Assembly (NCBI GenBank): GCA_030584065.1
Contig: CP129489.1
Span: 1,777,497-1,841,496 of the forward strand
Length of the DNA: 64,000 nucleotides
Direction: 5' to 3'
Source of the DNA: Flavobacteriales bacterium
Lineage (GTDB): Bacteria; Bacteroidota; Bacteroidia; Flavobacteriales_F; PHOS-HE28
Both the position numbers and the translations under genes were made by a program. The notes below the pieces were generated by a model that worked only from the letters and a program-made list of their open reading frames with translations, was not told the origin of the DNA and did not search any database. This document shows positions 1 to 64,000 of the stretch, piece after piece. Numbering within the stretch: the stretch's first letter is position 1; every line of letters begins with the position of its first letter.

Positions 1-357
1 GAAGGCGCCCGCTGTGGCGTTCCACTGCTGACGGGCGAGGGCCAGGACCACCTGGAAGTGGCGGTCGTCCGTGGCGAAGGAATCCGGGGCGGCATTGAAG
101 CGGGTGACCGTAGAGGTGCTGTCCCAGAGGCTCAGGCTGCGGTCGATGACGCGGAACAGGCTGTCCACCGGCATCGTGAGGTCGCGGCCCACCGAATCGA
201 GGTAGGTGATGCGGAACGTGGTGCCCTGCGCCTTGCCCTCCAGCGTGGACCACTCCGGCGCCCGCGTGCCGCACGCGGCCAATGCCAGGCCGAGCGCCAT
301 GAACGAAAAGCCCCGCGCGCGGCGGGACTTTCCGGTGCTCACCGGTACGGGCATCAT
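1..357 (-). CDS. apbE: FAD:protein FMN transferase ApbE (lipoprotein), N-terminal part; gene runs off the window
   Basis: Own translation of the minus strand gives [29 protein letters not shown], a lipobox signal, followed by LEGKAQGTTFRITYLD (the ApbE G-x-x-MGT motif). Start ATG overlaps the nqrF stop (ATGA) and lies downstream of nqrF as usual. Confidence 0.7.
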   Translation of the reverse strand, partial: MMPVPVSTGKSRRARGFSFMALGLALAACGTRAPEWSTLEGKAQGTTFRITYLDSVGRDLTMPVDSLFRVIDRSLSLWDSTSTVTRFNAAPDSFATDDRHFQVVLALARQQWNATAGAF

Positions 358-1661
358 CCGCCGAAGTCGTCGAAGCTCACGTTCTCCTTGGGTACGCCCC
401 AATCGTCCACCATCTTCAGCACGGCGGCGTTCATCATGGGCGGTCCGCAGAAGTAGAACTCGATGTCCTCGGGGGCCTCGTGCTTCTTCAGGTACTGGTC
501 GATCACGGCCTGGTGCACGAAGCCGGTGAAGCCATCGCCCTCGGCATCGTTGATGTCCTTCTTCACCTTCCAGTTGTCCTCGGGCAGGGGCTCGCTGAGC
601 ACCACGAAGAACTTGAAGTTCGGGAACTCGCGAGCGATGCTGTTGAAGTGCTCCAGGTAGAACAGCTCGCGCTTGCTTCGGCCGCCGTACCAGTAGGTCA
701 CCTTGCGGCCGCTCTTCAGCGTGTGGAAGAGGTGGAAGAGGTGCGAGCGCATGGGAGCCATGCCGGCACCGCCGCCGATGTAGAGCATCTCGGCGTTGGT
801 CTCCTTGATGAAGAACTCGCCGTAGGGTCCGCTGATGGTGACCTTGTCGCCGGGCTTGCGGCTGAAGACGTAGCTGGAGCAGATGCCGGGGTTCACGTCC
901 ATCCAGCCGTTCTTGGCACGGTCCCAGGGCGGGGTGGCGATGCGGATGTTCAGCATCACGATGTTGCCCTCGGCCGGGTGGTTGGCCATGGAGTAGGCGC
1001 GGAAGATGGGCTCGGGGTTCTTCATCTTCAGGTCCCAGAGCTTGTACTTGTCCCACTCGCCCTTGAAGTCCATGGGGTCGCGGCCCAGCGCCTGCAGCTC
1101 CGGGTGCGCGGTGATGTCCATGTCCTTGAAGTCCACCTCGCAGGGGGGCACATCGATCTGGATGTAGCCGCCGGCCTCGAAGTGCAGCGTCTCTCCGGGC
1201 GGCAGCTTCACCACGAACTCCTTGATGAAGCTGGCCACGTTGTAGTTCGAGACCACCTCGCACTCCCACTTCTTGATGCCGAAGATCTCCTCGGGCACCT
1301 TGATGTCCATGTCCTGCTTCACCTTCACCTGGCAGCCCAAGCGCCACTTGTCGGCGATGGCCTTGCGGCTGAAGTAGGGCGCCTCGGTGGGCAGGATCTC
1401 GCCGCCGCCCTCCAGCACCTGGCACTTGCACATGGCGCAGGTGCCGCCGCCGCCGCAGGCGCTGGGCAGGAAGATCTTCTGCTCGCTCAGGGTGCTGAGG
1501 AGGCTGCTTCCCGCGGCCACCTCGATGGTCTTCTCCCCGTTGATGCGGATCTTGACGAGCCCGCTCGGCGATAGCTTGGTCTTGGCGTAGAGGAGCACGC
1601 CGACGAGCAGCAGGGTGACGATCAGGAAGACCGCCAGGGTGATGAGGATGGTGGGACCCAT
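354..1661 (-). CDS. nqrF: Na+-translocating NADH:quinone oxidoreductase subunit F (2Fe-2S ferredoxin, FAD and NADH domains)
   Basis: 435-aa ORF with an N-terminal TM helix, the Cys cluster [12 protein letters not shown], and the ferredoxin-reductase fold. Confidence 0.93.
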
Positions 1662-1669
1662 GCTTCAGA

Positions 1670-2284
1670 TCAGATCTTGATGCCCATGAAGGCCATGAAG
1701 GCGATGCCCATGAGGCCGGTGAGGATGAAGGTGATGCCCAGCCCGCGCAGGGGCGCGGGGATGTCGCTGTAGCGGAGCTTCTCGCGGATGGCGGCGATGG
1801 CCACGATGGCGAGGAACCAGCCCACCCCGCTGCCCAGCGCGAAGCTGGTGGCCTCGGCGATGGTGCTGTACTGGCGCTCCTGCATGAAGAGCGCGCCACC
1901 CAGGATGGAGCAGTTCACCGCGATGAGCGGCAGGAAGATGCCGAGCGCGCCATAGAGCGCCGGCGCGAACTTCTCCACGATCATCTCCACGAGCTGCACG
2001 ATGGCGGCCACCACGGCGATGAACATGATGAAGGCGAGGAAGCTCAGGTCGATGTCGGCGAAGCCAGCGCCCAGCCAGCTCAGCGCGCCCTGCTTCAGCA
2101 CATAGTTCTCCAGCAGGTAGTTCACCGGCACGGTGACGCCCAGCACGAAGATCACCGCGGCTCCCAGGCCCACGGCCGTCTTCACCGTCTTGCTCACGGC
2201 GAGGTACGAGCACATGCCCAGGAAGTAGGCGAAGATCATGTTGTCGATGAAGATCGCCTTGACGAAGATGTTGACGAGGTTCAT
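1670..2284 (-). CDS. nqrE: Na+-NQR subunit E
   Basis: 204-aa polytopic membrane protein, NqrE/RnfA family, in its operon position. Confidence 0.9.
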
Positions 2285-2296
2285 GGCGTGCTGGGG

Positions 2297-2974
2297 TTAG
2301 GCCTGCTCGATGAGCTTCGTGTTGCGGGAGCGCTGGATCCAGATGATGATGCCCACGATGACCAGCGCCATCGGGGGCAGGATCATCATGTTGTTGTTGA
2401 AGTAGCCCCCGCCGGCCGTGGCGTACCACGCCTCGGGGATGATGCGGAGCCCCATGATGCTGCCGTTGCCGAAGAGCTCGCGGAAGAAGGCCACCACCAC
2501 CAGGATCCACGCATAGCCCAGTGAATTGCCGAGGCCGTCGAGCGCGCTGGGCCACACCTTGTTGCCCATGGCGAAGGCCTCGTAGCGGCCCATGAGGATG
2601 CAGTTGGTGATGATGAGGCCCACGTAAACGCCCACCTGCTTGCTCACGTCGTACACATAGGCCTTCAGCACGATGTCCACCAGCGTCACCAGGCCGGCGG
2701 CGATCACCAGCTGGGCGATGATGCGGATGCGGCCCGGGATCATGTTGCGCAGGGCGCTGATCACCATGTTGCCCACCACCACCACGGCCAGCACGCTAAG
2801 GCTCATCACCACGGCGTTCTGCACCTTCACGGTGATGGCCAGCGCCGAGCAGATGCCGAGCACCTGCACGGTAATGGGGTTGTTGTCGTTGAGGGGGTCG
2901 GTGATGAGCTTCCGGTTCTTCTTGCTGAAGAGCCCTTCGCTCGCCTTGGCGGGTGCTGCGGTGGCGGTGCTCAT
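2297..2974 (-). CDS. nqrD: Na+-NQR subunit D
   Basis: 225-aa membrane protein, NqrD/RnfE-like; overlaps the nqrC stop by 4 nt. Confidence 0.9.
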   Translation of the reverse strand: MSTATAAPAKASEGLFSKKNRKLITDPLNDNNPITVQVLGICSALAITVKVQNAVVMSLSVLAVVVVGNMVISALRNMIPGRIRIIAQLVIAAGLVTLVDIVLKAYVYDVSKQVGVYVGLIITNCILMGRYEAFAMGNKVWPSALDGLGNSLGYAWILVVVAFFRELFGNGSIMGLRIIPEAWYATAGGGYFNNNMMILPPMALVIVGIIIWIQRSRNTKLIEQA

Positions 2975-3774
2975 GGGTTGACGGAGGTTGTGAGGGTGGT
3001 ATCGGCGGCGAGGCTGTCGGCCACGATGGGCTCGGCCACCGGTGGCGGCGGCGGCGCCACCACGGATTTCAGGTACTTGTCATAGGTGGCCAGCGTGCGC
3101 AGCAGCATCTCGCTCACGCCATCGCTGGTGATGGTGCCGCCGCTGATCCCGTCCACGCCATGCGGGTCGGTGGTGCCGGTGCCGCCCTTGTACACCTTGA
3201 TGCCGGCGTAGCTCCCGTCCTCCTCGGTGAAGGTCTTACCGGGGAACTGGCCGGTGAAGACCGGGGTGGCGATTTCCGCGCCCAGGCCGGGGGTCTCGCC
3301 CTTGTGGTCGAAGGTGCTGCCGAACACGGTGCGGCCATCGCTCTCCACGCTCAGGTAGCCCCAGATGGGCCCCCAGAGGCCCGTGCCCACCACCGGCAGC
3401 ACGAAGAGCTCATTGCCTTCAGCGGTAGCCTTGTACACCGGGTACTTCAGGTCCTCGGCCTTCAGCACGCCGGCCTTCCAGTCCTTGTACTGCTTCAGCA
3501 CGTCGAGGCTGAAGGCATCGCCTTCCACGGGCTTCCCCTCCGCATCCACGAGCAGGGTCTCCTTCACCAGCTCCTGGTACTTGGCGGGCGCGGCATCGCG
3601 CTCCACCTTCACGTTCATGCTGGCGAGGATGTTCTGCATCTTCTCGCGCCGCACGTTCTCATCGTAGGCGGGCTTCAGCGCCAGGAAGGTCACCGCCAGC
3701 AGGGTGCCCACCACCACCACCAGCACGGTGGCGAAGATGAAGGTGAACGAGTTGCTGTTCTTGTCGAAGGCCAT
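2971..3774 (-). CDS. nqrC: Na+-NQR subunit C (FMN-binding)
   Basis: 267 aa, single N-terminal TM helix plus a periplasmic FMN-binding domain (motif ...GISGGTITSDGV...). Confidence 0.9.
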   Translation of the reverse strand: MAFDKNSNSFTFIFATVLVVVVGTLLAVTFLALKPAYDENVRREKMQNILASMNVKVERDAAPAKYQELVKETLLVDAEGKPVEGDAFSLDVLKQYKDWKAGVLKAEDLKYPVYKATAEGNELFVLPVVGTGLWGPIWGYLSVESDGRTVFGSTFDHKGETPGLGAEIATPVFTGQFPGKTFTEEDGSYAGIKVYKGGTGTTDPHGVDGISGGTITSDGVSEMLLRTLATYDKYLKSVVAPPPPPVAEPIVADSLAADTTLTTSVNP

Positions 3775-3783
3775 GGCGTTCGG

Positions 3784-4974
3784 TTAGGCGGTTTGCAGGG
3801 CGGCAGCGCGCTTCAGGCGGCGCTTCACATTGGCCTGCACCACGTAGTGATCGATGAGCGGTGCCATCACATTCATGAACAGGATCGCCAGCATCATGCC
3901 CTCGGGGTAGGCCGGGTTCACCACCCGGATGAGGATGGCCATGGCGCCGATGAGGAAGCCATAGATCCACTTGCCGGTGTTGGTCTGTGCGGCGGTCACC
4001 GGGTCGGTGGCCATGAACACCAGGCCGAACATGAAGCTGCCGAGCATGAGCTGGTGCAGCACGGGAATCTGCATGTAGGCGTTGCCCAGCGAGGGGCCCA
4101 CCAGGTTGAAGAGGCTGCTCATGGCCGCACCGCCCAGGAACACGCTGAGCATGATGCGCCAGCTGCCGATGCCCGTGAGCAGCAGGATGGCCGCGCCGAT
4201 GAGGCAGGCGAAGGCGCTGGTCTCACCGATGCTGCCGGCTTCGAAGCCCCAGAAACTGTCCAGCATGGGCACCACGCCCGCCATGTTGCCCGACGCCGCA
4301 TGCCCCAGCGAGGTAGCGCCGCTGAAGCCATCCACAACGGCCTGGCCGGGCTCCAGCGCGGTGTTCACCCACACCTTATCGCCGCTCATCATGGTGGGAT
4401 AAGCGAAGAAGAGGAAGGCGCGCGCGGTGAGCGCCACGTTGAGGATGTTCATGCCCGTGCCGCCGAAGACCTCCTTGCCGATCACTACCGCAAAGGCGGC
4501 GCCCACGGCCACCATCCAGAGCGGGGTGTCCACCGGCATCACCAGGGGGATGAGCATGCCGCTCACCAGGTAGCCTTCCTGGATGGGGTGCCCCTTGATG
4601 CTGGTGAAGAGGAACTCGATGCCCAGGCCCACGCCGTAGCTCACCACCACGATGGGCAGCACCTTGATGGCGCCGAAGAGGAACTTGTCCCAGAAGCCCT
4701 CGCCCGCCTGGGTGAACTCGCCCAAGGCCAGGAAGTGCTGGTGCCCCACGTTCCACATGCCGAAGAGCAGGCACGGGAGCATGGCGGTGATCACGATGCT
4801 CATGGTCCGCTTCAGGTCGATGCCATCGCGGATGTGGGCCCCCTTCTCCGTGGCGTGGCCGGGGGTGAAGAGGAAGGTCTCCAGGCCGTCGAAGACCCAA
4901 TGCAGCTTCTCGAGCTTGCCCCCCTTGCTGAAGGCGGGCTTCATGCCATCGACCAGGTTGCGCAGTGCTTTCAC
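3784..4974 (-). CDS. nqrB: Na+-NQR subunit B
   Basis: 396-aa polytopic protein, NqrB/RnfD family (GxSLGHAASG-like region). Confidence 0.9.
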   Translation of the reverse strand: MKALRNLVDGMKPAFSKGGKLEKLHWVFDGLETFLFTPGHATEKGAHIRDGIDLKRTMSIVITAMLPCLLFGMWNVGHQHFLALGEFTQAGEGFWDKFLFGAIKVLPIVVVSYGVGLGIEFLFTSIKGHPIQEGYLVSGMLIPLVMPVDTPLWMVAVGAAFAVVIGKEVFGGTGMNILNVALTARAFLFFAYPTMMSGDKVWVNTALEPGQAVVDGFSGATSLGHAASGNMAGVVPMLDSFWGFEAGSIGETSAFACLIGAAILLLTGIGSWRIMLSVFLGGAAMSSLFNLVGPSLGNAYMQIPVLHQLMLGSFMFGLVFMATDPVTAAQTNTGKWIYGFLIGAMAILIRVVNPAYPEGMMLAILFMNVMAPLIDHYVVQANVKRRLKRAAALQTA

Positions 4975-4986
4975 GTCGGCAGCGGC

Positions 4987-6375
4987 TTAGGTGGTTTCCT
5001 TCTTCAGGGCATCGAGGCCATCGCGCACGATGCTCTGGCTGTTGATCTTGCTGGTGCACACGAACTCGCAAAGGGCGAAGTCCTCGGGCGCCACTTCGTA
5101 AAGCCCCAGCTTCTCCATTTGTTCGATGTCGTTCACCAGGATGGCCTTCAGCAGATGCACCGGGTAGATGTCGAAGGGGAACACCTTCTCGTACTGGCCG
5201 CTCATCACGAAGGCCCGCTCCTCGCCGTTCTGGTTGGTGTCGGGGGCGAACTTCTTGCCCGGCATCAGCCAGGTGGGGAAGCTGCGGTTGGCGCTGAACT
5301 TGTCGAAGCCGGGCGCCGCCCAGCCGTCGGTGATGAAGAACTTGGGCTGGTCGCCCTCGGGAAGCTGGGTCACCTGGGTGTGGTAGAAGCCCAAGAAGCC
5401 GTCGGGGCCCACGTTGTCGCCCGTGAGGCAGTTGCCGCTGATCACGCGCACCTTGCCCTCCACAGCGCCCACGATGTCCTTCATCGGCGCGCCGATAACG
5501 GTGCGCACGTACCGCGGGTTGCGCGCCTCACTGCCCGTTACGGCCACGGTGCGCGAGGCATCGTATCGGCCCTGCCGGAAGAGGCGGCCGATGAGGATCA
5601 CGTCCTGCACGCTCACCGTCCATGCCACCTCGCCCTTGTTGATGGGGCTGATGTGGTGGATCTGTACGCCCACGTTGCCGGCGGGGTGCGGGCCGCTGAA
5701 GGTGTGGCGCACCACGCCCTTGGCATCGAGGAACTCGCGCGCCGCCGTCTTATCGCTCACGCTCAGGTGCACCTTGCCCTTGGTGAGCTTGGCCAGGGCA
5801 TCGAGGCCCGTCTGGAAGTCGGCGCCGTGGTTGCGCACCACCAGGTCCTGGTCAGGCGCCAGCGGATTCGTATCGAAGCCCGAGATGAAGATGGCCTTCG
5901 GTTCGTGCGCGGGATTGGCCACCACATCGAAGGGGCGCTGCTTGATCACCGGCCATGCGCCGCTCTTCAGCAGCTTCTGCACGATGGTCTCGCGGTTCAT
6001 GCTGGCCGGGTCGCCGCTGCCGAAATCCTCGTAGCGCGTCTGTGCATCGGCCAGCACGCGCACCTCCAGCACCTTGCGCTTCTCGCCACGGATCACCTCG
6101 GCCACCTCGCCGCTCACCGGGCTGGTCCACAGCACCCGGTCATTGTACTTGTCGGCGAAGAGCGCGGAGCCGGCCTGCACGGCGTCGCCGGGCTTCACCA
6201 GTACCTTGGGCACCAAGCCATGGAAATCGGTCGGTTTGATCGCGATGACCTTCGCGGGTTCCGCCTGCACAAGGACCTTCTCGGCTTCGCCCCTCAGGCG
6301 GATGTCGAGTCCTTTGCGGATCCGGACGATGTTCGGCATGTTTGCAAACCCTCCCTTCCCGAAAGGGCGCGGCAA
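4987..6375 (-). CDS. nqrA: Na+-NQR subunit A
   Basis: 462-aa soluble NqrA-like protein, first gene of the nqrABCDEF operon. Confidence 0.9.
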   Translation of the reverse strand: MPRPFGKGGFANMPNIVRIRKGLDIRLRGEAEKVLVQAEPAKVIAIKPTDFHGLVPKVLVKPGDAVQAGSALFADKYNDRVLWTSPVSGEVAEVIRGEKRKVLEVRVLADAQTRYEDFGSGDPASMNRETIVQKLLKSGAWPVIKQRPFDVVANPAHEPKAIFISGFDTNPLAPDQDLVVRNHGADFQTGLDALAKLTKGKVHLSVSDKTAAREFLDAKGVVRHTFSGPHPAGNVGVQIHHISPINKGEVAWTVSVQDVILIGRLFRQGRYDASRTVAVTGSEARNPRYVRTVIGAPMKDIVGAVEGKVRVISGNCLTGDNVGPDGFLGFYHTQVTQLPEGDQPKFFITDGWAAPGFDKFSANRSFPTWLMPGKKFAPDTNQNGEERAFVMSGQYEKVFPFDIYPVHLLKAILVNDIEQMEKLGLYEVAPEDFALCEFVCTSKINSQSIVRDGLDALKKETT

Positions 6376-6420
6376 ATGTATGAACGGAACGTTTCGCGGT
6401 ACGAACGCCGAAAATCCTTG

Positions 6421-7755
6421 ATGGGCGCGGGATTCATGTGCATACCGACCCTCGTGGCGCTCGCTCTCATCCTACCCGCATGCGCGGGAACGGCCCCCAC
6501 CGCAGGCGCTGCGCCCGCACCCGAGGAGCCTCCTTACTGGCCCCCCAGCGAGCCGGTGGCCGAGGACCGCATCTACTCCCCCACCATCCGCACCGTCCAG
6601 CTCTTCAAGGCGGGGTTCGAGCTGGCTCCGCCCGTGATCGAGCTCGGCGGCAACGACCAGGTGGTGCTCCGCTTCGACGACCTCGCTCCCACCGTGGAGG
6701 ACCTCTCCTACACCCTGGTGCATTGCGACCACTTGTGGCAGCCCACCGACCTGCAGCCTGGGCAGTACCTGGAGGGCGCCACCAACGCCTACCTCCCCGC
6801 TGGGCGCACCAGCTACAACACCCTGCAGCCCTTCATCCACTACGAGCTCGCCCTCCCCAACGCCGACATGCGGCCCGCACGCAGCGGCAACTACCTCCTC
6901 AAGGTGTACCGCGGCGGTGACGAGGAAGACCTTGTGCTCACCCGCCGCCTCCTCGTCTTCGAGCCCCGTGCCACCATCGATGCGCGCATCATGGCCACGC
7001 GCCAGGTGGACCTGCGCGATGTGGCACAGCAGCTCGACTTCACCGTGAACACCAATACCCTGCCCGTGCAGGATCCCTTCGGCGAGGTGCATGTGACCCT
7101 GCTGCAGAACATGCGCTGGCACGATGCCCGCACCGGTGCACAGCCCCGATTCGTGCGCGGCACCGAGCTGGTTTACGACTTCCCGGCACAGGGCCTCTTC
7201 ATGGCCGGTAACGAGTACCGCAACTTCGATGCGAAGGACCTGCGCTTCACCACCAACCGCATCCGCCGCATCGCGCCCGGCCTGGGCGAGCGCATCTATG
7301 AGGTGTGGCTGCTGCCCGAATCGCGCCGCAGCATCCGGCGCTACAACACCCTGCAGGACCTCAACGGGCGCTACCTGGTGCGCAACGACCAGGTGGACGG
7401 TGACCCCCTCGGTGCCGACTACGTGAACGTGCACTTCGCGCTGCCCATGGAGGCGCCGTTGATGCAGGAGGTGTATGTGTACGGCCAGCTCACGGACTGG
7501 CAATGCCGGCCTGAGCACCGGATGGCCTGGAGCCCCGCTGACAGCGCCTACACCGCAACCCTGCTCCTGAAGCAGGGCTTCTACGACTTCAGCTTCGTCA
7601 CCCTGCCGCGCGGCGAGCAGGTGCCCGACATCACCGCCATCGAAGGCAGCCATTTCGAGACGGAGAACGACTACCTCGTACTCGTGTACTTCACCGACCG
7701 CATGCAGCGCTGCGACCGGCTGGTGGGCGTGCGCTTCGTGAACAGCCGCCGGTAG
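6421..7755 (+). CDS. DUF5103-type lipoprotein (T9SS plug-like protein family)
   Basis: Real C-terminal part of the long track ORF. ATG at 6421, lipoprotein signal ...LILPACAGT, about 444 aa. Family assignment is from memory of Bacteroidota DUF5103 proteins. Confidence 0.55.
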   Translation: MGAGFMCIPTLVALALILPACAGTAPTAGAAPAPEEPPYWPPSEPVAEDRIYSPTIRTVQLFKAGFELAPPVIELGGNDQVVLRFDDLAPTVEDLSYTLVHCDHLWQPTDLQPGQYLEGATNAYLPAGRTSYNTLQPFIHYELALPNADMRPARSGNYLLKVYRGGDEEDLVLTRRLLVFEPRATIDARIMATRQVDLRDVAQQLDFTVNTNTLPVQDPFGEVHVTLLQNMRWHDARTGAQPRFVRGTELVYDFPAQGLFMAGNEYRNFDAKDLRFTTNRIRRIAPGLGERIYEVWLLPESRRSIRRYNTLQDLNGRYLVRNDQVDGDPLGADYVNVHFALPMEAPLMQEVYVYGQLTDWQCRPEHRMAWSPADSAYTATLLLKQGFYDFSFVTLPRGEQVPDITAIEGSHFETENDYLVLVYFTDRMQRCDRLVGVRFVNSRR

Positions 7756-7851
7756 GCGCCGCAACCGTCCGGCAGGTCGCACCGCCCCGTGCACGGCTTG
7801 TGCGGACAGGCCTGCGATCGCATTAGCTTCTGGCCCGTGACCTTGACGGGA

Positions 7852-8229
7852 ATGATGGCGATCCCCAAGACCCCCTGCCCGGTGCGCGGCCTGGTACCGT
7901 GGGGCCAGGGCATCTGGCCCATCGTGTGGCGCGGGCCGCACCCTGTGCTCGGCTGGATCTACACCATACACGAGAAGCCCGAGCACGGCCCCTTGCAGGT
8001 GCACTGGAACGTGAGCCAGGCCGACATCGTGCGGGCCATGGAGGCCTTCGCCGCCTTCAAGCCGCACCAGCGCGTGCCGCTGGGGCCCACCGCTCACGGC
8101 CGCATCGTTGCGCGCAAGTGGAGCTTCGAGCGCGGCAGCTTCTTCTACCTCATCCAAGGCGCGCGTGCCGGCAGCCAGTGGAGCGTTGAGCAGAGCGAGC
8201 TGCTGCAGCGCGTGCAGCGCTTGGGGTGA
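7852..8229 (+). CDS. hypothetical protein
   Basis: ORF with codon usage like its neighbours and no recognisable motif. Start chosen at the internal MMAIPK. Confidence 0.35.
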   Translation: MMAIPKTPCPVRGLVPWGQGIWPIVWRGPHPVLGWIYTIHEKPEHGPLQVHWNVSQADIVRAMEAFAAFKPHQRVPLGPTAHGRIVARKWSFERGSFFYLIQGARAGSQWSVEQSELLQRVQRLG

Positions 8230-8352
8230 GCGCGCCGAGGCGCATGGCACGCGCACGGATGCGCTGAACGCGCCGCACCGTGGACCATGGCGCCACGCCG
8301 AGCCCCATCCCTGAAGGACCGGCCGCGGAACGCGCGGTAACTTGTTCCCCGC

Positions 8353-9867
8353 ATGCTCAATGCCTTCCCCATCGAGGAGCTCCTCTTCCTGTGCGCGGTG
8401 CTGCTGCTCGGCAGCATCATGGCCAGCAAGACCAGCGGGCGGCTGGGCGTGCCGTCGCTGCTGCTCTTCCTGGGCGTTGGCATGCTGGTGGGCAGCGACG
8501 GGTTGGGCTGGGTGCACTTCGACGATCCGAGGCAGGCTCAGCTCATCGGCAACATCGCACTCATCTTCATCCTATTCAGCGGCGGGCTCGATACGCGGTG
8601 GGACAGCATCCGACCCGTGCTGCGGCAAGGCATGGTGCTCTCCACCTTCGGGGTGGTGGTGACGGCGGTGGTGGTGGGGCTGCTGGTGCCCTGGATCACG
8701 CCCTTGGGCTGGAAGGAGGGGCTGCTGCTGGGCGCCATCATCAGCAGCACCGATGCGCCGGCGGTATTCACCATCCTGCGCTCCAAGGGCGTGGGTCTGC
8801 GCGGCAACCTGCGGCCGCTGCTGGAGCTGGAGAGCGGCAGCAACGACCCCATGGCCTACCTGCTCACGACGGCAGCGCTGCAGCTATTCACGCTGGATGC
8901 CGAGGGCATCAGCTACTGGGCGCTGGGCGGAATGCTGCTGCAGCAGATGGTGATCGGGGCCTTGGCGGGCTGGGCCATGGGCATGCTCACCACGCGCGTC
9001 GTGAACCGCGTGCAACTCGATTTCGACGGGCTCTACCCCGTGCTGCTGATGGCGATGGTGCTGCTCACCTATGCAGGCACCCAGCTCATCGGCGGCAACG
9101 GCTTCCTGGCGGTGTACCTGGCCGGCATCGTTCTGGGCAACCGCAACTTCATCCACAAGAAGAGCCTTGTGCGCTTCTTCGACGGGCAGGCCTGGATCGT
9201 GCAGATCGGCATGTTCCTCGTGCTGGGGCTGCTGGTCTTCCCCAAGCAACTGGTGCCGGTGATGGTGCCGGGGCTGCTGGTGAGCCTGGTGCTCATGTTC
9301 GTGGCTCGGCCCATTGCCGTGCTCCTCTCGCTGCTCCCGTTCCGCACCACCTGGGCCAAGCGCGCCATGATCGGCTGGGTGGGCCTGCGCGGCGCAGTGC
9401 CCATCGTGCTGGCCACCTATCCCATGGTGATGGGCATCGACGGCGCGGCCTACATCTTCAACATCGTGTTCTTCATCGTGCTCACCTCGGTGGCCATCCA
9501 GGGCACCACACTGCCGCTGGTGGCGCGCTGGCTCAATGTGCACCGGCCCGAGGAGTCGCGCCCGCGAACGGCGCTGGAGGTGGAGATCAGCCCCGAGGCG
9601 CGCGGGGTGCCCCATGTGCTGGAGGTGCCCGTGGGCAGCGCCGCAGTGGGCCTGCCCGTGCTGCGGCTGGGACTGCCGCGCGGGACGCTCATCACCATGG
9701 TGAAGCGCGACAGCGGCTTCATCGCGCCCAGCGGATCGACCGTGGTGCTGGGCGGCGACCGGCTGGTGGTGCTCGCCCGCACCCCTGAGCTGCTCGATGA
9801 GCCGGTGGCCCGACTGGGCCTTGTCCCACTGGGGCCCGTGCAGGCCGCTGTGCCCGGTGCCGCCTAG
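8353..9867 (+). CDS. nhaP2: K+/H+ antiporter NhaP2 (CPA1 family) with C-terminal TrkA-C/RCK_C domain
   Basis: 504 aa with about 12 TM helices and a soluble C-terminal domain; typical NhaP2 N-terminus MLNAFPIEELLFL.... Confidence 0.85.
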   Translation: MLNAFPIEELLFLCAVLLLGSIMASKTSGRLGVPSLLLFLGVGMLVGSDGLGWVHFDDPRQAQLIGNIALIFILFSGGLDTRWDSIRPVLRQGMVLSTFGVVVTAVVVGLLVPWITPLGWKEGLLLGAIISSTDAPAVFTILRSKGVGLRGNLRPLLELESGSNDPMAYLLTTAALQLFTLDAEGISYWALGGMLLQQMVIGALAGWAMGMLTTRVVNRVQLDFDGLYPVLLMAMVLLTYAGTQLIGGNGFLAVYLAGIVLGNRNFIHKKSLVRFFDGQAWIVQIGMFLVLGLLVFPKQLVPVMVPGLLVSLVLMFVARPIAVLLSLLPFRTTWAKRAMIGWVGLRGAVPIVLATYPMVMGIDGAAYIFNIVFFIVLTSVAIQGTTLPLVARWLNVHRPEESRPRTALEVEISPEARGVPHVLEVPVGSAAVGLPVLRLGLPRGTLITMVKRDSGFIAPSGSTVVLGGDRLVVLARTPELLDEPVARLGLVPLGPVQAAVPGAA

Positions 9868-10718
9868 CCGATGCGCTCGAATCGCAGCAGGTTGGGCCGC
9901 TGGTCCTTGCCCTCGTTGCTGATGAGCAGCGCACCGCCCGGCAGGAAGGTGATGCCCTCGGGCTTGGGGAAGAGCGCGGCATCGAGCACATGCAGCGCCA
10001 CCACCGCGCCGGCACGGTCAACCACCAGCAGCGTGCGGTCAATGGCGCTGAGCAGGTAGTAGTGGTCGCTCACGGGATCGACCGCCACGGAACTGAAGCG
10101 CAGCTTGAGCGCTGGCACCGTGCGCCCCTTGGGCGTCACGCGCTCGGGCACGGCGAATCCCTTGGCCCGCGCCTGTTCGGCGATGCGCTCCAGGGAGAGT
10201 TCCAGCACCGGCTGCTCCAGCAGGCGCTGCGCGACCGGATCGTAGGCATGGATGGCGCGGCGGTCGCGCGCCTCGGGCCCGCCCTTCTCAACGCCCTTGG
10301 GGCTGATGAGGATGAGGCCCTTGCGCTCATCGTAGCCGAGCCCCTCCAGATTGGGCTGCGGCAGCTGCACACGGAAGGTGTCGAGCACAGTCATCGCCAG
10401 GTGGCCCATGGCCATGCGGTAGATGAGGCCGTCGCTGCGCAGCGCATAGTACTCGCCGCCCACCCGGGTGAGGCCCTCCATGTCGCCCGGCTCGCCGAAG
10501 GCCCGACGGCCGGCGATAGCGCCCGTGGCCAGGTCGATCAGGTAAACGGTTGCGGCTTCATCGTGCAGGCAGGCCACGGTGCGCGCATCCACATCGGTGA
10601 GGGCGCTCACCTCAACCAGCTCGGCAGGCAGCGCGTGCCGACGGTCGGGGTGCGCGAGATCGAAGGGCTGCGCAGCGGCGAAGAGGGGCGCCAGCAGGGC
10701 GATGATCAGCGGTCGCAT
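9864..10718 (-). CDS. SdiA-regulated/YjiK-like beta-propeller protein (secreted)
   Basis: Signal peptide MRPLIIALLAPLFAAAQ; repeated motifs DMEGL and PEGITF typical of the SdiA-regulated family. Convergent 4-nt overlap with nhaP2. Confidence 0.55.
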   Translation of the reverse strand: MRPLIIALLAPLFAAAQPFDLAHPDRRHALPAELVEVSALTDVDARTVACLHDEAATVYLIDLATGAIAGRRAFGEPGDMEGLTRVGGEYYALRSDGLIYRMAMGHLAMTVLDTFRVQLPQPNLEGLGYDERKGLILISPKGVEKGGPEARDRRAIHAYDPVAQRLLEQPVLELSLERIAEQARAKGFAVPERVTPKGRTVPALKLRFSSVAVDPVSDHYYLLSAIDRTLLVVDRAGAVVALHVLDAALFPKPEGITFLPGGALLISNEGKDQRPNLLRFERIG

Positions 10719-11054
10719 GGCGCAAAGATCGGCCCATCCCGATCAGGGACCTACCGCTGGGCCAGGCCGGAGCGCCTTGAAGCGCCCGCGCTGCACACCT
10801 GATGGCGGGTGCGGCTTACGCGTACACCGCCAGCAACGCGAATGCGACCAGGGCGGTGAGGAGGGCGAGGACCAGCAGGTCGGGGTGCACGCGGCGAAGG
10901 AAAGCGGTCATGGGCGTTGTTTCGGGCGCGAAGCAAGCGCGGGCATGTTGCCGGTGGTGGGCCCGTGCATGAAGCTTGCGCTATGTCCGCTACCGCCCGA
11001 AAGGCAGCGCCCCACGCCGGGCGGAGAGCTCCGTGAACGGACGGATGTGGCCGA

Positions 11055-11244
11055 TCAGGCGTACTGCACGTTCACCGCATTGGGCCCCTTCGGACCCTGT
11101 TCCACTCCGTGGGTGACCATGTCGCCTGCGCGGCGGGGCGCACGGGTGCCGGTCTTGTGAACGAAGAGGTCCTTGCCGCCTTCATCCGGGGATGAGATCA
11201 AACCCTTTCTCCGTGCTGAAGAACCTCACTGCAACACTTGACAT
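11055..11244 (-). pseudogene. csp: cold-shock protein (CspA family) with a +1 frameshift in a C4 run
   Basis: Frame A reads MSSVAVRFFSTEKGFDLIPG then stops. Frame B continues DEGGKDLFVHKTGTRAPRRAGDMVTHGVEQGPKGPNAVNVQYA*. Removing one C from 'atccccgga' restores a 62-aa Csp. Confidence 0.6.
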
Positions 11245-11692
11245 GCACTGGCTGTTATTGCACACCGAACGATGCGGCACCTGGTGGTTCCGGAATAAGC
11301 ACCAGGGACCGTTCTGAAGACAGGCCCTGCGCAAGCGCACCCGACGGTCGCCGGATGATGATGCTGAAGCGCAGGTGCGCCAAGCAGCGCATGAGGCTGC
11401 AATACCGAGGGCCCCTCCTTGCGGAAGGGCCCCCGAAGGAAGCCGACAGGAATCATGCATGGCAAGGACCTCCCTTCCTATCCGCCATGCCGCACCATCG
11501 GACTGCCTGCTCTTGCAGGGCCTTGCGGCCACGGTGCAAATGGAAAGCGTGGTCCCCGCTCCCGCACTGACGGTAATCATTCTCGTCGCGCGTGCCGATC
11601 GTGGGATCGATCGTGCAAAACGAAAGGCGCCCATACGGCCCCACGAAGCCTGCACGGGATACATTGCCCCCACGAACGAAGGCGAGAACGAG

Positions 11693-12136
11693 ATGACTTT
11701 CAGCGCACAGATCGACGACCTCACCACCGCCCTGCGCCACACGCGCACGCGCCTCCTGGCCCCGGTGGACCCCTTCCAGCAACAGCTCCCGCGCGACCCC
11801 GCGATCTTCGTGGAGGACACGCTCTACTACGTGATGGACCACTGGGCGGCCGACCTGCGCGAGCAGGGCAGCGTGCTGGAGGAGGACACCGAGTGGACCG
11901 GCGACGGCCGAAGCCACTACCCGCGCTACGTGCTGCGCATGGCTGGCGGCAACCTGGTGCAGCTCCACTTCACCGGCGAGTACCCCCGGTCGCTCTTCCT
12001 CAACATCAGCAAGGGCTTCCGCAACGGCCAGCAGTTCAGCGATGCCCGCCATGTGCAGATCGAGCTGCCCATCACCACCGATGCCAACGCCCTGCTGGCC
12101 AGCCTCCTCGACGGCCTGAAAGGGGTGTCGGTGTAG
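11693..12136 (+). CDS. hypothetical protein
   Basis: 147-aa ORF starting MTFSAQIDDL after 'gagaacgag'; coding-like composition, no motif recognised. Confidence 0.4.
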   Translation: MTFSAQIDDLTTALRHTRTRLLAPVDPFQQQLPRDPAIFVEDTLYYVMDHWAADLREQGSVLEEDTEWTGDGRSHYPRYVLRMAGGNLVQLHFTGEYPRSLFLNISKGFRNGQQFSDARHVQIELPITTDANALLASLLDGLKGVSV

Positions 12137-12299
12137 CGCCGCATAGGTCATCGGTGCTTGAAGGCCCGCACGGCGGCCTGCTGCTCTGCCATTCGGGAGG
12201 CTCGTTGCACAAGGCTGCCCTCCGCGCCCATCCGGTGATGGCGCCCCATGGGCTCGATTGATATGGCCTGCATCTTGCGCGCTACGCTAACTTGGCTGC

Positions 12300-12803
12300 A
12301 TGCGCACGCTCTACCTCTGCCGCCACGCCAAGAGCAGCTGGGCCGACCCCGGCCAGTCCGACCATGCGCGCCCGCTCAACGAGCGCGGCCTGCGCGATGC
12401 GCCAGCCATGGCGCACCACTTCCGCGGGCGGGGCGAGCCGCTCGACCTTATCGTGAGCAGCGACGCCGCGCGCGCGCTGGCCACCGCCAAGGCCTTCGCT
12501 CGCGAGCTGGGCATCGCCGGCGAACGCTTCGTGCTGGAGCCGCGGCTCTACCATGCCGATGTGCCCACCATCGGCCGCGTGGTGGCCGCGCTGCCCGACA
12601 GCGCCCAGCGCGTGATGCTCTTCGGCCACAATCCCGGCTTCTCGGCGGCCGTGGAATACTTCAGCAGCGAGGATCTTGGCGACCTGCCCACCTGCGCGCT
12701 GGTGCGCATCGATTTCGTGGCCGACGGCTGGCAGGGCACCGGGCGGGACCTGGGCACCTTGGTCTGGCACGAGTACCCCAAGCGCCTGCTGGGCCTGGAG
12801 TAG
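12300..12803 (+). CDS. sixA: histidine phosphatase family protein (SixA-like phosphohistidine phosphatase)
   Basis: Catalytic N-terminus LYLCRHAKS (RHG motif), about 167 aa. Confidence 0.75.
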   Translation: MRTLYLCRHAKSSWADPGQSDHARPLNERGLRDAPAMAHHFRGRGEPLDLIVSSDAARALATAKAFARELGIAGERFVLEPRLYHADVPTIGRVVAALPDSAQRVMLFGHNPGFSAAVEYFSSEDLGDLPTCALVRIDFVADGWQGTGRDLGTLVWHEYPKRLLGLE

Positions 12804-12818
12804 GCTCTGCCGTGCCGC

Positions 12819-13182
12819 TCAGTACTGGCCCGTGGCCAGCATCACCAGCGTACAGGCCTCCACCGCTTCGATGCCTTGGCGCCGCAGCGCGCGCGCAAAG
12901 GCGGCATCCTCCGTGCCGGGGTTGAAGATCACGCGCCGCGGCCCCAGCGCCATGATCCGCGCCCGCCACGGCTCCAGGTTCATGGGCGCGAGATAGAGCG
13001 TCACGGTATCCACCCGCGCATCGGCTGGCAGTTCGGTGAGGATGGGCACCGCGCCGATGCGCCCCGGCCGGCGGCCCACGGCCAGCACGGGATGGCCGGC
13101 CGCCGCCAGACGTTGCACAGCCATGTGCGCATAGCGGTGGGGCTTCTCGCTCGCGCCCAGCACCAAGGTGGTCCCGATCATG
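12819..13182 (-). CDS. CoA-binding domain protein (YccU/YneT-like)
   Basis: MIGTTLVLGASEKPHRYAHMAVQRLAAAGHPV..., a small Rossmann-like CoA-binding fold. Confidence 0.65.
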
Positions 13183-13279
13183 CCGCAAAGGTGGCCATCA
13201 ACAGGGGGTGTTCGCGGACCGCTGAGACGTAACGCATGATTCACCTTGCGGCCACATGGCCTGGGGAGCTTCGCGGGGG

Positions 13280-14110
13280 ATGAAACGACCCATCGACGTC
13301 CTCGTCCTTTCCGACCTCCACCTGGGCACCTACGGCAGCCGTGCCGAGGAGCTGCTCGCGTACCTGCGCGAGGTGAAGCCACGCCTGGTGATCCTGAACG
13401 GCGACATCGTCGACATCTGGCAGTTCAAGAAGAGCTACTTCCCCGCAGCGCACATGAAGGTGCTGAAGCGCCTGATGAAGCTGGCGTCGCGCGTGCCGGT
13501 GTACTACATCACCGGCAACCACGATGAGGCGCTGCGCCGCTACAGCCCGGTGCGCCTGGGCAACCTGCGTTTGGTGGACCGCCTGGAACTGACGCTCGAT
13601 GGCGAGCGCTACTGGTTCTTCCACGGCGACATCTTCGACGCCAGCACCCGCCACGCCAGGTGGATCGCCAAGCTCGGCGGCATCGGCTACGACCTGCTCA
13701 TCCGCATCAACGACCTGGTGAACCGCATGCTCACCCTCCTCGGACGGCCGCGCATGAGCTTCAGTGCCCGCATCAAACGCAGCGTGAAGCGCGCCGTGGC
13801 CTACATCAGCGACTTCGAGGAGACCGCCGCCGAGGTGGCCATCCACGAGGGATTCGACTACGTGGTGTGCGGCCACATCCACCAGCCGCAGCTGCGCACC
13901 ATCGCCACCGACCGCGGCAGCGTCCGATACATGAACAGCGGCGACTGGATCGAGCACCTCAGCGCATTGGAGTATGCCGGCGGTGCATGGTCGCTCTACA
14001 CGCATCCGCGCGGCCATGCGCATGTACCGCCCTCCGCGCTCACCTCAGCCGCAGCGCCTTCCCCGCGCAAGGTGCCTGACGCGGAACCGGAGCCATGCCA
14101 GCCGGCGTAG
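13280..14110 (+). CDS. lpxH: UDP-2,3-diacylglucosamine diphosphatase-like metallophosphoesterase (LpxH family)
   Basis: MKRPIDVLVLSDLHLG...NGDIVD...GNHDE...GHIH, the calcineurin-like metal-binding motifs in LpxH order. Confidence 0.7.
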   Translation: MKRPIDVLVLSDLHLGTYGSRAEELLAYLREVKPRLVILNGDIVDIWQFKKSYFPAAHMKVLKRLMKLASRVPVYYITGNHDEALRRYSPVRLGNLRLVDRLELTLDGERYWFFHGDIFDASTRHARWIAKLGGIGYDLLIRINDLVNRMLTLLGRPRMSFSARIKRSVKRAVAYISDFEETAAEVAIHEGFDYVVCGHIHQPQLRTIATDRGSVRYMNSGDWIEHLSALEYAGGAWSLYTHPRGHAHVPPSALTSAAAPSPRKVPDAEPEPCQPA

Positions 14111-14120
14111 ACGGCCGCAC

Positions 14121-15869
14121 TCAGCCCTCCATCCCCTTCTTCAGGTCCTCCACGGTCCGCTCGGGCAGCTTGTTCAGGTCCAGCACCATCAGCCCGTCGA
14201 GCGCATCGTTGAAGCGCGGGTCGCGGTTGAATCCGATGATGCGGGCATTGAGGAGCAGGTACTTCTTGAGGAGCACGGGCATCGCCGTCTCGTGGGGGTC
14301 CACCTCGGCGATGAGGCGGTCCATCTTCTTGAGGTCGGCCATGCTGGCCTGCACCAGGGCCTCGCTATCGGCCTTGTCGGGCTTCACCCGGAAGCGGTTG
14401 CGCGGGTGCACATGCCTTGCCAGGTCCACATCATAGTGGTTCTGGCGCACGAACTCCATGATGAGGGCGCGCGAGAAGCGGCTGTAGGTGCCGCTGATGG
14501 AGACGGGGCCGATGAGGTAGTGCTGCTCGGGATTGGCGATGATGTGCAGCAGCAGGCCGCGCCAGAGCATGAAGAGCGGCAGCCGCTGGCGCTGGTACTC
14601 CTGGGCGATGAAGGAGCGGCCCAGCTCGAAGCTGCGCCGCAGCACCCGCTCCATGGGACGGTCCATGCGGAAGAGCGTGCTGGTGTAGAAGCCGCGCTTG
14701 CCGTAGCGCGCCATGATGCGTCGGCCGTCGCCGATGCGGTAGGCGCCCGCCAACCGGCCGTTGGCGCGGTCCCAGAGGAAGAGGTGGTCGTAGTAGAGGT
14801 CGAACTCGTCGAGGTCGATGGCCTTGTTGGTGCCCTCGCCCACGGCGCGGAAGGTGAGCTCGCGCAGGCGGCCGATCTCGCGCAGGAGCTGCGGGATGCG
14901 GTGGCTGGGGGCCAGGTAGAGGTCGAACTCCGCCTGGCTGTTGAGCTTGAGGTCCTCCAGCCCCGCCACCTCGCGGGCCAGCGTTGCGGAGGCGCCGGCT
15001 TCCACCACCTCCTTGGGGCGGCTGGGGAAACGCAGCGGGCTGAAGAGCTCGCGGCGCACGGTGAGGCCGCTGCCCAGGGCGTAGGTCTTGGCCCGCAGGA
15101 AGCGGGCCAGCTGCTCGGCGCTGCTGAAGGCGGCGATATCCTTGGGTGCGATGGGCTTGCCGATGCGCATGCGCACGGTGCGGCCGCGCATGCGCAGCAT
15201 CTCGGTGGGCAGCGCCAGCGTGCGCAGGTTGGGGTGGATCATGCCCAGCATCTGGAACACCAGGCTGTTGGCGCCATCGAACCATACGGGCACTGCAGGC
15301 ACCTGGGCGCGCTGCAGCAGCTTGATCGCGGGGGTCTTCCACCGTGTGTCGGCCACGGCCTTCACCTCGGTGCGCCAGCTGCTCACCTCACCGGCCGGGA
15401 ACACGCCCAAGGCGTGGCCCTGCTTCACGTGCTCCATGGCCTGGCGCATGCCTTGGAAGCTGCTCAGCGAGCCGAGCTGCTCGAAGGGGTTGACACCGAT
15501 GAAACGGTCGCGCAAAGGGGCCAGCTGCTGCAGCAGGAAATTGGCCATCACTTTCAGATCGGGCCGCACGCGCCCCAGCACATGCACCAGCGCCAGCCCG
15601 TCGATGGCGCCATAGGGATGGTTGGCCACCACCACCAGGCCCCCATCCTTGGGCACCTGCTCCAGGTCCTGCTCGGGCACCTCGATCTCCAGCTCCAGCT
15701 CGCGGAAGATGGCGGCGCAGAAATCCAGGTCGTGCAGGTGCGCGGCACTGGCGTAGATGCGCTCCAAGCGTTTCAGTCCGCTCACCTCGGTGAGCAGTGC
15801 GATGCGCGGGTCGCCCGGGCGCATGTGGCTGGCCTTGGCCAGATCGGCGGGTTCTACGAGCCGCTTCAT
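14121..15869 (-). CDS. olsF: bifunctional acyltransferase: PlsC-type O-acyltransferase (N-terminal) plus hemolysin/GNAT-like N-acyltransferase (C-terminal); OlsF-like aminolipid synthase
   Basis: HX4D motif VANHPYGAIDG in the N-terminal half; C-terminal half resembles OlsB/hemolysin-type N-acyltransferases. Start chosen at MKRLVEPADL at 15869; the track ORF extends to 15989. Confidence 0.6.
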   Translation of the reverse strand: MKRLVEPADLAKASHMRPGDPRIALLTEVSGLKRLERIYASAAHLHDLDFCAAIFRELELEIEVPEQDLEQVPKDGGLVVVANHPYGAIDGLALVHVLGRVRPDLKVMANFLLQQLAPLRDRFIGVNPFEQLGSLSSFQGMRQAMEHVKQGHALGVFPAGEVSSWRTEVKAVADTRWKTPAIKLLQRAQVPAVPVWFDGANSLVFQMLGMIHPNLRTLALPTEMLRMRGRTVRMRIGKPIAPKDIAAFSSAEQLARFLRAKTYALGSGLTVRRELFSPLRFPSRPKEVVEAGASATLAREVAGLEDLKLNSQAEFDLYLAPSHRIPQLLREIGRLRELTFRAVGEGTNKAIDLDEFDLYYDHLFLWDRANGRLAGAYRIGDGRRIMARYGKRGFYTSTLFRMDRPMERVLRRSFELGRSFIAQEYQRQRLPLFMLWRGLLLHIIANPEQHYLIGPVSISGTYSRFSRALIMEFVRQNHYDVDLARHVHPRNRFRVKPDKADSEALVQASMADLKKMDRLIAEVDPHETAMPVLLKKYLLLNARIIGFNRDPRFNDALDGLMVLDLNKLPERTVEDLKKGMEG

Positions 15870-16130
15870 CCGTGGAGGCGAAGGTATCCCGGGGCTTCCG
15901 GCGGCGGCCCGCTGTTGATAACGCGCCGCCCAACGCCCGACCCCGTCTGCTTGAGCCCCAAGGAGTGCAGCCCCGCCCGTTAACGTCAATTAACAGGCGG
16001 CTCGTCCCCCTCAGAACCCGCATCCGTCGCGGTGTCCGCGAAATCCGTCGACTTATCGGCGCCACTTGTGGACAGAAGAGGCAACCCCCACTTGGCTCCT
16101 TCGACTCCGCGGATAGTTTTGCCCGCCACC

Positions 16131-17054
16131 ATGCGGCTCAACGCTCTCCTCACCCTCCTCGCCGGTGCGCTGATCAGCGCACCGCTGCGCGCCCAGGTGG
16201 ACACCAGCGGATACGGCGGACCCGATGGCGTGGACATCTACGACGAGCTGGTGCCGGCCGACGAAGCGGAGGACGCCACGGTGGAAATCAGCCGTGCCGC
16301 CCGTGCTCTGGGCATCCTGAACGATGTGAACGACTCCCTCTCGGTGATTCCCGGCTACGACATGTACTGCCACTGGAACACCGAGGCCATCTTCGACCGC
16401 GGCAATACCTCCCGCTTCACGCACGACACGCTGTGCCTGCACCTGAGCGTACGCGACGACGACCATGCCCTTCCCTGTCCCGGGCATCTCACCTCCCCCT
16501 TCGGCCCCCGCAAGGGCCGCATGCACTACGGGCTCGACCTGAAGCTGCAGAAGGGTGACCCCGTGGTGTGCGCCTTCCCCGGCATGGTGCGCATCTCCAA
16601 GTACAACAAGACCTTCGGCCATGTGGTGGTGGTGCGCCACCATAACGGGCTGGAGACGCTCTATGCCCACCTGAGCAAGCGACTGGTGCAGCCCGGACAG
16701 GTCATCGCAGCAGGCGATACACTGGGCCTTGGCGGCAACACCGGCCGCAGCTACGGCAGCCACCTCCACTTCGAGGTGCGCTTCCTGGACCAGCCCATCG
16801 ACCCCGCACTCATCTTCGATGTGGAGAACGGCACGCTCAAGGCGCGGACCTTCGAGATCAATAAGGACACCTTCTCCGCCATGGCAGCGGCCAAGGCGGC
16901 GGCCGGCGCGCGCCGGTACCATGTGGTGCGCCGCGGCGACACGCTCTCGGCCATCGCCCGCCGGTACGGTACCTCGGTGAGCGCCCTGTGCCGGATGAAC
17001 GGCATCCGCGAGCGCTCCGTGCTCGCCATCGGGCAGCGCGTGCGCTACAACTGA
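16131..17054 (+). CDS. M23 family metallopeptidase with C-terminal LysM domain
   Basis: Signal peptide MRLNALLTLLAGALISAPLRAQ; HYGLDL...GNTGRSYGSHLHFEV M23 motifs; C-terminal YHVVRRGDTLSAIARRYG LysM. Confidence 0.85.
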   Translation: MRLNALLTLLAGALISAPLRAQVDTSGYGGPDGVDIYDELVPADEAEDATVEISRAARALGILNDVNDSLSVIPGYDMYCHWNTEAIFDRGNTSRFTHDTLCLHLSVRDDDHALPCPGHLTSPFGPRKGRMHYGLDLKLQKGDPVVCAFPGMVRISKYNKTFGHVVVVRHHNGLETLYAHLSKRLVQPGQVIAAGDTLGLGGNTGRSYGSHLHFEVRFLDQPIDPALIFDVENGTLKARTFEINKDTFSAMAAAKAAAGARRYHVVRRGDTLSAIARRYGTSVSALCRMNGIRERSVLAIGQRVRYN

Positions 17055-17123
17055 TCAGCCGCGGGAGCCTTGCTCCAACTTGGGATGGGGCCATGGCGCG
17101 CCGGTCGGGCGCAGCCTCCGCGC

Positions 17124-17711
17124 TCAGCGCCCCGCTTCCACCGCCCGTTTCACCCGGCTGATGTGCTCGAGCATGTCCTGGTTGTACTCCGGCGACAGCA
17201 CCACGTCATCGCCATCGCGCGTACGCAGCAGCAGCAGGTCGGCCCGCGCGCTGGGCATGCGGTCGATCATCTGCCGGCCCAGCCCCAGGGTGTAGGAGCT
17301 CAGGCCGATGTCGATGGTGCAGAAGCGCAGGTAGGCCCGCTCGGCGGCGCGACGCGAGCCGCCGCGGTCCTCCACCCGCACCGCGGCCTTCTTGCGCACG
17401 TAGTCGCGGCAGGCGGAGCGCTCGATGAGGCTGGCATCCACGATGTCCTGCGGGGCGATGGTGCGCTGGTGGCGGCCCCGGCTCAGCATCAGCCGGCCAT
17501 CGCGGATCACGTACGAAGCCCTGCGTCCACGGTCGCGCAGCACGGCCAGGGCCGTCAGCACCGCCACCACGCCGGCCGCGATGCCGATCCAGTAGAGCCG
17601 GCCTGAGGAGAACCCGTAGCTGGCCGCCACGAGGAGCAGGAACGGCGCCATGCCCAGCACCAGCAGGGTGTTGTTCCACTGCTTGCGCGTCCTGAACCGC
17701 TTGTCGGCCAT
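17124..17711 (-). CDS. membrane protein (PH-like/DUF304-type)
   Basis: Two TM helices followed by a soluble domain; no catalytic motif seen. Confidence 0.4.
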   Translation of the reverse strand: MADKRFRTRKQWNNTLLVLGMAPFLLLVAASYGFSSGRLYWIGIAAGVVAVLTALAVLRDRGRRASYVIRDGRLMLSRGRHQRTIAPQDIVDASLIERSACRDYVRKKAAVRVEDRGGSRRAAERAYLRFCTIDIGLSSYTLGLGRQMIDRMPSARADLLLLRTRDGDDVVLSPEYNQDMLEHISRVKRAVEAGR

Positions 17712-17772
17712 GGTTATGCTGCTTTGCGTCGCCTTCAAACTCGAAGGGCGGCCCGGTGGGCCGCCCTTGCTG

Positions 17773-17856
17773 TACCGGAGAAGGGACTCGAACCCTTACA
17801 ACCTTACGGTCACACGCCCCTGAAACGTGCGCGTCTACCAATTCCGCCACTCCGGT
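17773..17856 (-). tRNA. tRNA-Leu (anticodon CAG), type II with long variable arm
   Basis: Hand-folded. Acceptor stem ACCGGAG/CTCCGGT; D-arm GCG..GGTAGA..CGC; anticodon stem CACGT/GCGTG with loop TTCAGGG; 15-nt variable arm; T-arm AAGGG TTCGAGT CCCTT; discriminator A. CCA is not encoded. Confidence 0.85.
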
Positions 17857-18144
17857 GAGTGCCCCTGCTGGCAGGGGGCGCAAATATAGTGGCCCGGACA
17901 ATGCCGCAATGCATCACGGTGCAGCCGCGGCTTTCAAGTGCGGCTTCCCGGAAGCACGAAGCCCCCATCCCGCAAGCGGGACAGGGGCGACGTGACTCTT
18001 CAGACTGACCTTTGAACTACTTGGACAGGTGGTTGAACGGCAGCCGCTGAACGGGGGTTTCACAGCGCCGGAAAAAAATCGGAGGGTGTGCTGCTGGCTC
18101 AGGAATGCCGCTGCCGCGGGAGGCCGTCTAGCTTCGCCTCCCCC

Positions 18145-18474
18145 ATGAGCATCGCCGACGCCCGCCACCTCGCCCTTGCCGGTCTCGGCGGCGAGGAGTA
18201 TGCGCACTTCGGCAAGGCCGCCTACCGCATCGCGCCGCGCAAGCCCGGCGGCAAGGCCGGCCGCACCTTCATGACGCTGTGGATCGAGGAGGGCTTCGCC
18301 GTGCTGATGCTCGACCAGGAACTGCAGGCCGCCGCATTGGACCTCTCCCCTGCCTTTGAGCCCTACCCCGGCAAGTGGGGCGCTCACGGCGCCACCTTGG
18401 CCCGGCTCGATCGGCTCGATGCGCGCACCTTCCGCCAGGCGCTGGAGATGGCGCACCGGCATGCACGGCGATGA
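18145..18474 (+). CDS. MmcQ/YjbR family DNA-binding protein
   Basis: About 109 aa, ...GKWGAHGATLARLD..., YjbR-like. Confidence 0.5.
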   Translation: MSIADARHLALAGLGGEEYAHFGKAAYRIAPRKPGGKAGRTFMTLWIEEGFAVLMLDQELQAAALDLSPAFEPYPGKWGAHGATLARLDRLDARTFRQALEMAHRHARR

Positions 18475-18583
18475 GGCGGCGCCTCCCGGGCTGCTGACAG
18501 CACCGGCCACGGTATGCTTGAAAGGGGCGCAGGGCCCTCCGATGGAAAGCCCTGCGCCATGGCCGACGAGCATGCTCCGGCAG

Positions 18584-19123
18584 TCAGAACGCCTCCGTAG
18601 AAAGGAAGCGTGGCGAATCGGAGAGGCGGATGAGCATGGCTGTTTCGCCGCGCGGGCTGCGGAGGAAGAGCCGGCTGCCCGCCACTTGGATGCCCGTCGT
18701 CGCTTGAAGCGCTTCCACCAGGTCCGCCTCCTGCTCAGCCGTGCCGGGGCAGAGCTTGTGGGTGGCGCTGACGTCGCTGAACTGGATGGCCTCCCCGCTG
18801 GCGCGCACCGACCCGTTGATCTGATTGCAGCCTGTGAATCCCGTCAGCTCACCGCCTTGGATGCGGATCCACGGCATCAGCGCAGCAGGCTGCTGCACCC
18901 GGCGCGAGAAGAGGCGCAGCACCTTCCACGTGCCCGTCTGCACGGGCGGCGCGAGGTGCTTGGCTGCGTCGGTGACCTCCGGTTCGTGACCGGTCCAATC
19001 CGTAGCATCCACCGGTGCATCGATGGGTGCACTGGTTGGAACTGCCGTTTCCTCCTTGCGGCATGCCACTGCGGCCGCGATGACCCCGATGAGGAGCAGG
19101 TAAGGCCTTCTGTTCGTTCTCAT
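18584..19123 (-). CDS. META/DUF306 (HslJ-like) domain lipoprotein
   Basis: Signal MRTNRRPYLLLIGVIAAAVAC plus the META motif ...GFTGCNQINGS.... Confidence 0.6.
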   Translation of the reverse strand: MRTNRRPYLLLIGVIAAAVACRKEETAVPTSAPIDAPVDATDWTGHEPEVTDAAKHLAPPVQTGTWKVLRLFSRRVQQPAALMPWIRIQGGELTGFTGCNQINGSVRASGEAIQFSDVSATHKLCPGTAEQEADLVEALQATTGIQVAGSRLFLRSPRGETAMLIRLSDSPRFLSTEAF

Positions 19124-19535
19124 GGCATTGGGTATTGGTTCTAGAAAGCGACCGAAAGCTCCCCTTGCCATGATGCCTTCGCAATACCCACTCAGCAGGA
19201 TTGTGCCGACCGGTTGAGCCGTCCTGTGGCGGCGTGCAAGGCACTGCTGTCCACGCGAGCGGAGGGCCTGCGTGCTCGGCATAGGCGGCCTGGCCTTTGC
19301 GGCCCACCACGAGCTGGAAGCGCGCATCGTTCTCTTCGAACGTGCGCACCATCCACGCGAAGGTGGAAGTGCAGTTGCAGGGTTGGGCGTGGGTGGTCAG
19401 CAGGATCGTGGTTAAAAGCAACGGATGACGCGAACAGTGCGTGCATTGCATCGAATGCGAAATACGGAGATGACGCGTCCATTCGCTGCCGCCTTGGGCG
19501 TAGATGGGGATCCCAGACTGGTAAGCGCAAGCCCC

Positions 19536-20471
19536 TCAATCGAGCATCATCGGCACCACCAGCTCCACCTTGGCCACGGCCGGGTGACGCGCCAGCTGCT
19601 CCAGCTGCCCGATCAGGAATGGACCCGCCAGGCCGGAGACCGGCTTCGCTTCCACACCATCGCTGACCGCCTCCGAGAGCATCGCTTCGTCCGCGTAGCC
19701 GGAAGTGGTCTCCGTCAACCGGAAGCCGAACGTATCGAGGATCCGGTTGACCTCCATCATGTAGCCGAATGCGCCTGAACGCTCCATGCCGCCCGCGTAG
19801 AAAGTGATGCGCACGATGCCCGTGAAGGGGTGCTGCTGGGTCATGCTGAGCCCCGCGTGCGGCGTAACGCCCACCCATTCATGGAGATCGCGCTTCTGGT
19901 GCTCGGCATAGAGGCCAGCCGCTTTCACCGTCGGGTTCTTGCGCACCGCTTCCAGCTCGGCATTGTGATGCAGCTTGAACTTGCCGCCGCGCTTGAGCCG
20001 CAGATAGGTACAGGTATGGGGCTCACACACCAGACCCTGTTCCGCGAACCAAGGTCGTAGGCTGTCGGTGCGAACGCCAGGGTGGCAGTCCACTTCCAAG
20101 CGGCGCTCATCGAAGACCAGCCGGGGTTGACGATACCCTTCATCGATCAGGTGATACGGCCCCGTGCGCATCGTCATCCGCACCGTGTCAGGCATGGACC
20201 CATACCACTGGCAGCCGTTCAAAAGCTTGCCGGTGGCCTTCACCTGTAGCGCGTCGTAGCCCTCCGGCACCTGCTCGAAGGTGAATACGCCGTCCTTCTT
20301 CTCTGAGGGCTTTACACCGCGGTCGCGCACATCGCGCAGGGTGATGTGGGCACCGGGGAGCGGCTTGCCCTGCTCATCGTGGACGAGCACCACGAGGCGC
20401 TGGGCGCTGGCGAGTTTGAACGCGCAGGCGAATAGGATAACGAAGGGCCCGCACGGGTAGAAGGTGAACAT
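19536..20471 (-). CDS. hypothetical secreted protein
   Basis: 311-aa ORF with an N-terminal signal peptide; no recognisable domain. Confidence 0.4.
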   Translation of the reverse strand: MFTFYPCGPFVILFACAFKLASAQRLVVLVHDEQGKPLPGAHITLRDVRDRGVKPSEKKDGVFTFEQVPEGYDALQVKATGKLLNGCQWYGSMPDTVRMTMRTGPYHLIDEGYRQPRLVFDERRLEVDCHPGVRTDSLRPWFAEQGLVCEPHTCTYLRLKRGGKFKLHHNAELEAVRKNPTVKAAGLYAEHQKRDLHEWVGVTPHAGLSMTQQHPFTGIVRITFYAGGMERSGAFGYMMEVNRILDTFGFRLTETTSGYADEAMLSEAVSDGVEAKPVSGLAGPFLIGQLEQLARHPAVAKVELVVPMMLD

Positions 20472-20483
20472 GGTGCGCGCTCG

Positions 20484-21332
20484 CTATCGTTTCGGCTTCA
20501 ACCGCTTCGTACCCTGCTTCACCTGCTTGGCCTCGCTCTTCAAGCGTCGTTCGACCTTCTTCACATCCTCTCCCGGCGGGAGCTGCTCCGGCTTGATGCC
20601 ACGCTGGAGCATACTGCTCCGAACAGCCTTGTTGCTGGCCACATGCTCGTCACCGATCGACTTCGTACCGCGCAGGTCCTTCTCCAATACGTTGTGGCTC
20701 GTCATCTCCGTGGCGAAATCCTTCGCCTTGATCGCCAGGGTGGAAAGGAAGTCGGCCAGCGGACGTGCGTCGGGTGCGCCCAGCTTGCGTTTCATGTCGT
20801 TGGTGCTCGCGCCGCCGAAGAGCGCTTGGTCACCCTTGCAGCGGATCACCGCGAAGCCCGCGTGGTCCACGCCACGTTCGTAGATGATGCCGCTCAACTT
20901 CTTCTCACTCTTCATCAACTTCTCCCGGGCTGTCACGCGGGCCACGTCGAGCAGGCGCTGCTCGATCACCTCCTGCTTGCGCGTCTGCACGGCGAAGTAG
21001 GTCTGTGCGAAGGCAATGGCGGGCTTGGCCGGATCACCGTTCTGAGCGATGAGGTAGCAGGCGTACCGCGTGAGGGCGATGTCCTCGATCATGCGCTCGC
21101 TTCCGGAGCCAAGGGTGACCATTTTGCCGATCCCGGCAAAATGGTCGGAGACCGCTTCCCCAGCGGCTGCACAGGCCTCTTTCGCCTTGTCGATGACCGT
21201 GGAGAAATTGCTCCACTTGGTATAGCCGAGCACGACCTGCAGCTCCCGCGCGCTCCAGCACTCCACACCGTTCACCTCACCGCTCGCCGCCTCGAAACGT
21301 GCGAACAACTCCTGGATCTGGTCCTTCTTCAT
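20484..21332 (-). CDS. dinD: DNA damage-inducible protein D (Bro-N domain)
   Basis: MKKDQIQELFARF...ECWSARELQVVLGYTKWSNF..., a strong match to the DinD N-terminus; 282 aa. Confidence 0.8.
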   Translation of the reverse strand: MKKDQIQELFARFEAASGEVNGVECWSARELQVVLGYTKWSNFSTVIDKAKEACAAAGEAVSDHFAGIGKMVTLGSGSERMIEDIALTRYACYLIAQNGDPAKPAIAFAQTYFAVQTRKQEVIEQRLLDVARVTAREKLMKSEKKLSGIIYERGVDHAGFAVIRCKGDQALFGGASTNDMKRKLGAPDARPLADFLSTLAIKAKDFATEMTSHNVLEKDLRGTKSIGDEHVASNKAVRSSMLQRGIKPEQLPPGEDVKKVERRLKSEAKQVKQGTKRLKPKR

Positions 21333-21620
21333 GACGACCTTCCCGTCGATCGGGGTTCGGACAAGATAGTGGCGGGTCTTACTTCCCGAACACCTCCCTT
21401 CGCCTTCGCTGAAGCTGCGGCGAACGCGACCGGAGCCACTCCAGGCCTTGTCCGCCGTAGCCTGGCGGAGGCGGATACTCCGCTTTCTGGCCGGCGGCCT
21501 CCGCCGGAATGGCCAGTGGCTTGCCCGTTGTCCGCCGCAGCTTCAGCGAAGGCGGGTTCGTAGGCCTTGAAGCTCTGGCCCACGGTCGCCTCGGCGAAGT
21601 GGTCCATGCCTCCGCTAAAG

Positions 21621-22306
21621 CTACGGCAGGCAGGCGCGGAGCGAAGGGGCGCATACGAGCCGTAGCTCGGTATCGAAGGTGATCAGCCCGCGGTCAAAGG
21701 CCTTGTCGTGGAGGGCGTTGAGAGCGATGCCGTTCTGTGGATCAAGACGGTGCTGCTCGGCCACGTTCCACGGCACGATCCCGCGAAGCGGGACAAGTAG
21801 TGCGAGGCCACGAGCAGATCGCGGATGCCGAGTCCGGTCACCGCGCACCGACCGTTGTAAGCGTTGAGCACGGCTTGGCGGAAGTAGCGCTGGCCCCGGC
21901 GCACCTTCACCGAGGCGGTGCTTTCGGTGGGGCCTTCGGGCATACGGAGCACTTTGCCATCCGGTTGTACCACGACCGGCGCATCGGGATCGCCGGTCAT
22001 CAGCTGGGCCAAGAGCGCCTCGCTCTCAGGGGCCAAGGCCTCGTGCTGGGCGTGGAACTCCGCCCACACCTGACGGTCCAGCGCACTGGCGCCGGACAAG
22101 CCCCTGATGCCCCGCGCGGCCAATCGCTCGTCCAAGGAGGCCAGGTTGCTGAGCTTCATGGCCACGCTGCCCGGCGTGCGCTCCATCCGCTGGGCCACAT
22201 CGATCAGCACGGGGTTGCCCTGGTCGAACTTCCCAAAGGGGATCTTCTCGTACAGGTTCAGGAGGATCAGCAGCTCCTCGCGCGACCATGGTTTGCGGGT
22301 GGTGCT
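21621..22306 (-). pseudogene. HNH endonuclease (HNH_2/pfam13391-like) remnant: no start codon and a frameshift inside the HNH motif
   Basis: Conserved N-terminus ...PWSREELLILLNLYEKIPFGKFDQGNPVLIDVAQRMERTPGSVAMKLSNLASLDE... is preceded by an in-frame TGA with no ATG, GTG or TTG between. CAVTG...LLVASH is in one frame and IVPWNVAEQHRLDPQNGIALNALHDKAFDRGLITFD in the next. Confidence 0.65.
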
Positions 22307-22399
22307 TGACGATGCCGTTCCAAGTTTTCAACAAGACTTGGACCCGCCGCAATGTGTTCCTATAATGCTGTCGAAGTACTGTTGAAAAATCCGTCAATC

Positions 22400-22789
22400 A
22401 TGAGCGTCACCTCGAACCCCATTCCACACAGCGAGCAGGAGGCCCTGGGCATGCTGCTCCCGACACTTGGTCAACCCGTGCAGCAGCTTTCGCATGACGC
22501 GTTCAAGCAGGCATGGTCAGCTGTGTTCTATCTGTATGGCGGGTTGCATCCTGATGATGCCACCGACCACGGCACCCAGCTCATCACGGGCTTTGATGGT
22601 CCCGAGGAGTACAGGTCCATCGATCCGCGACTTGTCGTGCCCCGCTATCAGCAAAGTGGCTGGCCGGTGGTGCTTGCACCCTTGGCTGCCGAAGCATGGA
22701 CTAGGTATGAACTGGGCCTGCTTAGCGAGGATGAACTCTATTGCGCTGAGGTGCAACATGCCGGGTTCATGGAGCGGATGAAGGGCTGA
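22400..22789 (+). CDS. hypothetical protein
   Basis: 129-aa ORF downstream of an AT-rich stretch containing TATAAT; unknown function. Confidence 0.35.
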   Translation: MSVTSNPIPHSEQEALGMLLPTLGQPVQQLSHDAFKQAWSAVFYLYGGLHPDDATDHGTQLITGFDGPEEYRSIDPRLVVPRYQQSGWPVVLAPLAAEAWTRYELGLLSEDELYCAEVQHAGFMERMKG

Positions 22790-22880
22790 GCGATTCCCAG
22801 GGTCTGCCGTTGATATTTCTTTCCTCTGAGCCGACCTCCATGTTCATCCTGGTCCGAAACTTTACAACGAAGAACGAGGC

Positions 22881-24179
22881 ATGAAGAAGACCGCAAAGCC
22901 GCTCAAGCGCAAGGCGCCGTTGAGGAGGCAAGCCGCATCGAAGAGCAAGGAGTCGAAAGAGAGCAAGGCCCCCATGGCCATCAAGCGCTACTCAGGGAAG
23001 AAGGATGAGCGCGTTGCGGTGGTTGGAGAGCCAATGGTGCCCTACGGTCAAGGGTCATTCCGCTTCATCGACCTGTTCTGTGGCATCGGTGGCTTCCACA
23101 TCGCTTTCTCCAAGCAGGGTGGCGAATGTGTGTTCGCATCAGACTGGGACAAGTACGCCCAGATCTCCTACGCCGCGAATCACGGCCTTACTCCCATCGG
23201 TGACATCACCAAGGTGCCTGTGAAGGACATCCCTAAGCATGAGGTCCTTTGCGCGGGCTTCCCTTGCCAGCCCTTCAGCATTGCAGGTGTGTCTAAAAAG
23301 AACAGCCTCGGGCGCAAGCACGGCTTTGAGGATGAGCGGCAAGGCAACCTATTCTTCAACATCGCGGAGATCCTGGACCACCACCGTCCGGCGGCCTTCG
23401 TGTTGGAGAACGTGAAGAACCTGAAGAGCCATGATCGCGGGAATACCTACAAGGTGATCATGGACATCCTGCGGAACAAGCTCGGTTATCATGTCGTGGA
23501 GCCCCGCATCATCGATGCCAAGCCTTACGTGCCGCAACACCGGGAGCGCATCTTCATCGTTGGCTTCTGCGATGCCGCTGCGGCAGAGCGGTTCAAGTGG
23601 CCTACGCCTCCAAGCGAAGGCCCCAAGCTGCATACGATACTTCAACCCCGTGTGCCTGAGAAGTACACGTTGACCGACCATCTGTGGGCCTACCTCCAGA
23701 ACTACGCCGCCAAGCACAAGGCTGCGGGCAATGGCTTCGGCTTCGGTCTTGTGGGGCCGGATGACACAGCGCGCACATTGAGCGCACGCTACCACAAGGA
23801 TGGTTCGGAGATCCTGATCAACCAAGGCCGGGGGCGTAATCCGCGTCGACTCACTCCTGATGAATGTGCCTTGCTCATGGGCTATGAGGACTTCGAGATC
23901 GTGGTGAGCGATACGCAAGCCTATCGCCAGTTCGGCAACTCGGTCGTGGTCCCTGTTGTTACGGCGATCGCTGAGCAGGTGACCAAGGCCTTGGGCCTAA
24001 CCAGTGAGCAACACAAGCTGATGGCTTCCCATGCGGCCGAGCCAAGCACCACTTACACCAAGGCCAAGGCTTCCAAAGTCGGAGCGAAGGCTGTAGTTGA
24101 ACAAGATCTTAACGATCTTTCGGGGGCGATCAAGCCAGGCGCAAAGCAGAAGCGCAAGGCTGATCTTGCCCTTGCATGA
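22881..24179 (+). CDS. dcm: DNA (cytosine-5)-methyltransferase (Dcm family)
   Basis: Motif [10 protein letters not shown], motif [10 protein letters not shown], motif [10 protein letters not shown], motif [14 protein letters not shown]. Lys-rich N-terminal extension. 4-nt overlap with the next gene. Confidence 0.9.
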
Positions 24180-25372
24180 GCCAGTCCCTTGCAGACGTCT
24201 TTGATGCCGTAGCGCACAAGCGCCTTGTGCAGGTCGACCTTCCCGGAATGGGGTCGAACCAGCATGAATTGAATGGTGTATCAGCGCTTCGCGAGTTCTT
24301 CCAGACCAGCGAAAAGGTCGAAGGACCATTGCATTGGCACTACTTCGCCGATGATAAGGAGGTTGAAGAGCAGGAAGGGCGTTTCAGTTTCTATGATGCG
24401 AGGGCCAAGTCCGCCGAAAGGACGGGGCGCTCTGAGTGGCGTTTCTATTACTCCGGTGAGTTCCTTGCGAAGTGTGCACCAGGCGATGAGTTGATCATTG
24501 TTCGCGCGGCAGGCAAGGTGCATGCACTTGTATTTCAGCGAGGCTCAGCTCGTTTACGCGCGGCGCTTCTCCTGTTCGGCATTAGTTCCACAGGGGAGCA
24601 GATCAGTCTTCTGTCAAGTGAAGCAATAGCCAAGAGCGACCTCGCGCTTTTTCGGCGACAAGTCATCGAAGAGCTTGAGCTCGACGTCCAGTTGCCTGTT
24701 GCCGGTAACGACAAGGACTTGGTCATTGAGCGCTTCGGTGAGAAGTTCCCTTCAACCGCTGTCATGTCAGCCTTCGCGCGTGAGCAGGTCGGTTCGGATG
24801 TTGGGGACGCCGATGCTGCCTTGGTCGCGTGGCTTGATCGTGAAGAACAGCTCTTCCGCGCTCTGGAGGAGGTGATCATTAGCAAGCGCATCCAGCAAGG
24901 CTTCAAGGAGGTGGATGACTTCATCCAGTACTCGCTTACGGTTCAGAACCGCCGCAAGTCGCGCATGGGGCATGCCTTGCAGCATCACTTGGCCGAAGTG
25001 TTTACGCTCCACAAGGTTCAGTTCAAGGCTCAGGCGAAAACCGAGGGTGGCAACAAGCCCGATTTCATCTTTCCTGGCGAGGCTGAGTATCACAACGCAT
25101 CCTTCGACGAGTCGCTGCTTCTCATGCTTGGTGTGAAGTCCAGCGCGAAGGACCGTTGGCGTCAGATCCTTCCGGAAGCTTCGCGAATCGCCACCAAGCA
25201 CCTATGCACGCTGCAGCCTGGGATCTCAGAGAACCAGACCGATCAGATGGCCAGCGAACGTGTGCAATTGGTGATACCTAGTTCGATACAAGCCACTTAC
25301 ACGGATGCCCAGCGCTCCAAACTTCTGAGCGTTGCCGGCTTTATTGACTTGGTGCGTAGCAAGCAAGCGTGA
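24176..25372 (+). CDS. putative type II restriction endonuclease (EcoRII-like by size and context; PD-(D/E)XK-like ...KPDFIF...LGVKSS...)
   Basis: 398 aa, translationally coupled between dcm and vsr. A CCWGG-type M/R/Vsr trio is inferred from gene context only. Confidence 0.45.
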
Positions 25373-25735
25373 TGGCCAAGCGACACGACGTCTTCACCAA
25401 GGCCAAGCGCTCGGAGGTGATGTCGAAGATCCGGGGCAAGGGCAACAAAGCCACAGAGGTCGCCCTAGCCAAGCTATTTCGGGCCAGCGGCATCACCGGC
25501 TGGCGCAGACACTATCCCATTACAGGGAAACCAGACTTTGCCTTCCCCAAGCTGAAGTTCGCCGTCTTCGTGGATGGCTGCTTCTGGCATGGCTGCCCCA
25601 AGCATGGCACCCGGCCCAAGGGTGTAAGCTTCCCCGAAGTTCGGCCATTCATTGCTGGAGGTGAAGTGATCCTTGGCCCCGCGGGGCCAAGGATCGCTTC
25701 GGCCGGCCAGGGGCTACATTCAACCACACGTAGCC

Positions 25736-26008
25736 ATGAGAAAGAGCAAGTTCACCGAGCATCAGGTCATCGCCATCCTCAAGCGTCACGAGGCTGGCTC
25801 GAAGGTGGCCGACCTGTGCCGCGAGCACGGGATCAGCAACGCCACGTTCTACCAATGGAAGGCCAAGTATGGCGGCATGGAGCCCAACCAGGTCAAGCAG
25901 CTGCGTGACCTGCAGGAGGAGCTCAGCCGCCTGAAGCGCATGTACACCGAGCTGAGCATGGTGCATGATGCCTTGAAGCAGGTGGTGGAAAAGAAGTGGG
26001 GCGCCTGA
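25736..26008 (+). CDS. IS3-family transposase OrfA (HTH)
   Basis: [48 protein letters not shown]... Confidence 0.8.
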
Positions 26009-26033
26009 CGAGAAGCGCGAGATCGTTCAGGCG

Positions 26034-26807
26034 ATGATACAGGAGCACAGCATCTCCGAGCGCCAAGCCTGCGGCAGCGTGGGCTTGGCGCGCAGCACCG
26101 CGCAGTACTGCAAGACCCCAGCGGATGACACGCCCATTATCCAGGTCTTGGAACAGCTCACCCAGAAGCACCCGGCCATCGGGGTGTGGCAAAGCCATCA
26201 TCGGATGCGCTTGATGGGTCACCTGTGGAACTTCAAGCGGGTGTATCGGGTCTACACCGGTCTGGGCCTCAACATTCGTCGCAGGGCCAAGAAACGGCTG
26301 CCTGCACGGGTGAAGCAGGCGCTGTTCCGTCCTGCTGGTCCGGACCAGGTCTACAGCATCGACTTCATGCATGACAGCCTCTGGGACGGCCGGACCTACC
26401 GCTTGCTAAATGTGATCGACGACTACAACAGGGAGGTGCTCGCGATCGAGGTGGACACCTCACTGCCCGCACTGCGCGTGATACGCGTGCTGGAACGCAT
26501 CAAAGCAGTGCGTCCGCTGCCCAAGATGATCCGCGTGGACAACGGCCCGGAGTTCATCAGCGCCAAGCTCGACCACTGGTGCCGCGAACACGGCATTACC
26601 TTGACCTACATCCAGCCAGGCAAGCCCACCCAGAACGCCTACATCGAACGCCTCAACGGCAGCATCCGTCGTGAACTGCTCAGCGCCTACGTGTTCCGTA
26701 CCTTGGACGAGGTGCGCGAGAAGGCCGATGAGTGGATGACCGATTACAACCATCACCGCCCACACAAGGCGCTTGGCTACCGGCCGCCAGCGCCCATCCG
26801 ATCCTAA
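26034..26807 (+). CDS. IS3-family transposase OrfB (DDE integrase core)
   Basis: Has the DNGPEF motif and the rve fold. It lies in the +1 frame relative to orfA, not the usual -1 (see findings). Confidence 0.8.
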
Positions 26808-27040
26808 ACCTATGCCCCAGGAGCCTCTAGTTATGATCGGCCCGAAAACAGGGGAAGCTTACAAGGGCAACAGCGCGTTTTGGTCCGCGAAGCTGGACGC
26901 CAACAAGGCCCGGGACCGCAAGGTGAATCGTGAGCTTCTAGCCATGGGATGGCGCGTGCTAAGGATTTGGGAATGTAAGCTCCCCCAAGATCAGGTGCGT
27001 GGGATAGTAGAAACCCACAACCCACCTGAACTTTGGAGCA

Positions 27041-27307
27041 ATGAAGAAGAGTAAATGGACGGAAGCGCAGATCGTAGGGATGCTGCGCGAGCATGAGCAG
27101 GGCCGCAAAGTGGCGGACATCTGCCGGGAGCACAGAGTAAGCCAGCCGACGTTCTACCAGTGGAAGGCCAAGTATGGTGGCATGGGCGCAAGCGAGCTCA
27201 AGGAGCTACGGGCATTGCGCGAGGAGAATACCAAGCTGAAGCTCAAGCTGGCCGACACGATCCTGGACCGTGACATCCTCAAGGAGATCCTGGGAAAAAA
27301 GCCCTAG
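27041..27307 (+). CDS. IS3-family transposase OrfA
   Basis: [48 protein letters not shown]...; ends ...ILGKKP*. Confidence 0.8.
   Translation: MKKSKWTEAQIVGMLREHEQGRKVADICREHRVSQPTFYQWKAKYGGMGASELKELRALREENTKLKLKLADTILDRDILKEILGKKP
27295..27301 (+). promoter_or_regulatory. programmed -1 ribosomal frameshift heptamer A AAA AAG of IS copy 2
   Basis: 'gga aaa aag ccc tag' in the orfA frame. The -1 frame continues KKALGLAEKREMAHWLV... into orfB. Confidence 0.7.
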
Positions 27308-27327
27308 GGCTCGCCGAGAAGCGTGAG

Positions 27328-28227
27328 ATGGCACACTGGCTTGTAACGCAGTGCAAGCGCAGTGTTCGGCGGGTCTGCAAGCTGCTATGCTTGAGCCAGA
27401 GCGTGTATCGCTACGAGCCCAAGCCGAAGGACGATATCGACGTGATCGAACACATGAACCACTGGGTGACCAAGAAACCGACCTGGGGCTTTTGGAAGGT
27501 GTACACTCGTGTACGCAAGGACGGCCGTGTGGTGAACCACAAGCGCCTACACCGGCTGTACACCACAGCAGGGCTCAACCTGCGTCGACCTACGAAGAAG
27601 CGCGTTCCGGACCGGGTGAAAGAGCCACTGTGTTTGCCGATCGGCCCGAACATCACTTGGAGCATGGACTTCATGGCCGACCGGCTGCTGAACGGCAACA
27701 AGCTGCGCACGTTCAACGTCATTGACGACTTCGGCCGCGAGGCACTGAACATCACGATCGACACCTCTATCCGCGCCCAGTACGTGACGCGTGAACTGGA
27801 CAAGTTGATCGAGTGGCGTGGCAAGCCAGAGCGGCTGCGAGTGGACAATGGCCCTGAGTTCATCGCCCAGGAGATGGAATTGTGGGCGGAACGCAACGGC
27901 ATCGCACTTACGTTCATCGAGAAGGGGCGTCCCATGCAGAACGGCCTGATCGAGCGATTCAATCGCACCTACCGGGAAGAAGTGCTGGACGCCTACCTGT
28001 TCGAGAACCTCGAACAGCTTCGCCAGCTGACCATCGAGTTCATCTGGAGCTACAACAACGAGCGGCCCCATGATGCACTCCTGGACCTGACCCCGCGCGA
28101 GTTCCTGTTGAAATGTGGACAACTCCCTGCCCACTACGCAGGCTCACGCGCGGACTTCCCCACATTCCAACAGGATGATCACCACAGATCAACAGAAGTG
28201 GTGATCTTTAGGAATTCGCGCGCCTGA
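27328..28227 (+). CDS. IS3-family transposase OrfB (DDE)
   Basis: DNGPEFIAQ...; -1 frame relative to orfA. The OrfAB fusion is reachable by slippage at the A_AAA_AAG site. Confidence 0.8.
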   Translation: MAHWLVTQCKRSVRRVCKLLCLSQSVYRYEPKPKDDIDVIEHMNHWVTKKPTWGFWKVYTRVRKDGRVVNHKRLHRLYTTAGLNLRRPTKKRVPDRVKEPLCLPIGPNITWSMDFMADRLLNGNKLRTFNVIDDFGREALNITIDTSIRAQYVTRELDKLIEWRGKPERLRVDNGPEFIAQEMELWAERNGIALTFIEKGRPMQNGLIERFNRTYREEVLDAYLFENLEQLRQLTIEFIWSYNNERPHDALLDLTPREFLLKCGQLPAHYAGSRADFPTFQQDDHHRSTEVVIFRNSRA

Positions 28228-28311
28228 TCAGGGGGAGCTTACAGGAACATGACCTAACCGATAGGCGTGTTTCCCATACCATTAACCGCATTGAAGAATA
28301 CATCCAGATGT

Positions 28312-29175
28312 CTACCGCGAAGTAGGGTTTCGGAACAATACCATTTCCTTGAACTGAGCTGAGTCTAGTTGGTTATCGACTTCTCTCTCATTGTTCGCTG
28401 CAGTTGGTCCTCTCCAAACAGGAGATAGTCGCCAATTAATGACCCCGTTCCTTATACTATTCAGCACTGTTTCGGTCCATTCTGGGGAATAGGCGCAACC
28501 TGGCGGTGTGCTAGGTAAACTCATTGCATGAACAATCACAAATTCTAATCCTTTGTTAAACCTCTTTATGCATTGTTTCCACCACTTAGTTTTCACTGAA
28601 TGCTGAAGATGTGTATCATTCTCCATATAACCGAAAAGCTCCTCCTCGAAAATCTGGCAGAGTTTATCCATATTCTTAATTTCAGCATCCCTTAAGTAAC
28701 CCTCAGATTGAAATGGTGCATCAGCAGGAAGAGAATTGATGAACGCCTCTACGAACACATTCCAAGATTGGTCCGTAAGTCCGTGGTTTCTCCAATTTTC
28801 ACGATAGTGTCCAAGCTCGTCAAGCTGTGAGGTTACTCTTCCAATTATACGGAGCTTGGCTTCCGACCGACTAATACCCTCCCATGCAAGAGACTCACTA
28901 GCCTCGGCGCCAAAGCGGCGCTGCGCGTTTGTGAGTTCATCTTCGCTAATTGCAGAGTACTTTAATGCCTTATGTGTATACTGGTACTTATTCTGTGTGA
29001 ATTCATCATGTGCATTTGCAACAACTTCTAGAAAATCCTCATGATTTGGCCCTTTAAACACAGTAACTGGAACTGGTTGATTGGGCCGAGCGATGAGGTA
29101 AGCGCACAATCGATGATTGCCATCAAATACTTTTAACTGACCATCCGAGTATCGGCATAGAATAGGCGAAAGCAA
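28312..29175 (-). CDS. ParB/Srx-superfamily (DGQHR/DUF262-like) domain protein; no ATG start, in frame with the upstream HNH ORF
   Basis: ...SDGQLKVFDGNHRLCAYLIARPNQ... (D-G-x-H-R motif). Track start is a TTG. The 45 codons upstream, up to the HNH stop, contain no stop. Lower GC than the flanks. Confidence 0.55.
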   Translation of the reverse strand: MLSPILCRYSDGQLKVFDGNHRLCAYLIARPNQPVPVTVFKGPNHEDFLEVVANAHDEFTQNKYQYTHKALKYSAISEDELTNAQRRFGAEASESLAWEGISRSEAKLRIIGRVTSQLDELGHYRENWRNHGLTDQSWNVFVEAFINSLPADAPFQSEGYLRDAEIKNMDKLCQIFEEELFGYMENDTHLQHSVKTKWWKQCIKRFNKGLEFVIVHAMSLPSTPPGCAYSPEWTETVLNSIRNGVINWRLSPVWRGPTAANNEREVDNQLDSAQFKEMVLFRNPTSR

Positions 29176-29310
29176 TGGATTAGATCTCAGGTGCCATGCT
29201 AGGTTGATGACCTTGCGAACATCCGCTGCGCGTGTCTGTACTTGCCTGTCTACCCATAGCAGGGCTGGAGGAACAACAGTTGAAAATGAAGTCCATCTTT
29301 TATTGGTGAA

Positions 29311-29772
29311 CTATTGATGCATGACAGGATACTCCCTGTCTTGAAAGGTGGCTATATGTCGTTGATCATCCCATACAATATGCGCCTTGTACTCTGCAGC
29401 ATCAGGTGATCTCCCCGGAAGAAGGTCGTCTGAGAATCTTGTATTGGAGGCTTTGCGATGTATTTTAATATACTCAATCCATTCCTGTCCAGTGTACTTA
29501 TTGCCCTTCCCCTTGTGACAGTTCCTTCTTGCGGCAGTATCATATCCATCTTCAAAACAGGAAACTCCATCCCTTGCTGCATGAACAGGGTATTGATTGG
29601 CAACAAGGTCTGCTTGACGATCTCCGACTAATCCTTGGGCTAGCCAATGATCGAACTGGATATCTCCGAAATGTGCATATCCGTCGAAGTTTGAATGTGG
29701 TAAGCCCAAGCCGTCGCACACGTAGCATCGTGGCTTCTGCTCAAGTCTGCGCTCCTTCTCTGCTCGCGTCAT
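29311..29772 (-). CDS. HNH endonuclease domain protein
   Basis: CYVCDG...QFDHWLAQG...N...CHKGKGNK (CxxC...DH...N...CHxxK). Ends with a TAG at 29311-29313 in the same frame as the downstream ParB-like ORF. Confidence 0.7.
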   Translation of the reverse strand: MTRAEKERRLEQKPRCYVCDGLGLPHSNFDGYAHFGDIQFDHWLAQGLVGDRQADLVANQYPVHAARDGVSCFEDGYDTAARRNCHKGKGNKYTGQEWIEYIKIHRKASNTRFSDDLLPGRSPDAAEYKAHIVWDDQRHIATFQDREYPVMHQ

Positions 29773-29791
29773 GGCTTTGTTTCACTTATCG

Positions 29792-29890
29792 TTACATATT
29801 CCTCCGGTACTGCCCCCCCACCTCGAACATCGCTTGCGTCAACCGCCCTAGCGAGCAGTACTTCGTCGCCTCCATCAGCACCGCGAATCC
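29792..29890 (-). repeat. icmF 3'-terminus copy D (last ~33 codons plus stop), direct repeat
   Basis: ttacatattcctccggtactgccccc... encodes ...[31 protein letters not shown]; compare the real icmF end at 43246. Confidence 0.8.
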
Positions 29891-30044
29891 CGCTCCGGCA
29901 TCCGTAGGCCTCGTACCTCGGCCACGGTCGCTACGGCGGGACTTCGCGCTGCTTAGCATGGTGGTCATCACAAGTCGATCAAGGGCACAACGTAGACCCG
30001 GACGTGCGCATCCACGGTAACGATGTACGTATCGAGCAGCAGCT

Positions 30045-30260
30045 TCATTCCATGTACTCCTTGAAGTCATCCAAGGGTGCATCGAAGTCGTCCGGCACCG
30101 TCACCATGCCCTTGGCCAAGCCGGGCACCGGCGTCTTGCGCTTCTCCTGCGGCTCATTGCCCTGCCGGCGACGCATCAGGAACTCGATGAAGTCGAGCAC
30201 CTGCTGGCGAACATCCTCCGGGAGGGAGGATAGCTGGATGTAGTTGTGCGCCTTGGCCAT
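30045..30260 (-). CDS. DUF2281-family antitoxin (orphan)
   Basis: MAKAHNYIQLSSLPEDVRQQVLDFIEFLMRRRQ...; no toxin gene downstream. Confidence 0.6.
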   Translation of the reverse strand: MAKAHNYIQLSSLPEDVRQQVLDFIEFLMRRRQGNEPQEKRKTPVPGLAKGMVTVPDDFDAPLDDFKEYME

Positions 30261-30281
30261 GACACGAAGATAAGCCCGGAG

Positions 30282-30395
30282 CGGGTCCGGTCACATGTTC
30301 CTCCGGTTCTGACCACCTACCTCGAACAACCTGTCCCGCCTTAGCGGATCGCTTGCGTCAACTGCCCCAGCGAGCAGTCCGTCGTCGCCTTCATC
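30282..30395 (-). repeat. icmF 3'-terminus copy E (degenerate)
   Basis: tcacatgttcctccggttctgaccacctacctcgaaca...cgcttgcgtcaactgccccagcgagcagtccgtcgtcgccttcatcagcac. Confidence 0.7.
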
Positions 30396-30420
30396 AGCAC
30401 GGAGCAGTTGACGCCGATGA

Positions 30421-30861
30421 TCATTTCAAGAACTCGTCCGTGAAGTTCCGCGCGCTCAGTATCCGTGTGTGTCCATAGCTCCGCATCGAGAGCAGGTCGT
30501 CATCGCCGGTGATCAGCAGATCAGCCTTCCCCTTCTTCGCCATCAGCAGCAGATAGTCATCCTTGGGGTCGCGGGAGAGGGGAGCCTGGCCGGTGGACCG
30601 CACCTCCACGGATTCCCCAGCTTCCGCCAGGGCGAGGATCAGTTGATGGGCGAACTCTACAGGGAAATGCTTGCGGAACCTCGCTCGTGCGGCCACATCC
30701 AGCAGCTCGGCCAGTAGTTGGGGGCTCACCAGCAGAACGAAGTCGCTGTGGCGCAAGGCAGCCACGAAGCCTCCCAGCCGCTTGCCGATCAGGAAGCTGA
30801 TGAGCACGTTGACGTCAACGACGACGCGCAGCGCGGCTCGCTTCCTTTTTGGCGGCGGCAT
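30421..30861 (-). CDS. PIN-domain toxin (putative toxin-antitoxin system toxin component, PIN family)
   Basis: VVDVNVLISFLIG...DDYLLLMAKKGKADLLITGDDDLL (the PIN acidic residues). Confidence 0.75.
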   Translation of the reverse strand: MPPPKRKRAALRVVVDVNVLISFLIGKRLGGFVAALRHSDFVLLVSPQLLAELLDVAARARFRKHFPVEFAHQLILALAEAGESVEVRSTGQAPLSRDPKDDYLLLMAKKGKADLLITGDDDLLSMRSYGHTRILSARNFTDEFLK

Positions 30862-31078
30862 AACGTTGGGCCCTTACGATATCCACCTCCTTGCGGATGG
30901 TCTCTTCATCGATGTCCACGCCCTTGAGCTTGGACATGAGTTCCTCCAGCCGGTCGAGCGCGCGTTCCCGCTCCAAGGCCTTGACCAGGGCCGCCTTCTT
31001 TTTCTCAGGCAATTGCTTGGCCAGCTCCACCACCTGGTCGGGGGTGAGATCGATACGGAATCCGCGGTCGAATGACAT
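30815..31078 (-). CDS. cognate antitoxin of the PIN toxin (small coiled-coil/RHH-like protein)
   Basis: MSFDRGFRIDLTPDQVVELAKQLPEKKKAALVKALERERALDRLEEL...; overlaps the PIN ORF start. Confidence 0.5.
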   Translation of the reverse strand: MSFDRGFRIDLTPDQVVELAKQLPEKKKAALVKALERERALDRLEELMSKLKGVDIDEETIRKEVDIVRAQRYAAAKKEASRAARRR

Positions 31079-31104
31079 GACCCAAAGATAAGCGATGCCC
31101 GGCC

Positions 31105-31215
31105 TTACATGTTCCTTCTGTACTGCCCACCCACCTCGAATCCCGCTCGTATGCCCGTACGCCTCGTTCCTCGGCAACGGTCATAACGGCGGGACTTCGC
31201 GCTGCTCAGCATACG
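31105..31215 (-). repeat. icmF 3'-terminus copy F (internally deleted version of copy D)
   Basis: ttacatgttccttctgtactgcccacccacctcgaa, then a post-divergence segment shared with copy D (...cggcgggacttcgcgctgct.agcat...). Confidence 0.7.
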
Positions 31216-31737
31216 CCTCATCACATATTACGTCGGTACTGTCCACCGACCTCAAACATAGCGGCGGTGAGCTGCCCCAGCGAACAATACTTCGTCGCCT
31301 CCATCAGCACCGCGAACATATTCTGGTTCCTGATCGCCGCCTGCTGAAGATCCTTGATCGCCTTGGCCGCCTCTGCCGAGTATGCCTGCTTCAAGTTCTC
31401 GACGGTGGCGATCTGCGCCTCCTTCTCCTCCTCGGTGGCGCGGATCACCTCCTTGGGCAGGATGGTGGGCGAGCCCTTGCTGCTGAGGAAGGTGTTCACG
31501 CCGATGATGGGGTATTCGCCGGTGTGCTTCAACGTTTCGTAGTAGAGGCTTTCCTCCTGGATGCGGCTGCGCTGGTACATGGTCTCCATGGCGCCCAGCA
31601 CGCCGCCGCGCTCGGTGATGCGATCGAACTCGGCCAAGACGGCCTCCTCCACCAGGTCGGTGAGCTCTTCGATGATGAAGCTGCCTTGCAGCGGGTTCTC
31701 GTTCTTGGCCAGGCCGAGCTCCTTGTTGATGATGAGC

Positions 31738-31930
31738 TCTTGGGTACCACACCGCACCCCGTTCCGGCGCCATCCGCCTTCGGCGGCCCCTTCGGGCGGG
31801 CGCGCTCGTCCGGCCATGCTGCGTTGCTCGTCGGTCGGCTACCTCGTGGTAGCCTCCCTTCCTCGCGCCTTGCCTGGCCGAACGATCATCGCCCGTGGCA
31901 TCCGTTCGGGGCACGGCGTGGTACCCTGTG
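31738..31930. repeat. MITE-like ~190-bp insert 1 (terminal inverted repeats GGGTACCAC / GTGGTACCC; core GCTACCTCGTGGTAGCCTC...CTGGCCGAACGATC...TGGCATC)
   Basis: Present in copy C between 'gatgatgagct' and 'ggccatggcgcgg'; absent from the intact icmF at 43730-43800. Confidence 0.65.
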
Positions 31931-32185
31931 GCCATGGCGCGGCGCACGCTTTCCTCGGTGCCTGAGCCTGCCCCGGCCTCCGAGCCGGGGTGGTGATGGC
32001 CTCGTCGTAGGCGTTGGTGTGCAGGCTGTTGCAGTTGTCGTAGATGGCGTAGAGCGCCTGCAACGTGGTGCGGATGTCGTTGAAGTCGATCTCCTGCGCG
32101 TGGAGGCTGCGGCCGCTGGTCTGGATGTGGTACTTCAGCATCTGGCTGCGCTCGTCGGCGCCGTAGCGGTGCTTGAGCGCCTTGG

Positions 32186-32382
32186 CCCGTTGGGTGCCAC
32201 GAAGTCCACCGAGCAGCGCCACTGCGGTGTAGCCGCTGCCCTTCGGGTGAGCGCCGCTCATTCGCCCATACTTCGTTGCTTCCTCAGTCAGCTACCTATG
32301 GGTAGCCTCTCTTCGTCGCGCCTCGTCTGGCCGAACGATCGTCACTCATGGCATCTGCCCGGCGAACTCCGAGGCACCCCGG
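32186..32382. repeat. MITE-like ~195-bp insert 2, same family as insert 1
   Basis: ...GCTACCTATGGGTAGCCTCTCTTCGTCGCGCCTCGTCTGGCCGAACGATCGTCACTCATGGCATCTGCCCGG...; absent from the intact icmF at 43985-44000. Confidence 0.65.
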
Positions 32383-32942
32383 CGGCGCGCCACGCGGCCC
32401 ATCACGGCGTACTCGGGGTCCATGCCGTTGCTGAAGAAGAAGCTCAGGTTGGGCGCGAAGGCGTTGATGTCCATGCCCCGGCTCAGGTAGTACTCCACGT
32501 AGGTGAAGCCGTTGGCCAAGGTGAAGGCAAGCTGGCTGATGGGGTTGGCGCCGGCCTCCGCGATGTGGTAGCCGCTGATGCTGACGCTGTAGAAGTTGCG
32601 GACCTTCTTGTCGATGAAGTATTGCTGCACATCGCCCATCAAGCGCAACGCGAACCTGCCTGTCCGGTAGGCAGGCTCGGTGCTGAAGATCGTTGTTCTG
32701 CGCCTGGTGGTTATGCCCGCCCTGAGCTTGTCGAAGGGTTGGGCGTGCCCCCTCGCAAAAGCCTCGGGGTCGCGTGCTTCGCTTTAGCCGGACTTGTCAG
32801 GGCCAGCATCCACGGCGCTGCGGGGTCCTCCTTCGTCGGCCTCCTCGCTGCTCGTGGTTGCAAGGCCCTTCCAGCGCCGGGCTGCCGCTTCGCCCGCTCA
32901 CGCAGATCCATTGTACCACGTTGAACGTGTACTTTTGTCCCA

Positions 32943-33299
32943 ATGCGCCGCCTCCTCTTCCTCCTAACCCTTGCCCTTTATGGCTATAGCGCCATGGATA
33001 TGCGCGAGTGGGTGCGAGTGCCGCAAGTGGTACTTCATATGCTGGAGCACCACAGCGATCTGGGCCACCATGACGAGGAAGGCTCGGACCATGAGCACGG
33101 TACCGGCCACGACCACATGCCCTTCGATTGTGATTGCCATGGCGAGTTCTGCGCATGCAGCGGCACGGTGGCCTTGTCCACTGAACCACAAGCCGCGCTG
33201 ATCTCGCTTGTTCCGCTCACCGCCACCTTGGGTGCCGCTGAACTTCCCATCGCTTCGGGTGCGTTCTCGGGCAACGTGTGGAACCCGCCCAAAGCCTGA
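32943..33299 (+). CDS. His/Cys-rich small putative metal-binding protein (signal or anchor helix at N-terminus)
   Basis: ...HHSDLGHHDEEGSDHEHGTGHDHMPFDCDCHGEFCACSG... Confidence 0.45.
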   Translation: MRRLLFLLTLALYGYSAMDMREWVRVPQVVLHMLEHHSDLGHHDEEGSDHEHGTGHDHMPFDCDCHGEFCACSGTVALSTEPQAALISLVPLTATLGAAELPIASGAFSGNVWNPPKA

Positions 33300-33405
33300 G
33301 TTGCCGCCACGTGCGGTAGTTCCTGCCTGTTCCGCCTGAGCGGATCGGGCTTGTCCGCGTTCCCGCGAACGCATTCCATTTCGTTCCATCTCGAAGTCAT
33401 TTCCC

Positions 33406-36400
33406 ATGATCGACCGGATCATCAAGTTCTCCATCCACAACAAGGCCATCATCGGGCTGTTCACGCTCGTGCTGGTGCTTTACGGGGCGTACTCGCTCAC
33501 GCAATTGCCGATCGATGCGGTACCCGACATCACCAACAACCAGGTGCAGGTGATCACCACCACGCCTACGCTGGCCGCGCAGGAGGTGGAACAGTTCGTT
33601 ACCGCGCCCATCGAGCGGGCCATGGCCAGCCTGCCCGATCTGGTGGAGATCCGCTCCATCAGCCGCTTCGGGCTAAGTCTTGTGACCATCGTATTCGATG
33701 AGGACGTGGACGTGTACTTCGCCCGCACCTTGGTGGACCAGCGCCTGGGCGAGGCCGCCGCACTGATACCGCCCGGGGTGGGCACACCGACCATGGCCCC
33801 GGTAAGCACCGGGTTGGGCGAGGTGTACCAATACGTGCTGCACCCCAAGGAAGGGTACGAGGGCACCTTCAGCCCCAGCGAGCTGCGCACCATCCAGGAA
33901 TGGATCGTAGTGCGGCAGCTGTTGGGCACACCCGGTGTGGCCGAGGTGAACAGCTACGGCGGCGAGGTGAAGCAGTACGAGGTGAGCGTGGACCCCAAGC
34001 GCTTGCAAAGCATGGGCGTCACCATCGGTGAGCTACTGCTCGCGTTGGAGAGCAACAACGAGAACACCGGCGGCGCCTACATCGAGAAACGGCCCAACAG
34101 CTACAGCATCCGGGGCGAAGGACTGCTGCGCACGCTGGACGACATCCGCAAGGTGGTGGTGAAGATCCCGCCCGGCGGTGTGCCGCTCCTGGTGGGCGAT
34201 GTGGCCGAGGTGGGCTTCGGTGCGGCCCCGCGCTACGGTGCGCTCACCCGCAATGGCGAAGGCGAAGCGGTGGGCGGCACGGTGATGATGCTGAAGGGTG
34301 GCAACAGCGCCGAAGTGGTGAAGGCTATTGAAGCGCGCATACCGAACGTGCAGAAGGCCCTGCCGGAAGGGCTGATGATCGAACCCTATCTGGTGCGCAG
34401 CGAACTGGTGGGGCGGGCCATCGGCACGGTGAAGACGAACCTGATCGAGGGCGCGTTGATCGTGATCTTCGTGCTGGTGCTCTTTCTAGGAAATTGGCGC
34501 GCGGGCCTCATCGTGGCCTCGGTGATCCCACTGTGCATGCTCTTCGCCATCATCCTCATGAACGCCTTCGGCGTCAGCGGCAATTTGATGTCGCTTGGTG
34601 CCATCGATTTCGGATTGATCGTGGACGGCGCCGTGATCATCGTGGAGGCCACCCTGCACCACCTGCATGCGCGCTTCAAGGGAAGGATCCTTACCCGCGA
34701 GGAGATGGACCGCGAGGTTTTCGTGAGCGCCAGCAAGATCCGGACGAGCGCGGCCTTCGGCGAGATCATCATCCTGATCGTGTACATCCCCATCCTCACA
34801 CTGGTGGGCATCGAGGGCAAGATGTTCCGCCCCATGGCCATCACCGTCAGCTTCGCCATCCTGGGTGCCCTGTTGCTCTCGCTCACCTATGTGCCCATGA
34901 TGAGCGCGCTGGTGCTGCCGCGCAACACGGCGCACAAACCCAACTTCAGCGACCGCATGATGGACCGTTTCCAGAAGTGGTACGATCCCATCATCGGCTT
35001 CGCCTTGCGCAACCGGATCAAGACCGTGGGTGTGGCCGTGGCGCTCTTCATCAGCTCGGTCTTCCTGTTCGCACGCATGGGCGGCGAGTTCATTCCCACC
35101 TTGGAAGAGGGCGACTTCGCCTTCCACAGCATCCTGCCGCAGGGCGCATCGCTCAGCCAGAGCATCGCCAACAACGCCAAGGTGGAGAAGATCCTGCTGC
35201 AATTCCCGGAGGTGAAGCAGGTGGTGGGACGCACCGGCAGCGCCGAGATCCCCACGGACCCCATGCCCCCCGAAGCCACGGACCTCATGATCATCTTGAA
35301 GGACAAGGACGAATGGACCACCGCGCACGACCGCGAGGCTTTGCAGGACACCATGCTGCAAGCCTTGAGGCAGGTACCCGGCGTGTTCTACGAAGCCACC
35401 CAACCCATCCAGATGCGCTTCAACGAATTGATGACCGGCATACGGCAGGACGTGGCCGTGAAGATCTACGGTGAGAACATGGACACCCTCGCGGTGATCG
35501 CGAACAAGGTGGCGGCGATCATCGGCGAAGTGCAAGGTGCGGGTGAACCGCAGGTGGAAAAGGTGGTGGGCCTGCCACAGATCACCATCACCTACGATCG
35601 TGCACGGGTAGCGCAGTACGGCCTCAACATCCGCGAACTGAACCGCACCGTGCGCACGGCCTTCGCGGGCGAGGCCACCGGCGTCATCTACGAGAACGAG
35701 CGCCGCTTCGATCTGGTGGTGCGCCTCGGTGACCAACAGCGGCAGAGCATCGACGATGTGCGCACCCTCTTCGTGGCGCTGCCCGGTGGCGGACAGATCC
35801 AGTTGCAGCAGGTGGCCGATGTGTCCTTGACACCCGGCCCGGCCCAGATCAGCCGGGAGGATGCCAAGCGCCGCATCGCCGTGGGCGTGAACATCCGTGG
35901 CCGTGACGTGGAAAGCTTCGTGGAAGAGCTCCAAGGCCGCATCGATGCCGAAGTGCCAATGCCCGCGGCCTACTACTACACCTTCGGCGGCACCTTCGAG
36001 AACCTGCAGGCAGCTAGCAAACGCCTGATGCTGGCGGTGCCCATCGCGCTGGCCCTCATCTTCCTGCTGCTCTTCTTCACCTTCAACAGCGTGAAGCGCG
36101 CCCTGCTGATCTACACCGCCATCCCCATGAGCGCCATCGGCGGTGTGCTTGCGCTCATGGCGCGCGGCATGCCCTTCAGCATCAGCGCGGGCGTGGGCTT
36201 CATCGCGCTCTTCGGCGTGGCGGTGCTCAACGGCATCGTCCTCATCGCCACCTTCGACCAACTGGAAAAGGAAGGCATCAGCGACCTGAAGGAGCGCGTG
36301 TTGAAAGGTACCCGCACACGGCTGCGTCCCGTGCTGATGACGGCGGCGGTGGCCTCGCTCGGTTTCCTGCCCATGGCCTTGAGCGGCAACGCGGGCGCGG

Positions 36401-37728
36401 AAGTGCAACGCCCCCTGGCCACGGTGGTGATCGGTGGCCTCATCACCGCCACGGCCCTCACCCTCATGGTGCTGCCGGTGCTTTACCTGCTCTTCATGGG
36501 CGGAGGCAGGAGGCGCAACGATGCCAATGGCGGCAAGGCGAACGCACCGCTGATCGTCGCGACCGTGCTGTTGATCATGATCGGCGGCACCAGCAGCGCA
36601 CAGGAACCGATGCCGATGGACACGGCGATCGCACGCGCCTTGCGCACCCATCCGAGCATGACCGCTGCGGAACTGCGTGTGCAGGAACAGGATGCCCTGC
36701 GTGGCACGGCCTTCGGGCTGCAGCCGCTCAACGCGCAATTCTCCCATGGCCAGACCCAGGGGCCGTATCCCAAGGACATTATCCTGGAAGCCAATACCGG
36801 GTTCGCATTTCCCACCACCATTGCCCGACGCGCGGCCTACCTGAAGGAAAGCCTGCACCTTGCGGAGAACGAAAAGCTGAACACGGCGGCCTACGTGAAG
36901 GAGAGCGCGGGAGGGGCCTACCTGCAATGGGCCATGGGCCTTGAACAGGTGCGTATCCTGCAACAGCTGGACAGCGCGTACGCATCCATGGCGGCCTTCG
37001 CGCTGCAGCGCTTCGAGCTCGGTGAGACCGGCCGCTTGGAAAGCACCAGTGCGCAAAGCCGCGCCGAGCAGGTGAAGGTGCGCTTGCGCCAGGCACAGGC
37101 TGATCTGGTGGCCTACCAGGTGGAAGTAGAACGCTGGACGGGCCCGCTCAGTGGTGCCGTGCCGGTGCCCGAGGAATTGCTCAACACCGCACGAGCGCCG
37201 GATCCCGGCGGCGGCAACGACCCGCTCCTGCTCTCCTTGCAGCAGCGCACGCAGGTGGCCGAGGCCGAATGGAAACTGCAACGCAGCCAATGGGCACCCA
37301 GCCTGCAGGGCGGCGGCTTCTACCAGACCTTCGATGGCACGTCGCCCTTTTCGGGCTTCCTCATCGGTGCTTCGATCCCCCTGCCCGGCAGCGGCCAGGG
37401 CGGTCGCACCTCGGCGGCACGTTTGCGCAGCGAGATCGCCGCGCAGGAACTGGAAGCCGCACGCCGACAGCGCAGCAGCGAGCGCGCCACCACGCAGGCG
37501 CAGCTCACTCAATTGCGCGAGAGCCTCGCCTTCTATGAAAGCACCGGTGCCGCGCTGGGTGCTACCCTGCGCGACGATGCCCTGCGTGCCTATCGCGCGG
37601 GCGAAGCCGACTACTTCCAATTCACTCAAGGCATCGAGCAGGCCTTTCAACTCAACGCCGAGCACCTGCGCGTGCGTTACGAGCTCGCACTTACCGTCCT
37701 CCACCTCCGTGCCCTCAATGGGCTCTAA
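33406..37728 (+). CDS. czcA: CzcA/CusA-family heavy-metal RND pump fused in frame to a TolC/CzcC-type outer-membrane factor (1440 aa, no stop between them)
   Basis: Residues 1-~1030 are a typical HME-RND (12 TM helices, two large loops). Then ...VLPVLYLLFMGGGRRRNDANGGKANAPLIVATVLLIMIGGTSSAQEP... (a signal-peptide-like segment) and ~400 aa of OMF repeats. Confidence 0.8.
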   Translation: MIDRIIKFSIHNKAIIGLFTLVLVLYGAYSLTQLPIDAVPDITNNQVQVITTTPTLAAQEVEQFVTAPIERAMASLPDLVEIRSISRFGLSLVTIVFDEDVDVYFARTLVDQRLGEAAALIPPGVGTPTMAPVSTGLGEVYQYVLHPKEGYEGTFSPSELRTIQEWIVVRQLLGTPGVAEVNSYGGEVKQYEVSVDPKRLQSMGVTIGELLLALESNNENTGGAYIEKRPNSYSIRGEGLLRTLDDIRKVVVKIPPGGVPLLVGDVAEVGFGAAPRYGALTRNGEGEAVGGTVMMLKGGNSAEVVKAIEARIPNVQKALPEGLMIEPYLVRSELVGRAIGTVKTNLIEGALIVIFVLVLFLGNWRAGLIVASVIPLCMLFAIILMNAFGVSGNLMSLGAIDFGLIVDGAVIIVEATLHHLHARFKGRILTREEMDREVFVSASKIRTSAAFGEIIILIVYIPILTLVGIEGKMFRPMAITVSFAILGALLLSLTYVPMMSALVLPRNTAHKPNFSDRMMDRFQKWYDPIIGFALRNRIKTVGVAVALFISSVFLFARMGGEFIPTLEEGDFAFHSILPQGASLSQSIANNAKVEKILLQFPEVKQVVGRTGSAEIPTDPMPPEATDLMIILKDKDEWTTAHDREALQDTMLQALRQVPGVFYEATQPIQMRFNELMTGIRQDVAVKIYGENMDTLAVIANKVAAIIGEVQGAGEPQVEKVVGLPQITITYDRARVAQYGLNIRELNRTVRTAFAGEATGVIYENERRFDLVVRLGDQQRQSIDDVRTLFVALPGGGQIQLQQVADVSLTPGPAQISREDAKRRIAVGVNIRGRDVESFVEELQGRIDAEVPMPAAYYYTFGGTFENLQAASKRLMLAVPIALALIFLLLFFTFNSVKRALLIYTAIPMSAIGGVLALMARGMPFSISAGVGFIALFGVAVLNGIVLIATFDQLEKEGISDLKERVLKGTRTRLRPVLMTAAVASLGFLPMALSGNAGAEVQRPLATVVIGGLITATALTLMVLPVLYLLFMGGGRRRNDANGGKANAPLIVATVLLIMIGGTSSAQEPMPMDTAIARALRTHPSMTAAELRVQEQDALRGTAFGLQPLNAQFSHGQTQGPYPKDIILEANTGFAFPTTIARRAAYLKESLHLAENEKLNTAAYVKESAGGAYLQWAMGLEQVRILQQLDSAYASMAAFALQRFELGETGRLESTSAQSRAEQVKVRLRQAQADLVAYQVEVERWTGPLSGAVPVPEELLNTARAPDPGGGNDPLLLSLQQRTQVAEAEWKLQRSQWAPSLQGGGFYQTFDGTSPFSGFLIGASIPLPGSGQGGRTSAARLRSEIAAQELEAARRQRSSERATTQAQLTQLRESLAFYESTGAALGATLRDDALRAYRAGEADYFQFTQGIEQAFQLNAEHLRVRYELALTVLHLRALNGL

Positions 37729-37740
37729 GACCGCATAGAC

Positions 37741-39120
37741 ATGAAAACGCAACCGATCAACAGCGCTCTTCAGCGCATGCCGAATACGCTCTTTCTGCTC
37801 CTGCTCACCATCGCACTGGCCGCCTGTGGCGGTGGCGCGGCCTCCGGCGAAGAAGAAGGCCATGGCCACGGCGAAGAGGAGGGCCACGGCGGTGGGAGCA
37901 CCGTCACCGTTTCGCCGCAACAATTCGCCGCCATCGAGGGCAAGCTTGGCAAGGTGGAGATGAAGGACCTCACCACCGCCCTCAAGGCCGTCGGCTTTTT
38001 GAAAGTGCCGCCGCAGAACGTCGCCGACATCACCGTGGCCATGGGAGGCACCGTGCGCGAAGTGCTGGTGCAGGAAGGCGACCATGTGAACAAGGGGCAG
38101 GTGCTCGCTACGGTCACCGACCCTTCGATCATCCAACTGCAACGCGACTACCTCGATGCGAAAGCACGACTGGTGTACGCCGAAACGGAATTGGAACGCC
38201 AGACCGAACTGGCCCGCGCCAACGTGAGCGCGCAGAAGACCCTGCAACAGGTCACGGCGGAACACGCCTCCTTGCGGGCCAGCGTGAACGCCCATGCCGA
38301 GCAGTTGCGCCTGATCAACATCGACCCCGAGAAGCTCACTGCCAATGCACTGCGCTCAGCCGCGGGCATCGTAAGCCCCATCGATGGCACCGTGGCGCAC
38401 ATCGCGGTGAACGTGGGAAGCAAGGTGAGCAACGATGCCACAATGTTCCGCGTGGTGAACAACAGCAAGCTCCACGTGGACCTCTTCCTCTACGAACAGG
38501 ACATCGCCTCCGTGAAGGTGGGCCAGACCATCGACCTCAGCCTCACCAACCTGCCGGGCAAGAACTACACGGCCGTGGTCTTCGCCATCGGCAGTGCCTT
38601 CGAACGCGAGACGAAGACGATCCCGGTGCACGCGGAGATCACCGGCGACAAAGTGGGCCTGATCGACGGCATGGGCGTTACCGGGCGCATCAGCGTAGGC
38701 AACGCCACCACCACCGCCGTGCTCACCGAGGCCATCGTGAACATGGAAGGCAAGGACTACGTGTTCATCAGGACCGAAGGTGAAGAGGAGCATGGGCACG
38801 GGCATGATGAAGAGCCCGCGCACAAGGAGGAACCGGCGCACAAACACACCGAAGGGGAAGCACACGATCACGCGAAGGAGAACAAGGCAACCCATGCACA
38901 AGGTGAGGTGCACGAACATGACCATAGCGATGAACATGCGCACGAGGCCGCAACCGGCAGCATGAGCTTCCAACGCATCGAAGTGAAGCGTGGAACGACC
39001 GATGGCGCGTACACAGCAGTAACCTTCCTGCAACCGGTGGACCCGGACGCCGAAGTGGTGACCGGTGGCGCCTACTACCTGATCGCGATGATGAACACGA
39101 GTGAAGGACACGAGCATTAA
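37741..39120 (+). CDS. czcB: efflux RND periplasmic adaptor (CzcB/HlyD family) with His-rich N- and C-terminal tails
   Basis: Lipoyl/beta-barrel MFP fold; EEGHGHGEEEGHGGG and GHGHDEEPAHKEEPAHKHTEGEAHDHAK...VHEHDHSDEHAHE metal-binding tracts. Confidence 0.85.
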   Translation: MKTQPINSALQRMPNTLFLLLLTIALAACGGGAASGEEEGHGHGEEEGHGGGSTVTVSPQQFAAIEGKLGKVEMKDLTTALKAVGFLKVPPQNVADITVAMGGTVREVLVQEGDHVNKGQVLATVTDPSIIQLQRDYLDAKARLVYAETELERQTELARANVSAQKTLQQVTAEHASLRASVNAHAEQLRLINIDPEKLTANALRSAAGIVSPIDGTVAHIAVNVGSKVSNDATMFRVVNNSKLHVDLFLYEQDIASVKVGQTIDLSLTNLPGKNYTAVVFAIGSAFERETKTIPVHAEITGDKVGLIDGMGVTGRISVGNATTTAVLTEAIVNMEGKDYVFIRTEGEEEHGHGHDEEPAHKEEPAHKHTEGEAHDHAKENKATHAQGEVHEHDHSDEHAHEAATGSMSFQRIEVKRGTTDGAYTAVTFLQPVDPDAEVVTGGAYYLIAMMNTSEGHEH

Positions 39121-39124
39121 GATC

Positions 39125-41005
<1,881 letters not shown>

Positions 41006-41038
41006 GGGTTCTGGAACATAACTTGCGTGGCTACGAAC

Positions 41039-41419
41039 ATGAAACAGCTGACCACCCTGCTCTTTGCCTTTTGCACACTGGGCCTATCTGCACAAACCGG
41101 TGCAGTTTCCCCGCCCGCCAAAGGCAAGAAGACCGCCACCATCGCCATCCAGAGCACTGGCATCTGCGATATGTGCGAGAAGACCATCGAGACCGAACTC
41201 GTCTATACCAAGGGCGTGAAGAAGGTGGATGTGGACCTCAGCACCGCTGCCGTGAGCGTGACCTACGATCCGCGCAAGACCGACGCGGACAAATTGCGTG
41301 CAGCACTCACCAAGCTGGGGTACTCCGCTGATGGTACACCGGGTAATGCCTCAGCATTTGCCAAGTTGCCCCAATGCTGCCAGAATGAAGGCTGCGGCAA
41401 GTTGCCGGTGAAGCAATGA
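41039..41419 (+). CDS. secreted HMA-domain (MerP-like) metal-binding protein with variant GICDMCE metal site and C-terminal CCQNEGCG
   Basis: Signal peptide MKQLTTLLFAFCTLGLSAQ; ferredoxin-like HMA fold ...IAIQSTGICDMCEKTIETEL... Confidence 0.65.
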   Translation: MKQLTTLLFAFCTLGLSAQTGAVSPPAKGKKTATIAIQSTGICDMCEKTIETELVYTKGVKKVDVDLSTAAVSVTYDPRKTDADKLRAALTKLGYSADGTPGNASAFAKLPQCCQNEGCGKLPVKQ

Positions 41420-41787
41420 AGCTTCATTGGGCCATGCCGACGCAGGTGCGGCCATACTACGGAGCAGAGTTGCGCAAGAGCGAAGAGGCTCGCACGCTCG
41501 GCGATCTGCAACTCGAATGGCACCATCTCGAGCGGGCCCATATTCTCGGCCAGCGTTGGCCCTTGGAGCACAACGCGGTGCATTGGCGCATGCTGAAGTT
41601 CGGGTTCCGTACCAAGAACATGCGCGAGATCATCGGACAGTTGCCGCGTCTGGTCTTCGGTGGGGTGAAGAGCTTCGCGGGCACGGTGCCGATCGGGAAT
41701 ACGGGCGGAGCGAATGTGCCGGCGCTGAAGCCGCTGGCGTTACCAGACGACCTAGCAGCGATACTCAATGACACCTTTGCCGTGTGA
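41416..41787 (+). CDS. DUF3703 domain protein (common next to heavy-metal efflux genes)
   Basis: MKLHWAMPTQ...LGDLQLEWHHLERAHILGQ...; 4-nt overlap with the preceding gene. Confidence 0.6.
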   Translation: MKLHWAMPTQVRPYYGAELRKSEEARTLGDLQLEWHHLERAHILGQRWPLEHNAVHWRMLKFGFRTKNMREIIGQLPRLVFGGVKSFAGTVPIGNTGGANVPALKPLALPDDLAAILNDTFAV

Positions 41788-41842
41788 TCGATAGTGCGAT
41801 CACCGTGTCCGAGAGTGAATGGAGTATCGTGCCCTTCGCGGG

Positions 41843-42312
41843 TCACATATTCCGCCGATACTGCCCCCCCACCTCAAACATTGCAGCAGTTAACTGACCC
41901 AGGCTGCAATACTTGGTCGCTTCCATCAAGACCGCAAACATGTTCTCGTTCTTGATCGCAGCCTCTTGAAGCTTCCGAGTGCGGCTTTCCCTTCAGCCTC
42001 ATAAGCCTTCTGCACGTTCTCCACGGTGCGGATCTGCGCTTCCTTCTCCTCTTCCGTAGCACGGATCACTTCCTTCGGGAGAACGGTCGGCGATCCTTTG
42101 CTCGACAAGAACGTGTTCACCCCAATGATCGGATACTCACCCGTGTGCTTCAGGGTCTCGTAGTACAAGCTCTCTTCCTGGATCCTTGAGCGCTGGTACA
42201 TGGTCTCCATGGCGCCCAGCACGCCGCCGCGCTCGGTGATGCGGTCGAACTCGCTGAGCACGGCCTCTTCCACCAGGTCGGTGAGCTCCTCGATGATGAA
42301 GCTGCCCTCGCG
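41843..42312 (-). pseudogene. icmF 3' copy B (~470 bp, frameshifted)
   Basis: Track ORFs 41926..42273 and 41874..42062 give ...[93 protein letters not shown]..., then the frame is lost. Confidence 0.8.
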
Positions 42313-42328
42313 CGTTCCCTTGCTTTGA

Positions 42329-43249
42329 TCACACTACGATGTACCGCTCTTGCAAATACGTTAGCCACTTATCGAAATCGGGTGATGGCGAATGCTCCTG
42401 GCAGATATCAAGAAATCGTTCATAAGTAAGCGTCATGAACCTGCCGTCCGGTGCGGCTAGGAAGGACTTGTAGCCTGTGCAAGCGTCGTCCATGTGCTTA
42501 TTGCCTTTCGGGAACAAGGTGAGCGAGGTAGCGTGGGCAAATCGCTCAGGATGCTTGAGCAGAATGCTCTCCGCGAGTAGGTGGTTCCGCCAGATCTGCC
42601 GGTAATCGTCTGTGATCACCTGTGTTTCGCATCCCGGCTTGAATATCCCACAGGCAGCCATGACCTTGAAGTAAATAGAGGCTCGGTCATTCACAGTTCG
42701 CTCTTCCGTGGAGCCATGCTTCAATTTGTAGGCGCGTTCGGTGTACTTCACCTCAATCCCGATAAGCCCCCGCCGACCTTCCTTATCAGTGCTTTCGGTA
42801 TATGCATCGAAAGATGTACCATCATTCAAATACTCTGAACGTGGCGACGGCGCAAACTCGATGCGAATCGGATCGACAGTGCTCAAGGGTTCTCCAAGCA
42901 AGTCTGAGAAAACCTGCAGGCGATACTTATCGTCCAAGTTCAGGGGCCAGAGCATGTTCAACGGAATGTGCTCGCTCCGAAGCATGTTCCCATAGACCTT
43001 CTCGCTCGTTATCGGATAACGCTTCCTAGCGGCTTCCAAGATGCCTAACTCGGGATAGAAGTTGCATCCTGCATCCGCGTCGCATGGCGTTAGGAAGTTG
43101 CCGTAGTTCTTCGTCTTACTCCATCCGTGTGGCAATTTCAACCGCTCTGCACGGAATCTTGATTGATGAAGGCGCGCCTTCTTCAGGAATTCGGACTTAT
43201 CGAGTCCGTCATCCCCGCTGTATTGTGGTCCGATACCGTAACTCATCAC
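42329..43249 (-). CDS. hypothetical PD-(D/E)XK-like nuclease-fold protein (cargo of the cassette nearest icmF)
   Basis: ...[29 protein letters not shown]... (D...E-x-K). AT-richer than the flanks. Its start overlaps the icmF stop. Confidence 0.4.
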
Positions 43250-46200
43250 ATATTCCTTCTGTACTGTCCGCCGACTTCGAACATGGCCGCAGTGAGTTGA
43301 CCGAGACTACAGTACTTGGTGGCTTCCATCAACACTTCGAACATGTTCTCATTCTTGATCGCAGCTTGCTGGAGGTCTTTGATGGCTTTGGCCGCCTCAT
43401 CCGCATAAGCAGTTCGGAGATTCTCGACGGTCGCTATCTGGGCTTCTTTCTCCTCTTCCGTAGCTCTGATGACCTCTTTCGGCAAGATCGTCGGTGATCC
43501 TTTGCTCGACAGGAAGGTATTCACCCCGATGATGGGATACTCACCCGTGTGCTTCAAGGTCTCGTAGTACAAGCTTTCCTCCTGGATGCGGCTGCGCTGG
43601 TACATCGTTTCCATCGCACCCAAGACCCCACCACGTTCCGTGATCCGATCGAACTCCGTCAACACCGCTTCCTCGACGAGATCCGTCAATTCTTCGATGA
43701 TGAAGCTGCCCTGCAACGGGTTCTCGTTCTTGGCCAGGCCGAGCTCGCGGTTGATGATGAGCTGGATGGCCATGGCGCGGCGCACGCTTTCCTCGGTGGG
43801 CGTGGTGATGGCCTCGTCGTAGGCGTTGGTGTGCAGGCTGTTGCAGTTGTCGTAGATGGCGTACAGCGCCTGCAACGTGGTGCGGATGTCGTTGAAGTCG
43901 ATCTCCTGCGCGTGCAGGCTGCGGCCGCTGGTCTGGATGTGGTACTTGAGCATCTGGCTGCGCTCGTCGGCGCCGTAGCGGTGCTTGAGCGCCTTGGCCC
44001 AGAGGCGACGCGCCACGCGGCCCATCACGGCGTACTCGGGGTCCATCCCGTTGCTGAAGAAGAAGCTCAGGTTGGGCGCGAAGGCGTTGATGTCCATGCC
44101 CCGGCTGAGGTAGTACTCCACGTAGGTGAAGCCGTTGGCCAGCGTGAACGCGAGCTGCGAAATGGGGTTGGCGCCGGCCTCCGCGATGTGGTAGCCGCTG
44201 ATGCTGACGCTGTAGAAGTTGCGGACCTTTTGGTCGATGAAGTACTGCTGAACGTCGCCCATCAAACGCAGCGCGAACTCGGTGCTGAAGATGCAGGTGT
44301 TCTGCGCCTGGTCCTCTTTGAGGATGTCGGCCTGCACGGTGCCGCGGACGCTCTGCAGGGTCTCCGCCTTGATCTTCTCGTAGACGTCTTTCGGGAGGAC
44401 TTGGTCGCCGGTGATGCCGAGCAACAACAATCCTAGGCCATCATTGCCCGCAGGTATTTCTCCGTGGTAGCGCGGTCGAGGTGAATGGTGAATGGGAGTT
44501 GGTGAATGGGAAGAGCCCTTCCCTCCATTCGCCATTGACCATTCGCCATTCGCCTTCTCCAACTTCTCCCAGCGCTCCTTGATCTTCTTCTCCACCTCGG
44601 CCTCCAACCCGTGCTCACGGATGTACTTCTCACAGTTCTGGTCGATCGCGGCGTTCATGAAGAAGCCGAGGAGCATGGGCGCGGGACCGTTGATGGTCAT
44701 GCTCACGCTGGTGTTGGGCGCGGTGAGGTCGAAGCCGCTGTAGAGCTTCTTGGCATCGTCCAGGCAGCAGATGCTCACACCGCTGTTGCCCACCTTGCCG
44801 TAGATGTCGGGCCTGCGACCGGGATCGTGGCCGTAGAGCGTCACGCTGTCGAACGCGGTGCTGAGGCGCTTGGCGGGCATGCCCTGGCTCACGTAGTGGA
44901 AGCGCTTGTTGGTGCGCTCCGGACCGCCCTCGCCGGCGAACATGCGCGCGGGGTCCTCGCCCTGGCGCTTGAAGGGATAGATGCCCGCGGTGTAGGGGTA
45001 CGACCCCGGGGTGTTCTCCTGCATGGCCCAGCGCACCTTGTCGCCCCAGCTGCGGAACTTGGGCAGCGCCACCTTCGGGATCTTCAGGTGACTGAGGCTC
45101 TCGGTGTGGTTGGGCACCTTGATCTCCTTGCCGCGGACGGAGTAGGTGTAGAATTCACCGGAGTATTTCTCCTCCTCCTTCTTCCAGTTCTGGAGCATGG
45201 ACCAGAGGTGGGGGTCGAGGTCTTTGCGGATGTCCTCGAACTTCTTCACCAGCTCAGTAACGAGTGGTGAGTGGCGAGTGGCGAGTGTGCCGTCGGAGGC
45301 AGCACTCGCCACTCGCGACTCGTCACTCACCACTCCGTGAAGGACGTCAGGCCCGCCGAGCGTGAGGATCGATGAGTACAGACCATAGAGTTGGTCCGCA
45401 ATACGTGCCTGTTTCGTCACCCGATCATCATACCTCCGGTTGTTCTCGCTGATCTCGCTGAGGTAGCGGCTCTTGGCGGGGGGAATGATCCACACCTTCT
45501 CGCTCATCTCGTCCATCCCGTGGAAGGTGCTCTTGAAGTCCACGCCGGTCTTCTCGGCGATCTTGGTCATCAAGCGGGCGTAGAGCGTGTTGGTGCCGGG
45601 ATCGTTGAACTGGCTGGCGATGGTGCCCACCACGGGGAGCGTGTCATCGTCGGCGTCCCACAGCTGGTGGTTGCGCTTATACTGCTTCTTCACGTCGCGC
45701 AGGGCATCGAGGGCGCCGCGCTTGTCGAACTTGTTGATGGCCACCACGTCGGCGAAGTCGAGCATGTCGATCTTCTCCAGCTGCGTGGCCGCGCCGAACT
45801 CCGGCGTCATGATGTAGAGGCTCACATCGCTGTGGTCCAGGATCTCGGTATCGCTCTGGCCGATGCCGCTCGTCTCCAGGATGATCAGGTCGAAGCCCGC
45901 GGCCTTCAGCACGCTCACGGCCTCCTTCACGTGCTTGCTGAGGGCCAGGTTGCTCTGGCGCGTGGCGAGGCTGCGCATGTATACACGCTCGCCGCGGATG
46001 CTGTTCATGCGGATGCGGTCGCCCAGCAGCGCGCCGCCGGTCTTGCGCTTGCTCGGGTCCACGCTGATCACGCCGATGGTCTTGCCTTGGTCCGGGCTTG
46101 ACCCGGACTGGTCCAGGATGAAGCGGCGGATGAGCTCGTCCACCATGGACGATTTACCCGCGCCGCCCGTACCCGTGATGCCCAGCACGGGAGCCTTGTT

Positions 46201-46803
46201 CGCCTCGGCCTGCTTGTGGATCTCGTCGGCGATCTTGGCGAACACCTCGGGATGGTTCTCGGCCGTGCTGATCAACTTGGCGATGGCCGGCCAGTTCTGC
46301 GGCGTCAGCTTCTTCGCCTCGCCGTTCACCTTATCGCTCAGGTCGAAGTCGGCCTTCTCCAGCATGTCGTTGATCATGCCCTGCAGGCCCATCGCGCGAC
46401 CGTCATCCGGATGGTACAGGCGCGTGATGCCGTACGCGTGCAGCTCCTCGATCTCGCTGGGCAGGATCGTCCCGCCGCCACCGCCGAAGATCTTGATGTG
46501 CCCCGCGCCCTTCTCCTTCAGCAGGTCGAACATGTACTTGAAGTACTCCACGTGCCCGCCCTGGTAGCTGGTCATGGCAATGGCGTGGGCATCCTCCTGG
46601 ATCGCGGTGTTCACCACGTCCTCCACGCTGCGGTCGTGCCCCAGGTGGATCACCTCGGCGCCGGTGCTCTGGATGATCCGCCGCATGATGTTGATGGCGG
46701 CATCGTGGCCGTCGAACAACGAGGCGGCGGTGACCACGCGGATCTTGTTCTTGGGCTGGTAGGGAGGAGCTTGCACGAACGTTGACATGTACGGAGGCCG
46801 CAA
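43246..46803 (-). CDS. icmF: fused isobutyryl-CoA mutase (B12-binding domain, MeaB-like G-protein, mutase barrel), with two in-frame palindromic insertions
   Basis: [11 protein letters not shown]12 DxHxxG; [13 protein letters not shown]-loop; methylmalonyl-CoA-mutase-like C-terminal half ending ...[11 protein letters not shown]. 1185 aa against ~1090 typical. Confidence 0.9.
44479..44551. repeat. in-frame palindromic insertion 1 in icmF (arms of GAATGG-type short repeats around GGGAAGAGCCCTTCCC)
   Basis: ggtgaatggtgaatgggagttggtgaatgggaagagcccttccctccattcgccattgaccattcgccattcgcc; encodes the odd segment ...[26 protein letters not shown]... Confidence 0.6.
45262..45334. repeat. in-frame palindromic insertion 2 in icmF (arms of GAGTGGC-type short repeats)
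   Basis: gagtggtgagtggcgagtggcgagtgtgccgtcggaggcagcactcgccactcgcgactcgtcactcaccactc; encodes ...[24 protein letters not shown]... Confidence 0.6.
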
Positions 46804-47052
46804 GTGAGGTACGCGGCTTGCCGCGAAGGTACCGGTCCAAGTTCGATCGGTAAACGTTTGGGCGTGCCCCTTCCCCCGGATGCCACTCCGGGGCTCAGGG
46901 TCCGGCTCTTCGCTGTACTCCTCCCCCTCGCCCCCCTCGAATCCGCTCCGCTGCGCTCTGGGCCCCCGGGTGCGGGGTGCCGCTGCGATCCGTCACGCGG
47001 ATCCCCGGACTACAAAGCGCTTCGGTACATTAGCCACACTACCAATGACAAG

Positions 47053-47254
47053 AAACATGGCAATAGCGATCAGCGGCGCGGTCATCGTAGAAAACGGCAG
47101 CCGTATAAAGTACCGGCAGAAGTGCGATAAGTGCGGCCATTCCCCTAGTACGGTCATCGCTATTGGAGCACCCACGGGTGCCAACAAGCTCACGACATCA
47201 TTCAAATGCCCCAAGTGTGGAAACCAGCAGCGCTTTGAGATCGCCGGTCGTTGA
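47053..47254 (+). CDS. small zinc-ribbon protein (two CxxC pairs)
   Basis: MTRNMAIAISGAVIVENGSRIKYRQKCDKCGH...FKCPKCGNQQRFEIAGR*; AT-rich insert. Confidence 0.45.
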
Positions 47255-47287
47255 ACCGCAAGCCAGGACCTATTCCGCTTGGCTCGA

Positions 47288-47945
47288 AGTGGAGATAGGT
47301 CTTGATACCAGTTCGATAGCGCTATCATGGCGACAGCGGAAGCAACTATTCGAGGACAGGATCGAGGCCTGCCTTCAAGGGCTAGAGCGCGCCACCCCAG
47401 GAATCCGGGCCAAGCTTGAAGTGCATCCTGCCCGGCCATTCGCTTTCACGGGCGCGCTCAGCGTAGAGGATATCCGTGCGATATGGCACCTGCCTGAGCT
47501 GCGCATGCTTTCCGACCGCGATGCTCAAGAGCTACCTGTGCCCGATGATGCTGGTCGCCTGCCCTACGCCGTGGAGGTGCTCCAGCATGTCCAAGCGGAA
47601 GAGAGCACGGTCGTCGATCAAGAGCGCATGGTCGTGATCGTCCACGCGACCGATGAGGATGAGGCTAAGCGCATCGCGCTGGCTGAATGCAGCACCATGC
47701 CCGCACACTTCATGGGTGGTGACTACCGCATCCACCGCCGCTGGTGGACCGCTGAGCGCGCCATCCTCAACACCCTCTACGACGAGCGCACGCGTCACGG
47801 AGAAGCGATCGTCGTTGATCAGTGGAGCCAATCGAAGCTGAAAGACCAACTGAATTGGCGGCCAGATGCCAGCGTTGAACACGTGGCGTATGGAAGCCCG
47901 AAACAACGGCCGAGTACATGGGAATGGATGATCGCAGCGCCTTGA
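47288..47945 (+). CDS. hypothetical protein (start uncertain; GTG at 47288, or fused further upstream)
   Basis: No ATG before codon ~118 of the track ORF 47163..47945; unknown function. Confidence 0.3.
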
Positions 47946-48739
47946 TCGAAGCACTCAGATTCAGCTATGAATCTGAGTATTGCCGTAGCGGTGCACCAGA
48001 TTGGGCTTTCCAAGGTGTCGCACCAGCGATTCCATACATCGGTGAGCGCTTCCTTGAATCTCCTATAAAGGCATTGATCTATGCCAGTGCGGAGAATCTC
48101 GCCAGTGACACTGGGCATCTAGAAGGACTTCGTACGCAAGATGTGAGGCAGCAAATGGTACGCTCATATGGACTGAAGCCACGGGCGAATCAAGACCAGA
48201 ACGTGCATATCGAGCCCATCAACAATGGTGCGCTGCTCAAGGTGGCTCGCCATATTCTGTCCTACCACCCGAGCGATGAAGCGCTCTTAAAGCATTCATC
48301 GAAGTTTTTTCTTGAACAAGTAGCGGTCGCTAATCCAGGCAAGTTCAGCATCGACCCATCGAAGCACAAACAGAAGGTTAACCTGGACTACGCAAGGGAC
48401 TGGAAGAAATTCAAGGACCAGATCGCCTACGTTCAGGCAGACTTGGAGCACCTAACACCTCATTGGCTGATCCTTCCAGCAACTATCCATCGCTCACTCG
48501 TTCGAGCCGGGCTGAAGTCTGCTCTTGAACGCATTCCAACCATCGTATCCATCCAACAAGTTCAACAACGAGCTATCGTCCGGAAGCATGGGAATAGAGT
48601 TCCCAAAGACGACACCATAGAGTTGCCCGGTGGGTACGGAGACTGGAAGGCCCCTCACTATTCCAACACATACATCCGTTGGATGATTGAGAATGCTGGC
48701 AGATTCGCCATGCAAGAGAAAGGCCGAATAACTCTATAG
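47918..48739 (+). CDS. hypothetical protein
   Basis: 273-aa ORF in an AT-rich (~50% GC) insert; no motif recognised. Confidence 0.4.
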
Positions 48740-48757
48740 CGCAATGTTAACTACATC

Positions 48758-48985
48758 CTCCACGCCGCGGTCGTGCCCCAGAGCCTGCCCCGGCCTTGAG
48801 CCGGGGTGGATCACCTCGGCGCCGGTGCTCTGGATGATCCGCCGCATGATGTTGATGGCGGCATCGTGGCCATCGAACAACGAGGCGGCAGTGACGACAC
48901 GGATCTTGTGTTTCGGGACGTAGGGCGGGGCTTGGACGAAGGTGGACATGCGTGAACGCCGGAGGACTGATCGCGGCTTGCCGCG
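48758..48985 (-). repeat. copy of the icmF 5' end (promoter-proximal ~25 bp plus codons 1-~64) carrying a 25-bp hairpin insert
   Basis: Encodes [48 protein letters not shown].... Upstream 'cgcggcttgccgcgaaggtaccggt' is identical to 46826-46850. Confidence 0.8.
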
Positions 48986-49055
48986 AAGGTACCGGTGGAA
49001 CACCGTTCCTCAAATCATCAGTAGAAGGCCACGGGAGTAGGCGTAGGTTAGTCAT

Positions 49056-49946
49056 ATGCAAGTACGCAACGCCCTCCTCTCCGGTTTCCTGCCTGCCACT
49101 CTTTCTGCGCAGAACTGGTGCGCACCCGGTGCGACTTGGAATTACGCCACGCAAGCCTCTTGGGGCGAGGGATGCTATGAGCACTTGTACGTCGGCGCCA
49201 CGTTGCTAGGTGGGGTTATCGGTCAGAACATCTTCACAGCATCGAACTTCTACTACGTGGACCTTGGGGCCGTGGTGTATGAGCCCCCTCATTACTACAT
49301 CACTACGCGATGGCAGGACGATATCGCATGGTGGTGGGTGCCGGACCTCATGGACTGGGACACCTTGTACAATTTCGGCGCGGTACCAGGGGACAAATGG
49401 CTCCCTCCGAACTTCGTGGGCCTGTGCCCGCCCTACGAGTGGATCGAGGTTGTCGATACCGGATCCGTCCTCGTCTCGGGTGTCTCGCTGCACTACCTCG
49501 ACATCATGCAGGCCGGTACGGAGGACACCGTGTACAGCCGCATCACCGAACGGTTCGGCTGGGAGTGGGAGATCAACATTTGGCCACCGTGCGTGGGCCC
49601 ACCCGAGATCATCTCGGGCCTGATCTCTTATAGCGACGATGAGATCAGTTGGACGAACCCCGCGTGGACCGAAGGGTGCTTCGGTGTTGTTGGTATCGAG
49701 GAGCAAAGCAGTTCGGGGATCCGCCTCTTCCCCAACCCCGGCAACACCCAATTCACCCTAGACCTCCCAGCCGGCCCGCACACCATCACCCTCTTCGATG
49801 CCACGGGCCGCCTAGTGCTGCAGCAACGCACCACCGACACCCGGCCGGTGGTCGGCACGGAAGTGCTGCCCGCAGGGCTTTACCGCATCAGTGTGAGCGA
49901 TGAATGCGGCATGGTGACGGGCGCGATGTGGGTGAAAGCGGACTAA
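49056..49946 (+). CDS. T9SS C-terminal-domain (type A sorting signal) secreted protein
   Basis: Signal peptide; C-terminal ...LFPNPGNTQFTLDLPAGPHTITLFDATGRLV...GLYRISV...WVK. Confidence 0.75.
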   Translation: MQVRNALLSGFLPATLSAQNWCAPGATWNYATQASWGEGCYEHLYVGATLLGGVIGQNIFTASNFYYVDLGAVVYEPPHYYITTRWQDDIAWWWVPDLMDWDTLYNFGAVPGDKWLPPNFVGLCPPYEWIEVVDTGSVLVSGVSLHYLDIMQAGTEDTVYSRITERFGWEWEINIWPPCVGPPEIISGLISYSDDEISWTNPAWTEGCFGVVGIEEQSSSGIRLFPNPGNTQFTLDLPAGPHTITLFDATGRLVLQQRTTDTRPVVGTEVLPAGLYRISVSDECGMVTGAMWVKAD

Positions 49947-50013
49947 TGGCTGATGGGACTGCACAGGCAGCATTCCATCCAACCACCCCGTCTCCTGCCT
50001 ACATTCGCTCATC

Positions 50014-50898
50014 ATGCGCGCTGCACTCTTCTCCCTGGCCCTACTGCCCGTGCTTGCCGCCGCACAGAGCTGGTGCCCGCCGGGGGCCAGGTGGACCTTC
50101 CGTTACTTGGACCAAGCCTTCGGAGGCGGACAAGGCGTGACCCGTGTGGTCTACGAAGGAGACACGCTGGTCGGTGGTTTCACTGCCCAGAAGCTGCGAG
50201 AGACGGATGTGACCGCTCCGTGGGGCTCGACCAACTACGCATCATCCACGTACTCGGCCCCCATACTGACCAGATCCGCCGATGGCATCGTGTATGTCTG
50301 GGACGGGAGCAATGCCTTCGATACCTTGATGTGGTTCAGCGCCGCGCCCGCTCAGTACTGGGCAAGCCCTGGCTTGGACAACGACCCCTACAACCGGATC
50401 ACCGTCCTCGATACCTCCACCGTCGTGATCGGGGGTACGCCGTTGCGACAACTCATCGTGCAACGCGGTGACTGGGATTGGATGCCTCCTGACACGCTGC
50501 GGGAGCGCATCGGCTTCCACTTCAACTATTTGAACGGATGGTCGTGGTTTCTCACCGACCAGCCTTGGAGCGGGCTCATGTGCTACAGCGATCAGAGTAT
50601 CGACTTTGTGGTACCGGGTATTACGGACTGCGGCTTCACGCTAAGCGTGAACGAGCTTTCATCGGAGGATCACCTCGGGATGTTCCCCAACCCCGGCACC
50701 ACCCACTTCACCCTTGACCTCCCACCCGGCCCGCACACCCTCACCATCTTCGATGCTACAGGCCACATGGTCCTGCAACAGCGCACCTCCGATGCCCGGC
50801 CGGTGATTGCCACGGAAGCGCTGCCCGCCGGGCTGTACCGCATCACCGTGCGCGATGAACAGGGAGCAGTGGCGAGTGCGACGTGGGTGAAGGAATAG
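50014..50898 (+). CDS. T9SS C-terminal-domain secreted protein (paralog of the preceding gene)
   Basis: Same architecture; ...MFPNPGTTHFTLDLPPGPHTLTIFDATGHMV...GLYRITV...WVK. Confidence 0.75.
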   Translation: MRAALFSLALLPVLAAAQSWCPPGARWTFRYLDQAFGGGQGVTRVVYEGDTLVGGFTAQKLRETDVTAPWGSTNYASSTYSAPILTRSADGIVYVWDGSNAFDTLMWFSAAPAQYWASPGLDNDPYNRITVLDTSTVVIGGTPLRQLIVQRGDWDWMPPDTLRERIGFHFNYLNGWSWFLTDQPWSGLMCYSDQSIDFVVPGITDCGFTLSVNELSSEDHLGMFPNPGTTHFTLDLPPGPHTLTIFDATGHMVLQQRTSDARPVIATEALPAGLYRITVRDEQGAVASATWVKE

Positions 50899-50899
50899 G

Positions 50900-51546
50900 C
50901 TAGCCCTTCGCCAGCGCCTTGATGTCCTTCACCTCCACCACGTTCTTCGGATAGCCCTTCTCGACGGCGTGGATCATGGCCAAGCCCACCTGCTTCATGC
51001 TGCAGGTCACCCAGGGCATCACCAGACCGAAGACCGGTACTAGTGCGCGCATCCACCACTTCGGGTTCTTCATGCCGGGGCTCAACGTCATGATGCCCGG
51101 ACGGAAGTTGAACTGCTGCCGGAACCCGAGCCGCGAAAGTTCGTTCTCGGTGCGTCCCTTCACCCGCGCCCACATCAGGCGTCCTTTCTCCGTGCTGTCC
51201 GTGCCGCTGCCGGAAACGTAGATGAAGGTGGCCTGGGGTGAACCCGCGCGCACGGCCTTCGCGAAGGCCATGGTGGTATCGTAGGTGGCGCGCGTGTAGT
51301 CCGCCTCGTTCATGCCCACCGAACTGATGCCCGCGCAGAAGAAGCAGCCATCGTAGCCGATGAACCGGTCCTTCACCGATTCCAACTTGAGGAAATCGGG
51401 CACCAGCAGCTCGGTCAACTTCGCATGGCTGCGACCGCAGCTCCGGCGTCCAACCACGAGCACTTCCTCCACGACGGAGTTCCCGAGGCATTCGAGCAGC
51501 ACCCCTTCACCCACATAACCGGTGGCACCAGTAAGGATGATCTTCA
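50900..51546 (-). CDS. NAD(P)H-binding atypical SDR/NmrA-like protein
   Basis: MKIILTGATGYVGEGVL... Rossmann motif. Start could be 3 codons upstream (MGMKII). Confidence 0.7.
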
Positions 51547-51575
51547 TTCCCATGGGACGAAGGTACCTTTGAGGT

Positions 51576-53162
51576 ATGCCCAAGGATATCCGCATCCGCC
51601 TGCGCCACTTGAAGCTCGAGGATTTCCAGAACCTGCGCGAGGCCATGGTGCAGGCCTATCCGGACATGGCCGGCGCCATCTGGCGGGAGGACCACATCCG
51701 CACCCTCATCGCCCGCTTCCCCGAAGGGCAGTTCTGCGTCACGGTGAACGGCAAGGTGGTGGCTTCCGCGCTATCCATCATCGTCGACTATGACCTCTAT
51801 GGTGACAACCATACCTACCGCCAGATCACGGGGAACTACACGTTCAGCACCCACGACCCGTCGGGCGATGTGCTTTACGGCATCGATGTGTTCGTGCACC
51901 CCGAGTACCGCGGCATGCGACTGGCGCGGCGGCTGTACGAGGCCCGGAAGGTGCTGTGCGAGCGCCTCAACCTGAAGGCGATCGTCGCGGGCGGGCGTAT
52001 CCCCAACTACGCCAAGTACGCGGATGAGCTGAGTCCGCGGGCCTACATCGAGAAAGTGCGCCTCAAGGAGATCTACGACCCTACCCTCTCCTTTCAGCTC
52101 AGCAACGATTTCCACGTGCTGAAGGTGATGAAGGGCTATCTGGAGGGCGACAGCAGCTCACGTGAGTATGCCACCCTCCTCGAATGGAACAACATCTACC
52201 ATGACCAGCGGCCCAAGATCGCCGGCCGGGCCAATGAGGTGGTGCGGCTGGGACTGGTGCAATGGCAGATGAGGCCCATGACCAACCTCGGCGCCCTATG
52301 CGACCAGGTGGAGTTCTTCGTGGATGCCATCAGCAGCTACCAGGCGGATTTCTGCCTCTTCCCGGAGCTCTTCAATGCACCCCTGCTCGCCGAGTTCAAC
52401 GACCTCGACGAGGCCTCGGCCATGCGCGGACTGGCGCGGTACACCGAACCGCTGCGCGACAAGTTCATCGACTACGCCATCCGGTACAATGTGAACATCA
52501 TCACCGGCTCCATGCCCCTGCTTGATGGAGACCACCTGAAGAACGTGGGCTACCTCTGCCGGCGCGATGGAACCTGGGAGAAGTTCGAGAAGGTGCACAT
52601 CACCCCGAACGAGGTGCAGTATTGGGGCATGACGGGCGGCGATGAGGTGAGGGTCTTCGATACGGATTGCGGCAAGGTGGGCATCCTCATCTGCTACGAT
52701 GTGGAGTTCCCCGAACTCTCGCGCCTGCTGGCCCTGCAGGGCATGCAGATCCTCTTCGTGCCCTTCCTCACCGACACGCAGAACGGGTATATGCGCGTGC
52801 GACGGTGTGCGCAGGCCCGCGCCATCGAGAACGAGTGCTACGTGGCCATCGCCGGCAGCGTGGGCAACCTGCCGAAGGTGGAGAACATGGACATCCAGTT
52901 CGCCCAGAGCGCCGTGTTCACCCCCAGCGATTTCGCCTTCCCCACCAACGGCATCAAGAGCGAGGCCACCCCGAACACGGAGATGACCCTCATCGTGGAT
53001 GTGGACCGCGACCTGCTGAAGGAGCTCAATGCCCATGGCAGCGTGCGCATCATGCGCGACCGCCGCACTGATCTCTACGACCTGAAGCTGCTGAAGAACC
53101 CACCGGCGATCGCAAGACCCGGCAAGGATGACCGTTCAATTCGGTCCGGTATCAGAAAGTAG
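51576..53162 (+). CDS. bifunctional GNAT N-acetyltransferase / carbon-nitrogen hydrolase (nitrilase superfamily) protein
   Basis: N-terminal GNAT fold (...VFVHPEYRGMRLARRLYE...); C-terminal CN-hydrolase with ...KVGILICYDVEFPE... (Glu-Lys-Cys triad region). Confidence 0.8.
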   Translation: MPKDIRIRLRHLKLEDFQNLREAMVQAYPDMAGAIWREDHIRTLIARFPEGQFCVTVNGKVVASALSIIVDYDLYGDNHTYRQITGNYTFSTHDPSGDVLYGIDVFVHPEYRGMRLARRLYEARKVLCERLNLKAIVAGGRIPNYAKYADELSPRAYIEKVRLKEIYDPTLSFQLSNDFHVLKVMKGYLEGDSSSREYATLLEWNNIYHDQRPKIAGRANEVVRLGLVQWQMRPMTNLGALCDQVEFFVDAISSYQADFCLFPELFNAPLLAEFNDLDEASAMRGLARYTEPLRDKFIDYAIRYNVNIITGSMPLLDGDHLKNVGYLCRRDGTWEKFEKVHITPNEVQYWGMTGGDEVRVFDTDCGKVGILICYDVEFPELSRLLALQGMQILFVPFLTDTQNGYMRVRRCAQARAIENECYVAIAGSVGNLPKVENMDIQFAQSAVFTPSDFAFPTNGIKSEATPNTEMTLIVDVDRDLLKELNAHGSVRIMRDRRTDLYDLKLLKNPPAIARPGKDDRSIRSGIRK

Positions 53163-53207
53163 TCAGCCCATCGTTACTTGCTCCATCCGATCGCATTGAG
53201 CGTTCAC

Positions 53208-54455
53208 ATGATCCGATCGGTACTCTTCTGCCTGTTCTGGCTGACGGTGAAGTTCAGTACGTTGGCCTGCACCGCCTTCAAGGTCTCCCACGAGAGCCGC
53301 ACCTTCATCGGCTGCAACGAGGATTCGTGGAGCATCAACGCCAACGTGCGTTTCGAGCAGGGCCGGGATGGCGGCTACGGCACCCTCTACTTCGCGAACT
53401 ACAACGGCCACCCCACGCGCGCCATGGCCGACCAGCTGGGCATGAACGAGGCCGGGCTGGCGTTCGATATCCTGATCGTGGAATACGGACCGGTGAAGCG
53501 GCGCACCAATATGCCCACGGTGGAGACCCCCGATGCCATCCGCCACATCATGCGCAGCTGCGCCACGGTGAAGGAGGTGGAAGCCTACCTGCGCACCGTG
53601 AACACGGGGCCGGCAGTCGGTCAGCTCTTCTTCTGCGATGCGCAAGGCGCTTACCTGGTGCTGGAGCCGGATACGCTATTCACCGGCAACGACCCGTGGT
53701 TCGCGCTCGGCAACTGGCGCATGAGCCGGTGCAGCGATCCCGGCACCATTCCGATCGCGCGCCTCCAGGCCGGCCGGCAGGTGCTGATGAACGGGGGCGG
53801 CACATCCTGGGAAGGCGCGGAGAACGTCCTCTACACCATGACCGCGTGCCGATCGAAGATGGGGGAAGGCACTCTGTACAGCGTGCTGTTCGATCCTGCC
53901 GAAAAGAGGGCCCACCTCTACTTCTACCACGACTTCAGCGAGCGTGTCACCTTCGACCTGAAGGAGGAACTGGCCAAGGGCGACCGTCGCGTGGACATGG
54001 CCTCGCTCTTCGGGCCGCGTCCCGAATATGATCGGCTGAAAAGCCACCTCACGCCCTTCCACCAGCGTTGGCTGTTCTGGGCCTTGCTGGCAATGGCCGC
54101 TGTGGCGGTCATTGTGGGCGCGGTGAACCTGGTGCAGCTCATCGGCCGAAGCGTGGCCAAGGTCCGAGGGCGGAGCGCCCGTTCGCTGATCACGCCCATC
54201 CTTTCAGGACTTGCCAACGCGACGGTGATCGGCCTGATCGGCGTGCTGCTGATGCAGGAAGGGGTGTACTACTTCGGGCTGGGCAGCGTGCTATCCGCGC
54301 TTGCGTGGGTACCGCTCCTCTTCATCACACTCAGCGGTCTTCACTTGTGGCGGACGAAGAGAACCAACGAGGCGGCGTGGCTGCGCATTGCGGCGATCAT
54401 GATCATCTCGCCGATGACTGCCGCGCTCGCCTGCTGGGGCATGCTGCTTCCATGA
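53208..54455 (+). CDS. Ntn-hydrolase (choloylglycine hydrolase / peptidase C59-C45-like linear-amide hydrolase) with C-terminal multi-TM region
   Basis: Signal peptide ending ...FSTLA followed by CTAFK (Cys as N-terminal nucleophile after cleavage). C-terminal ~120 aa has hydrophobic helices. Confidence 0.5.
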   Translation: MIRSVLFCLFWLTVKFSTLACTAFKVSHESRTFIGCNEDSWSINANVRFEQGRDGGYGTLYFANYNGHPTRAMADQLGMNEAGLAFDILIVEYGPVKRRTNMPTVETPDAIRHIMRSCATVKEVEAYLRTVNTGPAVGQLFFCDAQGAYLVLEPDTLFTGNDPWFALGNWRMSRCSDPGTIPIARLQAGRQVLMNGGGTSWEGAENVLYTMTACRSKMGEGTLYSVLFDPAEKRAHLYFYHDFSERVTFDLKEELAKGDRRVDMASLFGPRPEYDRLKSHLTPFHQRWLFWALLAMAAVAVIVGAVNLVQLIGRSVAKVRGRSARSLITPILSGLANATVIGLIGVLLMQEGVYYFGLGSVLSALAWVPLLFITLSGLHLWRTKRTNEAAWLRIAAIMIISPMTAALACWGMLLP

Positions 54456-54504
54456 GGAACACCGTTCCAAGGGCGCAGCAGCACTCAAGCGGCCGGACCC
54501 TTGG

Positions 54505-55089
54505 CTACCCTGCCCTGCGGAACACCAGCCCCAGCCATCCACGGTCCACGCGGATCTCCTGCAGCACGCCGTCGCGGTACACGTAGTGGTTCTTCTCCTT
54601 GTTGGGAAGCCGCAGGATGTACTCGCCCGGCGCGATGCGCTCCACGGGGCACTCGGACAGCTCGCTCTCCACGAAGACGCTGTCCTGGCCAAGCGGCTCC
54701 TCATAGTATAGCCGAGTGGTGGTCCACGGATTGGCCGGCAGCGCCGCGCTGTACACCTTGTCAGGGTGCACCACATAGAGCCCGCGCCCTCCGATGGCGC
54801 GGAGTGCGCTGCTGTCCCTCAGGGTCGCGCCATCCCGCACGATGGTATGGCAGCCGGTCACCCGCCCATCCACGTAGAGCGTGCGCACCACCGTGTTCAC
54901 CTCGCGCTTCCACAGGAAGGTGAAGTTGGAGCGTGATGTCATCGAGTAGGTCACGCTATCGCCCCGGGCCACGCGCAGCACGTTGATGGTACCCAGTTTC
55001 TTCCCGTTATGCAGGATGTGGAAGAAGCCATCCTGGGCCGTGCATGCGCCGGCCACGAGGAGCAGGCAAACGGAAAGCACGCGCATCAT
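54505..55089 (-). CDS. hypothetical lipoprotein/secreted protein
   Basis: MMRVLSVCLLLVAGAC signal; no motif. Confidence 0.4.
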   Translation of the reverse strand: MMRVLSVCLLLVAGACTAQDGFFHILHNGKKLGTINVLRVARGDSVTYSMTSRSNFTFLWKREVNTVVRTLYVDGRVTGCHTIVRDGATLRDSSALRAIGGRGLYVVHPDKVYSAALPANPWTTTRLYYEEPLGQDSVFVESELSECPVERIAPGEYILRLPNKEKNHYVYRDGVLQEIRVDRGWLGLVFRRAG

Positions 55090-55121
55090 CGGCGGGGAGG
55101 CGAGCTAAATATAGGCGTCCG

Positions 55122-55691
55122 CTACCGAATGCCCTCGTCGGGGAACACGAATCGGCTGGGGCCGCCCAAGGGATCCTTCTCCTCCTTCGGCTTGGCGAAT
55201 ACACGCTGCGAAAGGACCAGCGCGAGCACGCCGATCAGCGCCGTGAGCGCGCTTCCTGCGATGAGCCACGGATCGCCCTGGCCCTTGGCCACGGCCTTCA
55301 AGGCGCCCAACAGGCCCGATGCACCCAGCAGGTTGCCCCAGCCCACCCACTCGATCACCTGGCCCTGCCAACGGTAGATGCTCCAGCCCACGAGCAAGGA
55401 GGCGATGGGCACCAGGCTCAGGTAGGCCGTGGCCTGATCCATGCGGATCGCATCCTGCAGCACGGGCCGCAGCACGCGCACGGCTGCCGATGCGGCGATT
55501 GCCGCCATCAGGGCCATGTGCACGGTGCGGTACCGCTCGCGCGCCTGCTGCGATGGCCTGTAGCGCAGCAGTTCCGCGATCCGCTTCGGCCTGGCTTCGG
55601 GATGCTCCATCACCAGGGTCTCGAATACGGCCTGCTTGGACATGCCGAAGCCCAGCAGCTCCTTCGCCTTCGCTCGGATGGCCTTGCTCAT
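55122..55691 (-). CDS. hypothetical membrane protein
   Basis: Start chosen at MSKAIRAKAKELLG; three or four TM helices. Confidence 0.4.
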   Translation of the reverse strand: MSKAIRAKAKELLGFGMSKQAVFETLVMEHPEARPKRIAELLRYRPSQQARERYRTVHMALMAAIAASAAVRVLRPVLQDAIRMDQATAYLSLVPIASLLVGWSIYRWQGQVIEWVGWGNLLGASGLLGALKAVAKGQGDPWLIAGSALTALIGVLALVLSQRVFAKPKEEKDPLGGPSRFVFPDEGIR

Positions 55692-55789
55692 GGATGCGGC
55701 GAAGGTCGGTGGCAGAAGCCTGCACGGGCCGCCGCCGGTTGAGCGCGGCGGCCGTTCATCCATGCTCCGAGGGTTACCTTGGTGGCATC

Positions 55790-57241
55790 ATGCGGCCCGG
55801 CCCATTGCTCCTGATCGCCCCGTGCATCCTCGTCTCGCCATGCGCCATCGGCCAGGATTACTCAACGCCTGACCAGTACGGCTTCACCGTGGAGAGCGAC
55901 CTGGTGTACGGCATCGCCGCCAACTACCTGGGCGTCGCTGACACGCTGCGGCTCGACATCTACAAGCCCATCGGCAATCCCGACACGCAGCGCCCCCTGG
56001 TGGTCTGCGCCCATGGAGGAAGCTGGCTCGCCGGGTGCAAGGACGAACCCAACGGGATCGTGCAGCTGGCCCAGCAGTTCGTGAAGCGCGGCTATGTGGT
56101 GGCCAGCATCAACTACCGCCTCGGCTGGCACAAGGACGATTACGTGAGCGACCCCGTGGCGGGCTACCCGCCCTCCCTCTGGCCCGAGGCCTACCGCGCC
56201 CTTTATGCCGCCGACACCCTGGAGATCATGCGCGCCATCTACCGCGGCATGCAGGACATGAAGGGCGCCATCCGCTACATGAAGGAACGGGCGCCGCAGG
56301 ACAGCGTGTGCGTGGAGAAGGTCTTCGTGGCCGGCGAGAGCGCGGGCGCCTTCATCGCCCTGGCCACCGCCTTCCTCGACCGCGATGCGGAGAAGCCTGC
56401 CAGCTGCGCCGCCCTGCCCGATGCCCCTGCACCCTACTTCAAGTGCGCCAACCTCACCGCACTCGAATGCGTGGTGCGCGAATGGGAGGTGGACGCGCCG
56501 ATGCGCGCGCGCCCCGACCTCGGCCCCGTGGAGGGCATACTGAACCTGAACGGCAGCGATGCCCGCGTGCGCGGCGTGGCGGCCTTCTACGGCGGCGTAC
56601 CGCTCGATGCCCTTGCGCTTGACTGGATGCAGGGCCCCGACACGCCCTCGGTGTACCTCTATCACCAGACCTGCGATGGCGTGGTGCTCTCCGGCGCAGG
56701 CCGGCCGTATGCCACGATCAGCACGCATTGCAACCTGGGCGCCACGCCCTGGCACCATGGCCTTCCGATCATGGTGGGCAGCGCAGGCCTGCAGCAGCTC
56801 TTCAGCACGCTGGATGCTCCTCCGCCCCTGCTGGCCGATCTGCAGCCCTGCGATGCCTTCAACCCGGGCCTCGCCCTCTTCGAATGCGCGCGCTACGGCG
56901 ACAACGGCAGCTACCATTACACCGCCAACCTCCCGCTCCGCGCCGCCAACCTCAGCGGCTGGTGGGCCGCCATCGCCACGGATCCGGACGCCTGCCTGAG
57001 CACGGGCCAAGGTGAGCGGTCCGCCTCTCTGCCTCTTGCCTATCCGCAGCCGGCCAGCACGCTGCTCCATGTGCCGGACTGGGCCGGTGAGCCCATCCGC
57101 ATCCTCGATGCCGCGGGCCGCACCGTGGCCCGCATGCGCGTGCAGGGCGAAGCGGTGGATGTGAGCGGCCTGTCCCCGGGCATCTACCTCCTGCGGCGCG
57201 AGCGCGACGGCCTCGCGCTGCGGGCCCTGGTGCACCGCTGA
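55790..57241 (+). CDS. alpha/beta-hydrolase esterase/lipase with T9SS C-terminal sorting domain
   Basis: Signal peptide; HGGSW oxyanion motif; GESAG nucleophile elbow; C-terminal CTD ...LLHVPDWAGEPIRILDAAGR...GIYLLRRERDGLALRALVHR. Confidence 0.75.
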   Translation: MRPGPLLLIAPCILVSPCAIGQDYSTPDQYGFTVESDLVYGIAANYLGVADTLRLDIYKPIGNPDTQRPLVVCAHGGSWLAGCKDEPNGIVQLAQQFVKRGYVVASINYRLGWHKDDYVSDPVAGYPPSLWPEAYRALYAADTLEIMRAIYRGMQDMKGAIRYMKERAPQDSVCVEKVFVAGESAGAFIALATAFLDRDAEKPASCAALPDAPAPYFKCANLTALECVVREWEVDAPMRARPDLGPVEGILNLNGSDARVRGVAAFYGGVPLDALALDWMQGPDTPSVYLYHQTCDGVVLSGAGRPYATISTHCNLGATPWHHGLPIMVGSAGLQQLFSTLDAPPPLLADLQPCDAFNPGLALFECARYGDNGSYHYTANLPLRAANLSGWWAAIATDPDACLSTGQGERSASLPLAYPQPASTLLHVPDWAGEPIRILDAAGRTVARMRVQGEAVDVSGLSPGIYLLRRERDGLALRALVHR

Positions 57242-57285
57242 GCGCACCAGCTGGTCGGAGCATCCCCTGCGCTGCGCCGCCCCAT

Positions 57286-59265
57286 TCAGACGAGGGGCTC
57301 ACGCGCCTTCGTCGCCGGCTTCAGCCCCGTCACCTCCTGGATCTCCCGCTCGTCGAGCGTCTCGCGGTCGAGCAGGGCCTTGGCCAGGGCATCCAGCTGC
57401 GCGCGGTGCGCGCTGAGCAGCCGCGTGGCCTCGGCGTGGCATTCGCCGATGATGCGGCGCACCTCCGCATCGATCCGCTGGGCGGTGTGCTCGCTGATGT
57501 CCTTGCGCCCCAGCGCGCCGTAGCCGTTGCTGAGGTAGGGGTTCTCGCGCGCGGCCAGCTCCACCATCCCCAGCTCGTCGCTCATGCCCCAGCGGGTCAC
57601 CATGCGCCGCGCGATGCCGGTGGCCTGCTCGATGTCGTTCTCGGCGCCGGTGGTGCGGTCTCCGTAGACGATCTCCTCGGCCACGCGTCCGCCCAGGATG
57701 CCCACGATGCGTGCCTTGAGGAAGCCCTCCGTGTAATTGTAGCGGTCCTCGTCGGCACGCTGGTACGTGACGCCCAGGGCCTGTCCGCGCGGCACGATGC
57801 TGACGCGCTTCACGGGGTCCGAGCCGGGCACCAGCAGGCCCAGGACGGCGTGCCCTCCCTCGTGGTAGGCGATGCGCTCGCGGTCGGCGGGGTTGAGCAG
57901 GAGCGCCCGTGCCGGGCCCAACAGGACCTTCTCGAGGGCATCCATGAAATCGGCCTGCATCACCTCTTGGCGGTTCCGGCGCGCTGCCAGGAGAGCGGCC
58001 TCGTTCACCAGGTTCTTCAAGTCGGCGCCGCTGAGGCCGGGCGTGGCGGCGGATACCTCGGCGAGCACCACATCAGCCGCCAGCGGCACCTTGCGCGTGT
58101 GCACCTGCAGGATGGCCTCCCGCCCTCTCTTGTCGGGCAGGTTCACCACCACGCGGCGGTCGAAGCGGCCGGCGCGCAGCAGGGCCTTGTCCAGGATGTC
58201 CGGCTGGTTGGTGGCAGCCAGCACGATCACGCCGGTGGTGCTGCTGAAGCCGTCCATCTCGGCGAGGATCTGGTTCAGGGTCTGCTCCTGTTCCTGCGCG
58301 CCACCGAAGGCGGTGAGGCCGCGCGCCCGGCCGATGGAGTCGATCTCGTCGATGAAGATGATGGACGGCGCGTTCTCGCGGGCCTGCTTGAAGAGGTCGC
58401 GCACGCGGGCCGCCCCCACCCCCACGATCATCTCCACGAATTCCGAGCCGCTCATGCTGAAGAAGGGCACGTCGGCCTCGCCCGCCACGGCCCGCGCCAG
58501 CAGCGTCTTGCCCGTGCCCGGCGCACCGATCAGCAGCACGCCCTTGGGTGCCGCGCCGCCGAGCCGGGTATACTTCTGCGGGTCCTTCAGGAAGTCCACG
58601 ATCTCCACCAGCTCGTCCTCCGCATCGTCGATGCCGGCCACGTCCTCGAAGGTCACGCGCTTGTCGGTCTCCTTGTCGAAGCGGCGCGCGCTGCTCTTGC
58701 CCAGACCGGTGAGGCCGCCCATGCCCCCTCCCAGCGGGCCCTGGCGCATGCGCCGGAACAGCCAGATATACATGGCGATGATGAGCAGCGCCGGACCGAA
58801 CATGAACAGGAAGGAGAGGATCGGGTTGGTATCCTCCACGATGGGCTCGGCACTGATCTCCACGCCACGGTCGAGCAGCAGTTCCTCCAAGCGAGTGTCG
58901 GCGAAGGCGGGCAGGATGGTGGTGAAGTGCTTCACCTCGGTGGGCTTCCTGCCGCGTACATCCGCGGCGGTGGTATCCTGGGGCCAGGTGACGGGCGCGG
59001 TGAAGGTGCCGCTGATGGACTCGCCCTTGCCGTACACCTCCTTCACGTTCCCGCGCTCCACCTCGGCCTTGAAGAGCGTGTAGGGCACGGTGACGGGCTC
59101 CTCGGCGCCGCCTTTCATGAAGGAGCGCACGAACCAGATGTTGAGCAGGAGGATGATGACGAACCAGAACCACGAGATCCGCGGCAGCTGGGGCGGCTTG
59201 GGGAGGGCGTTCCGACCCGGTGGCTGCTGACGGGCGTTGCCCGGCGATGGGGTGTTGGCTGCCAT
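57286..59265 (-). CDS. ftsH: ATP-dependent zinc metalloprotease FtsH
   Basis: Two TM helices; AAA+ [17 protein letters not shown]; Zn site HEGGHA; 659 aa. Confidence 0.93.
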
Positions 59266-60331
59266 TCCCGCGAAGGTATCGGCTCCGGTGCACGACCGCG
59301 GTAGATCAGCGCACCACCGCCGTCATCATCGGAACCATACCGATGCCGTCGGAGCCATCCCCGCAGTGGCCATCACCGCTCCGCCCTGCGCGCCCTCCCC
59401 TCGAACCAGAGGCAGGTGGTCATGTCGTTCATCACATTCAAGGCGGAGCGCACCATGCCCAGCAGGCGGTCCACGCCGATGATGATGCCGATGCCCTCCA
59501 CGGAGATGCCCGCACTGCTGAGCATGGTGGCCAGCACGGTCACGCGGTCCCAGGTGCGGAAGGCGTGCCGATCGACGCGGTCACAGTGGTCACCACCACC
59601 ATCACGATGGCCGGGGTGCCCAGTTCGAGGCCCTAGACCTGCGCGAGGTAGATGGCGGCAATCGCCTGGAACACGGCCGTGCCGCTCATGTTGATGATGG
59701 CACCCATCGCCACCACGAAGCGGGCGATGGGCTCGCGGATGCGCAAGGTCTCCAGCGCGGTGCGCAGGTTCAGCGGCATCTCCGCCCCGGAACTTGCGGC
59801 ACTCAAGGCGAGCCGCATCATGTCACGGCATCCGCGCAGGAACCTTTCGGGGCGCACGCCGCACCACCACGCCAACAGCACATTCGCCAACGCCAGCAGG
59901 GCCATGGCTAGCAGCACGGCGAAGACGTGAATGCCCAGCCCGCTCAGCGCATGCCAGCCCACCGACGCCGTCACCTGGCACATGAGGCCGAACACCGCCA
60001 GCGGCGCCAGCTTCATCGCCCAGCGGATGATCGTCATGCAGATCTCCTGTACGACCCCCAAAAGGTGGATCACCGGTTCGGCGGTGGTGGCATCCAGCGA
60101 CAGCATCGCAATGCCCGCGATGATGGCGAAGGCCACGATGCACACCATCTCGCCCGAGGCCATCGATGCCAGCGGGTTCTCCGGCAGCAGGTCGGTGAGG
60201 AAGCCCATGACCGAAGGCCGCACGGTGGAGATGATCGGCACCGCTGCTCCCGCGCTCCAACTCTGGGCCGCGAGCAGATCGCCGGGGCGCAGCCTGCTGG
60301 CCACGCCGATGCCGATAACGATGGCCGCCAC
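59265..60331 (-). pseudogene. sodium:dicarboxylate/amino-acid symporter (SDF/DAACS family) remnant: N-terminal ~120 aa missing, in-frame TAG, and a frameshift
   Basis: ...IAAIYLAQV*GLELGT... where family members have Y. The conserved ...GISVEGIGIIIGVDRLLGMVRSALNVMNDM... continues in another frame. Confidence 0.6.
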
Positions 60332-60483
60332 GTGAACGCCATGAGGAACAAGCCCCCCGGGCCCAGCCCCTTCGGTTAAGCAGGGGTCGCCACCACCTAC
60401 GATGCCCCGGTCACCGAGCTGACCACGGGGAGATCATGATCATCCGGATGAGCCTGATGAAGAGAAGGCCCGCTGGCGAAGGC

Positions 60484-63069
60484 TCACTGCACCACCAAGC
60501 GCTCGGTGAGCACGCGTCCCTCGACGCTCAGCTCCGCGACGTAGACCGCCGGGGGAAGCCCCGCCAGGTCGAGCACCGCACGCACGGTGCCGGCGGGTAT
60601 GCGCTCGGTGCGCCACAGCCGCCCATCGACGCCAAGCACGCGGAGCCGCGCATCGGTGCGTAGGGCCCTGGGCAGCACCAGCTCGGTGCGGCCGCCCGCC
60701 GGGTTGGGCTGCAGGCCGAAGGCGGAAAGCCCTTCAAGCGCGCCGAGGCCCGTGCTCAGGCATTCGTTGGGCACATCGAAGGCCTCCTGCTGATCGAAGC
60801 GGCTGAAGGAATCGCCCTGGTCGGCGCCGAGGCCAAGGCCGCGCCGTGCGAATGCATGCCAGATGAGGCAGGCGTTCTGGCCGCCGGTGAGCAGCTCATC
60901 GGCCAGCAGGATCGCATCGCGCCCGTCCACGAAGCCGGGGTTGCATGGCTGCAGCTTCATGCCATCCATCACCAGCTGGAGGGCCAGGTTGTTGCCGCCG
61001 GTCCCCGCATACAGGTCCGGATCGTAACCGTACTCGTCGACCAGTGCCCAGGTGAGGTCCCAGAGCATCGAAGCCCACACGAAGCCCACGCCGTGCGGCT
61101 GGGACAGGTCCCCCTCGTTGGTGGCGCCGTAGGTGTAGGGGTTGACGGACAGGTCCGTGGTGTATGGTGCAGGCCGGATGCCCGCTCCTGCCGGCCCCTG
61201 GTCGCGGACGAAGGTGCCCACGCCGCGCGGCATGGCGGCCGCATCGCCGGGCTGCATGGTCAGCACCATGCCGATGTAGTCGCTCCAGCCCTCGCCCATC
61301 TGCTCCTCGTTCCACAGACAGTCCACGTTGGCGGGACCGCCGGTGAGGCGGTTGCTGACACCGTGGCCGTACTCGTGCGCGATGATGCCATTGTCGAATC
61401 CCGAATCCCGCAGGTCCTCCCCATCCTCGCCCACCAGGGTGGCATTCACCGGGCCGTTGAGCAGCGCCTGCTTCAGCAGAAGGCCGTCCGCCTGCGAGAT
61501 CATCACGCTGGGGATCACGATGCCCTGTCCGCCAGTGCCGCCCATGGCGATGGGGTCGCCAGCCGTGTTGTTCACCACGATCACGGCCAGTGCACCGGCC
61601 GCCTGAAGGGCCTCCACCTTGCTGATGAAGGTGCATTGGCCGCGGTCCACCATGGCGATGCTGCCCGCGATGGCGCCCGCGTTGGTGAGCGCTTCGCAGG
61701 CGTTGTTCACCGGGGCCGTGCCGTCCTCGGCCAGCACGAGACCGGCCGTGATGGGCTCGGTGGGCAGCGGCGGACCGAAACCGGCCAGGGCATTCACGTA
61801 CACGCCCGCCACGGTGGCCGGGGCATTCACCGTGAGCGAGCTGTCAATGCCTGCGCGCCACAGGTACATCTGCATGCGGCCGCTCTGGCCGTCGGCCGGT
61901 GTGCCGAAGTTGGCGTTGTTCATGCCGCCGCCGTCCTGCGCCTGCGCGATCACCTCATCGTTGCCCTCGCCGCCGGCATCGAGGTTGTTGGCCTGGAAGT
62001 TCCCGCTCGCCGCATCGAAGCCATAGCGATGAAGGACATCGTGCAGCGCGTTGCAGGCGAAGAAGAGATTGGTGATGGAGGCGTCCAGGTAGTCCTGCGG
62101 CCCCTGCGGCGGCGCATAGTCGAAGTCGAAGCTCAGGGCGGCGCCGCCGTCCGGGCTGTAGCCCGGCTGGTCGTCGTCGTCCGCATCCTCGTAGGCGAAC
62201 ACGTTGTTGCCGCGGGTGATGGTGTACTCCGCCCCCGGCACGCCATCGGTATCGTGCCAGCCGAACGGCGATGCCTGTACGTCGGCGGGCTCGCTCACCA
62301 GCACCTGCGGGCCGTGGGCCGGGCTCTCCGTTGGGAAGGGGAACACGCGGTAGCCCGAGCCGTCGAGCGGCAGCGGAGCCGGAGGCGCGTCAGCGCGCAC
62401 GAGATCGCTGAGCGCGGAATACGGCCGGCCGAAGGCACCGGGCGCGTGGCTGCAGCGCACGATGCGGTCCATGGCGTGCACGATGGCGCCGTTGGATGCA
62501 TCCACCGCCAAGTGCCACCAGTTGGGCGCATCGGCCGCACGGATGGTGAGCTCCCAGCAGAGCAGCACGGCACCCTCGGCGCCCACGGCATACGACAGCC
62601 GCGCCGGTATGGGGTCCAAGGAGACCCCAGCGCCATCGAGCAGCAGCTCGGTGGGCGAGCGCTCCTCGAGCACGCGGGGCGAGGCCTCGCCCAGGCCGAG
62701 CTCGCGAGCGGCACGGCGCAGCGCCCCCTGAGCATCCAAAGCCGGCTGCGGCACCGATGCGCGCTGGGTCAGGCCGCGCTGCAGGCGATCGCCGTGGCCC
62801 ACCACCTGGCCTTGGCGCACGGCGAAGTTGGCCACGGCGCCCAGCACGGGCAGGCCATGGACGGTCTGCTGGATGTACACGTAGCTCACGCCCTTGCGAT
62901 CGGCGTGCATGTCGGTGACGGCATAGGCGGAGGCCTCTTCGGCCGTGAGGCCGAGCGCCGTATGCCGCTCCAGCATCCAGCGCTGGACAACGGTTTCAGC
63001 ATCCTGTGACCAGGCCGGGGCGGCGAAGGCGCAGGCGATGAGGAGCGGCAGGCGGTTGGAATGGAGCAT
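60484..63069 (-). CDS. M36 (fungalysin-like) zinc metalloprotease with PA domain and T9SS C-terminal sorting domain
   Basis: Signal peptide MLHSNRLPLLIACAFAAPAWSQ; HEYGHG zinc motif; C-terminal CTD ...VYVAELSVEGRVLTERLVVQ. Confidence 0.75.
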   Translation of the reverse strand: MLHSNRLPLLIACAFAAPAWSQDAETVVQRWMLERHTALGLTAEEASAYAVTDMHADRKGVSYVYIQQTVHGLPVLGAVANFAVRQGQVVGHGDRLQRGLTQRASVPQPALDAQGALRRAARELGLGEASPRVLEERSPTELLLDGAGVSLDPIPARLSYAVGAEGAVLLCWELTIRAADAPNWWHLAVDASNGAIVHAMDRIVRCSHAPGAFGRPYSALSDLVRADAPPAPLPLDGSGYRVFPFPTESPAHGPQVLVSEPADVQASPFGWHDTDGVPGAEYTITRGNNVFAYEDADDDDQPGYSPDGGAALSFDFDYAPPQGPQDYLDASITNLFFACNALHDVLHRYGFDAASGNFQANNLDAGGEGNDEVIAQAQDGGGMNNANFGTPADGQSGRMQMYLWRAGIDSSLTVNAPATVAGVYVNALAGFGPPLPTEPITAGLVLAEDGTAPVNNACEALTNAGAIAGSIAMVDRGQCTFISKVEALQAAGALAVIVVNNTAGDPIAMGGTGGQGIVIPSVMISQADGLLLKQALLNGPVNATLVGEDGEDLRDSGFDNGIIAHEYGHGVSNRLTGGPANVDCLWNEEQMGEGWSDYIGMVLTMQPGDAAAMPRGVGTFVRDQGPAGAGIRPAPYTTDLSVNPYTYGATNEGDLSQPHGVGFVWASMLWDLTWALVDEYGYDPDLYAGTGGNNLALQLVMDGMKLQPCNPGFVDGRDAILLADELLTGGQNACLIWHAFARRGLGLGADQGDSFSRFDQQEAFDVPNECLSTGLGALEGLSAFGLQPNPAGGRTELVLPRALRTDARLRVLGVDGRLWRTERIPAGTVRAVLDLAGLPPAVYVAELSVEGRVLTERLVVQ

Positions 63070-63391
63070 GGTGACAGGGAAGCGGGATGCCCGGTTCCGG
63101 GCCCAACGAATGTAGCGGGCCTCCGCCATCACCGATCGACCGTTCCGCTTGCCAGGCTTGGGGAGCAGCACGCCATGCCGCTCCGGCCCGCCGCTGCCGG
63201 AGAGCCGTGGCGGCGAAGACCCGCCTCTCCATCCTGCGCGTCGACGACCGCCATGCCCCTGGCCTGCACCGCTTGCGCAGGGGCGGGCTTCATGACCGAC
63301 GCCAGCCTGATCCCCGCCATCGCAAGGAATGGCGCAGTCCACCTGGACCGCCGCCTTCCAGAGCCCCCCTCGGACCTCCGGGTCCCCATGC

Positions 63392-64000
63392 TCATTGTTC
63401 GCGGATCAATCGGCCGCTGCCGGTGATGGCACTGGTCACCAGCGCCGGATCCCCAGCGTAGTACACGTCACCCACGCTCCGCACCTGCGCATCGAGCGAC
63501 TCCCGGGCACGGCAGCGGATGTCGGCTACGCTGCTGTTGTTCACGTTCACCCATCGGGCATCCATGGCCGCAGCGTCGATGGGCGCCATGATGCCGCTGT
63601 AGAGGTTGAGCTCGCCGCACCGTCCGCGCAGGATCACCGTACCCGCACCGGTGTGGAGGGCGATGTCGGCGCGGTCGGCGCGCAGCAGCAGCATGCACTC
63701 GCCCTGCCCCCCGCGCTGCTCGAGCAGGAATGACGGCGCCCGCAACGTGTCCGCACAGCTCACTCGTCCGGTGCCGTTCAGCTGCAGCCGCTCCAGGGCG
63801 GCCGCCGGGGCGCGCACGGTGATGCGCGGCTTGAAGCTGCGCACCCAATTGCAGGTGTTGCGGTTGCGGATGCGCAGCGTGCCGCCCTCCAGCTCCGTGT
63901 CCACCTGCCCCAGCAGGTTGGCCCCCGCCTCCACGATCACCGTGCCCGGCGTGCGGTCCTCGAGCACCAGATCCACGCGGTCGTCGAGCACGATGGCCCG
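63392..64000 (-). CDS. head-GIN/DUF2807 domain putative adhesin, C-terminal part (N-terminus beyond the window)
   Basis: Repetitive beta-solenoid-like sequence ...GSGRLIREQ; partial. Confidence 0.45.
   Translation of the reverse strand, partial: RAIVLDDRVDLVLEDRTPGTVIVEAGANLLGQVDTELEGGTLRIRNRNTCNWVRSFKPRITVRAPAAALERLQLNGTGRVSCADTLRAPSFLLEQRGGQGECMLLLRADRADIALHTGAGTVILRGRCGELNLYSGIMAPIDAAAMDARWVNVNNSSVADIRCRARESLDAQVRSVGDVYYAGDPALVTSAITGSGRLIREQ

Follow-up and report, generated by a model that had tools for sequence, protein, structure and literature searches.

A Type II restriction–modification operon of the EcoRII/Dcm kind, whose associated vsr gene has recently been destroyed, is very likely what lies in the 64 000-nucleotide stretch of Flavobacteriales DNA analyzed here (the window). 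Because two different IS3-family elements split vsr, the Vsr protein cannot be made, and only the methyltransferase (M) and the restriction endonuclease (R) are left intact. The protein sequences of M and R are identical to those in two other assemblies, including a sister metagenome contig (L001) in which vsr is uninterrupted. The M–R pair is an ordinary operon of a known kind, a Dcm-type methyltransferase with an EcoRII-family enzyme, and the annotation that fits the sequence is that of an EcoRII-family Type II system, probably CCWGG-specific, with a vsr pseudogene. The features of the locus are as follows.

22400..22789, + strand: U129, upstream ORF; the longest ORF begins at 22352, and Met 22400 is the start in homologues
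22881..24179, + strand: M, C5-cytosine DNA methyltransferase of the Dcm/M.EcoRII type, 432 aa (PF00145, TIGR00675)
24176..25372, + strand: R, EcoRII-family restriction endonuclease, 398 aa (C-terminal match to PF09019)
25372..25622, + strand: vsr fragment 1, codons 1–84 with codon 84 partial (PF03852, E 7e-21, ORF residues 7–75; tblastn with the rebuilt Vsr)
25623..26863, + strand: IS-A, IS3-family, 1241 bp (inverted repeats, target duplication, HTH_Tnp_1 and rve)
26864..26973, + strand: vsr fragment 2, middle of the gene (TIGR00632 positions 76–118 match the ORF at 26773–27054; tblastn; reconstruction)
26974..28243, + strand: IS-B, second IS3-family element, 1270 bp (inverted repeats, target duplication, Pfam, NF033516)
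28244..28325, + strand: vsr fragment 3, the 3′-terminal part with the TAG stop (begins with the 4 duplicated nt, GGAA)

The ORFs for M, R, and the start of vsr all run in the same direction. M ends and R begins within an ATGA at 24176–24179, and R ends and vsr begins within a TGATG at 25370–25374; a first-pass annotation had described both overlaps, and both are read in the sequence. The R start overlaps the M stop, and R is probably translated in dependence on M, an arrangement that would help methylation to precede restriction. The same annotation was right to call the third ORF vsr, as the frame from 25372 does open a vsr gene, but its intact trio does not hold: the frame is Vsr-like for only ~ 84 codons, beyond which it enters an IS3-family element. 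The end coordinate given, 25375, takes in just the vsr start codon, and the two-element split of the gene was missed. An operon that seems translationally coupled may thus conceal an IS-split gene if the first codons alone are checked.

The two elements divide vsr into three, the breaks falling at codon 84 and codon ~ 119. The hallmarks of the IS3 family are present, namely OrfA (HTH) and OrfB (DDE/rve: rve, rve_3), TG...CA inverted repeats, and a short target duplication. IS-A is bounded by the terminal inverted repeats TGTAAGCTTCCCC...GGGGAAGCTTACA and by a 4-bp target duplication, AGGG, at 25619–25622 and 26864–26867, the latter being the first 4 nt of vsr fragment 2; it encodes HTH_Tnp_1 and rve domains and scores 218 bits against NF033516 (cut-off 160). 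IS-B has the inverted repeats TGTAAGCTCCCCC...GGGGGAGCTTACA, a 4-bp duplication, GGAA, at 26970–26973 and 28244–28247, an AAAAAAG slippery site at 27295, and a score of 210 bits against the same model (cut-off 160). When the elements were excised by joining 25372–25622, 26868–26973, and 28248–28325, the frame was exactly restored and a 144-aa Vsr was obtained, identical to the intact Vsr of L001, a contig of 99.8% identity. The rebuilt protein scores 116.5 bits against TIGR00632 (cut-off 97.85) over model positions 3–119 of 119, while the separate fragments, at 57.6 and 47.2 bits, each fall under that cut-off.

Insertion sequences are repeats, and IS sequence is where two related metagenome contigs, L001 and L002, break off, so IS copies from elsewhere could conceivably have been collapsed into the locus during assembly. 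Such an artefact is extremely improbable here, as the 4-bp target duplications are perfect at both insertions and excision restores the frame exactly. IS-A and IS-B also differ, resembling each other over only ~ 120 bp (77%), and the window contains a single copy of each. Moreover, the left junction between vsr and IS-A recurs at 100% identity in L002, an independent assembly from a different data set. No second copy of vsr or of a C5-methyltransferase gene able to compensate was found within the window. The genuine loss of vsr by double insertion is therefore the preferred reading.

The first-pass annotation held that the endonuclease family could not be confirmed from sequence; standard HMMs, however, were enough to resolve the family assignment fully. 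M matches PF00145 (E 2.8e-80, 270.6 bits, residues 60–368) and TIGR00675 (287.8 bits, exceeding the 100.65 cut-off), and scores 384.9 bits, under the 710 cut-off, against the Dcm model NF007772; in alignment, the N-terminal region of Dcm and several of its loops have no counterpart in M. Its identity to Escherichia coli Dcm is 51%, target-recognition region included, and this region aligns closely with those of both Dcm and M.EcoRII, bearing out the Dcm-type assignment made previously. The Lys-rich N-terminal extension pointed out at that time is also real, spanning ~ 58 residues (aa 1–58), with the Pfam methylase domain beginning at residue 60. The C terminus carries a basic tail of ~ 60 residues (aa ~ 370–432). 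The start MKK(T/S)xKPL, and the sequence just upstream of it, are kept in the relatives L003 and L004, and a dN/dS of 0.12–0.14 indicates purifying selection on M. A pair of CCWGG sites within the 91 bp 5′ of M was considered as a possible methylation-sensitive operator, but this idea was dropped because the sites are not kept in L003–L006.

R contains an EcoRII-C catalytic domain (PF09019; 3HQG fold) at residues 227–390 (24854–25345), and its similarity to EcoRII-C (E 1e-40) far exceeds that to Ecl18kI (E 0.16) or PspGI (E 0.55). The suggestion that the middle ORF is an endonuclease thus stands, as do the 398-aa size and the KPDFIF...LGVKSS motif on which it was based. Residues D296, K321, and E334 align with EcoRII Asp299, Lys324, and Glu337, and are invariant in 50 homologues and 12 genome loci. 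Likewise kept are K325-D326-R327, N258, and R260, the counterparts of EcoRII Lys328-Asp329-Arg330, Asn260, and Arg262; the roles of the catalytic and CC:GG-reading residues in EcoRII were described by Golovenko et al. (2009; PMC2770665). All of these residues, together with E223 and F227, are invariant or nearly so in the 50 homologues.

One position departs from EcoRII. [quoted passage not shown] (PMC2770665), aligns with Gln269 of R. This replacement of the first catalytic glutamate, together with the two IS insertions inside a single operon and the frameshift in an adjoining gene for an HNH nuclease, could be taken to mean that the restriction half is decaying or inactive and that M now acts as an orphan Dcm-like methyltransferase in an eroding defence island. 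That is very unlikely. Glutamine is the norm of the clade (46 of 50 sequences in alignment A1, the other four having Glu) and not a private mutation, while Glu is found in other members of the R family, including the distant members L005, L026, and L028 and the Sphingomonas loci; L017 has Met. The R ORF spans the full length of its 50 homologues, among which D296, K321, and E334 are invariant, dN/dS is 0.05–0.07 in both R domains, indicative of purifying selection, and the identity of M and R to the proteins of two other assemblies likewise argues against decay. An intact R is thus favored, and as a lesser possibility the Gln269 enzymes may form a subfamily of EcoRII-like enzymes with an altered metal-binding site.

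The most likely target of the system, judged from the protein sequences, is CCWGG, which was also the motif first put forward and which remains the best candidate given the Dcm/M.EcoRII-like target-recognition region of M and the retention of E223 and F227 in R. In the pocket for the flipped base, E223, F227, and R263 are kept (EcoRII Glu225, Phe229, and Arg265), while Arg222, Tyr226, and Ala266 of EcoRII are replaced by L220, E224, and M264, with a shift in helix register possible. In EcoRII, Arg222 and Tyr226 sandwich the flipped base. Handling of the central base by R may differ because these two residues are Leu220 and Glu224. An active system with a related target, such as CCNGG or another CC-x-GG variant, comes into question because the pocket is unlike that of EcoRII. 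It would find a precedent in Ecl18kI (CCNGG) and PspGI (CCWGG), which have a common fold and read CC:GG in the same way. CCNGG methyltransferases, for example M.SsoII, are also Dcm-like. A variant target is nevertheless rather unlikely, as EcoRII Glu225 and Phe229, tied to A/T discrimination by Golovenko et al. (PMC2770665), are retained as the invariant E223 and F227, the target-recognition region of M is close to those of Dcm and M.EcoRII, and R is much closer to EcoRII-C than to Ecl18kI or PspGI. CCWGG therefore remains the preferred target.

A depletion or deamination signature at CCWGG was also sought in the window. CCWGG was mildly under-represented, with an observed/expected ratio of 0.85, and CTWGG/CCWAG stood at ~ 1.1; the CCWGG count is uninformative, however, because the unrelated GGWCC gives the same ratio of 0.85. 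The window and L001 differ at 24 positions, all left of position 20841, and none of the 24 converts CCWGG to CTWGG/CCWAG, a comparison without power to detect C-to-T change after loss of Vsr.

The N-terminal part of R (aa ~ 1–170; 24176–~ 24685) adopts a B3-like pseudobarrel fold of the DNA-binding type seen in EcoRII, and on the basis of fold similarity it is most likely an effector DNA-binding and autoinhibitory domain. Kinship to EcoRII-N at the sequence level was looked for and rejected. Pfam gave no EcoRII-N (PF09217) match to this domain even at E <= 10, as against 9e-63 for EcoRII itself, and hhalign comparison of the R N-domain profile with both the EcoRII sequence and an EcoRII-N profile derived from 16 homologues returned probabilities of <1%, leaving fold comparisons as the sole link. 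Because MAFFT and hhalign put the C-arm in different registers, no residue-by-residue claims are made for this domain.

By homology, a working scheme can be proposed. M would methylate C5 of the inner cytosine in CCWGG and so protect host DNA. R would act as a two-domain EcoRII-like enzyme whose C-terminal PD-(D/E)XK domain dimerizes, with K325-D326-R327 reading the two CC:GG halves and the central W pair flipped out, and unmethylated sites would be cut. Cleavage would need at least two sites, in Type IIE fashion, through the effector role of the N-domain; in the EcoRII family, unmethylated CCWGG is cut ahead of its first C, and an extra effector site is required. An intact Vsr would nick the T:G mismatches that arise by deamination of 5-methylcytosine at target sites; its loss is expected to leave an unrepaired C-to-T hotspot at methylated sites.

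M was found on the strand of R and directly 5′ of it in ~ 27 of the 34 genome loci surveyed, which came from Bacteroidota, Verrucomicrobiota, Acidobacteriota, Chloroflexota, and Sphingomonas; about half had vsr. In metagenomes, members of the R subfamily number in the thousands. Comparison with EcoRII (IncN plasmids; PDB 1NA6, 3HQF, and 3HQG) shows a likewise ~ 400-aa two-domain R with ~ 40% identity in EcoRII-C, in which both the catalytic D-K-E set and the CC:GG-reading KDR triad recur, an N-terminal domain of the same B3-like pseudobarrel fold, and a Dcm-type M whose target-recognition region is similar. The EcoRII-like organization claimed in the first-pass annotation is another matter: in EcoRII, the R and M genes are convergent and no vsr is present, whereas here they are co-directional, M then R, translationally coupled, and with vsr attached. 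Further differences are that the N-domain is missed by the Pfam EcoRII-N model, that Glu271, Arg222, and Tyr226 become Gln, Leu, and Glu, and that a Lys-rich tail is found in M where M.EcoRII has an N-terminal region of ~ 95 aa. PspGI and Ecl18kI, of merely marginal sequence similarity to R, are single-domain enzymes without an N-terminal effector domain.

The arrangement is nearer to that of E. coli dcm-vsr with R inserted, and to a phage module, than to EcoRII. E. coli K-12 pairs a Dcm-type methyltransferase with a co-transcribed, overlapping vsr-type repair gene, and in both cases the rationale is repair of the damage that deamination of 5-methylcytosine causes, but E. coli has no restriction gene and its dcm and vsr overlap directly, whereas here R stands in between and vsr is broken. 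The closest published module is that of Burkholderia phage KL3, comprising gp47 (M), gp46 (Vsr), and gp45 (EcoRII-C endonuclease) (Lynch et al. 2010; PMC3091744). The same three functions are held in one co-directional module, and gp45 is a full-length homologue of R, 39% identical over R residues 5–398, of the same subfamily and with EcoRII-C as its only Pfam domain. The KL3 order, however, is M-Vsr-R rather than M-R-Vsr, the KL3 module is prophage-borne whereas the present one is chromosomal in a Flavobacteriales-like genome, and here vsr is disrupted.

Two neighbors lie upstream of M. The HNH nuclease gene next to the operon (21621–22210) is split over two frames. U129 (22400–22789) encodes a helical protein of an unannotated domain family that adjoins or is fused to C5-methyltransferases, the fusions including ones at the C terminus of complete enzymes. 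The family is without a model in Pfam, NCBIfam, or PADLOC, and its fold has no match in the PDB. U129 is possibly an accessory of the restriction–modification system, and we tentatively suggest that it belongs to an undescribed helical domain family of ~ 125 aa that serves as a dedicated partner of C5-cytosine methyltransferases. On that tentative footing, it may be U129, and not the M–R–vsr trio, that is the most novel element at the locus.

The M–R–vsr locus leaves the current understanding of restriction–modification unchanged. Pfam covers only half of the R subfamily, and no model exists for its B3-like N-domain. If the suggestion above is true, the U129 family might supply m5C restriction–modification systems with a new module for regulation or damage control. 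Finally, a Dcm-type methylase that has been kept while Vsr has just been lost provides a natural test of the weight of very-short-patch repair in mutation at methylated sites, with a sister sequence as the vsr-intact counterpart.

Three co-directional ORFs were found by ORF listing and direct reading, at 22881-24179 (432 aa; the Dcm-type C5-cytosine DNA methyltransferase, M), 24176-25372 (398 aa; the endonuclease, R) and from 25369/25372 (vsr). The sequence ATGA at 24176-24179 is common to the M stop and the R start, and TGATG at 25370-25374 is common to the R stop and the vsr start, as described in the first-pass annotation, and the KPDFIF and LGVKSS motifs are present in the 398-aa product. 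The family of this product had been left unassigned, and HMM comparison readily placed it in the EcoRII family: residues 227-390 of R covered the whole of the Pfam EcoRII-C domain (E 1.3e-66). A phmmer search of R against PDB sequences retrieved EcoRII (1NA6, E 4e-41; 3HQG, E 1.3e-40), with only marginal matches to Ecl18kI and PspGI. An AlphaFold2 model of R built from 50 homologues (pLDDT 89.9, pTM 0.87) was aligned by Foldseek to full-length EcoRII (E 3e-25, 415 columns).

The functional residues of R were assessed with Golovenko et al. 2009 (PMC2770665) as the reference. R D296, K321 and E334, equivalent to EcoRII D299, K324 and E337, were kept, together with the CC:GG triad K325-D326-R327, N258, R260 and the pocket residues E223, F227 and R263, and all of these were invariant or nearly so across the R family. 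The position of EcoRII Glu271 is occupied by Gln269 in R (Gln in 46 and Glu in 4 of the 50 aligned sequences), and EcoRII Arg222 and Tyr226, which sandwich the flipped base (PMC2770665), align with R Leu220 and Glu224. The main uncertainties concern what Gln269 signifies and the exact central-base specificity of the system.

Within the family, conservation of the N-terminal 170 residues of R equals that of the catalytic domain, and a dN/dS of 0.04-0.05 shows that purifying selection on this domain is equally strong. Pfam EcoRII-N gave no match to these residues even at E <= 10, and profile comparison of the domain with the EcoRII sequence or the EcoRII-N profile also gave none. Strands and helices follow one another in the model in an order compatible with the EcoRII-N layout of PMC2770665, and MAFFT placed the family-invariant R residues K15, Q29, Y73, R76, E87 and R89 opposite EcoRII K23, Q37, Y85, R88, E96 and R98. 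These equivalences are tentative, because the non-significant hhalign alignment of the domain puts the C-arm in a different register. We conclude that R is an EcoRII-like enzyme built of two domains, of which the N-terminal one is B3-like and strongly diverged; this architecture suggests a Type IIE effector and autoinhibition mechanism.

M matched PF00145 (E 2.8e-80) and exceeded the cut-off of TIGR00675; against the Dcm model NF007772 it reached 385 bits, under the 710-bit cut-off. BLASTP with E. coli K-12 Dcm gave 51% identity across M residues 59-354. In a three-way alignment with Dcm and M.EcoRII, the interval between motifs VIII and IX (the target-recognition region) was well conserved, while M lacked their N-terminal region and several loops. 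The Lys-rich N-terminal stretch noted earlier is indeed present, with ~58 residues ahead of the Pfam domain. This start is probably real; the closest relatives share both the MKK(T/S)xKPL start and GAACGAGGC ahead of the ATG. Relatives of M differ at their N-termini, with short basic tails in verrucomicrobial and other homologues, and basic C-terminal tails are also common. In four Sphingomonas loci of the same family (L029-L032, order M-V-R; M genes at ~4270-5538), the M N-terminus by eye resembles a helix-turn-helix segment (LSFSELRQRTGMSVEELA...STVYRWERGE) where the clade studied here has the Lys-rich tail. M.SsoII has a regulatory N-terminal domain, which the Sphingomonas segment recalls.

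More than 3,600 relatives of R were detectable, and the best 120 of these were all ~400 aa, aligned over their full length and carried only the EcoRII-C annotation. In species-representative genomes, R was immediately preceded by a co-directional Dcm-like M in ~27 of 34 loci, and in four more M lay on the opposite strand or downstream; vsr was nearby in about half, in the orders M-R-V, M-V-R and V-M-R. The closest genomes are Flavobacteriales MAGs (89% identity), and the Type IX secretion sorting domains encoded in the vicinity are consistent with a source in Bacteroidota. The earlier description 'EcoRII-like organisation' is inaccurate, because in EcoRII proper, on an IncN plasmid, R and M are convergent and there is no vsr. 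E. coli dcm-vsr is a two-gene analogue, and Burkholderia phage KL3 carries a three-gene module, described in 2010 (PMC3091744), that comprises methylase, Vsr and 'EcoRII-C endonuclease' genes; the KL3 endonuclease, gp45, is homologous to R along its full length (39% identity, residues 5-398). The locus is an ordinary R-M system of an already known kind.

The ORF immediately upstream of M, U129 (22400-22789), had no Pfam, NCBIfam or PADLOC match and no PDB fold match. It accompanies the M-R pair in Bacteroidota relatives and one Verrucomicrobiales genome. A profile search returned 325 cluster representatives, and in nine of the ten longer proteins checked C5-methyltransferase sequence lay N-terminal to the U129 domain (three with a complete domain; six partial, some probably fragments). 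These sequences point to a solid genomic association between the U129 family and C5-methyltransferases.

The reading of the trio was correct yet incomplete; it needs correcting on the endonuclease family (EcoRII), on the organisation (not that of EcoRII) and on vsr, which is a pseudogene here. The frame from 25372 resembles Vsr over only ~84 codons and is followed by:

25623-26863, IS-A, IS3-family element; inverted repeats TGTAAGCTTCCCC.../...GGGGAAGCTTACA; 4-bp duplication AGGG
~110 bp directly after IS-A, middle piece of vsr
26974-28243, IS-B, second and different IS3-family element; duplication GGAA
last 78 bp, ending at 28325, 3' piece of vsr

Both transposases pass the NCBI IS3 family model. 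When the two elements were excised along with a single copy of each duplication, the result was a Vsr of 144 aa (116.5 bits; cut-off 97.85), identical to the uninterrupted Vsr on the JGI metagenome contig L001. That contig is 99.79% identical to the window across 11.4 kb, with zero nucleotide differences within M, R and the vsr pieces, so the insertions are recent. The Logan assembly L002, from a different run, shows 100% identity and contains the vsr/IS-A junction, which counts against an assembly artefact. On L001, an IS-A copy lies in opposite orientation ~75 bp beyond the vsr end (L001 11707-11833; equivalent of window 28400), inside the neighbouring gene, so this small region has been hit repeatedly.

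The neighbourhood resembles a small lower-GC patch of defence genes and mobile elements, containing the Bro-N, HNH, post-vsr and DUF2281-PIN genes among the following features:

17772-17856 (-), tRNA-Leu(CAG)
20484-21332 (-), Bro-N domain protein; PADLOC defence-candidate model PDC-S13, full length, E 3e-114
21621-22210 (-), HNH nuclease gene, oriented divergently to the operon; matches positions 56-185 of 286 in PADLOC HNH model PDLC04132
28312-29175 (-) and 29311-29772 (-), two unannotated genes right after vsr, in a 47% GC patch
30045-30260 (-) and 30421-30861 (-), DUF2281 protein and PIN_3 protein
33406-37728 (+), 1440-aa ORF; complete AcrB/RND transporter domain (aa 5-1030) and outer-membrane efflux protein (OEP) domain (aa 1271-1437)
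42329-43249 (-), PDDEXK_13 / REase-ARP nuclease gene

The HNH gene appears frameshifted: an HNH_2-like C-terminal motif, NGIALNALHDKAFDRGLITF, lies in 21621-21848 in another frame than the N-terminal 175-aa ORF (21683-22210), and the same 175-aa call was made on L001. Neither post-vsr gene had a Pfam or PADLOC match; a DGNHR motif occurs in one of them, and its partner is Cys/His-rich (CYVCDG...FDHW...NCHKGK). The gene at 28312-29175 is the one interrupted by IS-A on L001. The DUF2281 and PIN_3 genes look like a toxin-antitoxin pair. After the RND-OEP fusion, which looked unusual, come genes for a membrane-fusion protein and a P-type ATPase. The PDDEXK_13 gene overlaps its neighbour, an IcmF-like gene (43246-46803, -) in which B12-binding, MeaB and methylmalonyl-CoA mutase parts are fused, at the end of the latter. 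GC falls from ~0.68 to 0.56-0.63 (about 19000-55000) just past the tRNA gene, so the R-M locus may sit in an island integrated beside tRNA-Leu(CAG).

By analogy with the families, M would methylate the inner C of CCWGG, and R dimers would cut unmethylated sites via base flipping as in EcoRII-C, Ecl18kI and PspGI, with cleavage probably requiring that the N-domains bind additional sites. R is probably translated in a manner coupled to M translation. Without Vsr, general repair would have to deal with the T:G mismatches produced by 5mC deamination, and methylated sites should therefore become C-to-T hotspots.

Follow-up and report, generated by a model that had tools for sequence, protein, structure and literature searches.

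Two related IS3-family elements interrupt vsr in an EcoRII-type methylase–nuclease–vsr operon of a Flavobacteriales genome

The closest described counterparts of the locus studied here are the dcm-vsr pair of E. coli, in which the sequence context of Vsr, C(T/G)WGG, is matched to the partner methylase (PMC3091744), and genes 45-47 of Burkholderia phage KL3, which form an EcoRII-type methylase (M), nuclease (R) and Vsr module (PMC3091744). In a 64-kb window of a 3.9-Mb Flavobacteriales genome from sludge (the window being the whole stretch of DNA that we analyzed), we find the same parts, namely a Dcm-like methylase, a nuclease with an EcoRII-C domain and Vsr. Their start and stop codons overlap as in E. 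coli dcm-vsr, but the order is M-R-V instead of the M-V-R of KL3 and, unlike in either system, vsr is disrupted. We put at about 90% the probability that this is a horizontally acquired M-R-V operon in which two IS3-family transpositions, both very recent and independent of each other, inactivated vsr. The first two genes of the operon are as follows.

22881..24179, + strand: C5 cytosine DNA methyltransferase (Dcm/M.EcoRII-like), operon gene 1; Pfam DNA_methylase, 2.8e-80
24176..25372, + strand: type II restriction endonuclease; EcoRII catalytic domain at the C-terminal end (Pfam EcoRII-C, 1.3e-66, residues 227-390)

The methylase scores 287.8 bits against the NCBIfam dcm model TIGR00675 and 384.9 bits against PRK10458 (E. 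coli Dcm), the latter under the cut-off of 710, and the motifs FCGIGG, PCQ, ENV, QxRxR and GNSV can be read in its translation. Its stop codon overlaps the start of the nuclease gene (ATGA), and the nuclease stop overlaps the ATG of vsr (TGATG), vsr being the last gene. The nuclease, entered at NCBI as a “type II restriction endonuclease” (WKZ67841.1), aligns with EcoRII (PDB 1na6) at 4e-41 over residues 172-390, and PDF(I/L)FP and KDRWRQIL are conserved. Its residues 1-170 matched no family in Pfam or PDB by sequence, the EcoRII-N (B3-like) effector domain included, so that the nuclease differs from EcoRII in having no recognizable EcoRII-N domain. The locus has the EcoRII-type pairing of a Dcm-like C5 methylase with an adjoining nuclease that has the EcoRII catalytic domain. 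The methylase is probably specific for CCWGG, as its homology to Dcm and EcoRII suggests. The cassette lies in a lower-GC patch of a genome of 65-70% GC and adjoins a stretch of 42% GC. A neighboring HNH nuclease gene is frameshifted, both in the window and in the metagenomic contig described below.

The third gene is present in three pieces, separated by two insertion sequences, and no intact copy exists at the locus; nor was a second vsr found elsewhere in the 64-kb window, which is one window of the 3.9-Mb genome.

25372..25622, + strand: vsr fragment 1, codons 1-83 and 2 nt of codon 84 (tblastn residues 1-86)
25619-25622 (left) and 26864-26867 (right): target duplication AGGG of IS copy 1; a single AGGG at the empty site of contig L001
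25623..26863, + strand: IS copy 1, 1241 bp, IS3 family; perfect 13-bp inverted ends TGTAAGCTTCCCC...GGGGAAGCTTACA and a 4-bp duplication
26868..26973, + strand: vsr fragment 2, 106 nt; finishes codon 84 (Gly), then Asn85 to Glu119
26970-26973 (left) and 28244-28247 (right): target duplication GGAA of IS copy 2; a single GGAA at the empty site of contig L001
26974..28243, + strand: IS copy 2, 1270 bp, IS3 family; perfect 13-bp inverted ends TGTAAGCTCCCCC...GGGGGAGCTTACA and a 4-bp duplication
28248..28325, + strand: vsr fragment 3, His120 to Lys144 and stop codon

When each element is removed together with one copy of its duplication, the segments 25372-25622, 26868-26973 and 28248-28325 join into an in-frame open reading frame of 435 nt that encodes 144 aa, and no base of vsr has been lost or altered by either insertion. 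The reconstructed protein reaches 116.5 bits against TIGR00632 vsr (cut-off, 97.85), its residues 6-121 covering positions 3-119 of the 119 in the profile, as well as 74.8 bits (5e-21; cut-off, 27) against Pfam Vsr (PF03852), and it aligns with E. coli Vsr (1cw0) across residues 6-138, conserved motifs included. A reading of the DNA made earlier without database searches (the sequence-only reading) had proposed that vsr was struck twice by related IS3-family elements and could be rebuilt in frame into a canonical 144-aa Vsr; our analysis upholds both points, with boundaries, inverted ends and the AGGG and GGAA duplications exactly as described there, the quoted protein sequence reproduced, the TIGR00632 profile passed over its full length, and TIGR00632, Pfam Vsr and 1cw0 all in agreement.

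All 40 invariant columns of a 32-member Vsr alignment are kept in the reconstruction, which has the hallmark set of the family, i.e., the PDF Asp, the C-F-W-H-x-C-x-x-H cluster, a second Asp and W-E-(H/C). Among the 32 aligned members, D55, C70, H73, C75, H78, D100, W118 and E119 never vary and H120 reaches at least 90% conservation, and every one of these residues is present here; they would have the catalytic and zinc-binding roles of their counterparts in the E. coli Vsr structures. After the two insertions, fragment 1 carries Asp55, Cys70, His73, Cys75 and His78, fragment 2 carries Asp100 and fragment 3 carries His120. Because residues invariant in the family are divided among three fragments in this way, a functional Vsr can presumably not be produced from the split gene.

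The native motif is W-E-H, so that a His stands here where E. coli Vsr has the Cys of W-E-C, and a Cys occurs at this position in only 1 of 31 homologues aligned with the reconstruction. The suggestion that the TGT of IS copy 2 restores the Cys of a WEC motif does not hold, since the native residue is His and nothing is restored; the TGT at the left end of the element is a chance match to the E. coli-type residue. An ORF finder prolongs fragment 1 into IS copy 1 (ORF 25369-25908) and calls a chimeric ORF (26773-27054) that starts in IS copy 1 and ends 25 codons into IS copy 2. In the annotation, the three fragments and two chimeric ORFs would be better replaced by a single feature, “vsr, interrupted by IS.”

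A search for strains with an uninterrupted locus was successful. The sludge metagenome contig L001 (JGI Ga0498923_0007350) encodes an intact Vsr, P0001, that is 100% identical to the reconstruction over 100% of its length, and both natural empty sites read straight through. This contig has the gene order of the window and 99.8% identity over 10,253 bp; against window positions 20841 to 28400 with the IS elements removed, 5,041 bp around the cassette, it shows no difference at all. The methylase and the nuclease are each identical to the alleles of this vsr+ contig, the nuclease having no lesion, and both look intact, which for the methylase is also what the sequence-only reading had concluded.

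Could the double interruption be an artefact of assembly, in which copies of a repeat were misplaced into vsr? Both elements are multi-copy repeats, several of their copies in metagenomes lack matching duplications, as chimeric joins would give, and the junctions of IS copy 2 occur in the window only and in no other assembly. Nevertheless, we consider an artefact extremely improbable. Perfect 4-bp direct repeats flank both elements and are single at the empty sites, a signature of transposition that would arise by chance with a probability of about (1/256)^2. Moreover, the junction between vsr and IS copy 1 is seen again in an independent public run assembly, which is 100% identical to window positions 20176-25651, and the source of the window is apparently one 3.9-Mb contig.

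The elements themselves resemble the IS407-type subgroup of the IS3 family, whose members are about 1.2-1.3 kb long, have TG...CA ends and make a 4-bp duplication. Both agree with this type in length and duplication and are likened to it by these traits and their TG...CA ends, and both combine an HTH_Tnp_1 OrfA and an rve/DDE OrfB with 13-bp inverted repeats. In the coding part, IS copy 2 has the slippery heptamer A_AAA_AAG and a -1 orfB, whereas IS copy 1 has no such heptamer, and a full transposase would take a +1/-2 change of frame.

25736..26008, + strand: orfA of IS copy 1, 90 aa, HTH_Tnp_1
25989..26033, + strand: putative recoding region of IS copy 1; AAAAGAAGTGGGGCGCC_TGA_CGAGAA invariant in the clade, predicted stem of 26002-26011 with 26023-26033
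26034..26807, + strand: orfB of IS copy 1, DDE/rve catalytic part, +1 relative to orfA; frame open from about 25980
27041..27307, + strand: orfA of IS copy 2, 88 aa; slippery heptamer A_AAA_AAG at 27295-27301
27328..28227, + strand: orfB of IS copy 2, -1 frame; predicted OrfAB fusion of 395 aa

For IS copies 1 and 2, respectively, OrfB scores 218 and 210 bits against NF033516 transpos_IS3 (cut-off, 160) and OrfA scores 79.6 and 75.4 bits against HTH_Tnp_1. The transposase of IS copy 1 shows rve/rve_3 and HTH_Tnp_1 domains, and the DDE context of its OrfB reads SIDF / VDNGPEF / YIERLN. The two transposases, described earlier as about half identical, indeed share 52% (OrfA) and 42% (OrfB) identity. 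Both elements share a TGTAAGCTYCCCC end, and the end motif occurs at four places only in the 64-kb window, all of them element ends, against an expectation of 0.08. IS3-type TG...CA ends with inverted repeats and 4-bp duplications are shared by both elements and seven relatives, a duplication of 4 bp being usual throughout this IS group. The closest relatives come from Flavobacteriales MAGs (90-93% nucleotide identity); on sequenced plasmids, no near DNA match to either element was found, and nothing there exceeds 54% identity to either OrfB, the plasmid hits being annotated simply as “IS3 family transposase.” Judged from sequence, then, these are unnamed, distinct yet related IS3-family members of a Bacteroidota-associated group. 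Copies 100% identical to IS copy 1 lie beside other flanks in sludge metagenomes, and copies 99.9% identical to IS copy 2 lie at other sites there, indicating that both elements moved recently.

We therefore favor, for the history of the locus, the double transposition stated at the outset. A three-gene operon of C5 methylase, EcoRII-type nuclease and Vsr was acquired horizontally, and two distinct IS elements entered vsr independently, each leaving a clean 4-bp duplication; a sister strain in the sludge metagenome retains the uninterrupted gene. None of our observations speaks against this structural account. Hits in vsr were probably tolerated because it is a promoter-distal, non-essential member of the operon, so that M and R were not cut off, whereas loss of M in the presence of active R would kill the cell. 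The knock-out is real, yet it is ordinary gene decay, a routine pseudogene.

A different view is that the clustering is not neutral, either because the 3' end of the operon is an insertion hot spot or because loss of vsr was selected, e.g., through less interference of Vsr with mismatch repair or a local mutator advantage. L001 bears an inverted IS copy 1 at the position equivalent to 28400/28401, making three independent insertions in 259 bp of original sequence; the other 61 kb of the window contain no further copy of either IS, and the region adjoins the 42% GC stretch of a far more GC-rich genome. Yet the third insertion leaves vsr intact, which points to a region that permits or attracts insertions and not to selection against the gene. 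Nothing near the insertion sites resembles the IS ends, and the tetramers duplicated across the IS group (AGGG, GGAA, AAAC, GTCT, CCTC, GTGG, CAAC, GTAT and AGCG, with CCTC, GTGG, CAAC and AGCG belonging to relatives of IS copy 2) have no consensus. In addition, the locus was chosen for having been hit twice, an ascertainment bias, and related cassettes normally have an intact vsr. We regard non-neutral clustering as unlikely.

What would the loss entail? By analogy with E. coli Vsr, the intact enzyme would be expected to nick at C(T/G)WGG mismatches that arise from 5-methylcytosine deamination. If the methylase is active, such T:G mismatches at its sites would go unrepaired by the cassette's own enzyme and would increase C-to-T transitions there, and a C-to-T bias is a reasonable prediction from the genetics of E. 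coli dcm and vsr. The vsr- window differs from the vsr+ contig by 19 substitutions, of which none falls in CCWGG, and the observed/expected ratio of CCWGG in the window, 0.84-0.87, is mild and unremarkable (19th to 24th percentile of all 5-mers). The insertions are too young for a mutational footprint.

The knock-out might instead be phenotypically silent, with another enzyme covering T:G repair or the methylase unexpressed or inactive. Bacterial genomes with several vsr genes, accompanied by their methylases, are common, and our view takes in 64 kb of 3.9 Mb; CCWGG frequency is close to expectation; and the HNH neighbor is frameshifted in both alleles, so that the patch appears to be decaying. 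Against this, M and R carry no lesion and are identical to those of the vsr+ allele. With R apparently intact, the cell can survive only if M is active. Finally, a Vsr enzyme generally fits the sequence context in which its partner methylase acts, as E. coli Vsr does with C(T/G)WGG (PMC3091744). We regard silence as less likely than not. The public data amount to a natural experiment, with near-isogenic vsr- and vsr+ alleles and identical methylase and nuclease, and this pair could let the cost of Vsr loss be measured outside E. coli.

Both elements are active as well as unnamed and could be registered, and IS copy 1 hints at an IS3-family recoding site that may not have been described before. 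The IS3 rule is a -1 orfB with an A_AAA_AAG-type motif where orfA and orfB overlap; IS copy 2 agrees, with strong predicted structure downstream of the heptamer (-50.1 kcal/mol, z = -2.6), whereas IS copy 1 differs. Throughout the clade of the latter, the orfA stop is set in an invariant GGGGCGCC_TGA_C, and orfB follows in the +1 frame. Of 73 related loci, 59 have the -1 arrangement; the +1 arrangement is conserved in at least five sublineages at 76-100% nucleotide identity. We tentatively suggest, as an idea with somewhat less than even odds, that IS copy 1 represents a Bacteroidota clade of the IS3 family that lost the A_AAA_AAG -1 site and makes OrfAB by another programmed event at the “shifty stop” GGGGCGCC_UGA_C. 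One candidate for this event is a +1 shift of the prfB kind; another is that tRNA-Ala slips by -2 and pairs with GCG in place of GCC, in which case the product would read KKWGAPDEK and match the canonical KKALTPDEK in length. The nearest precedent is the IS1447 subgroup of the IS3 family in Firmicutes, where slippage of transcription at an A9 run shifts the frame by +1 (PMC6211511). As in IS1447, a full transposase of IS copy 1 is impossible by a -1 ribosomal shift; unlike IS1447, the element belongs to a clade in Bacteroidota and lacks any run of seven or more A, the run being interrupted as AAAAGAAG, and it is the motif at the orfA stop that is conserved instead. Identical copies of IS copy 1 stand at several different sites, and the element therefore still transposes.

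The double interruption of vsr is real, as proven by a natural empty-site allele: the JGI metagenome contig Ga0498923_0007350 (L001) carries the same neighbors as the window and an uninterrupted operon of C5 cytosine methylase, EcoRII-like nuclease, and Vsr. L001 matches window positions 15370-25622 at 99.8% identity (BLAST and global alignment) and then runs directly into 26868-26973 and on into 28248-28400; each joint has one copy of its tetramer, AGGG at the first and GGAA at the second. An uninterrupted locus, which the sequence-only reading had suggested might be sought in other strains, thus exists with both empty sites intact. The two inserted elements, here called IS1 and IS2 (not the named families IS1 and IS2), and the genes that precede vsr are as follows.

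Features of the interrupted operon
22881-24179, C5 cytosine methylase, 432 aa (Pfam DNA_methylase, 2.8e-80; TIGR00675, 288 bits)
24176-25372, nuclease, 398 aa, residues 172-390 matching the catalytic domain of EcoRII (Pfam EcoRII-C, 1.3e-66; PDB 1na6, 4e-41)
25623-26863, IS1, 1241 bp, perfect 13-bp inverted ends TGTAAGCTTCCCC, AGGG on either side (script)
26974-28243, IS2, 1270 bp, ends TGTAAGCTCCCCC, GGAA on either side (script)

The element coordinates and target duplications read from the sequence alone proved exact to the base by script, and the end motif occurs at only four positions in the 64-kb window, all of them IS1 or IS2 ends (chance expectation, 0.08). Both elements encode an HTH_Tnp_1 OrfA and an rve-type OrfB, the latter scoring 218 bits (IS1) and 210 bits (IS2) against the NCBIfam IS3-family model (cut-off, 160). 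At 52% identity in OrfA, 42% in OrfB, and ∼57% in DNA, they are two distinct elements within one group, not one IS inserted twice. Two clean transpositions have hit an otherwise perfect gene.

Joining 25372-25622, 26868-26973, and 28248-28325 yields 435 nt in frame, coding for 144 aa, and a protein search returned a 144-aa JGI protein (P0001), encoded on L001, that is 100% identical to it over its full length. The claim of an exact reconstruction also stood up to family alignment: the rebuilt protein scores 116.5 bits against TIGR00632 (cut-off, 97.85) across the entire profile, matches Pfam Vsr, aligns with the E. coli Vsr structures 1cw0, 1vsr, and 1odg, and keeps all 40 invariant columns of an alignment with 31 homologues, including the Asp of PDF, the CFWHxCxxH cluster, Asp100, and W-E. 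One detail has to be corrected, namely that the TGT at the left end of IS2 restores the Cys of a WEC motif. The native motif is W-E-H, its His being at least 90% conserved in this Vsr subfamily and replaced by Cys in only 1 of the 31 aligned homologues; the E. coli-type Cys therefore arises by coincidence. The middle piece does mislead an ORF finder, as had been noticed, since ORF 26773-27054 reads ...RIWEC and then continues for 25 codons into IS2, about the length of the natural tail (24 residues after W-E-H); ORF 25369-25908 would mislead it too.

The sequence and ORF listing at 24000-29000 read as a compact operon, in which vsr starts at the ATG at 25372, within the overlap with the nuclease stop. 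To judge from the overlapping start and stop codons (ATGA and TGATG), methylase, nuclease, and vsr form a single transcription unit with vsr at its end. Insertions in vsr would be tolerated because vsr is dispensable and lies distally in the operon; disrupting the methylase gene would leave the chromosome exposed to the nuclease. With family-conserved residues spread over three separated fragments, the window's locus should not be capable of any Vsr activity. The N-terminal third of the nuclease (residues 1-170; 24176-24690) matches nothing in Pfam or PDB by sequence, not even the EcoRII-N effector domain; it may have some other effector or regulatory role.

The methylase presumably recognizes CCWGG; its score against PRK10458, the E. 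coli Dcm model, is 385 bits (model cut-off, 710). Work on E. coli (Lieb 1991 and Hennecke 1991, cited by PMC3091744) leads one to expect C-to-T changes at the methylated C in a CCWGG-methylating cell without Vsr, and a vsr-null host, if CCWGG-methylating and lacking back-up repair, would plausibly accumulate them. None of the 19 substitutions relative to L001 lies in a CCWGG context, and the 10.5-kb overlap contains 29 CCWGG sites, all of them unchanged between the window and the vsr+ contig. The two sequences diverge too little to give this comparison power; with zero divergence around the locus, no CCWGG footprint is expected yet. The observed/expected ratio of CCWGG in the window is an unremarkable 0.84 to 0.87 (19th to 24th percentile of 5-mers), with 1.22 and 1.03 for the deamination products CCAAG and CTTGG. 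The vsr+/vsr− pair can be used for testing 5-methylcytosine mutagenesis.

All 19 substitutions and the one 2-bp indel that separate L001 from the window fall in 15390-20840; from 20841 to 28400, with the elements removed, the two are identical over 5,041 bp, so both insertions are very recent. A second public assembly (L218; Logan SRR24881069) is 100% identical to window positions 20176-25651 and, as it stops 29 nt inside IS1, independently reproduces the vsr::IS1 junction. Within the L001 overlap, 12 of the 19 substitutions and the indel are packed into 113 bp (19322-19434), the rest of the 10-kb overlap being nearly identical; local recombination may account for this cluster, or the 5′ end of ORF 18584-19327 may be hypervariable.

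IS1 and IS2 are active elements of a large group. In sludge and bioreactor metagenomes, copies of IS1 100% identical over 1241 bp and copies of IS2 99.9% identical over 1270 bp lie beside unrelated flanks. With a degenerate 24-nt pattern of the left end, more than 120 stretches of metagenome sequence were matched, mostly with AT-rich, Bacteroidota-like flanks; the shared IS end is therefore a group character. The closest relatives in the genome collection, which lacks the source genome, are from Flavobacteriales MAGs (90% nucleotide and 93 to 94% OrfB identity, 94% being the best match to OrfB of IS1). Near-identity DNA searches of both elements against the plasmid collection gave no match, and in protein mode the best plasmid matches reached at most 54% identity, all labeled “IS3 family transposase,” so no named IS can be assigned. 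Their 4-bp duplication, size, and TG...CA ends fit the IS407-type subgroup, to which the elements may belong.

The two elements differ in frame arrangement: IS2 has the canonical −1 arrangement with A_AAA_AAG, whereas orfB of IS1 is +1 relative to orfA (26034 − 25736 = 298). Of 73 related loci, 59 are in the −1 frame. The +1 frame is shared by every close relative of IS1 that could be cleanly compared (OrfB identity of 77% or more), and more distant ones are canonical −1. Throughout the IS1 clade (25736-26807, junction 25989-26033; loci L002-L008, L026, L027, L143, L155, L160, L183, and L199), A_AAA_AAG is missing, and the orfA stop lies in an unvarying AAAAGAAGTGGGGCGCC_TGA_CGAGAA. We rejected the idea that the +1 orfB is a lesion making this copy defective: relatives at 90% and 76% nucleotide identity share the frame, have no indels, and keep an invariant junction (AAAAGAAGTGGGGCGCCTGACGAGAA around the orfA stop), and 100% identical copies exist at other sites. 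Compared with canonical relatives (GAA_AAA_AAG_CTT_TAA_CGC_CTG_ACG), IS1 has a broken A run and one nucleotide fewer before CGCC. A stem is predicted at 26002-26011/26023-26033 (−16.6 kcal/mol; modest z of −1.6), at which sublineages differ only in loop and bulge positions. Recoding by a +1 or −2 shift may take place at the orfA stop, as a “shifty stop.” NCBI pipeline models of two relatives (P0156 and P0157) are 357-aa fusions with KKWGAPDEK, which corresponds to a −2 re-pairing from GCC to GCG; KKWGADEK is the junction expected of a +1 shift at GCC_UGA_C. The only +1-type IS3 subgroup found in our literature search was that of IS1447, where the transcript slips on an A9 run (PMC6211511) that IS1 lacks; the search found no report of an IS1-type recoding site. 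In a 70%-identical relative of IS1 on a Patescibacteria-labeled contig (L009; DASPKH010000101.1), orfB is +1 despite an A7 run (GAAAAAAAG). This suggests transcriptional slippage, as in IS1447, in a lineage that stands between the canonical arrangement and that of IS1.

The final 127 bp of L001 (10511-10637) are an inverted IS1 right end abutting the equivalent of 28400/28401, 75 nt past the vsr stop and within the 3′ terminus of ORF 28312-29175 (minus strand). Three independent insertions in two strains thus fall within 259 bp of original sequence, with none in the window's other 61 kb. The locus was chosen because it was hit twice, so a non-neutral origin of the clustering is a minority reading. 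A search for target features that might explain the hits gave none: we found no consensus among the 4-bp duplications of relatives with both flanks available (AAAC, GTCT, CCTC, GTGG, CAAC, GTAT, and AGCG) and no IS-end-like sequence close to the vsr insertion sites. The clustering suggests that this region beside a 42% GC stretch is permissive or attractive to insertion. Because the third hit spares vsr, the clustering does not indicate selection against vsr.

Taken as a whole, vsr is a pseudogene of the ordinary, IS-mediated kind, and the defense patch around it is decaying, with a neighboring HNH nuclease gene frameshifted in both alleles; what is gained is that the locus can be annotated correctly, two active IS elements that are new, and a lead on recoding in IS1. 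The HNH type II restriction-like gene (21683-22210, minus strand; PADLOC HNH, 1.3e-36) is frameshifted after ...LLVASH, and the conserved IVPW...NGIALNALHDKAFDRG goes on in another frame to ∼21560. L001 is 100% identical here and its gene call is likewise truncated to 175 aa, which makes this an older pseudogene and not a sequencing error. Just upstream, a DinD/Bro-N-like gene (20484-21332, minus strand) matches the candidate defense family PDC-S13 (2.8e-114), consistent with a small defense patch. A large tRNA-Leu-linked island was rejected, the low-GC stretch being a mosaic with efflux, methylmalonyl-CoA mutase, and secreted-protein genes; we therefore describe only a small patch of ∼20.4-31 kb. 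Between the operon and a PIN toxin gene (30421-30861), two minus-strand ORFs of 287 and 153 aa (28312-29772) occupy a 42 to 49% GC stretch in a 65 to 70% GC genome; Pfam, NCBIfam, and PADLOC gave no match to either, and the longer contains a DGQ...DGNHR stretch reminiscent of ParB/DndB-like proteins. Farther on, a 1440-aa ORF (33406-37728, plus strand) joins a full AcrB-type RND transporter (941 bits) to an outer-membrane efflux protein (OEP) domain at its C terminus; provided that the ORF is genuine, such a fusion would be unusual.

What the first reader, a model, noticed from the sequence alone, without database searches (positions are those of the whole stretch)
28312..29772. HNH nuclease and ParB/DGQHR-like domain in one frame, split only by an amber codon: a permuted GmrSD/DndB-like defence protein, probably inactivated
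ORF 29311-29772 is a CxxC...DH...N...CHxxK HNH nuclease. ORF 28312-29175 has the DGNHR motif of the ParB/Srx/DUF262/DGQHR superfamily. The two lie in the same frame. The 45 codons between the HNH stop (TAG at 29311-29313) and the track's TTG start contain no stop and no ATG, so this was one ~440-aa protein broken by a nonsense mutation, or a two-gene pair with a non-canonical start. The domain order (HNH N-terminal, ParB-like C-terminal) is the reverse of GmrSD/SspE-type type IV restriction enzymes. The locus is AT-rich and sits beside a decayed R-M module.
Basis: partly seen in the sequence, partly recalled or inferred. Interest (0 to 1): 0.7.

Follow-up and report, generated by a model that had tools for sequence, protein, structure and literature searches.

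The report
Amber-broken HNH–ParB nuclease beside Dcm module
A single gene for a rare, uncharacterised DNA-cutting protein (HNH nuclease joined to a ParB/sulfiredoxin-type nucleotide switch) has recently been knocked out here by one stop codon. Its intact relatives elsewhere always sit next to cytosine-5 DNA methyltransferase/mismatch-repair modules, which suggests an unrecognised accessory of methylation-based defence.

Summary
On the minus strand, 29772..28312 is one reading frame with a single TAG (29313..29311).

- **One gene, not two.** Twenty-three homologues of 480-495 aa (45-54% identical) cover 96-99% of the joined protein without interruption. The window copy keeps 97 of 99 family-invariant residues, so the amber mutation is recent.
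- **Context.** In all 13 informative loci the gene lies within a few genes of an m5C methyltransferase. Vsr or an HhH-GPD glycosylase accompanies it in 11 of them, and EcoRII-, MvaI- or FokI-like enzymes in some. Its similarity does not track the methyltransferase class.
- **This locus.** The neighbouring module is not decayed. M (22881-24179) and an EcoRII-like R (24176-25372) are intact. Only Vsr is broken, by two IS3-like insertions.

Best reading: an NTP-gated HNH defence nuclease coupled to m5C modules, GmrSD/SspE-like in logic but not a member of those families, and newly pseudogenised here. Its actual target is not resolved.

The parts
28312..29772 (-). Whole gene 'X' (486 codons including the internal TAG, plus the terminal TAG at 28312-28314): HNH, then a ParB/Srx-like domain, then a helical domain. 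Pseudogene through one amber codon.
   Evidence: Single frame. Twenty-three uninterrupted homologues of 480-495 aa cover 96-99%. 97 of 99 invariant positions are kept.
29314..29772 (-). HNH (beta-beta-alpha-metal) nuclease domain plus a small beta-rich linker domain, residues 1-153. The core motifs are C16xxC19, D41-H42, N59, H64 and N84-C85-H86-x-G-K89.
29311..29313 (-). The amber (TAG) codon at position 154, in the variable linker between the HNH and ParB-like domains.
   Evidence: Homologues carry Q, K, E, R, D, L, T, S or P at this column. TAG is an ordinary stop in this genome: it ends the Bro-N gene, Vsr and X itself.
29176..29310 (-). 45 conserved codons stranded between the amber codon and the first possible start (TTG at 29175). 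They encode the first strand and helix of the ParB/Srx fold, including the Q179-x-R181 motif.
   Evidence: No stop or start codon lies in this stretch. It holds 15 invariant residues. In the model the fold starts at about residue 160.
29038..29301 (-). ParB/sulfiredoxin-fold domain (residues ~158-245) with the invariant VFDGNHRL motif, which is the counterpart of ParB box II GERR, Srx GCHR and DndB DGQHR.
28315..29037 (-). C-terminal all-helical domain (residues ~246-486), conserved across the family (KTKWW, ANNE motifs). It has no recognisable relative and is presumed to be a DNA-, mark- or partner-recognition domain.
22881..24179 (+). Intact C5-cytosine DNA methyltransferase (432 aa), Dcm-like. 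This is the partner module.
   Evidence: PF00145 at 2.8e-80, full-length match. It is 85% identical to the MTase of the syntenic locus L006.
24176..25372 (+). Intact EcoRII-like restriction endonuclease (398 aa), overlapping the MTase stop.
   Evidence: PF09019 EcoRII-C at 1.3e-66, positions 1-165 of 165.
25369..28325 (+). Vsr T:G mismatch endonuclease gene, split into three pieces (25369-25622, 26864-26973, 28244-28325) by two IS3-like elements. Its 3' end overlaps the 3' end of X convergently.
   Evidence: PF03852 hit on the N-terminal piece. Removing both IS elements and one copy of each target duplication in silico restores a 145-aa ORF that is 71% identical to the L006 Vsr.
25623..26863 (+). 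IS3-family insertion sequence A (orfA/orfB), with 4-bp target duplication AGGG.
   Evidence: Terminal inverted repeats TGTAAGCTTCCC. Target duplication. The two ORFs read like an IS3-type orfA/orfB transposase pair (my reading of the translations; no family search was run).
26974..28243 (+). IS3-family insertion sequence B, with 4-bp target duplication GGAA. It ends 68 bp before the stop codon of X and does not touch X.
29793..29947 (-). Diverged duplicate of the 3' end of the icmF (fused methylmalonyl-CoA-mutase-like) gene, directly upstream of X. It marks the island boundary.
   Evidence: blastn and tblastn matches to 31223-31342, 41845-41964 and 43248-43365, and to L006 7653-7835.

Best explanation
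**What is shown.** The two ORFs are one gene, called X here, for a 486-aa protein of a rare, unnamed family. It has three parts: an N-terminal zinc-stabilised HNH nuclease, a ParB/sulfiredoxin-fold domain with an invariant DGNHR phosphate-binding-type motif, and a novel ~240-aa helical domain. In this genome a single, recent amber mutation in the inter-domain linker has killed it. The only product left is a free 153-aa HNH fragment. Any downstream product would lack the first strand and helix of the ParB fold.

The family is a fixed companion of cytosine-5 methyltransferase modules. Here the ancestral unit was M - EcoRII-like R - Vsr, convergent with X.

**What is inferred.** X is a defence nuclease gated by nucleotide binding or hydrolysis in the ParB/Srx domain, as in GmrSD, BrxU and SspE. 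NTP-driven dimerisation of that domain would bring two HNH domains together on DNA. Its activity is functionally tied to the m5C mark or module rather than to one recognition sequence. The most likely role is a second restriction effector that spares m5C-marked host DNA, by the same logic as SspE with phosphorothioate.
For: **One gene, recently broken.**
- Single frame with one TAG.
- 23 uninterrupted homologues.
- 97 of 99 invariant residues are kept, the same as intact members score in a leave-one-out test.
- TAG is a normal stop in this genome, and no suppressor tRNA is in the window.

**Domains.**
- Invariant HNH and DGNHR motifs.
- AF2 models with pLDDT 87.5 and 84.9.
- Distant relatives (FDGQHK motif) pass the Pfam HNH cut-off.

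**Link to m5C modules.**
- A PF00145 MTase lies within a few genes in 13 of 13 informative loci, in at least 6 different gene arrangements.
- Vsr is present in 7 loci and an HhH-GPD glycosylase in 4.
- L018 has an M-Vsr-EcoRII-X operon in which X overlaps the EcoRII stop by 4 nt.
- L004 and L014 have an M-glycosylase-X operon with no other nuclease.

**Defence-gene behaviour.**
- The gene has lower GC than its flanks in all 8 homologue loci tested and in the window.
- The related host of L006 (IcmF 88%, MTase 85%, Vsr N-terminal part 90% identical) has the same synteny, but X is only 48% identical, with no detectable DNA similarity, and R is swapped for an MvaI-like enzyme.
- X neighbours the PADLOC candidate system PDC-M33 in 6 loci.

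**Not bound to one sequence specificity.** X similarity does not correlate with MTase similarity (r = 0.06). For example, L001 and L012 have X proteins 67% identical while their MTases share only a 25%-identical local match.
Against: - No profile HMM (Pfam, NCBIfam, PADLOC) recognises either domain in the window protein. The domain calls rest on motifs, predicted structure and transitive homology.
- No biochemical data exist for any member.
- The NTP-gating step and the 'm5C protects self' step are inferences from analogy and gene neighbourhood.
- In 7 loci a complete M-R pair with its own REase (EcoRII, MvaI or FokI-like) is already present, so X is not needed as the restriction partner there.
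- A generic m5C reader has not been identified in the protein: the C-terminal domain matches nothing.
- The one distant relative whose context could be read (P0145, locus L022) is a solitary gene among housekeeping genes with no MTase. That fits a stand-alone, Type IV-like enzyme better.
- Only about 14 loci were available and some are phylogenetically related.
Confidence: 0.6

Rival explanations
1. X is a stand-alone, modification-dependent (Type IV) restriction enzyme with GmrSD-like logic. It cuts foreign DNA that carries hypermodified cytosine (hmC, glucosyl-hmC or similar), which escapes m5C-sensitive Type II enzymes. It sits beside m5C R-M modules because the two defences complement each other, not because X needs the methyltransferase.
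For: - It has the same two catalytic building blocks as GmrSD, BrxU and SspE: a ParB/Srx-type domain plus an HNH domain (PMC4619093).
- X does not co-vary with MTase specificity.
- Seven loci already have their own REase.
- A distant relative is solitary, with no MTase nearby.
- It shows defence-island behaviour and allelic replacement.
Against: - Co-location with specifically m5C MTases in 13 of 13 loci, in several independent gene orders, is hard to explain by island clustering alone. It includes 4-nt overlaps with the upstream gene inside M-V-R-X and M-glycosylase-X operons.
- The far more common m6A systems were not seen as partners in these loci.
- There are no DUF262 or DUF1524 matches.
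Confidence: 0.25
2. X takes part in DNA repair linked to m5C deamination. It would act as a nickase or processing nuclease working with Vsr or the HhH-GPD thymine glycosylase, and is not a defence gene.
For: - X is immediately adjacent to Vsr (window, L006, L012, L021) or to the HhH-GPD glycosylase (L002, L004, L011, L014).
- X clades follow the type of T:G repair gene better than the MTase class (taken together with the context calls).
- In the window both Vsr and X are inactivated.
Against: - Between related hosts, Vsr and the MTase are 71-90% conserved (MTase 85%; Vsr 90% over its N-terminal part and 71% over the reconstructed full length) while X has been replaced by a 48%-identical allele of much lower GC. 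That is not how a repair partner behaves.
- Vsr needs no extra nuclease (established knowledge of very-short-patch repair).
- L019 has X and an MTase but no detectable Vsr or glycosylase.
Confidence: 0.07
3. The split is functional or only apparent. Either the amber codon is read through or suppressed, or the locus works as a two-gene pair (a free HNH protein plus a TTG-initiated ParB-like protein), or the TAG is a sequencing error.
For: - No other defect is visible: 97 of 99 invariant residues are kept.
- The stop lies in a variable, lower-confidence linker between domains.
- A sister subfamily does exist as two genes.
Against: - The natural two-gene forms split at residue ~244, after the ParB domain, not at 154.
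- A TTG-initiated product would lack about 40 residues of the ParB fold, including invariant residues.
- No start codon lies in the 45 codons after the stop.
- TAG terminates neighbouring genes.
- No suppressor tRNA is present in the window.
- The same TAG is found in a second assembly.
Confidence: 0.05
4. X is a homing- or mobility-type endonuclease that helps the M-R-Vsr island move or insert at the 3' end of icmF.
For: - X sits at the very edge of the island, directly next to a duplicated icmF 3' end, both in the window and in L006.
- HNH nucleases are common homing enzymes (established knowledge).
Against: - In other loci the flanks are unrelated: purH, MFS transporters and others.
- No homologues were found in viral contigs or plasmids.
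- No icmF duplicate was noted next to X in the other loci, although this was not searched for systematically.
Confidence: 0.03

Closest known systems
GmrSD / BrxU / SspE family (DUF262 ParB-like NTPase + DUF1524 HNH-like nuclease; Type IV restriction and the phosphorothioate-sensing effector)
   Same: One polypeptide combines a ParB/Srx-fold domain carrying a DGxxR-type motif (DGQQR there, DGNHR here) with a His-Me/HNH nuclease. Both are found in defence islands. The likely logic, an NTP-regulated nuclease, is shared. SspE in addition works alongside a DNA-modification module, as X appears to do.
   Different: - The domain order is reversed: HNH is N-terminal here.
- There is no sequence-profile match to DUF262 or DUF1524.
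- X has an extra ~240-aa helical domain that matches nothing.
- The partner is an m5C MTase plus Vsr or a glycosylase, not a dnd/ssp cluster, and X is mostly not solitary.
DndB / DGQHR-domain proteins (TIGR03187, PF14072)
   Same: ParB-like fold. The motif is nearly the same: DGNHR in the X family and DGQHK in its distant relatives, against DGQHR. A helical region follows the ParB-like core. Both are associated with a DNA-modification system.
   Different: - DndB is a regulator without a nuclease domain.
- There is no TIGR03187 or PF14072 hit for X. The best is E=0.022 for one distant relative.
- There are no dnd genes nearby.
ParB-CTPase-fold/HNH fusions noted in the 2025 survey of the ParB fold (PMC12704722)
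   Same: That survey lists bacterial proteins combining a ParB fold with an HNH domain as novel and functionally unexplored.
   Different: Those were found through Pfam domains (the survey plots PF01844 for HNH). The X family is invisible to Pfam models at E<=1, so it is probably not among them. The survey describes no link to m5C modules.
Dcm-Vsr / EcoRII-type m5C restriction-modification modules
   Same: X belongs physically to such modules. The window has M, an EcoRII-like R and Vsr in the canonical overlapping arrangement.

Membership tests
HNH / His-Me finger nuclease superfamily | beta-beta-alpha-metal core with a catalytic His (usually in DH), a structural Asn and a metal-binding His or Asn, often with CxxC...CxxC/H zinc ligands | tested here: met
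   [not shown]
HNH / His-Me finger nuclease superfamily | Direct match of the window protein to a curated HNH profile (PF01844, PF13395, PF14279) | tested here: not met
   No Pfam or NCBIfam family at E<=1 for the 153-aa ORF or for the joined protein. An ~18-aa insert between H64 and C85 probably breaks the profile match (inference).
ParB/Sulfiredoxin fold superfamily | The fold itself, with a phosphate-binding G-x-x-R type motif (ParB GERR, Srx GCHR, DndB GQHR) | tested here: met
   [not shown]
ParB/Sulfiredoxin fold superfamily | Profile match to ParBc (PF02195) or related models | tested here: not met
   No hit at E<=1. A profile search against PDB sequences gives only ParB 4umk at E=0.42.
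ParB/Sulfiredoxin fold superfamily | Nucleotide (CTP/ATP/GTP) binding or hydrolysis | not testable with these tools
   Needs biochemistry. The 2025 survey shows that specificity cannot be predicted from sequence (PMC12704722).
GmrSD / BrxU / SspE (DUF262 + DUF1524) | N-terminal DUF262 (PF03235) with the (I/V)DGQQR, QR and FxxxN motifs | tested here: not met
   No PF03235 hit. The motif is DGNHR. A Q179-x-R181 pair is present but no FxxxN. The motifs are as defined in PMC4619093.
GmrSD / BrxU / SspE (DUF262 + DUF1524) | C-terminal DUF1524 (PF07510) nuclease with (E/D)-H-N-N, in the order NTPase then nuclease | tested here: not met
   No PF07510 hit. The nuclease is N-terminal and of the zinc-finger HNH type.
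GmrSD / BrxU / SspE (DUF262 + DUF1524) | Modification-dependent (Type IV) or modification-sensing cleavage | not testable with these tools
   Requires phage and plasmid challenge and in-vitro cleavage assays.
DndB / DGQHR domain (TIGR03187, PF14072) | Profile match and the DGQHR pentapeptide, within a dnd-type cluster | tested here: not met
   No hit for X. TIGR03187 gives E=0.022 (14.5 bits against a cut-off of 58.85) for the distant relative P0053 only. No dnd or ssp genes were called in any of the loci examined.
Cognate Type II restriction endonuclease of the adjacent m5C MTase | Co-variation of the nuclease with the MTase specificity class, and being the only nuclease of the unit | tested here: not met
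   The correlation between X similarity and MTase similarity is 0.06. Seven loci carry a separate EcoRII, MvaI or FokI-type REase. Only L004 and L014 have X as the sole nuclease.
Known or candidate anti-phage systems in PADLOC-DB v2 | Match to any PADLOC model | tested here: not met
   No hit at E<=1 for either half. By contrast, the neighbouring three-gene set in 6 loci is related to PDC-M33: the L019 set matches PDC-M33 A, B and C, and the large subunit of the L012 set matches PDC-M33A.

The most novel reading that the evidence does not exclude
The X family is a new kind of restriction effector for base methylation. It would be an NTP-gated HNH nuclease that treats m5C, written by whatever cytosine-5 methyltransferase is next door, as a generic 'self' mark, and attacks unmarked DNA. 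This is the m5C counterpart of SspE or DndFGH for phosphorothioate. One effector would then work with MTases of unrelated sequence specificity, alone (M-glycosylase-X operons) or as a second layer beside EcoRII-, MvaI- or FokI-type enzymes.
Probability: 0.22. Interest if true: 0.8.

Novelty: new variant of a known kind. Interest (0 to 1): 0.5.

Why it matters
The copy in this window is a dead gene, so the locus itself has modest value. It shows a compact Dcm-type module caught in the act of decay: two IS hits in Vsr and one nonsense hit in X, with M and R still intact.

The family behind it is more interesting:
- It is rare. Only 114 cluster representatives reach E<=0.001 among 1.84 billion proteins.
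- It is absent from Pfam, NCBIfam and PADLOC.
- It combines the two modules that define GmrSD/SspE-type enzymes, in the opposite order, with an unknown third domain.
- It is tied to cytosine-5 methyltransferase plus T:G-repair modules in every locus that could be read.

If the link is functional, classical m5C R-M units have an unrecognised accessory nuclease. A sequence-independent way of using m5C as a self mark would then become testable. The family is small and well defined, and intact alleles are available to clone.

Tried and rejected
- **Profile searches of both halves and the joined protein.** Pfam, NCBIfam and PADLOC gave nothing at E<=1. A profile of the family against PDB sequences gave only ParB 4umk at E=0.42.
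- **Fold search against AFDB50.** The library was unavailable.
- **More loci.** The genome-contig scan returned only 2 loci, both already known. The metagenome-contig scan added 3 usable loci. Viral contigs gave none. tblastn against plasmids gave none for X or its distant relatives, apart from generic HNH motifs.
- **The 251-aa gene after X in L018.** I tested whether it is a paralogue of the X C-terminal domain. It is not (hhalign probability 0.3%).
- **A cognate Type II REase.** Rejected, because X similarity does not follow the MTase class.
Rejected for M and R and upheld only for Vsr.
- **Recoding of TAG or a suppressor.** TAG ends other genes, and the only tRNA in the window is Leu-CAG.
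- **IS_B truncating X.** It does not; it ends 68 bp beyond the X stop codon.
- **Dcm-site deamination as the origin of the TAG.** By inspection, the context CAATAGTTC is not a CCWGG site.
- **Promoter and terminator scan around the gene.** Nothing informative.
- **Literature searches.** Searches for HNH+DGQHR, ParB+HNH+Vsr and PDC-M33 found no description of this family.
Full report
**1. The observation**

On the minus strand, 29772..28312 is a single reading frame with one internal stop, TAG at 29313..29311. A 153-aa ORF (ATG at 29772) precedes it. After it come 45 codons with no stop and no ATG/GTG/TTG, and then the TTG (29175) of a 287-aa ORF.

The segment 28200-29800 has about 45% GC, against 60-64% around it. 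A 1609-bp contig assembled from run SRR24881069 is 100% identical over window 28215-29823, TAG included. I cannot tell whether that is an independent sample.

**2. One gene or two?**

I searched with the joined protein, replacing the stop with Q. This returned 23 uninterrupted proteins of 480-495 aa, 45-54% identical and covering 96-99% of the query. It also returned a few shorter fragments and the window's own 287-aa ORF.

The alignment (A1) runs straight through the stop. Homologues have Q, K, E, R, D, L, T, S or P at that column. The 45 stranded codons contain 15 family-invariant residues.

The window copy keeps 97 of the 99 positions that are invariant in all 23 intact homologues. Intact members score the same in a leave-one-out test, with 0-7 violations. 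So this was one gene, and the nonsense mutation is recent.

TAG is an ordinary stop in this genome: it ends the Bro-N gene, X itself and Vsr. The only tRNA in the window is Leu-CAG.

A sister subfamily does occur as two genes, but it is split after the ParB-like domain at residue ~244. Examples are P0038 and P0040 for the N-terminal part and P0034-37 and P0039 for the C-terminal part. This does not rescue a split at residue 154.

A TTG-initiated product would lack the first strand and helix of the ParB fold. A second damaged copy exists in L021, where residues 1-58 and 43-486 lie in different frames. That could also be an assembly error.

**3. Domains**

No Pfam, NCBIfam or PADLOC model matches either half or the joined protein at E<=1. 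Three other lines of evidence support the domain calls.

- **Motifs.** C16-x2-C19, D41-H42, N59, P62-x-H64, R83-N84-C85-H86-x-G-K89 and V-F-D-G-N-H-R-L (215-222) are invariant. The HNH pattern reads like PF01844 (CxxC...DH...N...CxxCHxxK), with an ~18-residue insert before the final CH. That reading is my inference.
- **Predicted structure.**
  - The AlphaFold2 model of the joined protein has mean pLDDT 87.5.
  - Foldseek finds CTP/CDP-bound ParB, Noc, KorB, PadC and sulfiredoxin with probability about 1.0.
  - The last ~240 residues form a helical domain with no meaningful match.
- **Transitive homology.**
  - A profile search of 1.84 billion cluster representatives found only 114 proteins at E<=1e-3.
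  - The more distant ones are 480-545-aa proteins with the same layout and an FDGQHK motif.
  - Their N-termini pass the Pfam HNH gathering score.
  - One gives a sub-threshold hit to TIGR03187 DGQHR.
  - Database names are only 'hypothetical protein', 'ParB N-terminal domain-containing protein' (MCL4242948.1) or 'HNH endonuclease domain-containing protein' (WP_417989924.1).

**4. The surroundings in the window**

At 22881-24179 there is a full-length C5 methyltransferase (PF00145, 2.8e-80). At 24176-25372 there is an EcoRII-like endonuclease (PF09019, 1.3e-66). At 25369 a Vsr gene starts.

Vsr is interrupted twice by related IS3-like elements:
- 25623-26863, with target duplication AGGG;
- 26974-28243, with target duplication GGAA.

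Removing both in silico restores a 145-aa Vsr that is 71% identical to the Vsr of locus L006. Its stop (about 28323-28325) overlaps the 3' end of X convergently. The ancestral unit was therefore M-R-Vsr converging on X, a compact four-gene module.

**5. Context of the homologues**

I could read 13 other distinct loci carrying an X gene, 14 with the window. They were L001, L002, L003/4/5, L006/7, L008, L011, L012, L014, L015, L016, L018, L019/20 and L021. Only L015, a 2.8-kb contig, is too short to say whether an MTase is nearby, which leaves 13 informative loci counting the window.

Every informative locus has a PF00145 methyltransferase within a few genes of X. Vsr is present in 7 and an HhH-GPD glycosylase in 4.

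The arrangements differ:

| Locus | Arrangement |
|---|---|
| window, L006, L012, L021 | X convergent with Vsr, next to a REase and an MTase (M-R-Vsr operon in the window, L006 and L021; MTase on the other strand in L012) |
| L018 | HTH-M-Vsr-EcoRII-X operon; X overlaps the EcoRII stop by 4 nt |
| L004, L014 | M-glycosylase-X operon between housekeeping genes, with no other nuclease |
| L001, L016 | X convergent with an unrelated MTase |
| L019 | X, PDC-M33, then M with a FokI-like REase |

The companion REases belong to at least three families: EcoRII-C, MvaI_BcnI and the FokI cleavage domain. A three-gene set related to the PADLOC candidate system PDC-M33 (its smallest subunit carries DUF6339) lies next to X in 6 loci; the L019 set matches all three PDC-M33 models and the large subunit of the L012 set matches PDC-M33A.

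X similarity does not follow MTase similarity (r = 0.06). For example, the L001 and L012 X proteins are 67% identical while their MTases share only a 25%-identical local match. The one distant FDGQHK relative whose context I could read is solitary among housekeeping genes.

No homologue was found in viral contigs or plasmids.

**6. Behaviour as a defence gene**

X has lower GC than its flanks in all eight homologue loci tested and in the window.

L006 comes from a related host: IcmF is 88% identical, the MTase 85%, and the Vsr N-terminal part 90%. The synteny is the same (RhuM/Bro-N ... M-R-Vsr-X ... icmF). Yet its X is only 48% identical, with no detectable DNA similarity, and its REase is MvaI-like rather than EcoRII-like. 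The X slot is kept while the allele is exchanged. That is typical of defence genes and unlike a repair partner.

**7. Mechanism**

Shown:
- the domain architecture;
- conserved catalytic-type residues;
- a constant link to m5C modules;
- the recent knock-out.

Inferred:
- The ParB/Srx domain binds or hydrolyses an NTP and gates the HNH nuclease, as in GmrSD, BrxU and SspE (PMC4619093; abstracts). NTP-driven dimerisation, as known for ParB, could bring two HNH domains together.
- X accompanies MTases of unrelated classes and is sometimes the only nuclease in the operon. I therefore favour a restriction effector that uses m5C as a generic self mark (SspE-like logic).
- A Type IV enzyme aimed at hypermodified cytosine is a serious rival. 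Roles in repair or in island mobility are minor rivals.

None of this can be settled without experiments.

**8. Comparison with known families**

X works like GmrSD/SspE-type enzymes but is not a member. There are no DUF262 or DUF1524 matches, the domain order is reversed, and it has an extra domain. It is not DndB: it carries a nuclease, has no dnd context and gives no profile match.

A 2025 survey of the ParB fold mentions ParB-HNH fusions as novel and unexplored (PMC12704722). Those were detected through Pfam, which does not see this family.

Literature searches found no description of an HNH-ParB protein tied to Dcm/Vsr modules.

**9. Verdict**

It is wrong on the state of the neighbouring R-M module.

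The locus itself is a fresh pseudogene. The family is a rare, unannotated, m5C-module-linked nuclease: a new variant of the ParB-fold-plus-HNH kind. Interest is moderate (0.5).

Noticed in passing
window 29793-29947, ~30290-30400, 31141-32655, 41840-42308, 43246-43368 (minus strand); L006 7620-7973: The 3' end of the fused methylmalonyl-CoA-mutase-like gene icmF (intact copy at 43246-46803) is repeated at least five times downstream of the gene. The copies range from ~100 nt to ~1.5 kb and are 72-97% identical. Different cassettes lie between them. The related locus L006 has one such duplicate between icmF and X. This looks like serial site-specific insertion at the icmF 3' end, that is, an island-accretion hotspot. 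No integrase was seen.
   Followed up: partly
window 30045-30260, 30421-30861, 30815-31177 (minus strand): Toxin-antitoxin-like cassettes lie between the icmF-end copies: a DUF2281 antitoxin-like gene, a PIN_3 toxin, and a 120-aa ORF overlapping the start of the PIN gene.
   Followed up: partly
window 42329-43249 (minus strand): A PD-(D/E)XK nuclease (PF20796/REase-ARP, 1.2e-64) overlaps the icmF stop, immediately downstream of the intact icmF gene. It is another defence-type insertion at the same hotspot.
   Followed up: no
window 33400-41300: Long overlapping ORFs on both strands (for example 34486-38295 minus, 1269 aa; 33406-37728 plus, 1440 aa; 38768-40576 minus, 602 aa). None of the minus-strand ORFs scanned has a Pfam match. 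What this ~8-kb high-GC cassette encodes is unknown.
   Followed up: partly
L001 13620-16930; L008 8364-11750; L012 9276-12646; L015 16-1358; L016 3-482; L019 2648-6092: A three-gene set of about 610-636, 249-290 and 226-248 aa lies next to X in 6 loci. The L019 set matches the PADLOC candidate system PDC-M33 A, B and C (its C subunit is DUF6339), and the large subunit of the L012 set matches PDC-M33A; the other loci were tied to the L012 set by tblastn. X might be an unlisted fourth partner, or PDC-M33 might itself be m5C-linked. No paper mentions PDC-M33.
   Followed up: partly
[not shown]
   Followed up: no
window 24176-25372 vs L006 9861-11171: Two related hosts keep 85%-identical Dcm-like MTases but have non-homologous REases: EcoRII-C type in the window and MvaI/BcnI type in L006. 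The restriction gene has been swapped under a constant methyltransferase.
   Followed up: partly
L021 7478-8936: A second disrupted X gene. Residues 1-58 and 43-486 are in different frames, beside an intact EcoRII, MTase and an uncalled Vsr (9375-8992). It could be a true frameshift or an assembly error.
   Followed up: partly
window 20484-21332 (minus strand); L006 14313-15418: A Bro-N/RhuM-type gene lies on the far side of the island in both related loci, with about 79% DNA identity.
   Followed up: no
L001 5745-9881: A 1378-aa protein with no Pfam or PADLOC match lies directly upstream of X, on the same strand, in the Gammaproteobacteria MAG locus.
   Followed up: no

Follow-up and report, generated by a model that had tools for sequence, protein, structure and literature searches.

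Tandem icmF 3′ ends in a Bacteroidota genome: a candidate cassette island anchored by homology

The locus described here raises the question of how the 3′ end of a single gene, icmF, came to recur six times with unrelated genes lying between the copies. The window, i.e., the whole stretch of DNA analyzed (64,000 nucleotides), belongs to a GC-rich genome of Bacteroidota. The functional icmF occupies positions 43246..46788 on the minus strand and encodes a fused isobutyryl-CoA mutase/GTPase, a vitamin-B12 enzyme (NCBIfam equivalog NF045497; 1752.9 bits at a cut-off of 1500). Its single polypeptide unites B12-binding (PF02310), MeaB-type GTPase (PF03308) and MM_CoA_mutase (PF01642) Pfam domains, the composition of the fused IcmF. 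These Pfam and NCBIfam matches to a B12-dependent mutase fusion led us to reject an identity with the T6SS/Dot-Icm protein IcmF. Exact-sequence look-ups of IcmF and of the PD-(D/E)XK protein discussed below returned no record. An initial reading of this DNA from the sequence alone (hereafter, the sequence-only reading) had called icmF an undescribed integration hotspot, and our literature searches likewise found no report of it as one. Integrative islands at the 3′ or 5′ ends of protein genes, including cases of tandem integration, are described in two published works (PMC2297512, PMC8409611).

Six icmF 3′ termini, all direct and on the same strand, were found in the window together with their stop codons, which lie at 29792 (copy A), 30291 (B), 31105 (C), 31221 (D), 41843 (E) and 43246 (real gene). 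A chance origin was rejected, as a degenerate 38-nt core matches six times in the window versus 0.00 expected in 100 shuffles. The displaced copies (all minus strand) differ greatly in length: the outermost copy A spans 96 nt (29792..29887), copy B about 115 nt (30291..30406), including a 20-nt hairpin-remnant insertion at the second ATGTTCG motif, copy C 36 nt encoding 11 residues (31105..31140), and copy E about 470 nt (41843..42316). Copy D (31221..32905) comprises about 1,300 nt of icmF and two related MITE-like insertions of ~190 nt each (31739–31928 and 32189–32380). The sequence-only reading had recognized these six termini, with the stop of copy B misplaced at 30282, and their wide range of lengths; this range is 36 to about 1,300 nt and not 35–1470 bp, 1470 being too long for copy D. 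The divergent 14-residue example it attributed to copy C belongs to copy D.

Identity among the copies is 68–86%, and the differences fall mostly at third codon positions; the copies are therefore diverged alleles, imported as that reading proposed and not duplicated in place. The segments of copy D share 80%, 88% and 93% identity with the live gene, and copy E is 77% identical to the real icmF end and 90% identical to the allele of locus L086. A diversity-generating retroelement with template and variable repeats was also considered and dropped, since no reverse transcriptase is present and the differences are of synonymous type, not adenine-specific. A search of Rfam (E ≤ 1) assigned neither the repeat nor the junction hairpin to a known RNA family, with only weak miRNA-like matches on palindromes inside icmF.

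The modules between consecutive copies proved to be those named in the sequence-only reading. Adjoining the live gene is a PD-(D/E)XK nuclease-family gene (42329..43246, minus strand; PF20796 PDDEXK_13, E = 1e-64), whose ATG overlaps the icmF stop codon (TGATG). Next comes a 9-kb metal-efflux module assigned by Pfam/NCBIfam and oriented opposite to icmF (32943..41787, plus strand; main genes at 33406–41787). It consists, in order, of a small ORF, a CzcA-type RND pump fused to an OEP/TolC-like domain, an HlyD adaptor, a P-type ATPase, an HMA protein and DUF3703. A toxin-antitoxin cassette (30421..31075, minus strand) encodes a VapB15-like antitoxin and a PIN toxin and is preceded by a TAnnTTTG promoter-like motif, and the outermost cassette (29970..30260, minus strand) retains a VapB (DUF2281) antitoxin ORF at 30045–30260 with an internally deleted PIN remnant. 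Beyond the last repeat, a distal variable segment (20472..29791) extends to a conserved flank gene (19536–20471) with no bounding repeat on its far side. Besides two IS3 copies, it carries two unknown genes of low GC, a Dcm/EcoRII/Vsr restriction system and one gene each of HNH and Bro-N/PDC-S13-like type. This segment is mostly absent from loci L001 and L170, which share the flank gene; L170 retains a homologue of 21557–22304.

The 5′ end of icmF shows a mirror-image event (46644..48996, minus strand). A 193-nt direct repeat of the icmF start region (46644–46836 and 48805–48996, 86% identical) flanks a 2-kb insert of lower GC with unassigned ORFs. Copies of the 5′ end surround inserts in the same manner in L128 (four copies) and L196 (two), and the boundaries of these 5′-end arrays vary.

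Arrays of icmF ends are also present in two related MAGs and in 51 of 120 metagenome loci, with up to nine units; 77 other Bacteroidota species possess a single copy, and the arrays are limited to one lineage. The segments between units are small (median 678 nt), predominantly co-oriented with icmF (62:14) and variable in order, as integron cassettes are. Close relatives differ in occupancy: the distance from icmF to the conserved flank gene is 22.8 kb with six units in the window, 3.1 kb with four units in L001 and 3.0 kb with one detected unit in L170. This is the polymorphism that the sequence-only reading had proposed to look for in related genomes. One and the same cassette is found beside other neighbours from one array to the next, and cassettes thus behave as movable units. 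The start of the VapB15-like/PIN cassette is found in L114, L137 and L195, and an intact VapB-PIN version of the VapB (DUF2281) cassette in L001, L107, L136, L189 and L192. In five other loci, the metal module directly follows the live icmF (L143, 95.7%; L193; L122; L161; L120), therefore whole blocks of an icmF end with its neighbours circulate.

The live gene itself is a mosaic. Compared with L143, L122 and L161, it is 95–100% identical upstream of about −480 from the stop codon and about 78% identical downstream, so that its last ~470 nt represent an allele different from that of the gene body. This switch, about 470–490 nt before the stop, lies where copy E has its left end (−468). Exchange breakpoints within the repeat were mapped using cassette pairs at least 93% identical, in place of a per-position association with loose cassette families, which was uninformative. 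The handful of informative pairs placed them at −22, −22, −34, −34, −43, about −50 and, in one case, between −33 and −13, i.e., not at one fixed crossover in a short core. In the L096/L137 pair, the crossover does not lie at −22, because all seven third-codon positions between −42 and −22 match; upstream, about 80% mismatch. At least the last 21 nt of a unit, and with them the type of stop codon, stay linked to the downstream cassette, and the 5′ part of the unit stays with the cassette upstream. Crossovers are thus spread over the shared homology and mosaic alleles are bounded by its extent, as is characteristic of homology-driven exchange.

Among 74 dereplicated displaced copies, the distance of the left end from the stop varies between 36 and more than 600 nt; in copy D it reaches about 1,300 nt. 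About half of the independent cassette/unit junctions lie within 84–107 nt of the stop, and a small class lies near 36–46 nt; both adjoin the two copies of ATGTTCGNGGTG. Among 44 live alleles, mean pairwise identity in 12-nt windows is 0.65–0.82 over the last ~110 nt and falls to 0.46–0.52 at −120..−180, so the modal unit (84–107 nt) equals the terminal homology block. The sequence-only reading had suggested that comparison of the copies would define a shared att core; the common unit of ~90 nt instead coincides with this isolated conserved block of the gene. In 61 distinct displaced units, the pattern is of coding type throughout, codon positions 1 and 2 being mostly 0.9–0.98 conserved and the third free, as would be expected if they derived from working gene ends. 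The units fold no better than shuffled sequences on either strand (z = −0.3 to −2.3). An identity as integron attC sites was rejected, as the units do not fold, are colinear with coding sequence and are accompanied by no IntI.

A hairpin of ~65–80 nt (n = 16) occurs nowhere but immediately 5′ of a unit, and every copy is inserted at ATG|TTCG in the same orientation. The window contains two copies on the minus strand, at the cassette/repeat junctions 31141..31220 and 29888..29972. Five base pairs show compensatory changes across 10 sequences.

We propose, with moderate confidence, that the array is a homology-anchored cassette island, which has grown and been shuffled by ordinary homologous recombination. 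The last ~100 nt of icmF, a strongly conserved block that a poorly conserved stretch separates from the remainder of icmF, would serve as the anchor, a role that longer 3′ pieces and the icmF 5′ start could also play. DNA would enter from another strain or species still joined to its own icmF end and recombine, probably in a RecA-type process, within the resident icmF. Its other side would join in the resident 3′ region, the first time through an illegitimate join or a single-crossover (Campbell-type) event, and in later additions through a second crossover, again homologous, within a copy that had been displaced before. The product would be a complete hybrid icmF with an imported end, followed by cargo and the displaced resident end, and repeated rounds would stack cassettes. 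Once flanked by patches of homology, a cassette could be inserted, replaced, deleted or transferred between genomes by recombination between them, which would be why the same cassettes occur in different orders. Selection for spread may keep the patches about 90 nt long.

Several observations speak against this model. Junctions cluster at 84–107 nt more tightly than random illegitimate joins predict, although trimming to the useful homology block may account for this. Patches of ~90 nt at about 80% identity are expected to recombine inefficiently, small size and co-orientation of the cassettes resemble integrons, and the covarying junction hairpin has no role in the model. In addition, with so few informative breakpoint pairs, later gene conversion could have blurred an originally fixed crossover.

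We weighed this model against site-specific alternatives. The sequence-only reading had taken the array for the product of site-specific integration, by a recombinase with a defined att core; this is not supported, because breakpoints and repeat lengths vary, the common unit matches a conserved block of the gene, the live mosaic gene switches alleles where copy E starts, the 5′ end is duplicated as well, and the searches given below found neither a recombinase nor an attP-like copy. Its observation that the window contains no tyrosine or serine recombinase gene agrees with our Pfam scan of the main candidate ORFs, where none was detected and only IS3-type DDE transposases appeared (26034–28227). 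A six-frame motif screen for recombinases in the two MAG loci and 120 metagenome loci gave only spurious frames; serine-recombinase motifs were absent from the 64-kb window and from locus fragments of 20 kb or less. Sixteen of the larger array ORFs matched restriction enzymes, a helicase, HNH and caspase-like proteins, glycosyltransferases and other non-recombinase enzymes in Pfam, and no recombinase. An integrase encoded by an element and adjoining its att site was found neither in the window nor in the arrays searched, and no Phage_integrase match that could represent an IntI appeared in the window ORFs scanned or the array screens. Searches for an attP-like copy gave no matches on viral contigs or in phages, and on plasmids only real icmF genes. 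Serial addition of cassettes at the icmF end, also part of that reading, is supported. However, its classical form, in which integrase-bearing islands or prophages repeatedly hit the icmF 3′ end and then decayed to cargo with loss of their integrases, appears distinctly improbable. Direct repeats from the 3′ end of a gene restored each time, as left by 3′-end integrative elements, polymorphic occupancy and cargo typical of islands (toxin-antitoxin pairs, restriction enzymes, metal resistance) fit it, but no intact element or integrase remnant was detected at any of these loci, repeat lengths and crossover points are not fixed, decay would not yield neat single-gene cassettes recurring intact elsewhere, and the 5′-end arrays are left unexplained.

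A possible, if rather unlikely, alternative is an integron- or SCC-like system, where a recombinase encoded elsewhere or a host Xer-type enzyme recognizes an icmF-end core near ATGTTCGNGGTG or GGNCAGTAC. Cassettes lacking a recombinase would be excised and inserted, possibly with the hairpin as a folded site, and homologous recombination would later blur the junctions. Such a system would suit the small, mostly single-gene, co-oriented cassettes moving as discrete units, the two clean cases with both junctions at about −22..−14, the clustering of left ends beside two ATGTTCG motifs, hairpin covariation and the confinement of arrays to one lineage. Yet chance identity cannot account for the breakpoints at −34, −43 and about −50, displaced copies of 300–1,300 nt exist, 5′-end boundaries are variable, attC-like folding is absent, the hairpin accompanies only 16 of about 150 displaced units and no recombinase was detected near any array screened. 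The specific version in which icmF ends are attachment sites of an undescribed, hairpin-guided gene-capture system of this Bacteroidota lineage, with the enzyme acting in trans or provided by the host and homologous recombination secondary, seems to us unlikely. Finally, a chimeric assembly at a junction that varies between strains, or a tandem duplication of the icmF end in place, is hardly conceivable: many supporting loci are indeed metagenome assemblies, some contigs originating from activated-sludge metagenomes, but arrays were seen repeatedly in assemblies independent of one another, also on contigs >1 Mb (e.g., L084 and L124), the copies diverge in a codon-patterned manner and unrelated genes lie between them. 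Such an origin was accordingly rejected.

Composite SCC islands at the 3′ end of rlmH (orfX) in staphylococci, inserted by Ccr serine recombinases at a short (~15–20 bp) fixed site, are similar in having tandem cassettes and direct repeats at the end of a housekeeping gene that stays intact, and many SCC cassettes also lack a recombinase. In contrast, icmF repeats measure about 36–1,300 nt with unfixed crossovers and no recombinase found, most cassettes consist of a single gene and the 5′ end is affected too. SGI1 at trmE, MGIs at yicC and dusA islands encode a tyrosine integrase themselves and have a defined core for recombination, two features not found in icmF arrays; common to both are the imported replacement gene end, the direct repeat left behind and the potential for tandem stacking. 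Chromosomal integrons likewise contain small co-oriented cassettes, often promoterless or toxin-antitoxin, each followed by a ~60–140-nt repeat. Cassette order differs between strains in icmF arrays as well, but these lack IntI, and their repeats are copies of coding sequence with varying crossovers, not folding attC palindromes. In orphan rhs and cdiA-CT-immunity arrays, displaced 3′ fragments with companion genes likewise pile up downstream, and homology allows swapping; there, however, the displaced end is variable toxin-domain cargo, whereas in icmF the end that is displaced is conserved and the cargo consists of unrelated genes. Additive flexible genomic islands and tycheposons at tRNA genes are also built up step by step and harbour incomplete copies of their target gene but depend on integrases. 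Homology-facilitated illegitimate recombination, known from laboratory transformation, similarly imports foreign DNA with a single homologous anchor; to our knowledge, it has not been described as assembling cassettes into ordered arrays at protein genes.

Under the homology model, if correct, one conserved housekeeping gene would act as a portable landing pad, on which integron-like stacks of defence, toxin-antitoxin and metal-resistance cassettes assemble without a dedicated recombinase, providing uncultured Bacteroidota with a simple route to flexible islands. Should a trans-acting recombinase and the hairpin be involved instead, this would be a new system of cassette capture, separate from the integron family. 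Arrays occur often enough in metagenomes for crossover mapping and a search for circles to make the mechanism testable. As a separate observation, copy C may possibly be a deletion derivative formed between the two ATGTTCGAGGTG repeats; units of its 36–46-nt class recur in several other loci, mostly with the hairpin.

The 3′ terminus of icmF, the gene for fused isobutyryl-CoA mutase, occurs six times in the window, all on one strand, with ends at 29792, 30291, 31105, 31221, 41843 and 43246, and searching for repeats or for a degenerate core recovers all six; the chance expectation is none. The sequence-only reading had reported six direct copies with functional modules between them, and both statements agree with our results. 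The last end belongs to the live gene, and the five displaced copies are designated A to E in order of position. The shortest copy has 36 nt and the longest about 1,300 nt, and the copies are 68–86% identical to one another. Copy D (31221) is split by two related insertions of about 190 nt (31739–31928 and 32189–32380), whose ends are inverted repeats (GGGTACC.../GGGTGCC...) and whose interior contains a GGCTACC-loop-GGTAGCC hairpin. These are MITE-like elements, and their relatives are present in three other loci (L170, L161 and L196).

The live gene is a minus-strand ORF (43246–46788) containing B12-binding, MeaB GTPase and methylmalonyl-CoA-mutase domains, which passes the NCBIfam equivalog for fused isobutyryl-CoA mutase IcmF. 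Because of these matches it is regarded as a metabolic gene, and its identification with the secretion-system protein IcmF was rejected. The host belongs to Bacteroidota and has a high GC content (about 65%); genes neighbouring icmF carry T9SS sorting domains. Tandem paralogous genes at 49056–49946 and 50014–50898, both with C-terminal T9SS sorting domains, have a common 209-nt stretch (82% identical). Two near-perfect palindromes lie in frame within the live icmF (44478–44556 and 45266–45330) and contribute low-complexity peptides to the protein; they give weak miRNA-like Rfam matches and resemble in-frame palindromic elements of other bacteria. The former is missing at the corresponding position of the MAG locus L001.

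Extra icmF-end copies were found in only two of the 80 Bacteroidota species that have a relative of IcmF, namely the two whose IcmF ends are the nearest in genome collections: L001, an uncultured Bacteroidetes MAG (97% amino acid identity; three extra copies), and L002, a Flavobacteriales MAG (93%; eight within 5.7 kb). A lineage-specific pattern, run against metagenomes, yielded 120 loci, 51 of which contain more than one unit when counted by a profile of the 93-nt unit, always on a single strand. Of the 91 distinct segments that separate units, 86 fall below 1.7 kb and the median is 678 nt; the main ORF of a segment runs in the same direction as icmF in 62 cases against 14. The same cassettes turn up in different arrays beside different neighbours; a VapB-PIN cassette, for instance, is found in L001 and four further loci (L107, L136, L189 and L192), and in a deleted form in the window. 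The conserved gene flanking the window array downstream (19536–20471) is common to three genomes, separated from the icmF stop codon by 22.8 kb and six units in the window, 3.1 kb and four units in L001, and 3.0 kb with one detected unit in L170. The L170 flank is 96% identical to that of the window, and its sole unit is a D-like copy bearing related MITE-like inserts. As these three genomes differ in both distance and unit number, the locus is polymorphic in occupancy and not a case of fixed synteny. The array phenomenon is confirmed and extends far beyond a single window.

One recent event can be reconstructed. The metal module, a set of metal-efflux genes (32943–41787 in the window), lies directly downstream of the live icmF in five loci (L143, L193, L122, L161 and L120); in the window, a PD-(D/E)XK gene intervenes, along with a new 3′ end. 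The window icmF is 95–100% identical to its relatives in L143, L122 and L161 up to about −480 (counted from the stop codon) and about 78% identical thereafter, while the left end of copy E (41843) falls at −468. Given this coincidence, the gene body is resident, the last ~470 nt having arrived with the PD-(D/E)XK cassette and the earlier end having been displaced downstream.

Breakpoints were mapped by comparing near-identical cassettes in differing contexts. At least the final 21 nt of a unit, stop-codon type included, are linked to the downstream cassette, and its 5′ part to the upstream one. Switch points were located at −22 (two independent pairs), −34 (two or three), −43, about −50 and, in one case, between −33 and −13; judging from these comparisons, the position is not fixed. 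For the −43 pair, the seven third-codon positions from −42 to −22 agree without exception, with about 80% mismatch farther upstream, so a hidden crossover at −22 is very unlikely. In 74 displaced copies (dereplicated) the left end varies between 36 and over 600 nt (about 1,300 nt in D), with a mode of 84–107 nt (34 copies). Mean pairwise identity of 44 live alleles in 12-nt windows is 0.65–0.82 over the last ~110 nt and 0.46–0.52 at −120 to −180; given this drop, the modal unit corresponds to the terminal island of homology. Coding-type conservation extends along the full length of 61 distinct displaced units, consistent with an origin in functional gene ends from various donors, and a folding test revealed no significant secondary structure in the units.

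The 5′ end of the gene is also duplicated. Self-comparison placed the icmF start region in a 193-nt direct repeat (46644–46836 and 48805–48996) enclosing a 2-kb lower-GC insert (46837–48804), whose ORFs have no family match. With icmF on the plus strand, locus L128 contains four 5′-end copies (59–3014) and L196 two (820–3132), with varying inner boundaries, so arrays form at both ends of icmF. Recombination that uses conserved stretches of the gene as its anchor predicts such duplication; an integrase specific for a 3′ core does not. The sequence-only reading, which invoked integrative elements that target the 3′ end, is confirmed in its observation, but its mechanism is supported only in part: the copies were imported and the cassettes added serially, whereas the varying breakpoints and the duplicated 5′ end speak against a defined att core.

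Homology-anchored accretion and shuffling is the model that the data support best. Imported DNA would arrive joined to an icmF end and recombine inside the resident gene, whose own end would be left behind, displaced downstream; cassettes lying between two icmF-end patches could then be shifted by ordinary homologous recombination. For every new cassette, the initial join would be an illegitimate event or a single crossover. Three features are poorly explained by this model and keep alive its main rival, an integron- or SCC-like recombinase acting in trans: the tightness of the 84–107-nt mode together with a minor 36–46-nt class, both beside the two copies of ATGTTCGNGGTG; the size and orientation of the cassettes, which resemble those of integrons; and a hairpin element of about 65–80 nt. 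The latter precedes copies A (29888–29972) and C (31141–31220) and occurs once in each of L101, L102, L129, L136, L137, L145, L149, L164, L169, L171, L180, L189, L198 and L200, 16 times in total. Its sole setting is immediately 5′ of icmF-end units at cassette/unit junctions, each time with ATG|TTCG and in one orientation. Five compensatory base pairs were found among 10 sequences, and Rfam gave no match; the element may be a terminator, a site of recombination or a small mobile element.

We consider a recombinase in trans a less likely reading than the homology model, and the decay of classical integrase-bearing islands less likely still. The window ORFs scanned against Pfam yielded no tyrosine or serine recombinase domain, as had been stated from sequence inspection, the only enzymes of this general kind being IS3 transposases; a Pfam scan of 16 of the larger array ORFs likewise gave no recombinase, and a six-frame motif screen of the window, two MAG loci and metagenome loci returned spurious frames only. 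The icmF-end unit was absent from viral contigs and phage records, and on plasmids it matched real icmF genes only. The arrays are related to gene-end-targeted tandem islands, integron-like arrays and orphan-module arrays; our literature search found no prior description of such arrays at icmF and no report tying this gene to integration.

Cargo of the arrays includes VapB/PIN and DUF4160/DUF2442 pairs, small membrane proteins, restriction enzymes, a helicase, HNH proteins, a caspase-like protein and the metal module. Within the latter, a single 1440-aa ORF (33406–37728) combines a complete CzcA/CusA-type RND pump (residues 1–1033) with an OEP/TolC-like outer-membrane-factor domain (about 1160–1437), a fusion that would be unusual if real; the homologous module of L193 has a 1440-aa ORF of the same five-member cluster. 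The distal part of the window island (20484–29772) encodes a Bro-N protein with a match to the defence candidate PDC-S13 (20484–21332), an HNH protein (21683–22210), a Dcm methylase/EcoRII-type endonuclease/Vsr set (22881–25908) and two low-GC genes without family match (28312–29772), along with two copies of IS3, the first ORF being absent from one of them. Several cassettes open with a TAnnTT(T/C)G motif about 20 nt past the preceding stop codon (30262–30290 and 31076–31104 in the window, 11617–11646 in L001, and other cassette starts), followed by an ATG about 4 nt downstream; the motif was found after 31 of 170 distinct units. It matches the Bacteroidota −7 promoter consensus, which suggests that toxin–antitoxin cassettes starting in this way are leaderless and self-promoted.
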